A stretch of 37,478 nucleotides of DNA from Candidatus Kaiserbacteria bacterium (lineage in GTDB: Bacteria; Patescibacteriota; Minisyncoccia; Phycocordibacterales; UBA2100), in the NCBI GenBank assembly GCA_027082835.1, contig JALWTP010000040.1:1-37478 (forward strand), written 5' to 3'. Every line of letters begins with the position of its first letter. Positions within the stretch are counted from its first letter, which is position 1. The position numbers and the translations under genes are program-made. The notes under the pieces are model-generated. The model did not search any database, had not been told where the DNA came from, and saw nothing but the letters and a program-made list of their open reading frames with translations. Below are positions 1 to 37,478 of this stretch, in pieces.

Positions 1-5
1 ACCTT

Positions 6-353
6 ATGCTAGAAGGTGTAGTTATACTTACTCAGCGTAAGTTCATCATGAATGTGGTTGTAGATATGAGCAATCACAAAGCGATGACCTATGGATTTGG
101 TGCGATGATGACCATTTTGGGTCTTCTTATCGTATTGAATCACAATGTGTGGGAATCAACATGGCGTGTTATTCCAACTTTGATTGGATGGGCAATGCTC
201 GTAAAGGGTGTAATGCTTGTTTTTGCGCCTCGCACATTGATGCGACATGCACGAAAAGTCGCTCGCAATAGAAATATGGCAATGCTTGGTGGTATTGTCG
301 CTCTTGCAGTGGGTGCATACCTCGCATATGTAGGATTCGCTATCGGTGCGTAA
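6..353 (+). CDS. small integral membrane protein, function unknown (frame is open to the left window edge; start may be M1 at 6 or M15 at 48)
   Basis: 115-aa ORF with three hydrophobic spans (GFGAMMTILGLLIVL, VIPTLIGWAMLVKGVMLVF, LGGIVALAVGAYLAYVGF). A hairpin terminator follows. Confidence 0.5.
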   Translation: MLEGVVILTQRKFIMNVVVDMSNHKAMTYGFGAMMTILGLLIVLNHNVWESTWRVIPTLIGWAMLVKGVMLVFAPRTLMRHARKVARNRNMAMLGGIVALAVGAYLAYVGFAIGA

Positions 354-374
354 TATTGCGCACTGTACAAACAA

Positions 375-406
375 AACACACCGCTTGTGCACAAGTGGTG
401 TGTTTT
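375..406 (+). terminator. rho-independent terminator candidate
   Basis: Inverted repeat AACACACCGCTTGTG/CACAAGTGGTGTGTT followed by TTTT. Confidence 0.55.
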
Positions 407-431
407 GCGTAATGTATAGTATACTTTACAT

Positions 432-1370
432 ATGAAATACATCTACGGAGGCATTGTGCTGATTGTAGGACTGCTTGGCGTGGTAGTATTCATAATAATG
501 CAACCAACAAAAGAAAACATGCCCATGGACGAAAATGCACAACTACGAAGTATTCCTGAGAGCGAGATACTCTCAGGCGGACCTGCAAAAGATGGAATAC
601 CGTCTATAGATAATCCGCAGTTTGTCTCTGCAAAAGAGACAACCTTCATTACACCTGATGAGTTTGGAATTGGTCTCGCGGTAGGTAATGAGACGAAGTT
701 TTACCCGTTTAAAATATTGGTATGGCATGAAATAGTGAACGACTCCATCGCAGGAGTGCCCGTTGCGGTTACCTACTGTCCACTGTGTCGTACCGGCGTG
801 GTATACAAACGAACGGTGGAAGGGCGTGAAGTAGAGTTTGGTGTGTCAGGGAAGTTGTGGAAGTCTAACCTTCTTATGTACAACCGTGGCGAAAAAGAAT
901 CACTTTGGTCGCAGGTGTTGGGTGAGGCAGTTGTCGGTCCGTACACCGGGCAAAAGTTAGAGATAGTATCGTCCGATACTGTCACATTTGGCAACTGGAA
1001 AAAAGAGCATCCAAACACTCTCGTTCTCTCTGAAGACACCGGCGTCTCGCGTCCATACGGGAGAGATCCATATGGTGACTACTACACCAGCGAGGAAGTT
1101 TCCTTTGGGGCAGAGTTTAATGATACTCGCTTGCACCCCAAGGCGTATGTTGTTGGTATCCATATTGGGGATGTATATAAAGCATACCCGACCGATACAC
1201 TGCCCACAGGTGAGACGAAAGATACCGTCGGTGGCAAAGATATCATTATTAACAAAACTAACTCAGGAGAAATCCGTATAACTTCAAACAATAATGAGGT
1301 AAAACACATTGGAGGATTTTGGTTCTCGTGGCTTGCGGTACATCCGAACACATTACTATGGGAAAAATAA
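432..1370 (+). CDS. DUF3179-family protein with N-terminal membrane anchor
   Basis: 312-aa ORF with an N-terminal TM helix. The GGPAKDGIPSIDNPQF motif and a later CPLC motif match my recollection of DUF3179. Confidence 0.6.
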   Translation: MKYIYGGIVLIVGLLGVVVFIIMQPTKENMPMDENAQLRSIPESEILSGGPAKDGIPSIDNPQFVSAKETTFITPDEFGIGLAVGNETKFYPFKILVWHEIVNDSIAGVPVAVTYCPLCRTGVVYKRTVEGREVEFGVSGKLWKSNLLMYNRGEKESLWSQVLGEAVVGPYTGQKLEIVSSDTVTFGNWKKEHPNTLVLSEDTGVSRPYGRDPYGDYYTSEEVSFGAEFNDTRLHPKAYVVGIHIGDVYKAYPTDTLPTGETKDTVGGKDIIINKTNSGEIRITSNNNEVKHIGGFWFSWLAVHPNTLLWEK

Positions 1371-1957
1371 TAACACTTACAGTAGTCGGCGTAGCAATAG
1401 TCGGTGCAATAGTATGGCTGGAAAAACCGGTAGCGATATCGGAGTGCCACAATAAAAATGTAGCGAATATTTTTGACCTTTCTTTCTCTGATAAAAAAGG
1501 AGTGTGTCATAAAATACAAGAATACAAAGCACCGGTAACTGTAGTGAATTCGTGGGCAAGTTGGTGTCCGTTTTGTGTTGAAGAATTGCCCAATTTGGAA
1601 AAACTCGCACGAGAATATCCAAATATTTCAGTTGTAGCTATAAATAGGGGTGAAGATCCACAAAAGGCAATAGCATTTACGAAAGAGAAAAAGATTGGTG
1701 CAGCATCGCATACACTATTTGATCCGGAAGACTATTTTTATAAATACATAAAAGGATTTGGAATGCCCGAGACAGTCTTTTTGGGAGAAAAAGGAGAAAT
1801 ACTCTTCCATAAACGAGGAGTTATGTCGTATGATGAAATGACACAAACGATACAAATGCTCCTCTCAAAAGTGCAACCGGCAACTGCAACAGAGTCGTCA
1901 TCGGTGTGTTTGGGCAACAATGGTGTCTGTGGCAGTGTGGAGCATAAAACAAAATAA
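1358..1957 (+). CDS. TlpA/ResA-like thioredoxin-fold thiol:disulfide oxidoreductase, membrane anchored
   Basis: WCPFC active-site motif (SWASWCPFCVEELPNL) and an N-terminal TM helix. The ATG at 1358 overlaps the upstream stop (ATGGGAAAAATAA). The track ORF start at 1319 lies inside the upstream gene. Confidence 0.75.
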   Translation: MGKIITLTVVGVAIVGAIVWLEKPVAISECHNKNVANIFDLSFSDKKGVCHKIQEYKAPVTVVNSWASWCPFCVEELPNLEKLAREYPNISVVAINRGEDPQKAIAFTKEKKIGAASHTLFDPEDYFYKYIKGFGMPETVFLGEKGEILFHKRGVMSYDEMTQTIQMLLSKVQPATATESSSVCLGNNGVCGSVEHKTK

Positions 1958-1985
1958 AATATAGCGATTAATCGCTATATTTTAT
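1956..1985 (+). terminator. rho-independent terminator candidate
   Basis: AAAATATAGCGA-TTAA-TCGCTATATTTT, a perfect inverted repeat with a T run. Confidence 0.6.
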
Positions 1986-2044
1986 GAACATTGAAGCGTT
2001 GCAAAAGTGCAAAAGGGAGTGAGATTGGATATTGCCATAGAGTA

Positions 2045-2072
2045 TTGACTTTTGATAAAAAACAAGTATAGT
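2045..2072 (+). promoter_or_regulatory. sigma70-like promoter candidate for secE-nusG-rplK
   Basis: TTGACT (2045-2050), 16-nt spacer, TATAGT (2067-2072). Confidence 0.4.
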
Positions 2073-2120
2073 AACGCCATATCGCCCGAGAGGCGTTTTA
2101 ATTTTGGTAGAATATATACT

Positions 2121-2303
2121 ATGAAAAGATTTATTCAGTATCTACGAGATACTAAAAACGAGCTTAGCCATGTATCATGGCCAACGCAAAGACAAACAAT
2201 AGTGTTTACTATTCTTGTACTCATTATTTCATTTGCGACAGCTCTGTATTTGGGAGCATTAGACTATACTTTTAGCTCCGTACTTAACTACATCGTTAAA
2301 TAA
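2121..2303 (+). CDS. secE: preprotein translocase subunit SecE
   Basis: 60-aa single-TM protein (YLRDTKNELSHVSWPTQRQT then a TM helix) immediately upstream of nusG, the conserved position. The start is taken at the internal ATG at 2121 of the track ORF. Confidence 0.8.
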   Translation: MKRFIQYLRDTKNELSHVSWPTQRQTIVFTILVLIISFATALYLGALDYTFSSVLNYIVK

Positions 2304-2309
2304 TTATCT

Positions 2310-2855
2310 ATGGCAAAACAAACAGGAGATCAACAAAAACATTGGTATGTTATTCATACCTACTCAGGATACGAAGAAGCGGTTGCTCGCAACCTAAAAC
2401 AGCGTATTGCATCTATGAATATGCAAGACCAGATTTTTGATGTTATCGTACCGACCGAAAAGAAAGTAAGCGTAAAGGGCGGAAAGCGTGTGGAAGCAAA
2501 CGAAAAGATATATCCGGGATATGTATTGGTAAATATGATTGTAAATGACGAATCATGGTTTGTGGTTCGCAACACTCCTCGTGTTACCGGGTTCGTTGGA
2601 GCGGGCACACAGCCGGTTCCTGTTGAGGAGAGCGAGGTAGACGCACTCTTTAAACGAATGAATTCTGATACCGCAAAACACAAGATTGAACTTAGCATTG
2701 ATGATGCGGTGATTATCGCAGATGGTCCATTTAAAGATCTTGAAGGTAAAGTGGGAGAGATAGATGAAGAACGAGGAAAGGTGAAGGTTATGGTCCCTAT
2801 GTTTGGACGAGAAACACCGGTAGAATTGGACTTTTTGCAGGTAAAATCAATTTAA
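2310..2855 (+). CDS. nusG: transcription termination/antitermination factor NusG
   Basis: The HWYVIHTYSGYE N-terminal NGN motif and a C-terminal KOW region (GPFKDLEGKVGEID) are present. Synteny secE-nusG-rplK. Confidence 0.95.
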   Translation: MAKQTGDQQKHWYVIHTYSGYEEAVARNLKQRIASMNMQDQIFDVIVPTEKKVSVKGGKRVEANEKIYPGYVLVNMIVNDESWFVVRNTPRVTGFVGAGTQPVPVEESEVDALFKRMNSDTAKHKIELSIDDAVIIADGPFKDLEGKVGEIDEERGKVKVMVPMFGRETPVELDFLQVKSI

Positions 2856-2906
2856 AAGAGAGAAAGCATAGACTTTTGTTAAAAAATAAGTAATATACGC
2901 ATCATT

Positions 2907-3329
2907 ATGGCAAAAAAAGTAGAGAGACAATTAAAGCTTCAAGTTCCCGCGGGAAAGGCAACACCGGCACCGCCACTTGGTCCGGCGCTTGGACAGGCTG
3001 GTATAAACATCGGAGAATTCGTTAACCAATTTAACGACCGTACTCGCGAGATGATGGGAGACATCATCCCCGTTGTTATCAGTGTATACGACGACCGGAG
3101 CTTTGACTTTGTATTAAAGACACCTCCAGCATCAAGCTTACTGCTTAAAGCAATTGGAGCAAAAAGCGGATCAGGAAAAAATGTTACCAAAAAAGTAGGA
3201 AAGGTAACCCAAAAACAATTGGAAGACATCGCAACACAAAAAATGGAAGATCTCAGTGCAAACGATGTAAAAGCAGGAGCAAAAATAATCGCAGGAACTG
3301 CTCGCTCAATGGGAATTGAGGTTGAGTAA
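2907..3329 (+). CDS. rplK: 50S ribosomal protein L11
   Basis: [34 protein letters not shown] is the canonical L11 N-terminal signature. Confidence 0.95.
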
Positions 3330-3348
3330 TTGAAACTACTACACTAAA

Positions 3349-3394
3349 ATAGTCAAACAAAAATGCCTCAAAAGAGGCATTTTTGTTTGACTAT
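3349..3394 (+). terminator. strong hairpin terminator after rplK
   Basis: 21-bp perfect stem ATAGTCAAACAAAAATGCCTC / GAGGCATTTTTGTTTGACTAT with an AAAA loop. The T run lies within and after the 3' arm. Confidence 0.7.
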
Positions 3395-3444
3395 TTGTAT
3401 AAGAGTATGGTTTAATCGTGGCCGGACAAACAAAGGAGGACTAC

Positions 3445-3963
3445 ATGAACATTCTTACAACGCTGTATTCGCCACTTCCCATTGACATCAATAAATCAGT
3501 TGGGTATGCGTATCTTCTGATGGATATGGTGGTGAATCACATTGCTTCCTCTTATGGGACAAACAAAACAGGTGGATACCAATATATTCAAGGACGAGAC
3601 GGATCTTGTTTACTGTTGCGAAAAGTGGGGTATATACCCACTGAGGCAGATGAGAAGAAATATAAGGGCTTTGCGCTTGAAAAAGGGCAAAGGCTTCGTT
3701 CTCATCCGGAACACACTCTGAGCTTTCAACCCATGGATGTGGCACAAAAGAAATACCAAGGTGCGGTGCGGATGGAAAACGGATGGATCCATTCATTTTC
3801 CGGATTCTCTCCAAATAACGACGAGGCAATCGCAATGGCGGTCGGTGTCCGTATGGGGTGGTCTTCTTTGGAGTATGCCTGCAAAGTGATGCACATATCT
3901 CAAAACGAAAAAAGCTTTTGGAAAATGCACAAACTGTCTAAGTTAGTAACCCAAGATAAGTGA
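3445..3963 (+). CDS. hypothetical protein (172 aa), no family recognised
   Basis: AAGGAGG (3433-3439) lies 5 nt before the ATG at 3445. The track ORF begins at an upstream GTG at 3418. It occupies the position where rplA is normally found. Confidence 0.6.
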   Translation: MNILTTLYSPLPIDINKSVGYAYLLMDMVVNHIASSYGTNKTGGYQYIQGRDGSCLLLRKVGYIPTEADEKKYKGFALEKGQRLRSHPEHTLSFQPMDVAQKKYQGAVRMENGWIHSFSGFSPNNDEAIAMAVGVRMGWSSLEYACKVMHISQNEKSFWKMHKLSKLVTQDK

Positions 3964-3975
3964 TGCATTAGACCA

Positions 3976-4017
3976 GAAAAAACGGGCGGAGGTTTTACAC
4001 CTCCGCCCGTTCTCTTT
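3976..4017. terminator. bidirectional terminator between convergent genes
   Basis: ACGGGCGGAGG-ttttaca-CCTCCGCCCGT flanked by an A run on the left and a T run on the right. Confidence 0.7.
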
Positions 4018-5364
4018 TTATTTGAGCACAATGTCGTGTTCACCACGCCTTGTATCAAACCGATCAGGTTCGTCGTCAAGGTGAAGAACCAATCCTGCCG
4101 CCTCAAACTTCGTTTGAAGTGCACCGGCAATTTGAATAGCACGCTCGCGCAGTGTCGGATGGACAAAGCGTGTTGCACGCAATTCTGCCAAATACACAAG
4201 CGCCGGCAGTGTTCCCGTCACGCGATTACTCGTGAGATACCCCATCGCAATGTAGTATTGCGCTATTTCCACACTTGCGTTCAATTCAGCAATAGCGTCT
4301 TCTTGCACTGCGACAAGTGACCTTACTTCTTTACGCACATCCTCGGGGAGCTCATTGAGATACCAAGGATGGAAACCGAACTTGGTTGTGAGAAGTGGCA
4401 TCCGTTGAGTAACAGCGCGATGTCGCTGAATATCACGGAACGAGCCGAAGTCCAACAAGAATTCAAACTGTGCCATACCGGCTTCAGCAAGCCATTTGGG
4501 CAGCTCAGTTTTTGCAGGACGCCGTTTCAAGAGAGAATATAGCAGCTCTGAGACATCTATATCACAACGCATCATCGCAAACTCTGGCGCATACTCATTG
4601 TGATAATAGTACTCATCCATAGCAAAAGAGGAGTAGTCCTCGGTTGCTTCATATCGTTTGTGGTCAAACGAATTTGGGTGAGCCTGCTTAAGTGCCTCTT
4701 CTATTGCGTGTGCTACACGACGCACCTCCAAAAGAGGGTGGTGGTGCAGTGTTTGCAACTTATCCGCAGCTTGGCGCAGGTTCGTATGCCATGCGAGGTT
4801 CGTTGTGGCACCTGCCGGCAAGAATCCACGAAGGATATCAAACGCTCGTGCGTTGATTGCCTTCTCGTAGATCGCCTCTTCTTCACCATCTTGACGAGGA
4901 AAGCGTTTTTTGAGCGCTTTGCGTACTTTTGGCATAGAAGTGCTATAAAAAGTACGCCACCGTTCGAGGATTTCGTCCCCCAAGTCTTTTTCAGTAGGGT
5001 TCTTGAACGGCAAATGCTCAAAATCCACATAGCGTGTGGACGACTCCTGTCCCGAGTACAGCGGCCAATCTTGAATTGCCTTTGCCACCAACATAGACAC
5101 GCCTTCAACGAAAATAGTGGTAGTACCACAGTCTCCGATTGATTTGTGTCCATAGCCAACATAGAAGTTTTTCATAAAGTTTTCAGCGCCGCGTTTTTCA
5201 AGCACTTTCAAATGACCCTCAAGGCCTTTCGTGGATCGGGAATGCAGTGCTTGGAGCATTGCTTCTGCTTCGGGGTTGATGATAGCACCGGTGTTGAGCA
5301 CGATGATATGCCCGCCACCTTGAATGTCCACTTTTGTGTGATTCAGATTTTTCAGGGTTTTCAT
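4018..5364 (-). CDS. thyX: long (448 aa) two-domain ThyX-like FAD-dependent thymidylate synthase
   Basis: The N-half has GHKSIGDCG...EGVSMLVAKAIQDWPLYSGQESSTRY, which matches the S-x-QES-x-RY part of the ThyX motif. The C-half has FRDIQRHRAVTQRMP, which matches the RHR part. The gene is divergent from dcd-tmk. Confidence 0.6.
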   Translation of the reverse strand: MKTLKNLNHTKVDIQGGGHIIVLNTGAIINPEAEAMLQALHSRSTKGLEGHLKVLEKRGAENFMKNFYVGYGHKSIGDCGTTTIFVEGVSMLVAKAIQDWPLYSGQESSTRYVDFEHLPFKNPTEKDLGDEILERWRTFYSTSMPKVRKALKKRFPRQDGEEEAIYEKAINARAFDILRGFLPAGATTNLAWHTNLRQAADKLQTLHHHPLLEVRRVAHAIEEALKQAHPNSFDHKRYEATEDYSSFAMDEYYYHNEYAPEFAMMRCDIDVSELLYSLLKRRPAKTELPKWLAEAGMAQFEFLLDFGSFRDIQRHRAVTQRMPLLTTKFGFHPWYLNELPEDVRKEVRSLVAVQEDAIAELNASVEIAQYYIAMGYLTSNRVTGTLPALVYLAELRATRFVHPTLRERAIQIAGALQTKFEAAGLVLHLDDEPDRFDTRRGEHDIVLK

Positions 5365-5462
5365 AGCAGTTCCTTTCTGATGATGGGTTAGGTGTCATTG
5401 TGTTTACAATGAGCAAGTTTCTACGGTGATACTACATTCAATAAGACCTGCGTGCAACAATT

Positions 5463-5471
5463 TGCTATACT
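5463..5471 (+). promoter_or_regulatory. extended -10 element (TGcTATACT) ending 6 nt before the dcd ATG
   Basis: TG at 5463-5464 and TATACT at 5466-5471. ATG at 5478. No SD in between. Confidence 0.35.
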
Positions 5472-5477
5472 TACACT

Positions 5478-6014
5478 ATGATTCTTTCAGATTCCAAAAT
5501 ACTTGCATATGTAGAGAGTAAAGATATCGTCATAGAGCCGTGGGACAAAGAAAAACTCGGAAGCAATTCATACGATGTACATCTCTCAAAACACCTCGCT
5601 ACCTATACAGACGAAGTGCTTGATGCTAAAAAACACAACACACTTGAACATTTTATTATTCCCGATGAAGGTATTGTATTGCAACCGGGTGAATTGTATC
5701 TGGGAAGCACTCTAGAATATACAGAAACGCACAAACATGTTCCCTTTCTTGAAGGTAAATCCAGTACAGGGCGATTGGGAATTGATATACACGCGACAGC
5801 TGGTAAGGGGGATGTTGGTTTTTGTGGTTACTGGACACTAGAAATATCGGTAAGCAAGCCGGTGCGGGTATATGCGGGGATGCCGATAGGGCAACTCATA
5901 TATTATTCTGTAGAAGGAGAAACTATAAATCCGTACAATAAAAAAGCGTCTGCAAAATATGCAGGTCAACAAGCACTTCCGAAAGAATCTATGATGTGGA
6001 AGAATGATTTTTAA
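5478..6014 (+). CDS. dcd: dCTP deaminase (possibly bifunctional dCTP deaminase/dUTPase)
   Basis: MILSD..I start, the NSYDVHL segment and the GKSSTGRLGI motif are typical of the Dcd/Dut beta-barrel family. Confidence 0.9.
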   Translation: MILSDSKILAYVESKDIVIEPWDKEKLGSNSYDVHLSKHLATYTDEVLDAKKHNTLEHFIIPDEGIVLQPGELYLGSTLEYTETHKHVPFLEGKSSTGRLGIDIHATAGKGDVGFCGYWTLEISVSKPVRVYAGMPIGQLIYYSVEGETINPYNKKASAKYAGQQALPKESMMWKNDF

Positions 6015-6028
6015 TATAATTAGTGCGT

Positions 6029-6658
6029 ATGACTTCAAAAAAAGGAACATTTATCGTAATAGACGGAGGAGACGGATCGGGAACGACAACCGTCTCTAAA
6101 GAAATAGTGAAGGCAATTGGCTGGGGAGCAGTATATACACGCGAGCCGGGCGGTTCGCCGTATGCAGAGAAAATACGCGACCTCATACTTTCAGATGACG
6201 CAAAAATGACCGATGCAGAAACGCAGTTTGCGCTTTTCTGGGCGGCACGCCGAGATCATATACGCAAAGTAATTGAACCGGCACTTGCCGAAGGGAAAGT
6301 GGTTATCTGTGATCGGTTTGATTCGTCTACCTATGCGTATCAAATAGTCGCACACGGACAAAATCAGCTTGCTGATTTGTTTTGGCAGGTTCGTGATACA
6401 TTTTTAGGAGAGTGCGTTCCTGATGCATATATATTATTAGATGTTGATCCTGAAGTGGGTATTGCGCGAGCGCATTCTCGTGGAGAAAAACTCAATCACT
6501 TGGATAAAAAGAAATTAGACTTCCATAAGGGTGTAGCAAAAGGATTGCACGAGTTCATTACGAACAAAGTAGATGGCGGTATAGTAATAGATGCATCACA
6601 GTCACTGGAGAGTGTGATACAAGAAACCCTCAATAAAGTAAAAGAAATAGCACAGTAA
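6029..6658 (+). CDS. tmk: thymidylate kinase
   Basis: P-loop FIVIDGGDGSGTTT, TREPGGSP, and a DRF motif (CDRFDSSTYAYQ). An alternative GTG start exists at 6023. Confidence 0.9.
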   Translation: MTSKKGTFIVIDGGDGSGTTTVSKEIVKAIGWGAVYTREPGGSPYAEKIRDLILSDDAKMTDAETQFALFWAARRDHIRKVIEPALAEGKVVICDRFDSSTYAYQIVAHGQNQLADLFWQVRDTFLGECVPDAYILLDVDPEVGIARAHSRGEKLNHLDKKKLDFHKGVAKGLHEFITNKVDGGIVIDASQSLESVIQETLNKVKEIAQ

Positions 6659-6659
6659 T

Positions 6660-6992
6660 ATGGAATTAAACGAATATCAAAAACAGGCTTCGGCAACCGC
6701 GCAATTTGATGAGAAAGTGATTGATCCGCTGGTATATACCACACTGGGACTTGCAGGAGAGACGGGAGAAGTGGTGGAGAAAATAAAAAAGATATTACGC
6801 AATGATAAAGGGGTTATTTCTGCAGAGAAAAAAGAGGAACTCACCAAGGAATTAGGAGATGTATTGTGGTATCTTTCTCAGGTGGCGAGAATGCTGGATG
6901 TTTCAATGAATGATGTGGCAGTTAAAAATATAGAAAAATTGGCAAGCAGACAAAAACGAGGGGTCATAAAAAGCGAAGGAGATAATAGATAA
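6660..6992 (+). CDS. small MazG-like nucleoside triphosphate pyrophosphohydrolase
   Basis: 110 aa. The E-x-x-E and E-x-x-D metal motifs are present (LAGETGEVVEKIKK, ELGDVLWYL). The start overlaps the tmk stop region. Confidence 0.8.
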   Translation: MELNEYQKQASATAQFDEKVIDPLVYTTLGLAGETGEVVEKIKKILRNDKGVISAEKKEELTKELGDVLWYLSQVARMLDVSMNDVAVKNIEKLASRQKRGVIKSEGDNR

Positions 6993-6993
6993 T

Positions 6994-8658
6994 ATGATAC
7001 ACAACGATATACAAAAACTGATACAAGACGCACTTGAAACCTTAGATCTTCACACAGAAGTAGTGTTGGAACATCCGAGCGATTTAGAGCATGGAGACTT
7101 TTCATCTAATGTGGCTATGGTACTCGCAAAAGAGGCGGGACAAAATCCGAGAGAGCTGGCAGAAAAAATTGTTTCAGCTATTAAACCAAATGAATATGTA
7201 GAAAAGACAGAAGTAGCCGGTGCCGGATTTATAAACTTCTATCTGTCTGAGCAGTTCTTTACACAGAAAACACATACAATCTTACAAAAGGCAGAAAAGT
7301 GGGGAGCGAGCGATATCTATAAAGGGCAAACTATTTTAATTGAGCACAGTTCTCCAAATCTTTTCAAACCATTTCATATAGGACACTTGGTCAATAACTC
7401 TCTGGGGGAGGCACTGGTGCGTATTATTTCGTTTTCAGGTGCAGATGTTATTCCACTTTCATTCCCGTCCGATGTATCGCCGGGGATTGCCAAGGCAGTA
7501 TGGGCTATTTTAGATAAAAATTGGCAAGACGAACTTACCATTGAGCGAATTGGAGAGGCATATGTACACGGGGTAGCAGAGTATGAAAATCATAAAGAGG
7601 AAATAGACGCAATAAATACATCGCTCTACAACAAAGAAGAAAATACACCACAGTGGGAGGTGTATACAAAAGGACGCGCACTCTCGGAAAAATACTTTCT
7701 TGATATAACCAAGCGACTCGGCTCACATTTTGATGCGTTTATATTTGAATCAGAATCAGAAGCGCAGGGGAAGCGTATAGTGAAAGAAAACACACCGAAG
7801 GTCTTTCAAGAATCAGATGGAGCGATTATTTTCAAAGGCTCCGAGTACGGTCTTTTTGACAATGTGTTTATAAACTCGGCAGGATTTGGAACCTATTTGG
7901 CAAAAGATTTAGGATTGCTAAGTTTAAAATTTACGAAATATACTTTTGACGCATCTGTGACGGTTACCGATATAGAACAAAAACAACACTTCCAATTGGT
8001 AAAGAAAGCAGCATCTTTGATAGAGCCGCAATGGGCGGAAAAGTCTGAGTATATTCAACATGGGCGTTTGGCACTTACGAGTGGAAAGATTTCGTCTCGC
8101 GATGGCGGGGTGCCACTAGCAGAAGACATCATTGACTCTGTAAAAGAACGAGCTCTTGTACGAATGCGCGAAAGCGATAGAGGCGAAAATGAAGAAACAG
8201 CGGAGAGTATTGCGCTTTCGGCTATAAAATATGCCATTGTACGCGTAGGAATGGGAAAAAACATAATCTTTGATTTAGAACAGTCCCTTGCGCTTGAAGG
8301 GGATACCGGTCCGTACTTGCAATATACCTATGCACGAGCGAACTCACTTCTTGAAAAAGGGAATGCAGATACAGTCGCACAAGTATATGATCGCGCAGGA
8401 CTCGCAATAACCGACATAGAAAGATTGCTCTATCGTTTCCCAAGTGTTGTAGAACGAGCCGCACAAGAATACGAACCGCACTATATTGCAAACTACCTTG
8501 CAGAACTCGCAAGTGTATACAACACTTGGTACGCACACGAACAAGTATTGGATGGAGGGGAGACACAAAAATATAAACTTGCACTCACACACGCCGTTGC
8601 CCAAACCCTTAAAAACGGATTGCAATTACTGAGTATAGATACTCCTGCACAAATGTAA
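6994..8658 (+). CDS. argS: arginine--tRNA ligase
   Basis: Class I HIGH motif in SSPNLFKPFHIGHL. Length and C-terminal anticodon-binding region (YLQYTYAR) are typical of ArgRS. Confidence 0.95.
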   Translation: MIHNDIQKLIQDALETLDLHTEVVLEHPSDLEHGDFSSNVAMVLAKEAGQNPRELAEKIVSAIKPNEYVEKTEVAGAGFINFYLSEQFFTQKTHTILQKAEKWGASDIYKGQTILIEHSSPNLFKPFHIGHLVNNSLGEALVRIISFSGADVIPLSFPSDVSPGIAKAVWAILDKNWQDELTIERIGEAYVHGVAEYENHKEEIDAINTSLYNKEENTPQWEVYTKGRALSEKYFLDITKRLGSHFDAFIFESESEAQGKRIVKENTPKVFQESDGAIIFKGSEYGLFDNVFINSAGFGTYLAKDLGLLSLKFTKYTFDASVTVTDIEQKQHFQLVKKAASLIEPQWAEKSEYIQHGRLALTSGKISSRDGGVPLAEDIIDSVKERALVRMRESDRGENEETAESIALSAIKYAIVRVGMGKNIIFDLEQSLALEGDTGPYLQYTYARANSLLEKGNADTVAQVYDRAGLAITDIERLLYRFPSVVERAAQEYEPHYIANYLAELASVYNTWYAHEQVLDGGETQKYKLALTHAVAQTLKNGLQLLSIDTPAQM

Positions 8659-8741
8659 TTTTTATAAAAGTGTATAAATGAAAATAATTTGTCATTAAGA
8701 TGTATAGTATAAGTATGTCACTTATGCGCAGGAGAAATAAA

Positions 8742-8975
8742 ATGCGACAAGTTAATGACAGAGAGGTCTTGCTTGAGCGTCCTGAGGATGTTGAGCGAGC
8801 AATACAATGGTGCGAAAAAAACGGTGCGGTTGCAACCGTGTTTTTTGTTGAAGGGTACCCATCTGCCGGGAGATGCGACTGTGGTACGCGACCTCGTGAC
8901 TTTATTGAGCGTATGAAGCGCTTGGTCAGTAGGCAGTCTGATGTGCGTGCACGGGTTGGGGAGTGTCTGACATGA
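8742..8975 (+). CDS. hypothetical small protein (77 aa)
   Basis: GGAG (8731-8734) lies 7 nt before the ATG at 8742, and a terminator follows. No family recognised. Confidence 0.4.
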   Translation: MRQVNDREVLLERPEDVERAIQWCEKNGAVATVFFVEGYPSAGRCDCGTRPRDFIERMKRLVSRQSDVRARVGECLT

Positions 8976-8994
8976 CCTCTTGGTTCTTTTTGAG

Positions 8995-9024
8995 AAACGC
9001 CCCGACCGCTTCGGGGCGTTTTAC
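8995..9024. terminator. hairpin terminator between convergent genes
   Basis: AAACGCCCCGA-ccgct-TCGGGGCGTTT followed by T. Confidence 0.65.
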
Positions 9025-9108
9025 TATAAAATAATTAGTAAAATAAGTATTTTGTGGATAAGTATGGGTATAACAAGTGAACGAACGGTGTATAAAGTGT
9101 TGAAAAAC

Positions 9109-9717
9109 TTACCGATTATCAAGAATGGTCCAAATCGCACACGCGGCATAGGTGCGATACGGACGCCACTTTTGTGAGAGATCTTCCATTTCCTCCGGTG
9201 TTGGTAATGTTTTGAGTGAATATATCTTTGCAATACCTTTTTTAAGGCCGAGATCTCCTGTTGAAAACACATCCTCTCTGCCGAGTGCAAACATCAAAAA
9301 CATTTCAGTGGTCCATGGTCCAACACCGATGATTTTTTGCAGTTGCTCGCCAATGTGCGATTCATTTGCAGTACGCAGTGCACCAAGTGAGAGGGTGCGG
9401 GTAGACACCTTTTCACTCAGATCATAAAGAGCGCGGATTTTAGCATACGAAAAGCCCACCGCACGGAGTTCGTCTTTAGAGAGGTTTAATATCCTGCGAG
9501 CAGTTGGTTTGTTTTTGGGGAACAGGGTGCGAAATCTATTCCATATTGAATCAGCGGCACTTCCTGAGAGTTGTTGTCCGGCTATGGTACGACACAAACT
9601 GGCAAATAGGTCCGCTTTCTTTTCCGGTTCATCACGAAATGGTTTATCAAATGCAATAATTGCCTCGTAGAGTAGGGGGTCGTTTTTCTTAAAATGAGTA
9701 AGTACTTTCTTAGGCAT
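9109..9717 (-). CDS. HhH-GPD superfamily DNA glycosylase (AlkA-like DNA-3-methyladenine glycosylase II)
   Basis: IAGQQLSGSAADSIW, then the helix-hairpin-helix segment IIGVGPWTTEMFLMFALGREDVFSTGDLGL. Confidence 0.8.
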   Translation of the reverse strand: MPKKVLTHFKKNDPLLYEAIIAFDKPFRDEPEKKADLFASLCRTIAGQQLSGSAADSIWNRFRTLFPKNKPTARRILNLSKDELRAVGFSYAKIRALYDLSEKVSTRTLSLGALRTANESHIGEQLQKIIGVGPWTTEMFLMFALGREDVFSTGDLGLKKGIAKIYSLKTLPTPEEMEDLSQKWRPYRTYAACAIWTILDNR

Positions 9718-9798
9718 GGGTGTACTGTATCACATATACATATTTTTTTGATATAGAGAAAAGCGCCATAAATAGGTAAAAATTAGGTAGTGGTTGTT

Positions 9799-9821
9799 AC
9801 TAAGTGGTTCAACCGCTTAGT
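9799..9821. promoter_or_regulatory. palindromic site ACTAAGTGGTTCAACCGCTTAGT (candidate operator, copy 1)
   Basis: Near-perfect 23-nt dyad in the alkA-like/ileS divergent spacer. A related site lies at 9883-9897. Confidence 0.45.
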
Positions 9822-9850
9822 AATAGCTAAGTTGAAATAAACACCCCAAA

Positions 9851-9873
9851 TTTCCAAGGACCGCCCTTGGAAA
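9851..9873. repeat. 23-nt hairpin repeat TTTCCAAGGACCGCCCTTGGAAA, copy 1
   Basis: 9-bp stem and 5-nt loop. An identical 23-mer recurs at 33740-33762. Confidence 0.8.
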
Positions 9874-9882
9874 TTTTAGGTC

Positions 9883-9897
9883 AGCGGTTGAACCGCT
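9883..9897. promoter_or_regulatory. palindromic site AGCGGTTGAACCGCT (candidate operator, copy 2)
   Basis: Shares the GGTT-S-AACCGCTTA core with 9799-9821. The centres are about 80 bp apart. Confidence 0.45.
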
Positions 9898-9978
9898 TAC
9901 TTGTTAAACATTTACAAAAGTGTGTGGCTGAGTGCAAAAACTGACTATTGGAAAGATTTCTGGTACGATAGGGAACAT

Positions 9979-12816
9979 ATGACCAATGAAAAGACAGCTC
10001 GCGCGCTTCGCGAGGAAGAAACACAGAAATACTGGGAAGAAAATAATATTTTCCAAAAATCAGTGGATAAAGATGCACCAAACGGTGACTTTGTGTTTTA
10101 CGATGGTCCTCCATTTGCAACCGGCACACCACACTACGGTCATCTCGTGGCGAGTGCTATCAAAGACGCAGTACCGCGATATTGGACGATGCGTGGGTAT
10201 AAAGTGGAGCGTCAATGGGGATGGGATTGTCACGGGCTACCGCTTGAAAATATCGTTGAGAAAGATTTAAGTATTTCAGGACGGCAAGACATTTTAGATT
10301 TGGGAGTAAAGAAGTTTAACGATACCTGTCGCGAGAGAATAAAAGAAGTATCAGACGAATGGGGGAAGCTCATACCGCGATTTGGACGATGGGCCGATAT
10401 GGAGAATCCGTATCGCACTATGGACAAAACTTTTATGGAGAGCGAATGGTGGGTGTTTAAACAACTCTACGACAAAGGATTGGTGTATGAAGACTATCGC
10501 TCTATTCATATTTGTCCGCGGTGTGAGACGACACTTAGCCAGAGTGAAGTAACCGAAGGATATAAAGACATTAAAGATTTGTCGGTAACGGTGGAGTTTC
10601 CAGTAAAAGGGAAAGATAGCGTTGCGTTTCTTGCTTGGACGACGACGCCATGGACACTGCCGGGAAATACCGCACTCGCGGTGGGGGACGATATTGATTA
10701 TGTGACGATAGAAAAAAAAGATGCACAGACGGGAGATCTTGTACGGTATATTCTTGCCAAAGAAGCACTTGAGCGCGTATTCGGCGATGAGAAATATGAA
10801 ATAGTGGAAGAAATGAAAGGGAATGACTTGGTTGGCATTGAGTATATGCCTCCGTTTGATTCATATATAAACGATGACACTGTTGCCAATAGAGCAAACG
10901 GATGGAAGGTATACGCAGCAGACTTTATAGACACAGAAACAGGAACGGGTATCGCGCACGAAGCACCGGCGTTCGGTGCTGAGGACCTTGACTTGGCACA
11001 CAAAGAAAACCTACCTATCATTCAGCATGTGGGGATGAATGGGATCATCAAAGATGAAGTGAAGGAGTTAGCAGGACTGAATGTAAAACCAAAGGACGAC
11101 CATCAAGCAACGGATGTAGCGGTTATACAATACCTTGCACAAAAAGGAATACTCTTTGATAAAGAAAAAATAGAGCACTCATATCCGCACTGTTGGCGAT
11201 GCGACACTCCACTCTTGAATTACGCCACAAGTTCGTGGTTTGTTGCCGTAGAAAAAATGAAGCCGGAGTTGCTGGAATACGCAAAAGATATTAACTGGTC
11301 ACCAAAGCATATAAAAAAAGGACGCTGGGGTAATTGGCTTGAGGGGGCTCGCGATTGGTCTATTTCACGACAGCGATTTTGGGCAAATACTATTCCGGTG
11401 TGGCGATGTGAGAAATGTGGCACAGATGAAGTAATGGGAAGTATCGCTGATTTGAAAGAAAAAAGTGGTGTAGAAGTGGATGATCTCCACAAAGATGTGG
11501 TTGATGAAGTGACCTATGAATGTGATTGTGGAGGAATAATGCGACGCGTTCCTGATGTGCTTGATACTTGGTTTAATTCGGGCTCGGTACCGTTTGCATC
11601 GCGTCATTACCCATTTGAAAACAAAGAAAGCACAGAAAAAAGGATACCCGCAGACTTTATTGCCGAGGGTACCGACCAAACGCGCGCATGGTTCTATTAT
11701 CAGCATGTTCTTGCCGGAGGTGCCTTTAGTAGAAATACATTCAAAAATGTAATAGTGAACGGAATGGTAATGGCGGAAGACGGAAAGAAAATGAGTAAAA
11801 AACTCAAAAACTATCCAGATCCAAAACTAATGATAGATACCTACGGAGCTGATGCCATTCGTCTGTATCTACTTAGCTCACAAGTGGTGCGTGCGGAGGA
11901 TTTTAACTTCATAGAACGCGATGCGGCAAATGTGTCTAATAAAGTAATGGGGCGCCTGGAAAATATATACTCATTCTATGAATTATATAAAGATGCGGTT
12001 GAGCACACCGCAACAGACACCAGTACTCACATATTAGACAGATGGATAATCGCTCGTACACGACAACTTCACGAGCAGGTTACCACCGCAATGGATGCGT
12101 ACGAATTAGATAAAGCGACACGACCACTGTTTGACTTTGTAGACGATCTTTCTACATGGTATATACGCCGCTCTCGCGATAGGATAAAAGGAGAAGAAAT
12201 AAAAGAAACACTTCAAACGATACGATTTGTTTTGATTGAGTATGCAAAGATATGCGCGCCGTTTACTCCATTTATGGCAGAATGGCTCTTTGAACGCGTG
12301 CGAGAAGATGACGCAATCCAAAGTGTACACCTACTACCGTGGAGCGAGAATAAAAAGTGGGATACTGATGTGCTTACCACTATGGCAGAAGTGCGCGCGG
12401 TAGTGTCTCAGGCACTTGAAAAGCGAATGGATGCCGGTATTAAAGTGCGTCAACCGTTGCAATCCATAACACTCCAAAAGGAAGTAGCACCTGAGTATCG
12501 TGCAATCATTGCTGACGAGGTAAATGTAAAAGAGGTAATAATAGACACCTCCGTTGCCGACATCGTGCTCAACACAGAAATAACTCCTGAATTGAAAAAA
12601 GAAGGACAGGTGCGTGATATTATCCGCGAAATACAAAAGGCACGAAAAGAGGGCAACTTCACTTTAGATGATGTTGGGAAAGCGACTATTTCAGGAAGCG
12701 AGGATGTTCTCAGTGTTGTTGAGGAATATACAAAGGATATAGAAACACAAACAAATACGAAGGTTGCGATAGGAGAGACTCAAGATGAAGTAGAGATTGT
12801 AGTAAATAAACAGTAA
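9979..12816 (+). CDS. ileS: isoleucine--tRNA ligase, type 2 (eukaryote-like) form
   Basis: HYGH motif (PHYGHLVAS), editing-domain WTTTPWTLP, and KMSKKLKNYPDP. The ATG at 9979 is preferred over the TTG at 9901 in the track. Confidence 0.95.
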   Translation: MTNEKTARALREEETQKYWEENNIFQKSVDKDAPNGDFVFYDGPPFATGTPHYGHLVASAIKDAVPRYWTMRGYKVERQWGWDCHGLPLENIVEKDLSISGRQDILDLGVKKFNDTCRERIKEVSDEWGKLIPRFGRWADMENPYRTMDKTFMESEWWVFKQLYDKGLVYEDYRSIHICPRCETTLSQSEVTEGYKDIKDLSVTVEFPVKGKDSVAFLAWTTTPWTLPGNTALAVGDDIDYVTIEKKDAQTGDLVRYILAKEALERVFGDEKYEIVEEMKGNDLVGIEYMPPFDSYINDDTVANRANGWKVYAADFIDTETGTGIAHEAPAFGAEDLDLAHKENLPIIQHVGMNGIIKDEVKELAGLNVKPKDDHQATDVAVIQYLAQKGILFDKEKIEHSYPHCWRCDTPLLNYATSSWFVAVEKMKPELLEYAKDINWSPKHIKKGRWGNWLEGARDWSISRQRFWANTIPVWRCEKCGTDEVMGSIADLKEKSGVEVDDLHKDVVDEVTYECDCGGIMRRVPDVLDTWFNSGSVPFASRHYPFENKESTEKRIPADFIAEGTDQTRAWFYYQHVLAGGAFSRNTFKNVIVNGMVMAEDGKKMSKKLKNYPDPKLMIDTYGADAIRLYLLSSQVVRAEDFNFIERDAANVSNKVMGRLENIYSFYELYKDAVEHTATDTSTHILDRWIIARTRQLHEQVTTAMDAYELDKATRPLFDFVDDLSTWYIRRSRDRIKGEEIKETLQTIRFVLIEYAKICAPFTPFMAEWLFERVREDDAIQSVHLLPWSENKKWDTDVLTTMAEVRAVVSQALEKRMDAGIKVRQPLQSITLQKEVAPEYRAIIADEVNVKEVIIDTSVADIVLNTEITPELKKEGQVRDIIREIQKARKEGNFTLDDVGKATISGSEDVLSVVEEYTKDIETQTNTKVAIGETQDEVEIVVNKQ

Positions 12817-12820
12817 TACT

Positions 12821-13399
12821 ATGGCACACATTGTGCATACAACGGATAGTTTGGTTCTCGGAAGTACTCCGGTCCAAGATGCAGACAAATTATTTTGGCT
12901 TCTCACCAAAGATATCGGACTTATATTCGCCAGTGCAAAAAGTGTACGAGAAGAAGCGTCAAAATTACGCTATTCTTTACAAGATTTTTCGTACTCAAAA
13001 GTATCTTTGGTAAAAGGGAGAGGACTGTGGAGAATAACCGGAGCGGAAGTCATTGACGGTGCACTTGATGTTCAAAATGCAAAAGTGTTTGGCGACATCA
13101 CTGTGCTTGCCAGGAAAATAATACCTGCTGAAGAATCATCAAATGAAGCGTATCGTGTGCTTAAAGAAGCTCGCGAGCAATTGTCTGCAGAAAAAGAAAG
13201 TGCATACAAAAAAGCGATTGAATATCTGTGTGTTGCGCGATTATTATATACGCTTGGGTATCTGGAAAAGAAGACACAAGTACAAAGCCTCATTGAAAGT
13301 GGAACATACACGAGGGATATATTAGACGAAGTATTACACAAAAAAGAAGTGTTACTACCTATAATAAATACAGGAATAGCGAATACTCACTTGGTGTAA
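12821..13399 (+). CDS. recO: RecO-like DNA repair protein (short form)
   Basis: The N-terminus (DSLVLGSTPVQDADKLFWLLTKDIGLIFASAKSVR..SKLR) resembles the RecO OB-fold pattern. No zinc finger is seen, so the assignment is tentative. Confidence 0.45.
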   Translation: MAHIVHTTDSLVLGSTPVQDADKLFWLLTKDIGLIFASAKSVREEASKLRYSLQDFSYSKVSLVKGRGLWRITGAEVIDGALDVQNAKVFGDITVLARKIIPAEESSNEAYRVLKEAREQLSAEKESAYKKAIEYLCVARLLYTLGYLEKKTQVQSLIESGTYTRDILDEVLHKKEVLLPIINTGIANTHLV

Positions 13400-13425
13400 A
13401 TGCGATGATAACCACACGCGACATA

Positions 13426-13454
13426 CCGACAAAAAGACTTTAAAAAGGTATACT
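13426..13454 (+). promoter_or_regulatory. promoter candidate CCGACA-17-TATACT ending 7 nt before ATG 13462
   Basis: Hexamers at 13426-13431 and 13449-13454. Confidence 0.35.
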
Positions 13455-13461
13455 TACTACT

Positions 13462-15492
13462 ATGGAGCAGGAAGATTTTTCAAATAATGGCGGTCAAAAA
13501 CATACTTTTCCTAAAAAAGGGAAAATAAGTCAGCTGAAACAGCAGATGTATTCGCGTTTTAAACAACCGCTCAAGCATCCACGCAGAACACTCAACCCTA
13601 TACAGCCGTCTGTAAAAAGTGACTGGGAAAGAAAGGGTATTTCAATGAGTACTTTACAAAGGGCACAGGATAAAGAAACACTGACAAGTGAAAGTGCGTC
13701 AATGGTAGAGACAATGCCACAGGCAGCCAGACAAACATACAAAAGGCATTCATTTCCTATGAAATTTCTATTATTTTCTTTCGGTGTATTTGTATTGGTT
13801 GGAGGAGTGTCTGCTGTATATTTGCTTTCAGGATCAAACACCGTATCGGCACGCAAAATAGAAGTGTCAGTAAACGGACCGCGCACACTTGAAGGAGGAG
13901 ATATTTTGCCATTACAAATTACAGTAACTAACAAAAACAACACCACTCTGGAACTTGCTGATTTGATAATAAAATATCCAAGTGGTACACATAGTCCTGC
14001 TGATCTTACTCAAACTTTGGAAACCCAGAGAATAAAGTTAGGCTCTATAGAGCCTGGCGGAGTACGCAATGGAGAGGTAAAAGTGGCACTTTTCGGGCAA
14101 AATGGAGAAGTAAAAGAGTCTTCTGTGGAACTTGAATATAGACTAGCCAATTCAAGCGGGCTGTTTTCTACTCAACCGGTGAAGCATTCTGTCGTTATCT
14201 CATCTTCGGCGTTGGATATGTCTCTTGAAGCAAATGGGCAGGCGATAGCGGGACAGCCACTTACTATGACTCTTAAGGTCACTTCAAATTCAAAAGAAAC
14301 CATGGGAGATGTTGTGCTGCATCCCACATATCCTTTTGGCTTTAAAGTAGTGAAAACAATTCCAGAAATGAAAAAGGATTCCGAACTTTGGGAGTTGGGG
14401 AACTTAAACCCCGGAGATACCAAAACAATAAAAATAACGGGGACATTAGATGGCCAAGAAGGTGATGTGCGCACTTTCCGATTTGTAGGTGGTACACGAA
14501 AGGTGCCACAATCACACAAAGTAGATGTAGTGCTTTCACAGTTTGAAAAACAGATTGCTGTGTCGCGACCGTTTTTGAATATGTCGCTTTCATATGATGG
14601 AAAGACAGATAAGGATTATGTGGCACAGGCTGGGGTGCCAATACAGGTAAGCTTGAATTGGAAAAATAATCTTTCAGTTCCTCTAACAGATGTAACCATC
14701 GCCGCAACGATAAAAGGAAGTGGGTTTGACCCGTTCACTATTGCACCCGACAGGGGCTTCTACCGATCTGCAGATTCTCTTGTTATATGGGACAAAACCA
14801 CGACAGATGGAGCTTTGGAGCGTATTGAACCGGGCGAGGAAGGATCTTTTAGCATACGATTGACTCCTAAAATCGCGAGCAAGCTCATACATATAGAGAA
14901 TCCAACTATTGTTTTTGAATTACATGCAGCAGGACAACGCCTTTCTGAAAGCAATGTACCTGAGATTATAAAATCAGTAGTAACAAACGAAATAAAAGTG
15001 GCAACCGATGCGTCATTTACTTCTCGTGGGCTTTATTTTGATAATCCTTTAGGAAGCACCGGGCCACTGCCTCCACAAGTAAATCATGAGACAACCTATG
15101 GTATATTGTGGGAAATATCAAATACGACCAATACTGTTAAAGATGCAGTGGTAACTGCGGTACTGCCACCATATATGCGATTTGAAGGTAATGTCAATCC
15201 TACTGATGAACGAGTCGTCTTTAACGAAAATGACCGTACAATTACATGGTATGTGGGTACGATGCTGGGAGATACCGGTGTGGCGGATACACCACCAAAG
15301 AGAGTTCTTTTCTCGGTAGGTCTTATACCAAGTACCACCCAAGAAGGAAGAATTCCAATTCTTATAAAAAACCAAAAATTTACTGCCACAGACACCTTCA
15401 CGAATAAAGAAATAACCACTAAGGCACATGATACTTCTGCAATGCTTCAAGAAAGTCGGTTCGTGGATTATTATGGCAAAGTAGTGCGGTAG
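13462..15492 (+). CDS. large membrane-anchored extracytoplasmic protein, function unknown
   Basis: 676 aa. It has a roughly 95-aa basic N-terminal tail, one TM helix (FLLFSFGVFVLVGGVSAVYLL), then about 550 aa of beta-rich sequence with CARDB/DUF11-like stretches (GGDILPLQITVTNKNNTTLE). Confidence 0.65.
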   Translation: MEQEDFSNNGGQKHTFPKKGKISQLKQQMYSRFKQPLKHPRRTLNPIQPSVKSDWERKGISMSTLQRAQDKETLTSESASMVETMPQAARQTYKRHSFPMKFLLFSFGVFVLVGGVSAVYLLSGSNTVSARKIEVSVNGPRTLEGGDILPLQITVTNKNNTTLELADLIIKYPSGTHSPADLTQTLETQRIKLGSIEPGGVRNGEVKVALFGQNGEVKESSVELEYRLANSSGLFSTQPVKHSVVISSSALDMSLEANGQAIAGQPLTMTLKVTSNSKETMGDVVLHPTYPFGFKVVKTIPEMKKDSELWELGNLNPGDTKTIKITGTLDGQEGDVRTFRFVGGTRKVPQSHKVDVVLSQFEKQIAVSRPFLNMSLSYDGKTDKDYVAQAGVPIQVSLNWKNNLSVPLTDVTIAATIKGSGFDPFTIAPDRGFYRSADSLVIWDKTTTDGALERIEPGEEGSFSIRLTPKIASKLIHIENPTIVFELHAAGQRLSESNVPEIIKSVVTNEIKVATDASFTSRGLYFDNPLGSTGPLPPQVNHETTYGILWEISNTTNTVKDAVVTAVLPPYMRFEGNVNPTDERVVFNENDRTITWYVGTMLGDTGVADTPPKRVLFSVGLIPSTTQEGRIPILIKNQKFTATDTFTNKEITTKAHDTSAMLQESRFVDYYGKVVR

Positions 15493-15496
15493 GTCC

Positions 15497-15525
15497 TTGC
15501 TCTTATACGGCATACCTTTTATAGT
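15497..15525 (+). promoter_or_regulatory. promoter candidate TTGCTC-17-TATAGT ending 6 nt before glyQS ATG
   Basis: Hexamers at 15497-15502 and 15520-15525. ATG at 15532. Confidence 0.4.
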
Positions 15526-15531
15526 ACCCCT

Positions 15532-16833
15532 ATGGAAAACACCAAAGACACAACAATGGAGAAAGTGGTAAGTCTCGCAAAAAGGCGTGGGTTTATATTT
15601 CAAGGTTCTGAAATATATGGTGGCCTTGCGGGGGCGTGGGACTATGGACCACTTGGCGTTACACTCAAAAACAATATAAAACGAGCGTGGTGGCGTATGT
15701 TTGTTGAGGAGCGAGACGATATGTATGGATTGGACGCTGCAATTTTAATGAATGAGAAGGTGTGGGAAGCAAGTGGGCACACAGGAGCGGGATTTACCGA
15801 CCCGTTAGTAGAATGCGAAAAATGTCACAAAAGATATAGAGAAGATCACCTTGAAAGTACAGAAAAATGTCCGGAATGTGGCGGAAAACTGGGGGAAAAG
15901 AAAGATTTTAACCTTATGTTTGAAACAAAAGTGGGTGCGCAAGGAAATGCCAAAAGTTATTTGCGGCCGGAAACAGCGCAGGGCATCTTTGTTAACTTCA
16001 AAAATGTAGTAGACACAATGCGACCAAAACTACCATTTGGTATTGCGCAGATTGGAAAAGCGTTCCGGAATGAAATTGCCCCTCGTGAGTTTCTTTTTCG
16101 TACGCGCGAGTTTGAACAAATGGAGATAGAGTACTTTGTCTATGAAAACGATTGGGAACACTTTTTTGAAGAGTGGCGAATACGCATATGGAATTGGATA
16201 GATGTATTGGGGCTGTCTCACGAGCGTGTGAGGGAAGTAGATGTTGTGGGGAACGACTTGGCACACTATTCAAAGAAAACCATTGATTTTGAATACGATT
16301 TCCCTGGTAAAGGATTTGACGAATTATCAGGATTGGCATATCGCACTGCGCATGATTTAGAGAGTCATATAAAAGGAAGCGGGCAAAGGTTGGTATATAC
16401 AGATGCCGAAGGGAAGACTACGGTACCACATGTTATAGAGCCTTCGTTTGGATTAGATAGAGCGGTAATGGCAGTACTTACACAAAGTTATACCGAAGAT
16501 AACTTGGGAAAAGACACTAGAGTATTTCTTAAATTGCCAAAAGACCTGGCGCCGGTGAAGGTTGCCGTATTTCCTTTGATGAAAAACAAACCGGAATTGG
16601 TGGCAAAGGCGCGAGAAGTATATGAAGAAGTGAAAAAGATTATTCCAAACAGTATGTTTGACGACAACGGTAATGTCGGAAAGAGATACAGACGCCAAGA
16701 TGAAATAGGAACACCGTGGTGTGTTACTGTGGATTTTGACACTCTTGAGGACAATACTGTAACTCTACGCAATCGCGATACAGGAGAACAGGAGAGGATC
16801 GCATTAAGTGCACTTATAGCAGAACTTCATTAA
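15532..16833 (+). CDS. glyQS: glycine--tRNA ligase (class II, dimeric GlyQS type)
   Basis: RRGFIFQGSEIYGGLAGAWDYGPLGV and FRNEIAPREFLFRTREFEQME motifs. An alternative start exists at 15556. Confidence 0.95.
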   Translation: MENTKDTTMEKVVSLAKRRGFIFQGSEIYGGLAGAWDYGPLGVTLKNNIKRAWWRMFVEERDDMYGLDAAILMNEKVWEASGHTGAGFTDPLVECEKCHKRYREDHLESTEKCPECGGKLGEKKDFNLMFETKVGAQGNAKSYLRPETAQGIFVNFKNVVDTMRPKLPFGIAQIGKAFRNEIAPREFLFRTREFEQMEIEYFVYENDWEHFFEEWRIRIWNWIDVLGLSHERVREVDVVGNDLAHYSKKTIDFEYDFPGKGFDELSGLAYRTAHDLESHIKGSGQRLVYTDAEGKTTVPHVIEPSFGLDRAVMAVLTQSYTEDNLGKDTRVFLKLPKDLAPVKVAVFPLMKNKPELVAKAREVYEEVKKIIPNSMFDDNGNVGKRYRRQDEIGTPWCVTVDFDTLEDNTVTLRNRDTGEQERIALSALIAELH

Positions 16834-16914
16834 TGCTATTCAGGTGATTAGTGAATGTAGCATATCTTTGCATATATCAATGTGGTCTATATACTATGGT
16901 TATAGACAAAGAGT

Positions 16915-17955
16915 ATGAAGGAAACAAGCATTACAATCACAACAGGAACAATTATACGAGTAATTGTACTACTCGCTTCGGCGGCGCTGCTTTGGTATTT
17001 GCGTGATCTTGTACTTATAGTTCTCACCTCTATTGTTATTGCTTCATCTATTGAGCCGGCTGCGAGGGTGCTGAGAAAACATAGAGTACCACGCGTGTTG
17101 GCGGTTCTTGCAGTGTATCTTAGTTTTTTTGCAACATTTTTTGCTGTTATATTCTTCCTTTTGCCACCAGTTCTTAATGAAACATCATCATTAATAAACA
17201 CAGTTCCTATGTATATTGATACTATACATACTCCTGCAGGAAATATAGACCAAAATACACTCAATCATACAAAGACATTACTGAGTGACTTTTCGCTAAA
17301 GGACACCACTAACGATATCGCCAATTTTATGAAAGGTCTTTCAGGAAACTTTTTAATGGCGATAAGTGTTATATTTGGTGGTGCATTTAGTTTGATTTTA
17401 ATTGTTGTATTTTCATTTTATTTTGCTATAAACGAAAAGGGTATTGAAGAGTTTTTGCGTGTGGTAACACCACTGCAATACGAAAATTATGTTCTTGATC
17501 TCTGGCGTCGCACAAAAGTAAAAATAGGATTATGGATGCAGGGGCAGTTTCTACTCGCCATTCTCATAGGGGTTTTGACCTATCTTGGTCTTGCAATACT
17601 TGGTATACAGTATGCATTGGTGCTTGCGGTTATAGCAGCAACAATGGAGCTTATACCGGTCTTCGGTCCTATTTTGGCATCTATTCCCGCAATAGCATTG
17701 GCATTTACCGGAGGTGGAATAACTATGGCGCTCATTGTAGCTGCGTTTTATATAATCATCCAACAATTTGAAAATCACCTCATCTATCCGCTTGTGGTGA
17801 CTAAAGTGGTCGGTGTTCCTCCTATTTTGGTTATTATTGCATTGTTGATTGGAGCAAAGGTTGCAGGAATATTGGGTATATTACTTTCTGTTCCTCTTGC
17901 AGCTGCCGCACAAGAGCTGTTTAATGATGCTGAAAAGTCTCGCAAGGCACACTAA
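16915..17955 (+). CDS. AI-2E family transporter (PerM/UPF0118)
   Basis: Polytopic membrane protein with the characteristic ELIPVFGPILASIPA segment. Confidence 0.85.
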   Translation: MKETSITITTGTIIRVIVLLASAALLWYLRDLVLIVLTSIVIASSIEPAARVLRKHRVPRVLAVLAVYLSFFATFFAVIFFLLPPVLNETSSLINTVPMYIDTIHTPAGNIDQNTLNHTKTLLSDFSLKDTTNDIANFMKGLSGNFLMAISVIFGGAFSLILIVVFSFYFAINEKGIEEFLRVVTPLQYENYVLDLWRRTKVKIGLWMQGQFLLAILIGVLTYLGLAILGIQYALVLAVIAATMELIPVFGPILASIPAIALAFTGGGITMALIVAAFYIIIQQFENHLIYPLVVTKVVGVPPILVIIALLIGAKVAGILGILLSVPLAAAAQELFNDAEKSRKAH

Positions 17956-19388
17956 TGAATACAATGAACAAATATATCACCACCACACTTCCGTATGTAA
18001 ACGATAAGCCACACATCGGTCATGCTTTTGAGTTCGTGCAGGCAGATGCGATAGCACGGGCATGGCGTCTGATGGGGGAGGAAGTATTTTTCAATACCGG
18101 TGTAGATGAACATGGGCAAAAAATAGCACAAAAAGCAGACGAGCTGGGGGAATCATATCAGGAATATGTAGACCGCTATGCAAAAACTTTCTCTGATTTG
18201 AAAGAGAAATTAAATCTCTCGTACGATAATTTTATACGCACCACCTCTGCGCAACACGAAGAAGCCGCTAAAGAAATATGGAAACGATGCGAACAAGCAG
18301 GGGATATTTATAAGAAGACATATAAAGGGCTGTACTGTGTGGGTGATGAAATGTTTCTTCGTGATGCAGATTTGGTAGAGGGCAAATGTCCAAATCATCC
18401 CAATATGGATCCTGTAGAAATAGAGGAAGAAAATTGGTTTTTCACACTGAGTAAGTATGAGGATAAACTTATAGAATATCTTTCGGACAAAACAAAGACA
18501 TTGCCTGATTGGCGTAGAGAAGAAGCACTTGCGTTTGTACGCAACGGCCTGGAAGACTTGAGTATATCGCGCTCTAAAGAGCGAATGAGTTGGGGAATAC
18601 CGGTGCCAAATGATGACTCTCAGGTAATGTATGTATGGTTTGACGCATTAACGAACTATATTTCCACACTTGGATGGCCCAATGAAGAAAACTACAAAAC
18701 ATTTTGGGAGAAAGGAGAAACTATGCAAGTTGCCGGTAAGGATCAAATACGATTTCAGTCAATAATATGGCAAGCAATGCTTATGTCAGCTGGACTTCCC
18801 ACCACAGACACTATTTTGTATCACGGTTTTATCAATAGTGGCGGACAAAAAATGAGTAAATCACTCGGTAATGTCATTGATCCGATGGATGTAGTGAGAA
18901 AGTATGGTACTGAGGCGACGCGATATATTTTACTTCGCCATATCCATCCGGTAGACGATTCCGATATTACTTGGGACAAAATGGACGAATGGTATACGGC
19001 ACATCTGGTAAACGGCATTGGCAATTTAACCGCACGCATAATGAAGCTTGCCGAAACACACTTAGAACAGCCAATAGAGCGTCCACAGGCGGCTGACTTT
19101 CCCAAAGAGTATACAGAGGCGATAGAGAGCTATCGTATGGATAAGGCACTTGAGTATGTATGGAGCAAAATAGGAGAACTGGATGAAAAGATAACCGAAA
19201 CAGAGCCATTTCGTGTGGTAAAAGAAGACAAAGAAAAGGGAAGGGAGCTCATACGAGAATTGGCGACAGAGTTATATTCTATAGGGAGAATGCTTAATCC
19301 ATTTATGCCAGAGACCAACAGAATTATAAAAGAATCCATTCTCGCCAACAAAAAACCGGAAAATATGTTTGCACGGTTAGAAAAGTAA
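17955..19388 (+). CDS. metG: methionine--tRNA ligase (short form without C-terminal tRNA-binding domain)
   Basis: TLPYVNDKPHIGHAFE (HIGH motif) and KMSKSLGN. The start overlaps the upstream stop (TAATG). Confidence 0.95.
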   Translation: MNTMNKYITTTLPYVNDKPHIGHAFEFVQADAIARAWRLMGEEVFFNTGVDEHGQKIAQKADELGESYQEYVDRYAKTFSDLKEKLNLSYDNFIRTTSAQHEEAAKEIWKRCEQAGDIYKKTYKGLYCVGDEMFLRDADLVEGKCPNHPNMDPVEIEEENWFFTLSKYEDKLIEYLSDKTKTLPDWRREEALAFVRNGLEDLSISRSKERMSWGIPVPNDDSQVMYVWFDALTNYISTLGWPNEENYKTFWEKGETMQVAGKDQIRFQSIIWQAMLMSAGLPTTDTILYHGFINSGGQKMSKSLGNVIDPMDVVRKYGTEATRYILLRHIHPVDDSDITWDKMDEWYTAHLVNGIGNLTARIMKLAETHLEQPIERPQAADFPKEYTEAIESYRMDKALEYVWSKIGELDEKITETEPFRVVKEDKEKGRELIRELATELYSIGRMLNPFMPETNRIIKESILANKKPENMFARLEK

Positions 19389-19397
19389 TACGGTAAT

Positions 19398-19434
19398 ATT
19401 CAGTATTGCAGTAATACTGAATTACTGATATATT
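19398..19434 (+). promoter_or_regulatory. promoter TTGCAG-17-TATATT overlapped by a 10-bp-arm palindrome (candidate antitoxin operator)
   Basis: ATTCAGTATT (19398-19407) and AATACTGAAT (19413-19422) flank the -35 (19406-19411). The -10 lies at 19429-19434, and the ATG at 19441 is the predicted +1. Confidence 0.45.
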
Positions 19435-19440
19435 TATGTA

Positions 19441-19698
19441 ATGCAAACAATAAAATTACAACAACGCGGTGTTCTTACACTACCAAAAAAGATACGAGAA
19501 GCACTTGATTTAAACGAAGGGCAAATTATGCATGTGGTACAGAAAGGAAAGAAAATTATACTGGAGCCGAATAGTAATGTTGACGCACAGTTGGCAGAAG
19601 ACATACGACAAGGTTTGAAGGATATTAAAGAAGGAAACTACATTGAATTCGGTTCTTTGGAGGAGTTTGATAAGAAGATAGTAAAGTATGAAAATTAA
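19441..19698 (+). CDS. AbrB/MazE/SpoVT-family antitoxin
   Basis: LQQRGVLTLPKKIREALDLNEGQ is a swapped-hairpin SpoVT/AbrB-like motif. It overlaps the toxin gene by 11 nt. Confidence 0.75.
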   Translation: MQTIKLQQRGVLTLPKKIREALDLNEGQIMHVVQKGKKIILEPNSNVDAQLAEDIRQGLKDIKEGNYIEFGSLEEFDKKIVKYEN

Positions 19699-19933
19699 AC
19701 TCACTGATACGGCAGGTAAACAATTTGCAGAACTACCAAAACAGATTCAAAAAAAGACACGGAAACAGTTTGGATATTTATTACAAAACTTCCAACATCC
19801 ATCTTTGCACACAAAAAAGTACAAAGGATACGAAAATCTGTGGCAGGGAAGGATTGATAAAAACTGGCGATTCTATTTTCACATTATAGAACCTCACTAC
19901 ATAATAGTTTCAATTATAAAACACCCAAAGTAA
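19688..19933 (+). CDS. RelE/ParE-superfamily type II toxin
   Basis: 81 aa. The C-terminal pattern WQGRIDKNWRFYFHIIEPHYIIVSIIKHPK matches the RelE/ParE family pattern (R-x-G-x-Y-R-hydrophobic). It is genetically coupled to the antitoxin. Confidence 0.7.
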   Translation: MKIKLTDTAGKQFAELPKQIQKKTRKQFGYLLQNFQHPSLHTKKYKGYENLWQGRIDKNWRFYFHIIEPHYIIVSIIKHPK

Positions 19934-19955
19934 AAAATAATTCAAGATGAATAAA

Positions 19956-19989
19956 AAACGCCCCCCGTCGCCGTGCGATGGGGGCGTTT
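19956..19989. terminator. bidirectional GC-rich hairpin terminator
   Basis: AAACGCCCCC ... GGGGGCGTTT. On the minus strand it is followed by TTTTTTATTC. Confidence 0.65.
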
Positions 19990-19994
19990 GGGCA

Positions 19995-20174
19995 TCAGGC
20001 GTACCACAGCTTTGCGGTCACAAGGACCACAAAAAAAGTGATCGCCGGATACCCGGCGCAAATCATGAAGTTGGCCGGAACCAGCTTCATGAATTCGTTT
20101 TGGGGGGTATGCGCAACATACCCCACACCCATCACCGCAAATGCGGCGATGAATGCTGCCAGAATGGAGTGCAT
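19995..20174 (-). CDS. 59-aa two-TM membrane protein (below the 60-aa cutoff of the ORF track)
   Basis: My own translation of the minus strand gives MHSILAAFIAAFAVMGVGYVAHTPQNEFMKLVPANFMICAGYPAITFFVVLVTAKLWYA. It is preceded by AAAGGAGAAGG and followed by a terminator with a T run. Confidence 0.6.
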   Translation of the reverse strand: MHSILAAFIAAFAVMGVGYVAHTPQNEFMKLVPANFMICAGYPAITFFVVLVTAKLWYA

Positions 20175-20295
20175 GGCCTTCTCCTTTTCAGCTTGAAATC
20201 TAATAAAAATATAACACTTTTCTATATAAAAGTCAAGTGAAAGGCACGGGAGATAACAATGATAAACTCATACGCACTGTGTCATAATAAGCACT

Positions 20296-21099
20296 ATGAA
20301 CATGGAATACATAGACACACATTCGCATATATACGAAAAGCAATTTGACGAAGATCGCGAGGCGGTTTTGGAAAGAATGCGCGAGAGTGGAGTAACTACT
20401 ATCACCGTGGGTACTTGTTTTAAGACGAGTCAACAGGCGGTGGAACTCGCGCGAGGCGAAGCCTCGCGCGAACAGATAGTAGGTGCAACTATCGGCGTGC
20501 ATCCGACCGATACCAATGAGTCATTTGATGCAGATAAATATGAAAAGCTATTAAATGAGAAAGTGGTAGGAATAGGAGAGTGCGGCTTTGATTATTTTCG
20601 CACCCCTCGTGATGAAGTATATGTACGCCAACGAGAAGTATTTGAAGCACAAGTGCGGTTCGCCGCAGGGCACGACTTACCACTAATGCTCCACATACGC
20701 CCGTCGGAGCATTCTACCGATGCACACGAAGACGCTCTTGAAGTACTAAGGCTGTATCAAAAGGAATATGGTGATACAGTGCGAGGAAATGTGCACTTCT
20801 TCACTTCTACAAAAGAAATAGCACGCGAATACCTTGCACTCGGTTTTACCATTGCTTTCCCCGGGGTAATCACTTTTGCGCCTGAGTTACACGAAGTAGT
20901 ACGAGATGTACCACTTGATATGATGCTCGCAGAGACAGACGCACCGTATGCAGCACCGGTGCCACACAGAGGAAAGAGAAATGAACCTGTTTTTGTGATA
21001 GACACCATTAAAGCAATTGCTGATATTCGTGGGGAAGACTTTGATACCGCAGCAACACAATTAACCAAAAACGCTCGCACTGTATTTAATATTTTATAG
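20296..21099 (+). CDS. tatD: TatD-family metal-dependent hydrolase/DNase
   Basis: YIDTHSHIY (HxH), GECGFDY, LPLMLHIR, and ETDAPY motifs. Confidence 0.9.
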   Translation: MNMEYIDTHSHIYEKQFDEDREAVLERMRESGVTTITVGTCFKTSQQAVELARGEASREQIVGATIGVHPTDTNESFDADKYEKLLNEKVVGIGECGFDYFRTPRDEVYVRQREVFEAQVRFAAGHDLPLMLHIRPSEHSTDAHEDALEVLRLYQKEYGDTVRGNVHFFTSTKEIAREYLALGFTIAFPGVITFAPELHEVVRDVPLDMMLAETDAPYAAPVPHRGKRNEPVFVIDTIKAIADIRGEDFDTAATQLTKNARTVFNIL

Positions 21100-21113
21100 G
21101 GGCACCATAGAAA

Positions 21114-21141
21114 TTGACAAAATAGTGAAAATGGTTAATAT
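21114..21141 (+). promoter_or_regulatory. near-consensus promoter TTGACA-16-TAATAT for the second TA operon
   Basis: TTGACA at 21114-21119 and TAATAT at 21136-21141. The predicted +1 is at 21148/21149, which coincides with the third in-frame ATG. Confidence 0.5.
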
Positions 21142-21148
21142 GGTTAAT

Positions 21149-21403
21149 ATGACCAATAAAACAATTCCAGCAACAAAGGCAAAAACTGCATTCGCACAGT
21201 TAGTAGATTCGGCGCGAAATGAGCCAGTCACCGTAACAAGAAACAGCAGGGCAATTGCAGTGGTTATGTCACCTGAGAAATTTGAACAACTATCAGCATT
21301 AGAAGATGCTTATTGGGCAAGTGAAGCAAAAAAGGCACAAAAAAGTGGCTTTTTAAGCAATAAGGAAAGCACTCAACTTCTAAACGAAATGCTCAATGCG
21401 TAA
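21149..21403 (+). CDS. Phd/YefM-family antitoxin
   Basis: IPATKAKTAFAQLVDSARNEPVTVTRNSRAIAVVMSPEKFEQL is a classic Phd/YefM N-terminus. The upstream in-frame starts at 21125, 21131 and 21140 lie inside the predicted promoter. Confidence 0.8.
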   Translation: MTNKTIPATKAKTAFAQLVDSARNEPVTVTRNSRAIAVVMSPEKFEQLSALEDAYWASEAKKAQKSGFLSNKESTQLLNEMLNA

Positions 21404-21656
21404 CATACAATTCTCTAAAAAAGCGCAAAAATATATAAAAAGTTTGGTGGCAAAGCACCAAAAACAAATAGCACAGCATATAGTGTTGCTACAAAAAGAC
21501 CCGAATTCACAAAATACTAAAAAATTACAAGGACACGCTCTGTACAGAATACGGAGTGGAGATTATAGAATAATATATTCATACGATAACGACACGGTTT
21601 TTATACTGGTTATAGGAAAAAGAAACGATGCAGAAGTATATAAAAAACTTAAATAA
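21396..21656 (+). CDS. RelE/ParE-family toxin
   Basis: LQGHALYRIRSGDYRIIYSYDNDTVFILVIGKRNDAEVYKKL. It overlaps the antitoxin by 8 nt. Confidence 0.8.
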   Translation: MRNIQFSKKAQKYIKSLVAKHQKQIAQHIVLLQKDPNSQNTKKLQGHALYRIRSGDYRIIYSYDNDTVFILVIGKRNDAEVYKKLK

Positions 21657-21679
21657 CACCTTGCGAGCATAGGGTAGCT

Positions 21680-22273
21680 ATGGTATTCTCATTGACCATG
21701 ACAGAGAAAATAGAAAAAACAACCGAAGAAAATGCAAGTGATGCACAAGTATACGAACTTGGGTACCATTTGCTACCTACAATTGCACAAGACGAATTGG
21801 AAGCGGAAGTTGCTAAACTACGCAGTGCAATAGAGAGTCGCGGAGGGTCATTTATATCAGAAGGCACTCCCGCAATGAACAATCTTGCCTACACTATGTA
21901 TGTAAACAATGGTGGTAAGAATACCAAATACGATACAGCATACTTTGGATGGATTAAGTTTGAGATGCAACCTGGTGAAGCCCGAATGCTTCAAGAAGAA
22001 GACTTGAAAGAAAATAAACAAATACTGCGATTTACCGTAGTCAAAACTACCAGAGACGAAACACGCGCAAAAATGCAAACAGAACAAAACACAGTATTTA
22101 GAGAAGTACAAACAAACAAAACAATAGAAAAACCTGAAGCAGTAAAAGAAGAAAGTGCCGAAGTGTCAGAAGAAGAGATATCTAAATCAATAGATGACTT
22201 GGTTGGGGACACTGAGTCAACAGATAGCGAAACTACATCAGAGGAAGAAAGTAAAGAAGAAACACAAGAGTAA
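21680..22273 (+). CDS. rpsF: 30S ribosomal protein S6 with long acidic C-terminal tail
   Basis: YELGYHL...LAYTM...GWIKFEM...ILRFTVVK matches the S6 core. It lies upstream of ssb and rpsR. An alternative start exists at 21698. Confidence 0.8.
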   Translation: MVFSLTMTEKIEKTTEENASDAQVYELGYHLLPTIAQDELEAEVAKLRSAIESRGGSFISEGTPAMNNLAYTMYVNNGGKNTKYDTAYFGWIKFEMQPGEARMLQEEDLKENKQILRFTVVKTTRDETRAKMQTEQNTVFREVQTNKTIEKPEAVKEESAEVSEEEISKSIDDLVGDTESTDSETTSEEESKEETQE

Positions 22274-22295
22274 AACATATTTTCTATTCTACTCA

Positions 22296-22335
22296 AAAAC
22301 AAAACGGACCGCGTACATGGTCCGTTTTGTTTTTC
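22296..22335. terminator. bidirectional terminator between convergent rpsF and ssb
   Basis: AAAACAAAACGGACC-gcgtacat-GGTCCGTTTTGTTTT. Confidence 0.7.
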
Positions 22336-22349
22336 TATGGATACAAAGA

Positions 22350-22793
22350 TTAGAATGGTATGTCGTCCGGGTCAATATCTTCTTCAGGATATTCTATGCC
22401 TCCTGCGGGAGCAGGAGTAGGCTCAGATGCTTCGTCTCCCGATACTGATGCGGAAGGCGCTCCACTTCCTCCTTTTGGGCCAAATTGAACACGATCGGCA
22501 ACCAACTCAGTACGGTATTTCTTTTGTCCGTCTTGTTCCCAGCTTCGCGTTTGCATTCGTCCTTCTACGAAAGCCGTGCTTCCTTTTTTAAGATATTGCG
22601 AAACAAGCTCTGCCTGGCGTCCAAATACAACGATATTGTGCCAATCGGTCTGTTCTTGTTTTTGTCCTTCTTTGTCTTTGTATACACGCGTTGTTGCGAT
22701 AGAAAAAGTGGCAACATTTACTCCCGATGGGAGCGACTTAAGCTCAGGGTCTCTACCAAGATTTCCGTATACAAATGCTTTGTTAATATACAT
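22350..22793 (-). CDS. ssb: single-stranded DNA-binding protein
   Basis: The OB-fold N-terminus (NKAFVYGNLGRDPELK, TDWHNIVVFG), a Gly/Pro linker and the canonical acidic tip DDIPF are present. Confidence 0.95.
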   Translation of the reverse strand: MYINKAFVYGNLGRDPELKSLPSGVNVATFSIATTRVYKDKEGQKQEQTDWHNIVVFGRQAELVSQYLKKGSTAFVEGRMQTRSWEQDGQKKYRTELVADRVQFGPKGGSGAPSASVSGDEASEPTPAPAGGIEYPEEDIDPDDIPF

Positions 22794-22882
22794 ATTTAAT
22801 ACTATTACACCTATTTATATATCCACATTGTACCAAAATACCCAAGCATACGCACGGATATAAGACAAAGAGGCAAAAACAC

Positions 22883-22910
22883 TTGAAAATACGGTTTTAT
22901 AGTGTATTAT
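22883..22910 (+). promoter_or_regulatory. promoter candidate for rpsR (TTGAAA-16-TATTAT)
   Basis: Hexamers at 22883-22888 and 22905-22910. Confidence 0.45.
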
Positions 22911-22932
22911 CTGTCTACCTAAATAAAAAAAT

Positions 22933-23133
22933 ATGTCAGCAGATTATTTTTCACAAAATGGTATCAAATATATTGATTACAAAGACACAGAGGTGTTGAA
23001 GAAATTTCTTAATCCCCATGGGAGGATTAAGAGCCGTTTGCAAACAGGGCTTACGGCAAAACACCAACGAGATGTGACTCGTGCTGTAAAGCGCGCACGA
23101 GAAATGGGGCTCATCCCATACATCATCAAATAA
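22933..23133 (+). CDS. rpsR: 30S ribosomal protein S18
   Basis: IDYKDTEVLKKFLNPHGRIKSRLQTGLTAKHQRDVTRAVKRAREMGLIPY matches the S18 signature. Confidence 0.9.
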   Translation: MSADYFSQNGIKYIDYKDTEVLKKFLNPHGRIKSRLQTGLTAKHQRDVTRAVKRAREMGLIPYIIK

Positions 23134-23157
23134 GAAGGGGGACTCTTCTAATAATTA

Positions 23158-23194
23158 CACAAAGGGCACTGTCTTGACGACAGTGCCCTTTGTG
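23158..23194 (+). terminator. hairpin (terminator candidate, weak T tract)
   Basis: CACAAAGGGCACTGTC-ttgac-GACAGTGCCCTTTGTG, a 16-bp stem. Confidence 0.5.
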
Positions 23195-23238
23195 ATAGTT
23201 TAGGTGTAGGCATTTTGTCTTAATAAAAGGAGGTTTAG

Positions 23239-23448
23239 ATGAATATCGCAAAGAAAACAGCGTGGGTACACGCGTTCTGGGGAACTTTTTTATCCTCGGT
23301 GATCATATTCCTGCTTTTAACCGCCAAAGGACAGCCCGTCTTGTCTTTTGGAGAGTATATGTTTGCTCTCGTGGCGTTGCCTCTCTATGTAGGTGTTGCA
23401 GGGTTCTTCCATGGATGGATGCTTGGCAAGTTTGTATACGCCAAGTAA
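23239..23448 (+). CDS. 69-aa two-TM membrane protein, function unknown
   Basis: AAGGAGG (23227-23233) lies 5 nt before the ATG. Two hydrophobic helices are present and a terminator follows. Confidence 0.6.
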   Translation: MNIAKKTAWVHAFWGTFLSSVIIFLLLTAKGQPVLSFGEYMFALVALPLYVGVAGFFHGWMLGKFVYAK

Positions 23449-23481
23449 AAAACAGAAGAATAGCCCACCTCAAACATGGAC

Positions 23482-23516
23482 CCCCCGACTATGAAAGTCG
23501 GGGGCTTTACTTTTTA
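23482..23516 (+). terminator. rho-independent terminator
   Basis: CCCCCGACT-atgaa-AGTCGGGGG followed by CTTTACTTTTT. Confidence 0.6.
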
Positions 23517-23530
23517 TATTAAGGCATACT

Positions 23531-24094
23531 CTACACACGCTCTGCGTATTCGCCGGTCTGTGTATTGACGCGTATGGTGTCTCCAACTTCAATGAAAAGG
23601 GGAGTGGTAACGGAAAGTCCGGTTTCGGTTACTACTACTTTGTTGCCACCTGCAGAGGTATTACCGCGAATGTTTGGCGGTGCTTCCACCACTTTAAGCT
23701 CCACTTTTATGGGGATTTTAATACCAATTATTTCATCATCAAACACCTGCGCTTCCACGATGTCTTTTTCTTTAATGTATTTTAATGTGTCGCCGACAAT
23801 GTCACTTGATAATTCAAATCGGTTCTTTGGATTATCAGGGTCGCTAAAGACAATAGTGCCTCTATTTTCATATATAAATTGAATATCACGCGCTTCTATG
23901 TTTGCCTCTACTATTTTGTCTGCTTGCGTAAATGTTTTTTCAACAGTTGCGTCGGTGCGCATATTTTTCATTTTTGCGGTGTTGTGTGGCTTTTGGCGTT
24001 GCTTTTTAACCACACCACTGGTAGCAACCACTTCAAAAGGTGCGTCATCAAACACGATTATTTTTCCCGGTTTTAAGTCTGTATATGAAAGCAT
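23531..24094 (-). CDS. efp: translation elongation factor P
   Basis: Full-length three-domain EF-P pattern, including VELKVVEAPPNIRGNTSAGGNKVVVTETG and GEYAERV at the C-terminus. Confidence 0.95.
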   Translation of the reverse strand: MLSYTDLKPGKIIVFDDAPFEVVATSGVVKKQRQKPHNTAKMKNMRTDATVEKTFTQADKIVEANIEARDIQFIYENRGTIVFSDPDNPKNRFELSSDIVGDTLKYIKEKDIVEAQVFDDEIIGIKIPIKVELKVVEAPPNIRGNTSAGGNKVVVTETGLSVTTPLFIEVGDTIRVNTQTGEYAERV

Positions 24095-24142
24095 ATGGAG
24101 AGATTATACTCAGTTTATTATTATCTGCAATTTTATGTGGTG

Positions 24143-25240
24143 CTATACCGCATCTTTCAGCGCTTGTCGTATTTCTTTCATTATGGCACTGGCTACCGGT
24201 TTGTTTTCGCGCAGGAAGGTCCGTGCAGCATCATACCCACGGCCGAGCGATATATCATCAAATTTATACGAAGCACCTGATTTTTGTACGATACCGTACT
24301 TTTCTCCGAGTGCGAGTATCTCACCTTCACGCGATATTCCTTCGTTGTATATAAGGTCAAATTCAGCGGTTCGGAAGGGGGCTGCAACTTTGTTTTTAAC
24401 CACCTTCACGCGGTGCCGACCTCCCATTATTTCGGTCCCTTTCTTTATCTGTGCAATACGGCGTATGTCCATTCGCACCGAACTATAAAATTTCAAAGCT
24501 TTACCACCTGTTGTCGTCTCAGGATTACCAAAGACCATGCCTATCTTCATTCGCGTTTGGTTTATAAAGATGATCACCGTGTTGCTTTTCGCACTGATGG
24601 CGGTGAGTTTACGCATTGCTTGCGACATTAAGCGCGCTTGCTTTCCCATCTGGTGTGATCCCATATCACCTTCAATCTCATCTTTTGGCGTCAGCGCTGC
24701 GACAGAGTCCACCACGATGACATCAAGATTGCCCGATCGTACCAAACTCTCAACTATTTCAAGTGCTTGTTCTCCAGTGTCCGGCTGTGAAATAAGGAGA
24801 TCTTGTGTTTTTACCCCGAGGTTTTTTGCATATACTGGGTCAAGCGCGTGTTCTGCATCTATAAATGCGCATATTCCGTTTTTCTTTTGTGCTTCAGATA
24901 TTACGTGTAGCGACAGGGTAGTCTTTCCTGATGACTCTGGACCGTATATTTCTATTATACGTCCGCGTGGGAGGCCCCCAATACCAAGTGCCCAATCAAC
25001 ACCGATTGAGCCTGTCGGCACGGTATCTACATCCACATGAGCGGTGTCGCCAAGCATCATAATGGCTTCGTCACCGAATTTGTTTCGTATAGAAGCAAGT
25101 GCTTCGTTAACCTTTTCGTTATCTTTGTTTCTCTCTTCCGCTTTTTGAGACGACTTTTTTGCGGTGGCTGTTTTCTTTTCAGTTTTTACACCCTCTTTCT
25201 TTGTGGTAGTTTTCTTTGTTGTTTTTTTAGCTGCACTCAT
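24143..25240 (-). CDS. recA: recombinase RecA with Lys-rich N-terminal extension
   Basis: Walker [14 protein letters not shown], then FIDAEHALD and [11 protein letters not shown]. Confidence 0.97.
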
Positions 25241-25297
25241 ATATTTTTCTAATCATAATAACCCCTATAGTGTATCAGTAATTGCTCACTTTTTCCT

Positions 25298-25651
25298 CTA
25301 TGGTTTTGGCGTGTATATCACATTAATCTCTTGTTTTTTAGTTTTGCCAAATTTGTCCTGTGCTTCCAATGTAAGGTGATTGAGCCCTTTTGTGAGCAGT
25401 ATGGTTCTGCTAAACATATTATTTTCGTCAATCATTGCCTCTTTTCCTTCAATGGTTAATTTGGCGACATTTCGCACGGTCCCTGCTATGTTTATTTTTT
25501 GGTCGTGTACCGTGAGGGTGTTGTTAAAGTCCAATTTTATTTCCGGACCATAGAGCACATTGCGAGCTTCAAAATATGCATACCCAAGTATCAAAATAAA
25601 AAGTATTACAAATACATATTTGAGCAAATGTGAATGAAAAGTGATTGCCAT
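25298..25651 (-). CDS. 117-aa membrane-anchored protein, function unknown
   Basis: An N-terminal TM helix (YVFVILFILILGYAYF) is followed by a beta-rich domain of about 85 aa. It lies between ftsK and recA on the same strand. Confidence 0.55.
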   Translation of the reverse strand: MAITFHSHLLKYVFVILFILILGYAYFEARNVLYGPEIKLDFNNTLTVHDQKINIAGTVRNVAKLTIEGKEAMIDENNMFSRTILLTKGLNHLTLEAQDKFGKTKKQEINVIYTPKP

Positions 25652-25697
25652 ACTATTATTATCTCTATCACTTCAGTGTACTACATATATACATTCT

Positions 25698-28133
25698 CTA
25701 CAGTCGTGTAGTTGTGTATATGTCACTGTCTTCTTCGTCCGAGTCTTCTTCATCATATTCAGCCTCTGTGCTGCTGTCTGTTGTAGTTGATTCGGAGCTT
25801 TCGTCTTCGGTTTCTGTTTCCATTTCTTCTGCTGGCTCTGTATCAGTTGAGACAAGAGAAGGGGAATCATCATCATATTCTTCTTGTTGTTCGTCAGTCT
25901 GCACAGCATCGGCAATAACTTCTCGCGGTTTTGATCCTTCTTGTGGTCCTACGATGCCGTTTTCTTCCAACATATCCATTAAGCGAGCAGCACGAGCATA
26001 TCCTATGCGCAACTTGCGTTGCAAGAATGAAGTAGAACCTTTCCCGGCTTCTATAATGATATTTTTGGCTTCGTCATACAGAGCGTCTTCCTCGTCGGTT
26101 TCAATACTGCCCGAGCCACCGACAGTTGCAGAGAATATACTGCTATCGTGCCCCACTTCGGTGAGATCTATTTCATCAGGGAGTTCATCACTATATGAAT
26201 CAGCAAGATATTTCACTGTTGCTTTCACTTCGTCTTCCGTTACAAACGGAGCTTGTATACGACGAGGCTTACTCATCTCGCCCGACAAAAAGAGCATATC
26301 ACCCGCGCCGAGTAGTTTTTCAGCACCTCCCATATCTAAAATGGTCCGCGAGTCAATCTGAGACGATACTTGAAGTGCAAGTCGTGAAGGTATGTTGGCC
26401 TTAATGAGTCCGGTAATAACCTGTACACTCGGCCTTTGTGTAGAGAGTATAAGGTGAATACCAACGGCACGGCTCATCTGTGCAAGGCGTACAATTGCCG
26501 ACTCCAGCTCGCGTGGGTATGCCTGCATCAAGTCGGAAAGCTCGTCTATAACCGTTACGATATATGGCATTGGCTCAGGAGCGTCTTCTGCACCCTTTGC
26601 CGGCTCATATATATTCGCATGATACGATGCAATGTCGCGCACTTTCTCGGCTTCCAGTATGTCGTAGCGTCTATCCATCTCCTTTGCGAGCCATTTAAGC
26701 GCAAGGATGGCTTTCTTTGGGTCGGTAATAACAGGTGTAAGCAAGTGAGGTATGGAATTATAGAGTGTGAGCTCCACGCGTTTAGGATCAACCATAACAA
26801 AACGCAAATCTTGTGGGCCCTTTCGGTAGAGTAGACTCATTATAAGGTCGTGTACGGTAACCGATTTACCTGCACCGGTCGCACCGGCGATAAGCAGGTG
26901 TGGCATCTTGGCGATGTTCGCATAGTGAGGTTTTCCGGTGATGTCTCTACCGAGGGTAATCAAAAGTGGCTTGTCAGACTTCTGAAACTCTTTTTCAGAC
27001 ATAAGTGTAGCGAGTCCGAGAGTTGACTTGGTGGTGTTTGGCACCTCAATACCTACCAATGCTTTTCCGGGGATAGGGGCTTCTATTCGTATAGGGCTAG
27101 CAGCGAGTGCGAGTTCCAAGTTGCTTTGCAGACTGAGTATTTTAGCAAGACGTACTCCTTCTGCCGGCTTCATTGCGTATCTGGTCACAGTCGGTCCGAT
27201 AGATACTTCATCCATCACGACCGATATACCAAAGTTGTTCAGAGTTCTTTTTATGGTGTTTGCACTTGCTTTCACATCGCCCACAGCAGGACGCCCTTTA
27301 TCTTTTTTAAGGATTGAAAGTGGCGGAGGAGTATATTCACCACTTTTGCCTGATGAGAAATTAAATATAGATGGTTCTGCATCTGCTTTGCCTGCGCCAA
27401 AGTTAAAGATACCCGCCGACTTTTCTTTTGCATCTGTATCAGAGGCATCTTCCTCATTTTCATTTTGTTGTTCGCTGAGCTGTTCGTGTTCTTTGGTATG
27501 CTCGTCTATGGTGGCTTGCTCTTCTTCTTCAAGTACATTTTCTTCCTCCTTTTCCTTTTTAAATATGAGTGCCATAGCCGAGGCGAATATCTTTTGCAAG
27601 TGAGTATCAAATGCAATCAAAAGGGTAACGATGATGAGTCCACATAAAACCAAAATAGTTGCAGTAGTATCCACCGCATAGATAAGGGGAGCAGATACCA
27701 ACTCACCTGCAAGCCCTCCATTTCCCGTGGAGACAGTTTCTATCAAGCCAAGACCACTGAGAAAGAATATAACAGTGCTTGCAATCTTAAAGGTGCTTAC
27801 ATCTTTTTTGTTTAGCTCACTGAAAAAGACAACAGCAAGTAATACAAACGAAATAGGTACGAGTGTATACCCCACACCAAAAAGAGCACCGAGCCATATA
27901 TAGAGTGTCGTGCCGAGCTTGCCCGCCATATTAAACTCAGCAAGCAAAAAGAATACGGCAAGTAGTATGAAGAGTATCGCCCATACACTTCGCATTGTGT
28001 CGGGTGCTACCGGTGCGTGACGGAGATGCACTTCTTTTTCTTGTACTTGTGGTTTTTTTCGAGGTCTTCCCGGGCCTCGTTTTGTTTTTTTGTTTGCACT
28101 CTTTTTTTCAGATTTAGACGATCGGGCCACCAT
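25698..28133 (-). CDS. ftsK: DNA translocase FtsK/SpoIIIE with acidic C-terminal tail
   Basis: It has a basic N-terminus, four to five TM helices, the Walker A motif LIAGATGAGKSV, and a gamma-domain winged helix (LQRKLRIGYARAARLMDMLEENGIVGP). Confidence 0.95.
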   Translation of the reverse strand: MVARSSKSEKKSANKKTKRGPGRPRKKPQVQEKEVHLRHAPVAPDTMRSVWAILFILLAVFFLLAEFNMAGKLGTTLYIWLGALFGVGYTLVPISFVLLAVVFFSELNKKDVSTFKIASTVIFFLSGLGLIETVSTGNGGLAGELVSAPLIYAVDTTATILVLCGLIIVTLLIAFDTHLQKIFASAMALIFKKEKEEENVLEEEEQATIDEHTKEHEQLSEQQNENEEDASDTDAKEKSAGIFNFGAGKADAEPSIFNFSSGKSGEYTPPPLSILKKDKGRPAVGDVKASANTIKRTLNNFGISVVMDEVSIGPTVTRYAMKPAEGVRLAKILSLQSNLELALAASPIRIEAPIPGKALVGIEVPNTTKSTLGLATLMSEKEFQKSDKPLLITLGRDITGKPHYANIAKMPHLLIAGATGAGKSVTVHDLIMSLLYRKGPQDLRFVMVDPKRVELTLYNSIPHLLTPVITDPKKAILALKWLAKEMDRRYDILEAEKVRDIASYHANIYEPAKGAEDAPEPMPYIVTVIDELSDLMQAYPRELESAIVRLAQMSRAVGIHLILSTQRPSVQVITGLIKANIPSRLALQVSSQIDSRTILDMGGAEKLLGAGDMLFLSGEMSKPRRIQAPFVTEDEVKATVKYLADSYSDELPDEIDLTEVGHDSSIFSATVGGSGSIETDEEDALYDEAKNIIIEAGKGSTSFLQRKLRIGYARAARLMDMLEENGIVGPQEGSKPREVIADAVQTDEQQEEYDDDSPSLVSTDTEPAEEMETETEDESSESTTTDSSTEAEYDEEDSDEEDSDIYTTTRL

Positions 28134-28289
28134 GATTTTAATTTACATTTATAACTAAGAATACATACCATAATACCATATTACAGACATCAATATGAGC
28201 ACTCGGTATGCAGGTACAAAGTATAAAAGCGACACACCACTACGATACTTTGTACAAACTGCAACTACTGTGTCGCAATTAAAACTCTA

Positions 28290-28317
28290 TTGACCATAAA
28301 GGACATACACTTATAAT
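28290..28317 (+). promoter_or_regulatory. near-consensus sigma70 promoter of the wHTH gene
   Basis: TTGACC (28290-28295), 16-nt spacer, TATAAT (28312-28317). The spacer is filled by an ATAAAGGACAT box. Confidence 0.55.
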
Positions 28318-28464
28318 GGACATATTCATAAAAGACATAAAGGACACGATAAAGGACATTGTATAAAGGACAAATCTAATGGACATACAATGCATAAATG
28401 TCCTTTATATAAAGGACACGAGTATGGCAAAAGAACTATATAACAAGCGTTCTATAAAGGACAT
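28296..28464 (+). repeat. cluster of ten ATAAAGGACAy boxes (nine direct, one inverted)
   Basis: By hand count, direct copies start at 28296, 28313, 28328, 28337, 28349, 28363, 28376, 28409 and 28454, and an inverted copy at 28398. The perfect 20-nt palindrome TGTCCTTTATATAAAGGACA spans 28399-28418. Confidence 0.85.
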
Positions 28465-29254
28465 AACAAAGATGCTTAATAAAAGCACGACAGCATTCAT
28501 TAATCCGTTTGGTGAAAATACAGTAGGAGCTGTTTTGTATGCTCGAGCAGAGCGACTTGCCACCGCGACCTATTTGGTGACCAATGCGATACCGTACAAA
28601 GAAGAAATACGAAATACCATTCGCAGACAAGCGCGTCACCTTATCGCACTTGTTTTAGAGTTGCGATCAGGTGTGCATACTGTCGGCACACAATCGGTTA
28701 CCGATCTTGTTGTATGTGTGAAGCATTGTGTATCACTTATAGATTTGCTTTATGTTTCCGGACTTATTTCAGAAATGAACGCAGAAGTGCTCAAAGGAGC
28801 ATATACCGACTTTGGTATGTACATACAAAATGCAATGATCGACAATCGCGCGGATGCAGTTGCGATTGCACAGGACTTTTTTGCACAAGTTCCGGAACAG
28901 CAAATAGAAAAAGATGCTTCTCAAGGACATAAAGGACAAAGTAAAAAAAGTATAAAGGACATAAAGGACACGATAAAGGACACGGAAAGTATAAAGGACA
29001 TAAAGGACACGCAACAAAAAAACAGCGTTAGAAAACAACCACTTAATGAGCGTAAGCGATTGGCGCACCGTAGAATGCAGGTAATAGATGTTATTACTCA
29101 AAAGGGAAGAGCAAGTAGTAAAGAGATTCAAATTGCGCTACCGAACTTAAGTGCAAAGATGATTTCTCGCGAATTGCACTCGCTTGTAGAAGATGGAGTT
29201 ATTGAGCGTGAAGGAGAGAAAAGATGGGCTGTATACTCGCTATCTCTCGCCTAA
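28424..29254 (+). CDS. winged-helix (DeoR-like HTH) DNA-binding protein with helical N-domain and IKD-repeat linker
   Basis: The C-terminus RMQVIDVITQKGRASSKEIQIALPNLSAKMISRELHSLVEDGVIEREG looks like a wHTH. The ATG at 28424 is preferred over 28379, which lies within the box array. AAAGGA sits 7 nt upstream. Confidence 0.65.
   Translation: MAKELYNKRSIKDITKMLNKSTTAFINPFGENTVGAVLYARAERLATATYLVTNAIPYKEEIRNTIRRQARHLIALVLELRSGVHTVGTQSVTDLVVCVKHCVSLIDLLYVSGLISEMNAEVLKGAYTDFGMYIQNAMIDNRADAVAIAQDFFAQVPEQQIEKDASQGHKGQSKKSIKDIKDTIKDTESIKDIKDTQQKNSVRKQPLNERKRLAHRRMQVIDVITQKGRASSKEIQIALPNLSAKMISRELHSLVEDGVIEREGEKRWAVYSLSLA
28920..29010 (+). repeat. seven further ATAAAGGACAy boxes inside the wHTH coding sequence
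   Basis: Copies start at 28920 (degenerate), 28929, 28952, 28961, 28973, 28991 and 29000. They are translated as KGQSKKSIKDIKDTIKDTESIKDIKDT. Confidence 0.85.
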
Positions 29255-29952
29255 TCATAAAAAATAGCAATGATAGTTGAAAAATGGCTTTGTGAAGTCA
29301 TTTTTCTGTAACTTTACTCATTTTTATCTCTTTATTATGTAATTTGGGCTATTTTTATTTTAACACTTTTTGGATCTTGCGTCATATAACAACACACAAT
29401 TAATAGGTATGAAAACCGTTGACTTTATACAATAAACCAGTATCCTTATAGCACCACTAAAGCCAAGAATACTTGCCGTTTATAACGGTCGCTTTAGTGT
29501 ACGCGATATGCACATATCGCTGTTTGATAAAATAAGGAAAGTATTCGCTATCCACATTACCCACTTGGGTTTATTGCTCACTTGGCTGAGCGATATATAA
29601 TGTGGAGGAAGCTATGTATTTTTCATAGCGATGTGTACCTTGAAAATGTTTCTCGTAAGCACGGTAAAAGGTGTATTACGAAGAGCTACATAATCACATC
29701 TTATAATTAAATGCATTTAGTTATGCATTGTTTTCCGCACGGACGCTCTGTTCAGAATATGAAAAAGTAACTCAGTATATCGGTCTTCATTATGTTAGCT
29801 ACCTCGCAATTCTATTGTGTCGAAATATATGATAGAAGCGAGATGGCAATTAAAAGCAAAGTCGCATTGCAATGAAGTCAAACAACGCCATTACAATTTA
29901 TTATTAGTAGTAATTATTGTTGTTTGCTTTTCAAGTAATGTGGCGCCTACAG

Positions 29953-29974
29953 TAAATTGTATGCATACAATTTA
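29953..29974. promoter_or_regulatory. perfect 22-nt palindrome TAAATTGTATGCATACAATTTA (candidate operator)
   Basis: Exact dyad symmetry, about 190 nt upstream of the surface-protein ATG. Confidence 0.5.
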
Positions 29975-30026
29975 TTGTGGATGAAAAAGTGTGGTGTCTA
30001 TTTGGTCGACAAATAGCGTGCCGCAG

Positions 30027-30095
30027 CTATGGACGTCTCCGGGCATCGAATGATACCTCGGGGATATTTCCCCGGGAACGCCGAGGGCCCCATAG
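30027..30095 (+). promoter_or_regulatory. GC-rich structured element in the 5' region of the surface-protein gene (class unknown)
   Basis: The closing stem is CTATGG/CCATAG. The inner hairpin is CTCGGGGA-tatt-TCCCCGGG, and mutually exclusive CTCGG/CCGAG and CCGGG pairings are possible. The GC content stands out from the AT-rich flanks. Confidence 0.35.
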
Positions 30096-30162
30096 TCAAA
30101 AAGGTCTATAAGTTTGTAGGACTTGTATTACACGACAAGTACTACATTTAATTAAATAAATT

Positions 30163-33100
30163 ATGAGTAATGTATTAACAAACAAAGTTGCCGCAGGTGC
30201 GGTTGCTGTTGCAATGATCTTCTCATTTGCATTTGCATTCGCTACACCAGCGAAAGCTGCAACAGTGGAAGAGCTTACAGCACAAATAGCTTCACTATTG
30301 GCAACAATTTCATCTCTACAAGCACAGCTTGCAGATATGAAGGGTGGTTCATCAGCAACCACAGGTGGAACATACAACTTCACCAAAAACCTTAAAGTTG
30401 GAATGAGTGATCCTGAAGTTAAAGACTTACAGAAGTTCCTTAACGCAAACGGATTTGCCGTTTCAGCTACCGGAGCAGGATCAGCTGGACACGAAACAGA
30501 ATACTTTGGTTCACGAACCAAAGCAGCTGTTATTGCATGGCAAAATGCAAACAAAGAACATGTTCTTGCACCAGTAGGACTTTCAGCAGGAACAGGATAC
30601 TGGGGATCAAGCTCACGAGCATACGCTAATTCTCTTGGAAGTAGCGATACCACAACAACTGGTACCACTACAACAACTCCAACAGGAACAGGTGTAACCG
30701 TGTCAGCTGCCGCACAACCGGCAAATGGTCTTGCAGTTCAAGGAGCATCACGCGTTCCATTTACAAAATTCACTATAACCAACAACAGCGGATCTAATCA
30801 AACAATTAATTCTGTTACTGTTGAACGAGGTGGATTGATGGATGATTCTGTTTTCTCTGGAGTAGTTCTCCTTGACGAGGACGGTACCCAACTTGGAAAT
30901 GCTCAAACACTTAATTCAGTACATCAAGCAACAATTGGTGAGGCTGTTACTATCCCTGCAGGTGCTTCACGCACATTTACTGTAGCAGGTAATATGGCTT
31001 CATCTCTTGGAGCAAAAGCTGGACAAGTGGGAACACTTTCAGTGGTAGCAGTAAACACTTCAGCAACAGTTGCAGGTTCACTTCCTATCACCGGAGCAGC
31101 ACATACAATAAACGCTACTCTTACAATTGGATCATTGACCTCAACAACCGTGTCTTCATTTGATCCAAATGGAGCGCAAACAAAAAACATCGGAGACACC
31201 GGAGTGCGATTTACCGGACTTCGCTTTACTGCAGGTTCTGCAGAGGATTTGATGTTTAACGGAATCCGATTCCGAATGAACGGATCTGCTTCAGCATCAG
31301 ACCTAGCAAACTTAATGGTAAATGTAAACGGTACCGATTATCCAGCAACTATGTCAGCTGACGGACGATATGCTACAGCTATGGTTCCCGGTGGCGTACT
31401 TGTAAAGAAAGGATACTCAATTGATGTATACATCAAGGGAGATATTGTTGGAAGCAACGCAGCTGGACGAAAAGTAGAATTTGATGTTGACAAAACATCA
31501 GATGTATACTTCACTGGCGTAACATACGGTTATGGAGTGGTGCCTTCAGCAGGTACTGGTACTGTAAGTACAGCTGCTACACATGGTACAACTATTACCA
31601 ATAGTCAACCTTGGTTCCAAGGTTCAACAATCTCAATCTCAGGAGCTTCAGTAACATCTGTTGCGAAGGCATCAGAAGTGCCAGCAGCAAATGTTGCAGT
31701 GAATATTCCTAATACAACATTAGGAGGATTTGTTCTTGATTTGAAAGGAGAACCTCTTAATGTTCAGAGCCTAAAGCTTCATGTAACATATTCGGTAAAC
31801 CGTGCTGCACAAACAGACGTATTGACTAATGTCACATTAGTTGACGAAAATGGTCAAGTGATTGCCGGACCAGCAGATGAGGTGGGAAGTTCTGTAACAG
31901 CGGGAGCAGTTACTCTTTCAAGTAGTATGACATTTCCAACAGGGCGTCATGTCTACACAGTAAAGGGTACAATTGACCCTCAAATTGCTTCTGGAACAAT
32001 TACTATTAGTACAGCACCAAATGTTGACTGGACTAATGTAACCGGGCAAACAACAGGTAATACTATTACCTTGACCACTGGATCATTTAATATGAATCCA
32101 ATGACAATCAAGGCTGCTTCACTTGCAGAAACAGTTGCTGCAACTCCGGTTGCACAACATATTGTTGCCGGAGCAAATGATGTTGTTCTCGCAACATTGC
32201 GATTTGACGCATCAAATTCTGGAGAAGATATTCGCTTCTCAAATCTTCCTGTACAATTTACTGGTAATACCAATCTCTCATCATGTCGAGTAAAAGATGG
32301 TTCAACCAGTCTAACAACGGGAAGTAATGTAATTAGTAATCCTGGTTCTACAGGTACATTCGTATTTGACAATTCGCTTATCGTAAAGCGAGGCACAGTT
32401 AAATCTCTTGATATCGTATGTAACGTAGTAGGATCTGCTTCTGGTACAATCAAAGCCGGTATGGGTGCAGCTTCAGGAATAACTGCAACTGGTGTTGATT
32501 CAAACAATACTGTTACAGTAACTGGATCAGCTGCTTATGGCCAATTAATGACGGTTGGTACGGGTGCAGTAGTTGTTTCAACTGATGCAGCATCACCTTC
32601 AACAGCTCTTGTTTCTGGTGGAAGTACCGGAGTAACGCTTGGTGTGTGGAAGATGCGCGCAACTAATGAAGATGTTCGCGTTGAGAAACTTGGGCTTGCT
32701 CTTACTGGTCACACACAAGATTTGACCAATGTAACTATCTGGAATGGCAGTACACAACTTGCTGGACCAGTTGTATTTACCGGTTCAACACAGGCAGTAA
32801 CTCTTACCAACCCACTTGTATTAAGTAAAGACACTGATACTACAATCACTATCAAAGGTGATATAGCAGCTATCGGAGGTTCTAACCCGGGTACCAGTGG
32901 TTCACACTTAGCTGTAAACTGGAATAATGCTTCAGGTAACAACCAATTTACCGGAGTACAATCGGGTAATGCTATTACTCCATCTGGATCAACTTCAGTT
33001 TCAGGAGTATACGCGTACAACTCGTTCCCAACAGTTGCTAAGCTTGTTACTCCTTCAACTGTTCTTACAACAGGAACTATTGAAACTTCAAGATTTAGTA

Positions 33101-33579
33101 TTACTGCTGACGCAAACAGTAGCATTAGTCTAGATCAAATAGCGGTTGATACTTCTGTTTCTGGAGCTACTACAACAGCAAACTCACTTTATGTATACGC
33201 ATACAGTGACGCAGCTATGAGTCAACCGGTTGCAGGATTTGCCTCTGGTAAGTTAAATACTACAGGTGCTGCATTAGGAGCAGGAACTAAGGTTCCATTT
33301 AGTGCAGTATTACAAATACCTGCAGGGGCAACTCGTTACTTCAAGACAGTAGCAACAGTTACTGCGGTAGCGACAGGTAACTCAATATCTACCAAGATAT
33401 TAGGAGATTCTGCATATTATGCAGAAAATACAGCTGCAAACGCTAAAGGAGCAAATAACTTCGTTTGGGCAGATGACCACAATGGTGCAACTGCCACAGG
33501 AGATGCATTCTGGACAAACGGATTCTCAGTTGCAGGCCTTCCTTCATTAGGAACGGACACAACAGTTCTCTCTAAATAA
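30163..33579 (+). CDS. 1138-aa secreted surface (S-layer-like) protein with peptidoglycan-binding domain and about six tandem beta-sandwich-like modules
   Basis: Signal peptide ending AFATPAKA|ATVEEL, a coiled segment, and a PG_binding_1-like region (GMSDPEVKDLQKFLNANGF...YFGSRTKAAVIAWQ). A poly-Thr linker follows, then about 950 aa rich in T/S/G/A/V/N with only two Cys. Confidence 0.75.
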   Translation: MSNVLTNKVAAGAVAVAMIFSFAFAFATPAKAATVEELTAQIASLLATISSLQAQLADMKGGSSATTGGTYNFTKNLKVGMSDPEVKDLQKFLNANGFAVSATGAGSAGHETEYFGSRTKAAVIAWQNANKEHVLAPVGLSAGTGYWGSSSRAYANSLGSSDTTTTGTTTTTPTGTGVTVSAAAQPANGLAVQGASRVPFTKFTITNNSGSNQTINSVTVERGGLMDDSVFSGVVLLDEDGTQLGNAQTLNSVHQATIGEAVTIPAGASRTFTVAGNMASSLGAKAGQVGTLSVVAVNTSATVAGSLPITGAAHTINATLTIGSLTSTTVSSFDPNGAQTKNIGDTGVRFTGLRFTAGSAEDLMFNGIRFRMNGSASASDLANLMVNVNGTDYPATMSADGRYATAMVPGGVLVKKGYSIDVYIKGDIVGSNAAGRKVEFDVDKTSDVYFTGVTYGYGVVPSAGTGTVSTAATHGTTITNSQPWFQGSTISISGASVTSVAKASEVPAANVAVNIPNTTLGGFVLDLKGEPLNVQSLKLHVTYSVNRAAQTDVLTNVTLVDENGQVIAGPADEVGSSVTAGAVTLSSSMTFPTGRHVYTVKGTIDPQIASGTITISTAPNVDWTNVTGQTTGNTITLTTGSFNMNPMTIKAASLAETVAATPVAQHIVAGANDVVLATLRFDASNSGEDIRFSNLPVQFTGNTNLSSCRVKDGSTSLTTGSNVISNPGSTGTFVFDNSLIVKRGTVKSLDIVCNVVGSASGTIKAGMGAASGITATGVDSNNTVTVTGSAAYGQLMTVGTGAVVVSTDAASPSTALVSGGSTGVTLGVWKMRATNEDVRVEKLGLALTGHTQDLTNVTIWNGSTQLAGPVVFTGSTQAVTLTNPLVLSKDTDTTITIKGDIAAIGGSNPGTSGSHLAVNWNNASGNNQFTGVQSGNAITPSGSTSVSGVYAYNSFPTVAKLVTPSTVLTTGTIETSRFSITADANSSISLDQIAVDTSVSGATTTANSLYVYAYSDAAMSQPVAGFASGKLNTTGAALGAGTKVPFSAVLQIPAGATRYFKTVATVTAVATGNSISTKILGDSAYYAENTAANAKGANNFVWADDHNGATATGDAFWTNGFSVAGLPSLGTDTTVLSK

Positions 33580-33672
33580 GTTTTAGAAAGAATAATCCGG
33601 ATAACTTCTATAGTTAATCGGAGTGTAAAATCTAGAAAGTTAATGCATATAGTATAAACTTCTCTAGTCTTG

Positions 33673-33707
33673 AAAACCCCAAGCGCGCCGGCGCTTGGGG
33701 TTTTCTT
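33673..33707 (+). terminator. rho-independent terminator 1 after the surface-protein gene
   Basis: AAAACCCCAAGCGC-gccg-GCGCTTGGGGTTTT. Confidence 0.75.
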
Positions 33708-33739
33708 GTATCCAATTCTAAATTTTCTCAAGAGTTATT

Positions 33740-33762
33740 TTTCCAAGGACCGCCCTTGGAAA
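33740..33762. repeat. 23-nt hairpin repeat TTTCCAAGGACCGCCCTTGGAAA, copy 2
   Basis: Identical to 9851-9873. The flanks are not conserved. Confidence 0.8.
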
Positions 33763-33855
33763 AATCCAACTAATGTTCCATGGTCACTCTGGAATATTAA
33801 ATGGAACACCATATTGGAATAGTGGATTTCAAGAGGAAATAAGCAAAAAGGAACA

Positions 33856-33887
33856 AGCCCCAAGTGCGCAAGCACTTGGGGCTTTTC
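33856..33887 (+). terminator. rho-independent terminator 2 (paralogous to terminator 1)
   Basis: AGCCCCAAGTGC-gcaa-GCACTTGGGGCTTTT. Confidence 0.7.
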
Positions 33888-33980
33888 CTATACCTACTCA
33901 AATAAACTAAAGAGAAAAACAATCAAACAAATAGACAAATAAGTGGGCAAGGAGTCCCCTTACCTATTTGCTCACATTTT

Positions 33981-34016
33981 TACAAAAGAAAAAGGCGACC
34001 CTGAAAGTCGCCTTTT
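33981..34016 (-). terminator. terminator of the vWA gene
   Basis: AAAGGCGAC-cctgaaa-GTCGCCTTT. On the minus strand it is followed by TTCTTTTGT. Confidence 0.65.
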
Positions 34017-34058
34017 GCAGTGAGCAATTCTGCGCTTTATAGTATTTAGCGCAGCGAT

Positions 34059-34778
34059 TTATACTGACAATTCGTGTAGCATTTTTTGTTGAATGCCTTC
34101 TGTATACGAATTATATGTCCCGGGCATTATAAAGCCGTTTTTTGTGCGAACAAGTCTTGAAAGAGTACGCATTTGATCTTCTGCACTTATTTCCACAGCA
34201 AATACATTTACTGTCCCTCCGTAGTATTCCACCTTGTCGCGGATTTTTGCCATTTGCGTTTGTCTGTCTGGAAATATTCCAGCGTCGGTAGAAATATCGA
34301 TGACCAGATCTCCCTTTCCTCGTGAGGTGTATATATGCAGAGCTTCAGATATTGCACTGATGTGGTCGGTGGAAGAATTTGGTAAAGTAGATTGTGGTGT
34401 ATTTTCTTGAATGCGAAGTGCAATTTCTTCTGTGTCTTTTCTTGTGGTTACCACAACACCGTTATCGGAAACGATATTGAGTATATTTTCAGGACCTGCC
34501 CAACACAGCACATATACCAATGCATTTTGCATAATCAAAAGGTCTTGAACCTTTGGATTAAGAAAAGCAGCGATATGCCCATCGCGCTGTGTTTTCCAGT
34601 GAGGTACTCTGCCTTTCTGATGGGGTGTTGCCGGATGATTTTCATACATACTCCCCGAGGCGTCCATAAGGACAATGAAAGTAATTCTGGGGTGGGTACG
34701 CGCTCGCCCAAGCGAAGGTATAAGCAAGAAAGGTGATGCACACAGACCCGCAGTAAATGCTCGTCGTTTCATAGCCAA
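34059..34778 (-). CDS. secreted vWA-like protein resembling DUF1194, with twin-arginine-like signal
   Basis: MAMKRRAFTAGLCASPFLLIPSLGRA is followed by MDASGSM (a MIDAS-like DxSxS), then CWAG, VIDISTDAG, GGTVNVFAV and a C-terminal FIMPGTY..IQQKMLHEL segment. The order matches my recollection of DUF1194. Confidence 0.55.
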   Translation of the reverse strand: MAMKRRAFTAGLCASPFLLIPSLGRARTHPRITFIVLMDASGSMYENHPATPHQKGRVPHWKTQRDGHIAAFLNPKVQDLLIMQNALVYVLCWAGPENILNIVSDNGVVVTTRKDTEEIALRIQENTPQSTLPNSSTDHISAISEALHIYTSRGKGDLVIDISTDAGIFPDRQTQMAKIRDKVEYYGGTVNVFAVEISAEDQMRTLSRLVRTKNGFIMPGTYNSYTEGIQQKMLHELSV

Positions 34779-34963
34779 GCTCCTTCTTGTTGTGTTTGTC
34801 TGTGTAGATAGTAGTGCAAAGAGGGTGTATATGCAACTCTCAATTCAATACTATAGCACAATATCATATAGCATATCGCAGAGTATTTTTATATATCGAA
34901 GATGTGATGGTAAGATAGCCGTTTGGTATTGCGCAGAGGCGCGATTGCACCTATTATAGGGGT

Positions 34964-35107
34964 ATGAAAAGTAATTTTTTAGATATGCTATTTGGATTTT
35001 TACTCATTATAACCATAGGTATCGCAGTGTCGCTTGCAACAAATTATTACGGAGTTACCACGAAACAGCTAGGAGCAGTTATAGTATCGTTAATTACAAT
35101 GCAATAA
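34964..35107 (+). CDS. 47-aa hydrophobic peptide (tentative)
   Basis: My translation is MKSNFLDMLFGFLLIITIGIAVSLATNYYGVTTKQLGAVIVSLITMQ. It is below the track cutoff and has only a weak, closely spaced AGGGG upstream. Confidence 0.3.
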   Translation: MKSNFLDMLFGFLLIITIGIAVSLATNYYGVTTKQLGAVIVSLITMQ

Positions 35108-35115
35108 TACATTCT

Positions 35116-35760
35116 ATGAGATGTGTGCAGAAACAAAATGAAAGAGGAAATACTCAGATACTTGTGGTCTTTTTTGTTGGTATGTTTATAGCCATAGGAG
35201 GATATTCTCTTTGGAAAGTAGGTATAGAAGGAGGAAATACTTTGGTAGTTACTGCTAATTCAAACAAAGAACACATAGCTGCAGTAGTGAGTGCTGATGT
35301 GTTGAAAGCACGAGAAGTAAAAAAACATGATGCTAAAGTAGTTCAGAAAAAAGAAGCAGAAAAAAGAGTACAAGAAAATACTATAAACCAAAATATAAAC
35401 GCAGAAGCAAATGCATTGCAGGCACTTCGTAGTGCTCAGAAAGCATTGGAAGGCACACTCCTGGAGGCGCAACAAATACTTTCAGACACATTGCATACAC
35501 AACAGGCAAAGCAAAAACGAATATCTATCGGTGGCCCATGGGACAACTTTTGGTGGCGTGGTGATATGCCGGGAGAGAATGACCCTACGCCAGGGGTAAA
35601 CAAAATGTATTTTGCACCCATTCAAGGGGTCGGAGGTGGAGGTGGTGGAGCTGCTGCACCTGCTTCATCACCATCGTCCTCAGCCGGCGGTGGAAGTATA
35701 GGAGGTGGAGCACCGTCAGGCGGACCTCCGTCAGGACCTCCCGGAGCAGGGCCGTTATAG
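35116..35760 (+). CDS. membrane-anchored coiled-coil protein with TadE/G-like N-terminus and Gly/Pro/Ser-rich tail
   Basis: The N-terminus NERGNTQILVVFFVGMFIAIGGYSL is followed by a Lys/Glu/Gln-rich helical region and the C-terminal GGGGGGAAAPASSPSSSAGGGSIGGGAPSGGPPSGPPGAGPL. Confidence 0.55.
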   Translation: MRCVQKQNERGNTQILVVFFVGMFIAIGGYSLWKVGIEGGNTLVVTANSNKEHIAAVVSADVLKAREVKKHDAKVVQKKEAEKRVQENTINQNINAEANALQALRSAQKALEGTLLEAQQILSDTLHTQQAKQKRISIGGPWDNFWWRGDMPGENDPTPGVNKMYFAPIQGVGGGGGGAAAPASSPSSSAGGGSIGGGAPSGGPPSGPPGAGPL

Positions 35761-35828
35761 AAATAAGTTCGTAAATAACTCATTTGGACTCATCTGACCT
35801 TTTACCGTCAACGACTACAAAAATCACC

Positions 35829-35860
35829 TAAAAACCTTCCATTCGAATGGAAGGTTTTTA
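35829..35860 (+). terminator. rho-independent terminator
   Basis: AAAACCTTCCATTC/GAATGGAAGGTTTTT palindrome. Confidence 0.7.
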
Positions 35861-35994
35861 GAAGTTTTAAAAAGGTAAGCAAAAGAAGGAGTACAAACAA
35901 AGATAGATGCATAGTAAATATGGCAAATTAGTAGTGAGATCAGGTAAGTGGCCCAGGAGACTCCTGGGCCACTGGTGTCCATATATCATTTTTT

Positions 35995-36031
35995 TGTATA
36001 TAAAAACAGGCACGGTGCAATACCGCGCCTG
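35995..36031 (-). terminator. terminator of the 99-aa minus-strand gene
   Basis: ACAGGCGCGGT-attgc-ACCGTGCCTGT on the minus strand, followed by TTTTTATATAC. Confidence 0.65.
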
Positions 36032-36050
36032 TTGTATGTTCTTGAAATTA

Positions 36051-36350
36051 TCAAGCTCTCATTTGTTCTTGAGGGTGTTTTTCTCTCACGAAAAACGAGA
36101 GTGCCTTCAAAAAGTCTTGAGAACGCTCGGGTAAGATCATCCCGAGGTCGTCGGTCATTTTAGACCGGTCATGTGCTTTAAGTATACACAAAACCTCGGC
36201 ACTCATCTTCAAGATATTTTCTTTGAAAAGACGAGGATCGCGACACCAAAGTGAGACCAAATTGAGTACTCTCCATGCCTCGTCCTCGCTGTACGATTTT
36301 TTCATAACGTGAAAAATTTCCTTCACGAAGCTATATGTTGATTGAGTCAT
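36051..36350 (-). CDS. hypothetical 99-aa helical protein
   Basis: GAAAGAGG lies about 6 nt upstream of the ATG on the minus strand, and a terminator lies downstream. No family recognised. Confidence 0.55.
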   Translation of the reverse strand: MTQSTYSFVKEIFHVMKKSYSEDEAWRVLNLVSLWCRDPRLFKENILKMSAEVLCILKAHDRSKMTDDLGMILPERSQDFLKALSFFVREKHPQEQMRA

Positions 36351-36458
36351 GATGACCTCTTTCCATTTTCAGGTTGCTCATTAAAATCCAATCAAGACAG
36401 TAACATAAAGTATGTATATGTCAATAGATGCCTATTTAGGAAGACACAACATCTGCTA

Positions 36459-36486
36459 TTGCGCGATTTACATATAATGCTATAGT
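36459..36486 (+). promoter_or_regulatory. promoter candidate for rplJ-rplL (TTGCGC-16-TGcTATAGT)
   Basis: -35 at 36459-36464, extended -10 TG at 36478-36479, TATAGT at 36481-36486. Confidence 0.4.
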
Positions 36487-36492
36487 ATCTGC

Positions 36493-36662
36493 GTCGGGCT
36501 TAAGACAGCGCGCTTCACTTGGTGGAAAACAGGGTGAGTCAGTCGTGCCGAGGTCGAACAACTCCTTATACAAGGTGGCCCGCGTTTATTAAGTAGGCCA
36601 TTTATTTTTGGAATATACTACGAGTAAGTAACTCATTTTCTAAAAATACAACACAAACAATT
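36493..36662 (+). promoter_or_regulatory. candidate structured 5' leader of rplJ (L10-leader-like autoregulatory element)
   Basis: A GC-rich leader of about 170 nt lies in AT-rich surroundings. GGGCTTAAGACAGCGC resembles the 23S GTPase-associated-centre sequence, and a TGGCC/GGCCA hairpin followed by TTTATTTTT sits near its 3' end. Confidence 0.3.
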
Positions 36663-37172
36663 ATGGCAAAATCAAAAGAACAAAAGAAGGAAATTCTTGA
36701 CCGTTTAACGAGTGCTTTTACCACTTCACCTGCGTCTGTTTTTGTTCACTTTACCGGACTTCCGGTAGGAGAGGAAACTCAAATGCGTAGTGCACTTCGC
36801 AGTGAAGGAGTAGGTTACTTTGTTGCAAAGAAAACCTTGATCGGAAAGGCATTAGACGAAATGTCAGTTGAAGGGGAACGACCTTCTCTGGACGGAGAAA
36901 TAGCAATCGCGTATCAAAATGATGACGAAAGTTTTGCTAAAGACTCCACTGCGCCTGCTCGTAACATACATACTTTTGTTAAAAAGTATGGCGATAAGGT
37001 AAGCATTGTCGGAGGTATCTTTGAAGGTGGATTTATGGATGCTGCTCAGATGAATGAGGTGGCAACCATTCCATCAGTGGATACACTGCGAGGTATGTTT
37101 GCAAATGTTATCAACTCACCTATACAAGGGTTGGTTGTTGCATTAAATGCAGTTGCAGAAAAGAAAGCGTAA
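36663..37172 (+). CDS. rplJ: 50S ribosomal protein L10
   Basis: The K(E)QK..I N-terminus and the GLPVGEETQMRSALRSEGVGYFVAKKTL segment are typical of L10. It lies upstream of rplL. Confidence 0.95.
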   Translation: MAKSKEQKKEILDRLTSAFTTSPASVFVHFTGLPVGEETQMRSALRSEGVGYFVAKKTLIGKALDEMSVEGERPSLDGEIAIAYQNDDESFAKDSTAPARNIHTFVKKYGDKVSIVGGIFEGGFMDAAQMNEVATIPSVDTLRGMFANVINSPIQGLVVALNAVAEKKA

Positions 37173-37207
37173 AGCATATATTAGTTATTAAACATATTAA
37201 AAATAGT

Positions 37208-37478
37208 ATGACTGAAGAAAAAAACGATGCAGCAGTAGCTGAAGAGGCAGTTGAAAAAGAAACTGAAACAGCCGAAGCTACTACTGAAGAAGTAAAAGAA
37301 GAAGCAGCTCCTGCAGAGGAAGCTACTGAAACAAAAGAAGAAGCTCCTGCGGAGGAAGCAGAAGAGGAGGTAGAGGTACCGGATGAATACAAAGATCTTA
37401 TTGAGAAAATAGAAAAAATGACCGTTCTTGAATTGCACGGATTGGTTAAAGTGCTTGAAAAGAAATTCGGTGTATCAG
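37208..37478 (+). CDS. rplL: 50S ribosomal protein L7/L12, 5' partial (runs off window), with acidic N-terminal extension
   Basis: My translation is MTEEKNDAAVAEEAVEKETETAEATTEEVKEEAAPAEEATETKEEAPAEEAEEEVEVPDEYKDLIEKIEKMTVLELHGLVKVLEKKFGVS. The last 30 aa match the L12 N-terminal dimerisation domain. It is absent from the ORF track because no stop lies in the window. Confidence 0.85.
   Translation, partial: MTEEKNDAAVAEEAVEKETETAEATTEEVKEEAAPAEEATETKEEAPAEEAEEEVEVPDEYKDLIEKIEKMTVLELHGLVKVLEKKFGVS

Follow-up and report, generated by a model that had tools for sequence, protein, structure and literature searches.

In a large group of ultra-small bacteria (Patescibacteria/CPR), the genes for a winged-helix DNA-binding protein (wHTH protein) and a giant secreted peptidoglycan-binding protein form a core pair. 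Together with RecA and FtsK they make up a core chromosomal module of Paceibacteria-type CPR, in the order RecA–FtsK(−), wHTH(+), gap, surface protein(+), and not an accessory island. This architecture is probably best explained by an oligomeric autorepressor that lies beside an independently promoted, leader-controlled gene for a major surface protein. We describe the module as it occurs in a 37,478-nucleotide stretch of DNA from Candidatus Kaiserbacteria, the whole of which is referred to here as the window.

A core module between recA-ftsK and rplJL

The gene order RecA–FtsK(−), wHTH(+), a gap of 0.4–1.6 kb and a secreted peptidoglycan-binding protein(+) recurs in Paceibacteria-type CPR loci. 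A divergent ftsK adjoins the wHTH gene in 49/54 loci, and a gene encoding a PG-binding secreted protein follows it in the same orientation in all 45 of 45. When homologues of the surface protein were taken as the starting point, the wHTH gene was found upstream in each of the three loci checked, of which one belongs to a complete genome. The original prediction had joined the wHTH gene and the surface-protein gene, with the long structured non-coding region between them, into a unit, which is borne out by the same order in very divergent relatives. Its description of the block as accessory is contradicted: the core is kept between recA-ftsK and rplJL in dozens of divergent Paceibacteria-type genomes and is among the most strongly conserved synteny of the whole window, GC content is unremarkable (0.36-0.44) with no composition break, and no tRNA gene was found in the block. 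Comparison with relatives, which had been proposed as a check on presence or absence, thus divides the block into a conserved core of wHTH gene, leader and surface gene and a variable remainder, comprising the vWA and 214-aa genes. All of the sequence elements that had been listed were found where they had been placed, and only the label "Tad-like" failed.

The wHTH protein and its box arrays

The wHTH gene and its associated elements are arranged as follows.

28290..28317 (+), wHTH promoter: −35 TTGACC (28290-28295), 16-nt spacer and −10 TATAAT (28312-28317), with boxes overlapping the spacer and the −10
28297..28463 (+), upstream/5′ array of about ten TAAAGGACA-type boxes, one in codons 11-13 (28455-28463)
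28399-28418, inverted box pair TGTCCTTTATATAAAGGACA, 5 nt before the ATG at 28424
28424..29254 (+), wHTH gene, 276 aa: open reading frame 28379-29254, likely true start 28424, giving the same length as database copy P0001
28921..29009 (+), array of seven boxes within the coding sequence, encoding the linker repeat SIKDIKDTIKDTESIKDIKDT

The AlphaFold2 model of the wHTH protein (pLDDT 79.7) has an Avd-like four-helix bundle at residues ~33-144, a disordered KD-rich linker at ~145-205 and a winged helix at 207-273. In Foldseek searches the bundle superposes on the Avd/'23S rRNA intervening-sequence' family (8ub7/8ubb, 2rld, 2gsc) with a TM-score of ~0.8 and an rmsd of ~2 Å, at weak E-values (5e-3 to 5e-2), and the PHROG profile 'Avd protein of DGR' also matches the protein (E 7e-4). 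The protein differs from this family in its fusion to a winged helix; it has no match to PF05635 in Pfam, and the annotation of the window shows no reverse transcriptase. From the likeness of fold, the bundle is predicted to be an oligomerisation domain, and a pentamer may be assumed by analogy with its relatives. The winged helix matches MecI, YodB, ArsR and AspA (including 1okr, 5hs7 and 6o8k), and the protein matches the Pfam HxlR model at 23.4 bits (cut-off 20.8). The family is without a name; it comprises 2,347 cluster representatives (50%-identity clusters, E≤1e-30). The recognition helix SEKTIQREL is nearly invariant.

The original prediction of a box array both in the promoter and in the gene's own coding sequence is correct. 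At ≤1 mismatch TAAAGGACA has 22 matches in the window, of which 17 lie in 28297-29009, and none of 100 shuffled sequences reached that number. The two arrays, each of about 7-10 mostly direct repeats, lie ~600 bp apart, and 31 nt of the downstream array (28952-28982) are 97% identical to 28328-28358. The promoter, which matches the consensus at 11/12 positions, is not peculiar to the window: TTGAC(C/T)...TATAAT with interleaved boxes is also present in loci L004-L009, and the palindromic box pair abutting the ATG is shared with these and with L001. Across 85 distinct relatives, AARGACA occurs at 10.6 per kb upstream of the gene and 5.7 per kb within it, compared with 0.29 in the intergenic region that follows and 0.23 elsewhere; the downstream densities on the two strands, 0.29 and 0.43 per kb, are at background. 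The box TAAARGACA is thereby enriched about 45-fold in the promoter of the gene and about 25-fold within the gene itself. Clusters of at least three boxes are almost confined to the wHTH gene in ~650 kb of sequence. Under the start-codon calls used, 20/79 loci have fewer than two upstream boxes, and the variants AAAGACA and AAGGACA are found among upstream and in-CDS boxes without strict covariation between lineages. The location of the boxes suggests that the winged helix recognises the 9-mer TAAARGACA.

The boxes within the coding sequence encode (I/V)KD repeats, with synonymous codons fitted to the box. Aspartate following lysine is encoded by GAC in 76% of cases, compared with 41% for other aspartates of the same genes (p 2e-29) and 36% in neighbouring genes, and ATA accounts for 75% of the isoleucines preceding KD but for 35% elsewhere (p 7e-20). 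There is, therefore, selection at the DNA level inside the linker-coding region. Since the repeated boxes fall within the segment encoding the inter-domain linker, this DNA carries two overlapping codes.

The closest parallels are the MecI/BlaI, ArsR/SmtB and HxlR/YodB repressors, which share the winged-helix fold of the C-terminal domain and the placement of boxes, here including one inverted pair, over their own −35, −10 and start codon. In contrast to these repressors, the DNA-binding domain here is C-terminal and connected to an Avd-like bundle by a disordered linker of ~60 residues. Instead of one or two palindromes there are ~10+7 mostly direct repeats, of which a second array falls within the coding sequence, and no sensing site is recognisable. 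Sites inside the cognate gene have precedents: the origin iterons of lambda lie in the linker-coding region of O, and a parS site lies inside spo0J, the gene for the ParB protein Spo0J. The boxes in the linker part of the wHTH gene, backed by the synonymous-codon bias, resemble both, but here the promoter is covered as well, the protein families are unrelated and a replication or partition role lacks support.

The surface gene, its promoter and its RNA leader

Downstream of the wHTH gene, the following features were identified.

29255-30162, non-coding stretch of 908 bp: palindromes 29503-29520 and 29949-29978, GC-rich element ~30027-30097
29419..29532 (+), clade-specific element: promoter-like TTGACT-16-TATCCT (29419-29446), ~80-nt Y-shaped fold, terminator-like hairpin 29503-29520 and T-rich tract
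29548..29601 (+), surface-gene promoter: CTATCCACA box 29548-29556, −35 TTGCTC 29574-29579, −10 TATAAT 29596-29601
29603..30162 (+), structured 5′ leader of the surface gene, ~555 nt: P1 helix with GUGUCGA loop 29797-29847, hairpin 29949-29978, GUCGA-loop hairpin 29999-30017, GC-rich junction 30027-30097, pre-start hairpin 30116-30147
30163..33579 (+), surface-protein gene, 1138 aa, secreted, Pfam PG_binding_1: signal peptide 1-32, helix 35-59, PG_binding_1 ~80-160, Thr-rich linker, ~8-9 beta-sandwich (Ig/MG-like) domains
33672..34016, terminator region between convergent genes: twin hairpins 33672-33705 and 33855-33884, others 33946-33964 and 33990-34016

The signal peptide, the PG_binding_1 domain and the two related hairpins agree with the giant PG-anchored modular protein with twin terminators that had been proposed; the motif CCCCAAGYGC-N4-GCRCTTGGGG occurs exactly twice in the window, at the two twin hairpins. 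At least 953 homologues of the surface protein were found, full-length at 45-57% identity. Its AlphaFold2 model (pLDDT 83.7) matches PrgB Ig-like domains, alpha2-macroglobulin and integrin legs in Foldseek, and no solved S-layer protein was matched. The five most expressed secreted proteins of three Paceibacteria include proteins with PG-binding domains (PMC10936435), a likeness at the level of the domain.

The structured region of ~900 bp, the second palindrome and the GC-rich leader element of the original prediction were all found, and 29255-30162 contains no Rfam match or tRNA. The palindromes differ in sequence among relatives and retain their pairing, and so behave as RNA hairpins. The clade-specific element has a fold z-score of −3.74 and modest compensatory support from 6 sequences; distant relatives have no room for it, since only ~60 nt separate the stop codon from the promoter-proximal box there. 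At the position of CTATCCACA most relatives carry TTATCCACA, the DnaA-box consensus, and a single TATCCACA, identical to a DnaA box, followed by TATAAT occupies the equivalent place in 59/63 loci. Exact TTATCCACA occurs 79 times in 645 kb of loci, and 61 of these 79 are at the surface-gene promoter on the + strand.

The leader, which measures 350–700 nt across loci, is highly folded (MFE −167.5 kcal/mol compared with −129.4±6.4 for shuffled sequences, z −5.96) and shows conserved blocks and 23 compensatory pairs among 6 relatives. Its P1 helix covaries, as judged by the duplex energies of own and swapped partners (p 2e-6). GTCGA is found 85 times against 22.8 expected, with strand specificity, and the GUCGA loops are conserved over the whole bacterial class. 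No reading frame is conserved in the leader, and 29603..30162 belongs to no Rfam family. Long 5′ untranslated leaders are known for the mRNAs of S-layer and other major surface proteins, such as Lactobacillus slpA, Thermus thermophilus slpA and Aeromonas vapA, and the present case is alike in having a strong promoter far upstream of the gene for a presumably very abundant secreted envelope protein. By contrast, the present leader has several times their length, and strand-specific GUCGA loops and a covarying helix occur in it throughout the class; in addition, the promoter stands beside a site identical to a DnaA box, and S-layer formation is putative.

Proposed regulation of the module, and its variable tail

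In the mechanism we favour, the winged helix would bind TAAARGACA and the Avd-like bundle, joined to it by the flexible linker, would oligomerise. The boxes cover the −35, −10, 5′ untranslated region and start codon of the wHTH gene and recur ~600 bp downstream in the linker-coding region, so an oligomer on both arrays could repress its own gene cooperatively, by looping or roadblock, and hold the protein at a constant level. The surface gene would be transcribed separately from its own strong promoter next to the DnaA-box-identical site, and the folded leader with its GUCGA loops may control the stability or translation of the mRNA. The product would be a very abundant, peptidoglycan-anchored Ig-repeat protein. 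The DUF1194/vWA and 214-aa genes occupy a variable slot between the module and rplJL.

It is possible, but unlikely, that the wHTH protein is instead a dedicated regulator of the surface gene, in a single surface-display regulon that might also take in the vWA and 214-aa genes. Regulator and PG-binding gene are indeed adjacent and co-oriented in all 45 loci, and in all three approached from the surface-protein side; the surface-gene promoter is ~590 bp downstream of the in-CDS array, which could influence it from that distance; and in Bacillus anthracis PagR, an ArsR-type winged-helix protein, controls S-layer genes. However, recA and ftsK are kept as neighbours just as faithfully, which makes adjacency a weak sign of a functional link, and a separate conserved promoter, flanked by a site of another kind, serves the surface gene. 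Moreover, no TAAAGGACA-like box occurs between 29010 and 36171 of the window, the downstream intergenic density is that of background, and of the two tail genes the vWA gene is found here in one other lineage only and the 214-aa gene in none. Control of the surface, vWA and 'Tad-like' genes by the regulator, as originally predicted, finds no support in the sequence, where boxes are confined to its own promoter and coding sequence. A regulator binding its own promoter alone had been named as part of the outcome that would speak against the prediction, and the box distribution, a matter of sequence and not of binding, comes close to it. As 6-37 kb were inspected per relative genome, further box arrays or a larger regulon may exist elsewhere.

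The same arrays could be read as a centromere-like or nucleoid-organising site, with the wHTH protein a segregation factor tied to ftsK and not to the surface gene, which we regard as improbable. The two dense arrays of direct repeats are essentially unique within each 6-37 kb locus, ftsK is the usual divergent neighbour, and AspA, a spreading wHTH centromere-binder, is among the Foldseek matches; but such winged-helix matches are generic, there is no ParA-like partner ATPase among the annotated neighbours, and boxes that cover the −35, −10 and start codon of the gene itself are the classic layout of autorepression. Least credible, and very improbable, is the earlier suggestion of an integrated plasmid or phage replicon, with the wHTH protein as its iteron-binding initiator and the non-coding region with its DnaA box as an origin. 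Iteron-like direct repeats in and beside the gene, a DnaA-box-like 9-mer 540 bp downstream of them and the AT-rich long non-coding region (GC 0.357 at 29-30 kb) are what such a remnant might show. The reading is contradicted by the conserved recA-ftsK/rplJL position; moreover, the locus is chromosomal, at 93-107 kb, in the complete 721-kb genome CP174359, and tRNA and a composition break are lacking. The DnaA-type box is single and at a fixed distance from the promoter, and DnaA-box-like 9-mers are about as frequent in the window as chance predicts (10 found, 10.6 expected); phage matches are limited to generic HTH, Avd and endolysin-PGBD, the locus is not a point from which the genes to either side diverge, and cumulative GC skew has no clear minimum there. 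Autorepression beside an independently promoted surface gene is our preferred reading.

Beyond the terminators lie two further genes.

34059..34778 (−), DUF1194 (vWA-fold) gene, Pfam 46.3 bits against a cut-off of 27
35116..35760 (+), gene for a 214-aa protein: N-terminal hydrophobic helix, coiled-coil-like middle, Gly/Pro-rich tail

The DUF1194 protein has a D-x-S-x-S (DASGS, MIDAS-like) motif and an RR-containing, signal-like N-terminus, and only two homologues were found (37% and 33% identity). One of these, in the marine relative L091, is likewise convergent and directly follows the surface-protein gene. The proposed membership of the vWA gene in the block accordingly holds for this second locus, but the gene was found there in no other lineage and adjoins the surface-protein gene only sporadically. 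The 214-aa protein is lineage-specific and shows no relationship to a 173-aa protein that occupies the corresponding position in L091 and L001. Its description as Tad-like is not upheld, as no Tad or TadE Pfam profile matches even at E≤5, whereas the predicted membrane segment and extended tail are present, as one N-terminal hydrophobic segment and the Gly/Pro-rich tail. The protein also carries a GPWDNFWW...DPTP motif in common with the C-terminal part of a 585-aa open reading frame in L005.

Conservation of the recA-ftsK locus and its surface protein

The window is a housekeeping stretch from a small-genome bacterium found in a hydrothermal-vent metagenome, with genes for several aminoacyl-tRNA synthetases alongside nusG, rplK, recO, thymidylate kinase, rpsF, efp, recA, ftsK and rplJ. 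The block under study (28134-35760) contains the following features:

28424-29254, forward strand: winged-helix (wHTH) gene
29255-30162: non-coding region of 908 bp
30163-33579, forward strand: surface gene, encoding a 1138-aa protein
34059-34778, reverse strand: DUF1194/vWA gene
35116-35760, forward strand: gene for a 214-aa protein

The original prediction took this block for a single accessory surface or host-interaction island, or else for the remnant of an integrated replicon. Named homologues of its proteins come exclusively from Patescibacteria (Kaiserbacteria, Paceibacterota, Minisyncoccia). We compared gene neighbourhoods in 90 further loci, retrieved via homologues of the winged-helix protein and cited below by L numbers. 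The order kept in these loci is recA, a small ORF and ftsK on the reverse strand, followed on the forward strand by the winged-helix gene, a gap of 0.4-1.6 kb and a gene for a large secreted protein, and it persists down to 22-30% identity of the winged-helix protein. Of the 54 loci whose upstream sequence is long enough, 49 have ftsK adjacent and divergent. A BIG-type homologue of the 1138-aa protein lies downstream in 31 of the 45 loci with enough downstream sequence, and the remaining 14 carry a shorter signal-peptide protein of 600-700 aa with the same LTVGSTGxDV...GYFG peptidoglycan-binding motif, giving a peptidoglycan-binding secreted protein in 45/45. In the reverse approach, starting from the surface protein, 3/3 homologues have a 253-287-aa gene upstream and a divergent ftsK, one of them at 93-107 kb in a complete 721-kb genome (CP174359). 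In many relatives rplJ-rplL follows within a few kb downstream. The GC content of the block (0.36-0.44) is like that of the remaining window, and a tRNA/tmRNA scan of the window detected none.

Since the gene order is kept across loci and in both search directions, and the GC content is ordinary, the core of regulator, leader and surface gene represents ancestral chromosome. It is neither a genomic island nor an integrated replicon, and the island label is unsuitable for annotation. The elements that the original prediction listed are all present, apart from the label 'Tad-like' given to the 214-aa protein, and its idea of one unit holds in part: the core is a real unit, but it is found in every relative with enough sequence and so is not accessory, its regulator is seemingly self-directed, and the vWA and 214-aa genes alone are variable. 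Contigs from two DNA sequencing runs (X1, the source sample, and X2, of low depth) represented the same strain only. The small ORF between recA and ftsK (115-161 aa; 25298-25651 on the reverse strand of the window, 7100-7585 in L002 and 427-774 in L094) occurs throughout the lineage, with a weak Glucodextran_B match in relatives.

A signal peptide and a PG_binding_1 domain (Pfam) are present in the 1138-aa protein, which is strongly conserved, with at least 953 homologues and full-length matches at 45-57% identity. In its structural model (pLDDT 83.7) the signal peptide and one long helix are followed by the PG-binding domain, made of three helices, which a Thr-rich linker connects to eight or nine beta-sandwich domains. 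The Foldseek top 50 consisted of generic multi-Ig/MG chains (PrgB, alpha2-macroglobulins, integrin legs), with no S-layer proteins among them, and no solved structure in the PDB matched by sequence. In a metatranscriptome of three consortium-cultivated Paceibacteria, PG-binding-domain proteins of similar predicted structure ranked within the top five secreted proteins by expression (PMC10936435), and putative S-layer proteins have been described for Patescibacteria in a preprint (10.1101/2024.05.28.596244). Look-ups for the window and for two relatives listed no RNA sequencing runs. By analogy with the highly expressed proteins of those other Paceibacteria, the only support for abundance, the 1138-aa protein is likely to be the major surface protein. 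The twin terminators predicted after its gene are real, the two hairpins being the only ones of their kind in the window.

The winged-helix protein and its box arrays

The winged-helix ORF extends over 28379-29254; as the database copy has 276 aa, translation most likely starts at 28424. At E<=1e-30 a profile search returned 2,347 cluster representatives, each about 245-330 aa long and matched over its full length, and more than 533 relatives were found in metagenome contigs. The family has no Pfam or NCBIfam name, apart from a marginal HxlR/ArsR match on the C-terminus: Pfam HxlR reaches 23.4 bits (cut-off 20.8), and the best NCBIfam match, ArsR/SmtB, with 25.1 bits and a cut-off of 55, falls short of family membership. 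The AlphaFold2 model of the 276-aa protein (pLDDT 79.7) has three parts:

residues ~33-144: four-helix bundle, similar to Xcc0516 (2gsc), BT_0352 (2rld) and the DGR protein Avd (8ub7/8ubb), TM ~0.8
residues ~145-205: disordered linker, no structural match
residues 207-273: winged helix (pLDDT >90), with Foldseek matches to MecI, YodB, SqrR, CzrA, ArsR-type repressors and AspA

The Foldseek matches of the bundle have target-normalised TM scores of 0.72-0.83 and rmsd values of 1.8-2.8 Å, yet E-values of only 5e-3 to 6e-2, and its sequence matches the PHROG 'Avd protein of DGR' (E 7e-4). The bundle of ~110 residues is thus superposable on the Avd/23S rRNA-IVS family; unlike that family, it does not match Pfam PF05635 even at E<=5, and no reverse transcriptase is present among the annotated window genes. 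With HxlR/ArsR/MecI-like regulators the protein shares the winged-helix fold and its recognition helix, but the architecture of the rest of the protein differs. The sequence of this helix, SEKTIQREL, hardly varies between relatives, consistent with conservation of the box.

The putative site of the protein is the 9-mer TAAARGACA, with core AARGACA. Allowing up to one mismatch, TAAAGGACA has 22 matches in the window, 17 of which fall within 28297-29009, and no shuffle reached 22. Ten boxes are upstream of the gene or at its start, interleaved with an 11/12-match promoter (TTGACC at 28290, TATAAT at 28312) and including an inverted pair (28399-28418) just 5' of the ATG. The coding sequence contains the other seven (28921-29009), which are translated as SIKDIKDTIKDTESIKDIKDT, and a 31-nt stretch of this coding array is 97% identical to an upstream stretch. 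Close relatives have the same layout as the window, with a box between -35 and -10, one over the -10, several in the 5' untranslated region and a palindromic pair abutting the ATG.

Density of the core AARGACA on the gene's strand in 85 distinct relatives (boxes per kb)
200 nt upstream: 10.6
Coding sequence: 5.7
Next 700 nt: 0.29
Elsewhere: 0.23

At least two upstream boxes are present in 59/79 loci and at least three in-gene boxes in 74/85, the latter with maxima at the decile coding for the linker and at the 5' end. Clusters of three or more boxes are essentially private to the winged-helix gene (two exceptions in ~650 kb). That the in-gene boxes are a mere by-product of a KD-rich peptide is ruled out by codon bias. 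Asp after Lys is encoded by GAC in 76% of cases (268/354), compared with 41% for other Asp residues in the same genes (p 2e-29) and 36% for Lys-Asp in neighbouring genes, and Ile before Lys-Asp is ATA in 75% versus 35% elsewhere (p 7e-20). Because both synonymous choices spell TAAARGACA, the DNA sequence itself is under selection. Inverted copies of the box also occur, some within genes, which makes double-stranded DNA a more plausible target than RNA. Strict covariation of the box variant (AAG versus AAA) between promoter and gene by lineage was suggested by locus L002 and failed across the 85 loci.

One X1 contig aligns with the window with a 599-nt 'skip' between the upstream and in-gene arrays (28362/28962), leaving 27 unmatched letters between them, at a depth of 22.5 versus ~14-17 for the main strain. 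It most likely represents the gene of a related organism aligning through the shared boxes; alternatively, it could be a deletion variant between direct repeats.

Promoter and leader of the surface gene

The region upstream of the surface gene is divided as follows:

29419-29532: clade-specific element
29548-29601, forward strand: promoter of the surface gene
29603-30162, forward strand: leader, the 5' RNA of the surface gene

In 59/63 loci the intergenic region contains a single TATCCACA with a TATAAT -10 after it, and a TTTGCA-type -35 usually separates the two. The full TTATCCACA, which is the DnaA-box consensus 9-mer, accompanies 47 of 53 leaders, and the window version, CTATCCACA at 29548, matches the DnaA box at 8/9 positions. 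The distance from box to -10 is ~31-39 nt in loci counted by eye, the -10 of the window being 29596-29601. Exact TTATCCACA occurs 79 times in 645 kb of loci, 61 of these at the surface-gene promoter and on the same strand. The few other copies of the 9-mer, GTTATCCACA, usually then followed by TATAAT, are found 5' of unrelated genes encoding Y1-transposase-like, MscS-like and small membrane proteins, and ftsK in two loci (L007:15451, L035:6665, L036:6508 and 7302, L040:10989, L044:12529, L072:11588, and on the reverse strand L012:5726 and L039:5130). Since these copies precede unrelated genes, the 9-mer is likely to be bound by a general factor and not by one dedicated to the surface gene, and from its sequence DnaA would be the obvious candidate. 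The non-coding region as a replication origin is ruled out because each locus has a single box and because the window contains no more DnaA-like 9-mers than expected by chance.

The promoter lies 350-700 nt from the start codon (555 nt in the window). The intervening leader folds more stably than shuffled sequences (z -5.96) and, among six relatives, has invariant sequence blocks and 23 compensatory pairs. A hidden small protein was ruled out, as no reading frame is conserved. Rfam 15 gave no match at gathering scores across the whole window, and at E<=10 only noise for 29250-30200 (E 1.7-8.5). Across the family a long helix, P1, starts with AGCUA and closes a loop beginning UUGUGUCGA. MAFFT and RNAalifold gave no consensus structure for 25 divergent leaders because variable insertions break the alignment, and we therefore compared duplexes formed with own and swapped partners. 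The strands of P1 are wholly different between lineages and their complementarity is kept, the duplex energy being -15.2 kcal/mol with the own partner versus -11.7 kcal/mol with swapped ones (p 2e-6, 30 loci). The pentamer GUCGA is present in 50/53 leaders, with 85 copies versus 22.8+-4 expected and its reverse complement at expectation, and often lies in a hairpin loop, for example at 29999-30017 in the window.

The palindromes at 29503-29520 and 29949-29978 form hairpins whose pairing is kept and whose sequence is changed in relatives; they are RNA or terminator hairpins and not operators. The first falls within the clade-specific element, which combines a promoter-like TTGACT-16-TATCCT (29419-29446), a Y-shaped fold of ~80 nt (z -3.74) and a terminator-like hairpin with a T-rich tail, and is kept only in the window's clade (L001, L004, L005, L007, L008). 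It could represent a small RNA gene; alternatively, it could supply the surface-gene transcript with a second, upstream promoter in tandem.

Regulatory model and variable neighbours

The best-supported reading is that the winged-helix protein is an autorepressor, which would bind to the arrays over its own promoter, start and linker-coding DNA, with the Avd-like bundle probably joining several copies into an oligomer. The surface gene would be driven separately from its TATCCACA-flanked promoter and controlled post-transcriptionally through the leader. Judged by the distribution of boxes, the regulator appears to be self-directed. The original prediction had it controlling the surface, vWA and 'Tad-like' genes as well, for which there is no site-level support; since the pairing of winged-helix and surface genes is universal, we retain such control as an unlikely possibility. 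A centromere-like or nucleoid role, in keeping with the position beside ftsK, is a smaller rival to autorepression. The replicon remnant is effectively excluded: chromosomal synteny is conserved, and of the traits of a replication initiator we found no Rep homology in Pfam, NCBIfam or PHROGs and one DnaA-type box only. PHROGs gave no phage-specific signal, the Avd-like match excepted.

Dual coding of a putative operator and a peptide repeat, which the codon bias supports, is a clean natural case of overlapping DNA and protein constraints. Our most speculative proposal, put forward tentatively, is that this uncharacterised family of several thousand members represents a new regulatory design, adjacent to a new class of long cis-regulatory RNA. 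In this design flexible linkers would tether several winged helices to an Avd-like oligomerisation bundle, the linker-coding DNA would serve as operator, and peptide repeat and binding site would co-evolve as one dual-coded sequence. The RNA, a GUCGA-loop leader behind a DnaA-box promoter, would couple synthesis of the major envelope protein of Paceibacteria to the cell cycle or envelope status, and the winged-helix protein might itself bind it. Our searches of Pfam, NCBIfam, PHROGs, Rfam and the PDB gave no match for the dual coding of operator and linker repeat, the combination of Avd bundle and winged helix, or the GUCGA leader behind a DnaA-box promoter. A large part of bacterial diversity belongs to CPR/Patescibacteria and, to our knowledge, almost nothing is known of their gene regulation and envelope building. 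The locus offers three class-wide handles: a candidate transcription factor for which a 9-bp site is predicted, a promoter element identical to the DnaA box, and a candidate structured leader RNA upstream of what is probably the most abundant surface protein.

Downstream of this core, the reverse-strand gene at 34059-34778 encodes a DUF1194 protein with the vWA fold (Pfam PF06707, 46.3 bits versus a cut-off of 27) and a MIDAS-type DxSxS, in the sequence LMDASGSM. It has only two detectable homologues, one of which, in the marine locus L091, occupies the same place, convergent just after the surface gene, with rplJL to one side and the winged-helix gene, ftsK and recA to the opposite side. This implies that the vWA gene is a sporadic but non-random neighbour. 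The N-terminus of the protein, MAMKRRAFTAGLCASPFLL (34700-34778, reverse strand), resembles a twin-arginine (Tat) signal, which would be unusual for a reduced CPR genome. In several relatives the same slot, a few kb downstream of the surface gene, contains Y1 (IS200/RayT-like) transposase-like genes with the motif FYHxYNRGxxKR (L036:6508, L051:10326 on the reverse strand, L059:7259).

The 214-aa protein is lineage-specific. The name 'Tad-like' has to be dropped, as neither Pfam, even at E<=5, nor NCBIfam gave a Tad/TadE match. A 173-aa protein in the same slot of L091 and L001 was ruled out as its counterpart, there being no similarity. With a secreted ORF of 585 aa in L005, the 214-aa protein shares only the motif GPWDNFWW(R/N)GD.PG.DDPTP....(F/W)APIQG(V/I)GG (35530-35600 in the window; C-terminal part of the ORF, 16290-16451, in L005), which may be an unrecognised small domain or a sorting motif.

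Elsewhere in the window, a second large envelope-type protein of 676 aa (13462-15492; DUF11 and a transglutaminase-C Ig-like match) is encoded next to recO, with a class II aminoacyl-tRNA synthetase gene (15532-16833) on its other side, and because of it the description of 28-36 kb as the sole envelope-related block is not quite right. The nusG-rplK pair (2310-3329) and rplJ (36663-37172) are 33 kb apart rather than adjacent, and the 181-aa ORF after rplK (3418-3963), at the position expected for rplA, has no Pfam match at E<=1e-4. A 448-aa ORF on the reverse strand (4018-5364) contains a ThyX (Thy1) domain only in residues 47-231 and is far longer than the usual ThyX.

Follow-up and report, generated by a model that had tools for sequence, protein, structure and literature searches.

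A short DNA box is repeated about 17 times over the promoter and within the linker-coding part of a gene for a 276-aa winged-helix (wHTH) protein, located in a window (the whole stretch of DNA analysed here) of 37,478 nt. The product is a conserved, uncharacterised DNA-binding protein of the tiny "candidate phyla radiation" (CPR) bacteria. Judged from sequence comparison, negative autoregulation is the probable function of this arrangement, with the encoded protein binding the promoter array and the intragenic array multivalently. The intragenic cluster is the most unusual part of the locus and changes the picture of a simple promoter array. The features of the locus are:

25698..28133, minus strand: ftsK, divergent neighbour and first gene of the ftsK - Glucodextran_B-like - recA block
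28290..28295, plus strand: -35 hexamer TTGACC (TTGAC invariant in the seven-promoter alignment A3)
28296..28306, plus strand: box 1, exact, in the -35/-10 spacer (GGACA core invariant at this position in A3)
28312..28317, plus strand: -10 hexamer TATAAT with GGACA directly after it (also in A3)
28313..28323, plus strand: box 2, ATAATGGACAT, 1 mismatch, overlapping the -10 and the predicted transcription start
28328..28347, plus strand: box 3 (ATAAAAGACAT, start 28328, 1 mismatch) and box 4 (exact, start 28337), with a 2-nt overlap
28349..28359, plus strand: box 5, exact, 5' UTR (position conserved in A3)
28363..28373, plus strand: box 6, ATAAAGGACAA, 1 mismatch, 5' UTR (position conserved in A3)
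28376..28386, plus strand: box 7, CTAATGGACAT, 2 mismatches, in a lineage-specific insertion
28398..28408, minus strand: box 8, inverted
28399..28418, no strand: palindrome TGTCCTTTATATAAAGGACA, formed by inverted box 8 and direct box 9 (invariant in A3)
28409..28419, plus strand: box 9, direct
28424..29254, plus strand: gene of the 276-aa protein (four-helix bundle, linker, C-terminal winged helix)
28454..28464, plus strand: box 10, exact, codons 11-14 (S-IKDI); the box of orthologues is at codons 3-5
28920..29010, plus strand: seven-box intragenic cluster, linker residues ~166-196 (pLDDT below 50)

The 11-nt motif ATAAAGGACAY occurs in 11 exact copies in the window, all within 715 bp (0.02 expected from shuffles). 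For its 9-mer TAAAGGACA the count is 14 where 0.37 would be expected, with 13 copies inside 28297-29009. All ten promoter boxes described in the initial annotation were recovered at their positions, with spacings of 17, 15, 9, 12, 14, 13, 22, 11 and 45 nt. The promoter TTGACC-16-TATAAT at 28290-28317, which scores 11/12, was likewise confirmed, as were the filling of its spacer by box 1 and the overlap of box 2 with the -10. The palindrome is a perfect one of 20 nt, as had been described, and ends 5 nt before the ATG at 28424; its right arm is the source of the Shine-Dalgarno (SD) sequence AAGGA, 7 nt from this ATG. In one point the annotation was wrong: a site at 17296 had been taken for the only other near-copy in the window, but seven further copies are located in the same CDS. 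The 9-22 nt spacing of the boxes is irregular and out of helical phase, and all transcribed boxes except one are in sense orientation. Boxes 3 and 4 are part of a 31-nt repeat which is 30/31 identical to 28952-28982, and box 3 with most of box 4 lies in a stretch unique to the window among the seven A3 promoters. Box 7 includes an alternative in-frame ATG (28379). In the 5' UTR, an SD-sequestering hairpin (-20.8 kcal/mol, z = -4.4) can form, with alternative pairings of the inverted box.

The AF2 model of the protein shows a short helix (residues 11-20), four long helices (33-139), a disordered linker (~145-201) and a winged helix (207-273) with H-E-H-H-E-E topology and pLDDT above 90. The wHTH domain matches the folds of YodB, MecI and CzrA. 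It is hit by Pfam HxlR (PF01638, E=5e-5, residues 226-267, above the cut-off) and by the profile of BlaI 1p6r (E=0.0095), the latter a local wHTH similarity; apart from the weak HxlR match, no threshold of a curated family was reached. K245 and R249 of the recognition helix are invariant and Q248 is nearly so, which would fit a box that has remained unchanged. About 2,300 clusters at 50% identity belong to the family (E<=1e-30). For the N-terminal domain there is no Pfam or NCBIfam model, and residues 1-200 gave no Pfam match even at E<=0.1. The N-terminal domain, for which a Rep WH1 domain had been considered, is a four-helix bundle (Avd/Xcc0516-like) and not a WH1 domain. The best fold matches of the N-domain are the four-helix bundles 2gsc, 4dwl, 8ubb and 2rld (Foldseek E about 1e-2), with TM 0.75-0.84 (target-normalised) and rmsd 1.7-3.5 over 104-115 columns. 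Avd, Xcc0516 and the BT_0352 '23S rRNA intervening-sequence protein' superpose with this fold, but it is a generic one, the sequences are about 11% identical and the neighbourhood has no reverse transcriptase or DGR. Sequence membership in PF05635 (Avd / 23S rRNA-IVS) was rejected on the missing Pfam match in residues 1-200. Avd-type bundles assemble into pentamers, which would suit array binding; for the protein described here, the oligomeric state is guessed from the generic fold match (E about 1e-2).

For comparison we used 25 further homologous loci from Patescibacteria, whose proteins are 23-50% identical to that of the window. The gene is divergent from ftsK in all of them, and synteny of the block was seen in 10. 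Nearly all of the 26 loci carry the box in the promoter, in the linker or in both; the exception is L007 (23% identity), with no exact box core and no IKD or KGH in the linker. In A3, an alignment of seven orthologous promoters, the -35, the -10, five GGACA cores, the palindrome and the ATG are invariant, and the spacers vary. Several conserved box copies in A3 read ACGGACA, without the SD-like part. Orthologues of 35-50% identity have boxes in the -35/-10 spacer, directly 3' of the -10 and in the 5' UTR, together with the palindrome over the SD and the box at codons 3-5. Palindromes of the TGTCCTTTATATAAAGGACA type were also found at the promoters of L057, L071 and L076 (23-30% identity). The one of L057 is located upstream of the -35 and is therefore not transcribed. 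Changes in the palindrome arms of L002 and L003 are not compensatory. Orthologues share the sequence 'TATAATGGACA', which is also present in the distant loci L202 and L204. When the 7-mers of gene and promoter are ranked by enrichment in six homologues (25-33% identity), AAGGACA comes first or shares first place in four; in the other two it is one of the four commonest. In the homologous loci, hardly any exact copy of the 9-mer lies outside the family gene, over ~150 kb of flanks. The fraction of AAAGACA variants upstream correlates with that in the CDS (rho 0.54, p 0.009; 22 loci, not phylogenetically corrected).

The seven intragenic boxes start at 28920 (2 mismatches), 28929 (1 mismatch), 28952, 28961, 28973, 28991 and 29000 and encode the disordered linker peptide SQGHKGQ..SIKDIKDTIKDTESIKDIKDT. 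The first two are read as QGH/KGQ and the other five as IKD[IT]. The linker boxes of the homologues, 3-8 per family gene, are also read in two frames, as [ILV]KD and KG[HQ]. In 18 family genes AAGGACA occurs 69 times, of which 49 are read as xKD, 19 as KG[HQ] and 1 in the third frame. KD is coded by AAG-GAC in 72 of 115 cases (63%) in the family gene and in 26 of 232 (11%) in flanking genes (Fisher 7e-23); for the linker alone the ratio is 32/45. All 28 cases of KG[HQ] in the family gene are coded by AAAGGACA. Both frames preserve the T at position -4 (NTA codons 35/49, NNT codons 18/19), and the residue preceding KD varies only among NTA codons (I/L/V). A codon-identity test with DNA-defined boxes is circular for the box class, so that the non-box baseline alone was used. 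Away from the boxes, identical residues share their codon in 36% of pairs, and synonymous sites are therefore saturated. Codon choice shows that selection in the linker acts on the DNA. With one box preserved in two reading frames, the protein seems to owe part of its sequence to its presumed binding sites. The intragenic copies fall where the model has a pLDDT below 50, and such a linker can plausibly tolerate them.

Under negative autoregulation, the boxes (consensus T-A-A-A-G-G-A-C-A) would be operator sites for the encoded protein. Its N-terminal four-helix bundle probably oligomerises and is joined by a flexible linker of roughly 55 residues to the C-terminal winged helix, which would read the GGACA core. 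A dimer-type site may be formed by the palindrome at the Shine-Dalgarno sequence and start codon. The -35/-10 spacer, the -10/+1 region and the 5' UTR have head-to-tail boxes, which would be occupied cooperatively, with the promoter of the gene switched off as the result. The second array, about 500-590 nt downstream in linker-coding DNA and kept by the DNA-level selection, would most likely be an auxiliary operator cluster. It could be bridged to the promoter array in a repression loop or nucleoprotein complex, or it could act as a transcription roadblock. Cooperative autorepression by the wHTH protein had been proposed in the initial annotation; the conserved promoter boxes and the comparison of loci add weight to it, and our inferences are that the protein made by the gene occupies the boxes, represses by doing so, forms oligomers and brings about looping. 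The product carries a wHTH domain, and a putative operator overlapping the promoter and start of this gene is conserved together with it. The bias towards sense orientation and the SD-sequestering hairpin leave room for a contribution at the RNA level.

Repressors of the BlaI/MecI and HxlR/YodB/ArsR types share the wHTH domain and a palindromic operator over their own promoter or translation start. Here, however, the domain order is reversed, with the wHTH at the C-terminus after the bundle and the long disordered linker, and about 10 promoter boxes replace one or two dyads, with a second array in the CDS. Membership in the BlaI/MecI family was rejected, since Pfam Penicillinase_R is not matched, the similarity to 1p6r is only local and the domain order is reversed. 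Arrays of short repeats are bound by omega of pSM19035 (7-bp heptads), MetJ (8-bp metboxes) and PhoB/OmpR (direct repeats, winged helices). As in these systems, many short boxes (8-9 bp here), mostly head-to-tail and occasionally inverted, lie over the promoter, and by analogy their occupancy is presumably cooperative. The known arrays are contiguous or phased (7, 8 or 11 bp), in contrast to the irregular spacing found here; omega and MetJ are ribbon-helix-helix proteins, and none of these systems has an array embedded in its own CDS in two frames. Intragenic sites are established for lacO2, galOI, purR O2 and parS inside spo0J/parB, with looping or nucleation as their function, and in purR and parB the site lies within the own gene. 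These are single sites, whereas the family described here has several boxes per gene, conserved over thousands of clusters, which visibly shape the peptide of a disordered linker (IKD/KGH). A literature search by box sequence and topic, of incomplete coverage, returned only primers or unrelated papers.

Clusters of the box were also found in other CPR contigs with no family gene nearby, some of them at non-promoter positions. They adjoin UPF0102/yraN (L104, L061, L133, L109), lie in the convergent cca/xth spacer (L063, L096, L109) or inside ksgA (L107), or occur in phage-like or viral contigs (L126/L087, L167). In L104, an exact parS and three DnaA-like boxes are found 40 bp from the cluster. 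These fragments of 1-9 kb do not encode a homologue of the family, and two candidates for hidden family members, an ORF of 234 aa in L130 and one of 264 aa in L104, were negative by hhalign (probability below 1%). Since the fragments are short, absence of the gene says nothing about the genome. With such clusters present elsewhere, the binder has other targets, and in principle it could be a different protein. A wider role is hinted at by the clusters, one of which is next to parS and DnaA boxes. It is possible, although we hold it to be rather doubtful, that the proteins form a CPR-wide multivalent DNA-organising family (ParB/omega-like) rather than simple repressors, with TAAAGGACA arrays as nucleation sites. 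These sites would include the own gene by ftsK/recA, conserved spacers at non-promoter positions (cca/xth and yraN-tRNA), sites beside parS/DnaA boxes in at least one genome, and CPR phages. Strong selection on the arrays would then have written the IKD/KGH repeats into the protein's own linker.

The gene order of the window is efp-recA-ftsK, followed by the family gene in opposite direction and a large PG-binding protein. With nusG, rplK, thyX, tmk, argS, ileS, recO, metG, rpsF, ssb, efp, recA and ftsK, the locus is part of a conserved housekeeping chromosome. In this description ftsK is context only and is not claimed to be regulated. The whole window contains 10 DnaA boxes against 10.6 expected, with none in 28134-28423, and the intergenic DNA flanking the gene has only two one-mismatch DnaA boxes (29548 and 29976). 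One conserved DnaA-type box is located downstream of the gene. No parS was found in the window, and GC skew is positive on both sides of the short minus-strand gene block, weak evidence in a window of 37 kb; the origin-type switch that had been considered in connection with replication initiation did not appear. A chromosomal oriC at the array was rejected on the lack of a DnaA-box cluster, parS or skew switch in the window.

Several other explanations of the array were weighed. An unlinked global DNA-binding protein might bind the boxes, with the wHTH gene as merely one of its targets, as the clusters at yraN, cca/xth, ksgA and in phage-like or viral contigs without a homologue on the same fragment would suggest. 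We consider this unlikely: the family gene is the box's one constant partner at nearly all 26 loci, the recognition helix in the DNA-binding domain of its product is invariant, a gene and a box coupled in this way usually point to autoregulation, and the fragments without the gene are too short to be informative. It is very unlikely that the boxes are an RNA-level device, be it that the inverted copy pairs with the SD box or upstream decoy boxes and gates translation, or that the AAGGA motifs are ribosome standby or pause sites or sites of an RNA-binding protein. The sense orientation of the transcribed boxes, the identity of AAGGA with the SD and the stable 5' UTR with its alternative pairings are in favour of such a device, but the conserved core is GGACA and not AGGAG, and the ACGGACA copies have no SD-like part. 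Moreover, box 1 and the L057 palindrome are untranscribed, the arm changes in L002 and L003 do not restore pairing, the clusters without the family gene use both orientations and no Rfam family matches (28100-30200, at gathering thresholds and permissive E-values).

Selection could instead act on the linker peptide IKD[IT]/KGH, with the upstream copies as coding relics and the identity of the DNA due to recent slippage or gene conversion. In line with this, the 31-nt repeat joins the upstream and linker arrays in frame at a distance of 624 nt, most of the upstream boxes keep the frame of the CDS, and IKD and KG[HQ] are the commonest linker tripeptides among 186 family representatives. Nevertheless, rare codons are fixed across lineages with saturated synonymous sites, the same 8-9 nt are kept in two frames with unrelated peptides as products, the variation of the residue before KD is that which a constraint on the DNA predicts, and between the invariant non-coding copies the spacers vary. 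This explanation is thus exceedingly unlikely. We give hardly any credence to an origin of replication, either of the iteron and inverted-repeat type with a Rep-type initiator, as the initial annotation had suggested, or a chromosomal one. As in the origins of RepA, pi and TrfA, a winged-helix gene has direct repeats and one inverted repeat at its promoter; the locus is also a point of divergent gene orientation, and the L104 cluster has parS and DnaA-like boxes close by. However, the tandem WH1-WH2 domains, phased iterons and autonomous replicon that define the iteron origins were not found: a single wHTH follows the N-terminal four-helix bundle, boxes of 9-11 nt at irregular spacing stand in place of phased 17-22-nt iterons, and the synteny is that of a housekeeping chromosome, with no relative of the protein in plasmid and phage collections (tblastn). 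The chance-level count of DnaA boxes, the missing parS and the skew of the window also speak against an origin.

CPR bacteria (Patescibacteria) represent a large share of bacterial diversity and, to our knowledge, almost nothing is known about their gene regulation and chromosome biology. A large unannotated protein family is described here together with a candidate recognition sequence, TAAAGGACA, that is conserved across it. Binding is directly testable, as the protein and two DNA fragments of ~150 bp can be synthesized without culturing the organism. If negative autoregulation is true, the family would be a new one of autoregulated repressors with an unusual operator layout; if the role is wider, it would be a new chromosome-associated factor of CPR bacteria, and in the case of a DNA organiser a natural binding-site code would be overlaid on the genetic code in two frames. 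The linker array shows, as a clean case from nature, how regulatory DNA constrains the sequence of a protein. That one 9-mer in two frames fixes otherwise rare codons bears on the evolution of overlapping codes and on the interpretation of 'conserved' low-complexity peptides in disordered regions.

The box clusters away from the family gene were revealed by a metagenome scan with the degenerate palindrome TGTCCTTTATNTNAARGACA, which gave at least 120 matches. Among the matches listed, 70 on the forward strand were scored: 41 had no box within 200 nt and 14 had one, and the family gene was present at only 9 of the matches listed. Most of these matches looked like chance, and the scan is useless as an enrichment statistic. 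In viral contigs the exact palindrome was absent and protein patterns gave no relative. A triple-box pattern was found there at 67 loci, nearly all with spacings in multiples of 3. As true arrays these loci were rejected and read as unrelated coding repeats (AAA GGA CAA = K-G-Q), which we take to be probably collagen-like; the exceptions are L167 and L174.

A sequence check placed ten copies of the 11-nt box ATAAAGGACAY at 28290-28464, exactly where the initial annotation had put them. Its census was incomplete, as seven further copies were found within the same coding sequence. The 17 boxes form two clusters, one at the promoter and 5' end of the winged-helix (wHTH) gene and one about 500-590 nt into its CDS. 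The window (37.5 kb) contains 11 exact copies of the 11-mer, where dinucleotide-preserving shuffles predict 0.02, and 14 of the 9-mer TAAAGGACA, where 0.37 are expected; 13 of the latter fall between 28297 and 29009. No further box cluster exists in the window or in about 150 kb of sequence flanking the family loci. The main features are as follows.

28290-28317, + strand: promoter TTGACC-16-TATAAT, score 11/12; box 1 lies within the -35/-10 spacer and fills it, and box 2 overlaps the -10
28399-28418: perfect 20-nt palindrome, ending 5 nt before the ATG at 28424
28920, 28929, 28952, 28961, 28973, 28991 and 29000, + strand, within the CDS: the seven intragenic boxes, encoding SQGHKGQ...SIKDIKDTIKDTESIKDIKDT

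The palindrome supplies the sole AAGGA at Shine-Dalgarno (SD) distance. An alternative in-frame ATG at 28379, inside the box at 28376-28386, would yield a 291-aa product and has its own AAGGA 8 nt upstream. The ATG at 28424 is the conserved start, because the orthologous loci L001-L006 have no ATG equivalent to 28379. In several distant homologues the annotated start lies at an ATGGACA box.

The core AAAGGACA is present in the same two places, promoter and linker, in the six orthologous loci, which come from species-representative genomes (35-46% protein identity). In an alignment of the seven promoters, the invariant columns are TTGAC of the -35, positions 1, 2, 3, 5 and 6 of the -10 with the following G, five GGACA cores (one in the -35/-10 spacer, the rest along the 5' UTR), the palindrome TGTCCTTTAT.T.AA.GACA and the ATG; the intervening stretches are variable. 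Four orthologues carry an extra box at codons 3-5. At 25-33% identity, AAGGACA ranks first or joint first among the enriched 7-mers of the gene with its promoter in 4 of 6 homologous loci, and it is one of the four commonest in the remaining 2. A relaxed form of the box reaches a density in the gene region some five to twenty-five times that of the flanks. Family genes recovered independently by a metagenome scan have the palindrome at the promoter, located between -10 and ATG (L076), upstream of the start (L071) or immediately upstream of the -35 (L057), where it cannot be transcribed. In L057 the promoter palindrome stands alone, with neither boxes nor IKD/KGH in the linker, and the homologue of 23% identity (L007) has no exact box core and no IKD/KGH in its linker. 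The logo of 143 GGACA-anchored sites reads T(0.87) A(0.70) A(0.92) A(0.69) G G A C A.

As judged from reading frames and codon choice, the linker boxes are selected as DNA. The CDS sense strand of 18 non-redundant family genes contains 69 AAGGACA, of which 49 are read as AAG-GAC (x-K-D), 19 are read one base out of that register (K-G-H/Q) and a single copy falls in the third frame, where the full box yields a TAA stop. The "conserved" linker peptides [ILV]KD[IT] and KG[HQ], which are the commonest linker tripeptides among 186 representatives (at least one of them in 152), are thus one DNA word in two frames. Codon choice confirms this. Across 22 family loci, KD is written AAG-GAC in 72 of 115 cases (32 of 45 in the linker alone), compared with 26 of 232 in flanking genes (Fisher 7e-23), and KG[HQ] is coded AAAGGACA in 28 of 28. 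The window's other genes use AAG for 28% of Lys, GAC for 40% of Asp and ATA for 46% of Ile codons, and their three IKD tripeptides all have other codons. Both frames retain the T located four bases ahead of GGACA: of the 49 frame-0 boxes, 35 have NTA (Ile/Leu/Val) as the preceding codon, and in 18 of 19 frame-1 boxes that codon ends in T. The variation between I, L and V in front of KD is thereby explained. Common descent cannot account for the codon fixation, because aligned identical residues outside the boxes share the same codon in only 36% of sequence pairs.

The window's promoter array and linker array share a direct repeat of 31 nt (28328-28358 and 28952-28982, 30/31 identical); the copies are in frame because they are 624 nt apart. 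Roughly half of the upstream copy, its initial part at about 28328-28341, falls in a stretch missing from the six orthologues. The repeat suggests a recent exchange, by gene conversion or duplication, between the two arrays in the window's lineage.

In the 276-aa product, a helical bundle and a single wHTH are joined by a long flexible linker. The AlphaFold2 model, for which 22 homologues were used, shows a confident helical N-terminal domain (short helix 11-20, four long helices 33-139, pLDDT mostly >90), a disordered linker (155-201, pLDDT <50) and a confident wHTH (207-273). The intragenic boxes correspond to residues ~166-196, entirely inside the disordered linker. The C-terminal winged helix matches Pfam HxlR (E=5e-5, residues 226-267), and weak profile matches were obtained with BlaI 1p6r and an HxlR-type structure; every NCBIfam match was far under its cut-off. 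In the PDB, the N-terminal domain superposes on three four-helix-bundle proteins, Xcc0516 (2gsc), Avd of DGRs (4dwl, 8ubb) and BT_0352 (2rld), with target-normalised TM of 0.75-0.84 at ~11% identity, and the C-terminal domain matches YodB, MecI and CzrA-type winged helices. Membership of BlaI/MecI was rejected, as the domain order is reversed and no family match was found, and membership of the Avd/IVS family by sequence was also rejected.

One conserved word thus occurs in two arrays, position-conserved over promoter, SD and start, with DNA-level selection in the linker. We propose a negatively autoregulated winged-helix repressor with multiple operators as the working principle, and autorepression by the family protein, presumably as an oligomer acting on the promoter array and an auxiliary intragenic array, is the probable explanation. 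The wHTH would read GGACA, and the protein would oligomerise through its bundle, at least to a dimer given the palindrome; Avd-type bundles are pentamers. Cooperative occupancy of the palindrome and of the head-to-tail boxes across -35/-10/+1 would bring about repression of the gene. The intragenic boxes would be auxiliary operators that either form a loop with the promoter array from a distance of ~600 bp or act as a roadblock. The irregular spacing (9-22 nt) would be easier for DNA-binding domains on long tethers than for a rigid dimer. Similar array-binding repressors are omega, MetJ and PhoB/OmpR, and similar intragenic auxiliary sites are lacO2, galOI, purR and parS inside parB.

That a different protein binds the boxes is rather unlikely. 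Clusters of the same box occur in other CPR fragments without the family gene, but these fragments are short, and the sole constant partner of the box is the family gene. A device acting at the RNA level could draw on the well-folding UTR (z = -4.4) and on the inverted box, which can mask the SD. It is nevertheless quite improbable: the conserved core is GGACA and not an SD, untranscribed copies (box 1, the L057 palindrome) are conserved, and the changes in the palindrome arms of L002 and L003 do not compensate one another. The two frames, the codon evidence and the invariant non-coding copies contradict a peptide-driven repeat with slippage, which has very little probability.

The initial annotation had also considered iterons with an inverted repeat at a Rep-type origin. 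Tests of the defining features went against this reading, and it, like a chromosomal origin at this locus, can be regarded as extremely improbable. GC skew is positive on either side of a short minus-strand block, with no origin-like switch in the window, DnaA-like boxes occur there in chance number, and the window has no parS. The family protein was rejected as a Rep initiator, since the model and the PDB fold comparison reveal no WH1 domain and the N-terminal domain is a four-helix bundle. The window is housekeeping chromosome (nusG, rplK, thyX, dcd, tmk, argS, ileS, recO, metG, tatD, rpsF, ssb, efp, recA, ftsK), and tblastn searches of 72,556 plasmid and 50,697 phage records with the family protein gave no match.

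Clusters of the box were also found in other CPR contigs. Chance matches dominate among the listed matches of the metagenome palindrome scan, and the non-family clusters, coming from a search biased to the palindrome, show existence and not frequency.

L104, 2660-2960: eight boxes, both orientations, 40 bp from an exact parS TGTTTCACGTGAAACA and adjoining TTATCCACT/TTATCCCCA/TTATCCACA, between yraN (UPF0102) and an ORF of no assigned identity
L061, L109: clusters just past the yraN 3' end, beside a tRNA
L133: cluster between yraN and an unannotated ORF
L063 ~795-866, L096 ~3040-3130, L109 ~4990-5100: clusters around TGTGGATAA or TGTGGACAA, both orientations, in the spacer after cca (between convergent cca and xth in L063 and L096)
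L107, 809-930: six boxes inside the ksgA (rRNA adenine dimethylase) CDS, coding strand reading TAAAGGACA
L126, 1450-2520, 4-kb contig (and homologue L087): twelve exact 9-mer boxes, many inside small ORFs
L167, 3311-3600, viral contig: two arrays, of 5 and 7 boxes

The convergent cca/xth spacer is not a promoter position. These clusters argue that the binder would act on targets other than its own gene, including non-promoter sites. In L104, one 340-bp intergenic region (2623-2960) combines the exact parS, three DnaA-like boxes and eight TAAAGGACA/TGTCCTTTA boxes, and is a candidate ori-proximal region of another CPR genome. The L126/L087 contig looks phage-like by eye (terminase-like and structural-looking ORFs), and phages of CPR bacteria may make use of this DNA-binding factor as well.

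Homologues numbered 41 in a word-indexed search, and an exhaustive profile search gave 5,367 representative clusters at E<=1e-3 (2,289 at E<=1e-30). Named sources are Patescibacteria, Paceibacterota, Kaiserbacteria and Giovannonibacteria MAGs, where the protein is annotated as hypothetical. No description of the family or the box array was found in the searchable, incomplete literature. What is new is chiefly that the linker-coding part of the gene itself contains, in two reading frames, a putative operator array. Also new are its deeply conserved 9-mer and the family, which is large, unannotated and, within the sampling, confined to CPR.

The family gene is divergent from ftsK in 10 of 10 homologous loci with gene tables, and a PG-binding-type protein of ~1,100 aa follows it wherever the contig allows. 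Longer loci show the block ftsK - small Glucodextran_B-like protein - recA, headed by ftsK, with efp just beyond in five. The divergent ftsK operon probably has its extended -10 at the minus-strand TGGTATTAT (28170-28178), and most homologous loci have the motif ATAATACCA upstream of ftsK. Lying ~120 bp from the first box, this -10 is not overlapped by the array. Two interleaved inverted repeats are located between the two promoters (28214-28281): GTACAAAGTAT/ATACTTTGTAC at 28214-28224 and 28245-28255, and TAAAAGCGACACA/TGTGTCGCAATTA at 28224-28236 and 28269-28281. After the gamma domain, the 3' end of ftsK (25698-25860, minus strand) encodes a long acidic tail rich in Ser/Thr/Asp/Glu (...TETEDESSESTTTDSSTEAEYDEEDSDEEDSD...), which is unusual for FtsK.

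Downstream of the family gene, a single DnaA-box-type 9-mer [TC]TATCCACA in + orientation lies ~35-45 nt upstream of a TATAAT. It was found in 25 of 26 loci examined, 10-712 nt past the stop, and L076 has ATATCCACA. The window copy CTATCCACA (29548-29556), with TTGCTC at 29574-29579 and TATAAT at 29596-29601, precedes the ~555-nt leader of the 1138-aa PG-binding gene (30163); Rfam has no family match for this region. The element may be a DnaA-controlled promoter or a leader RNA of a new type.
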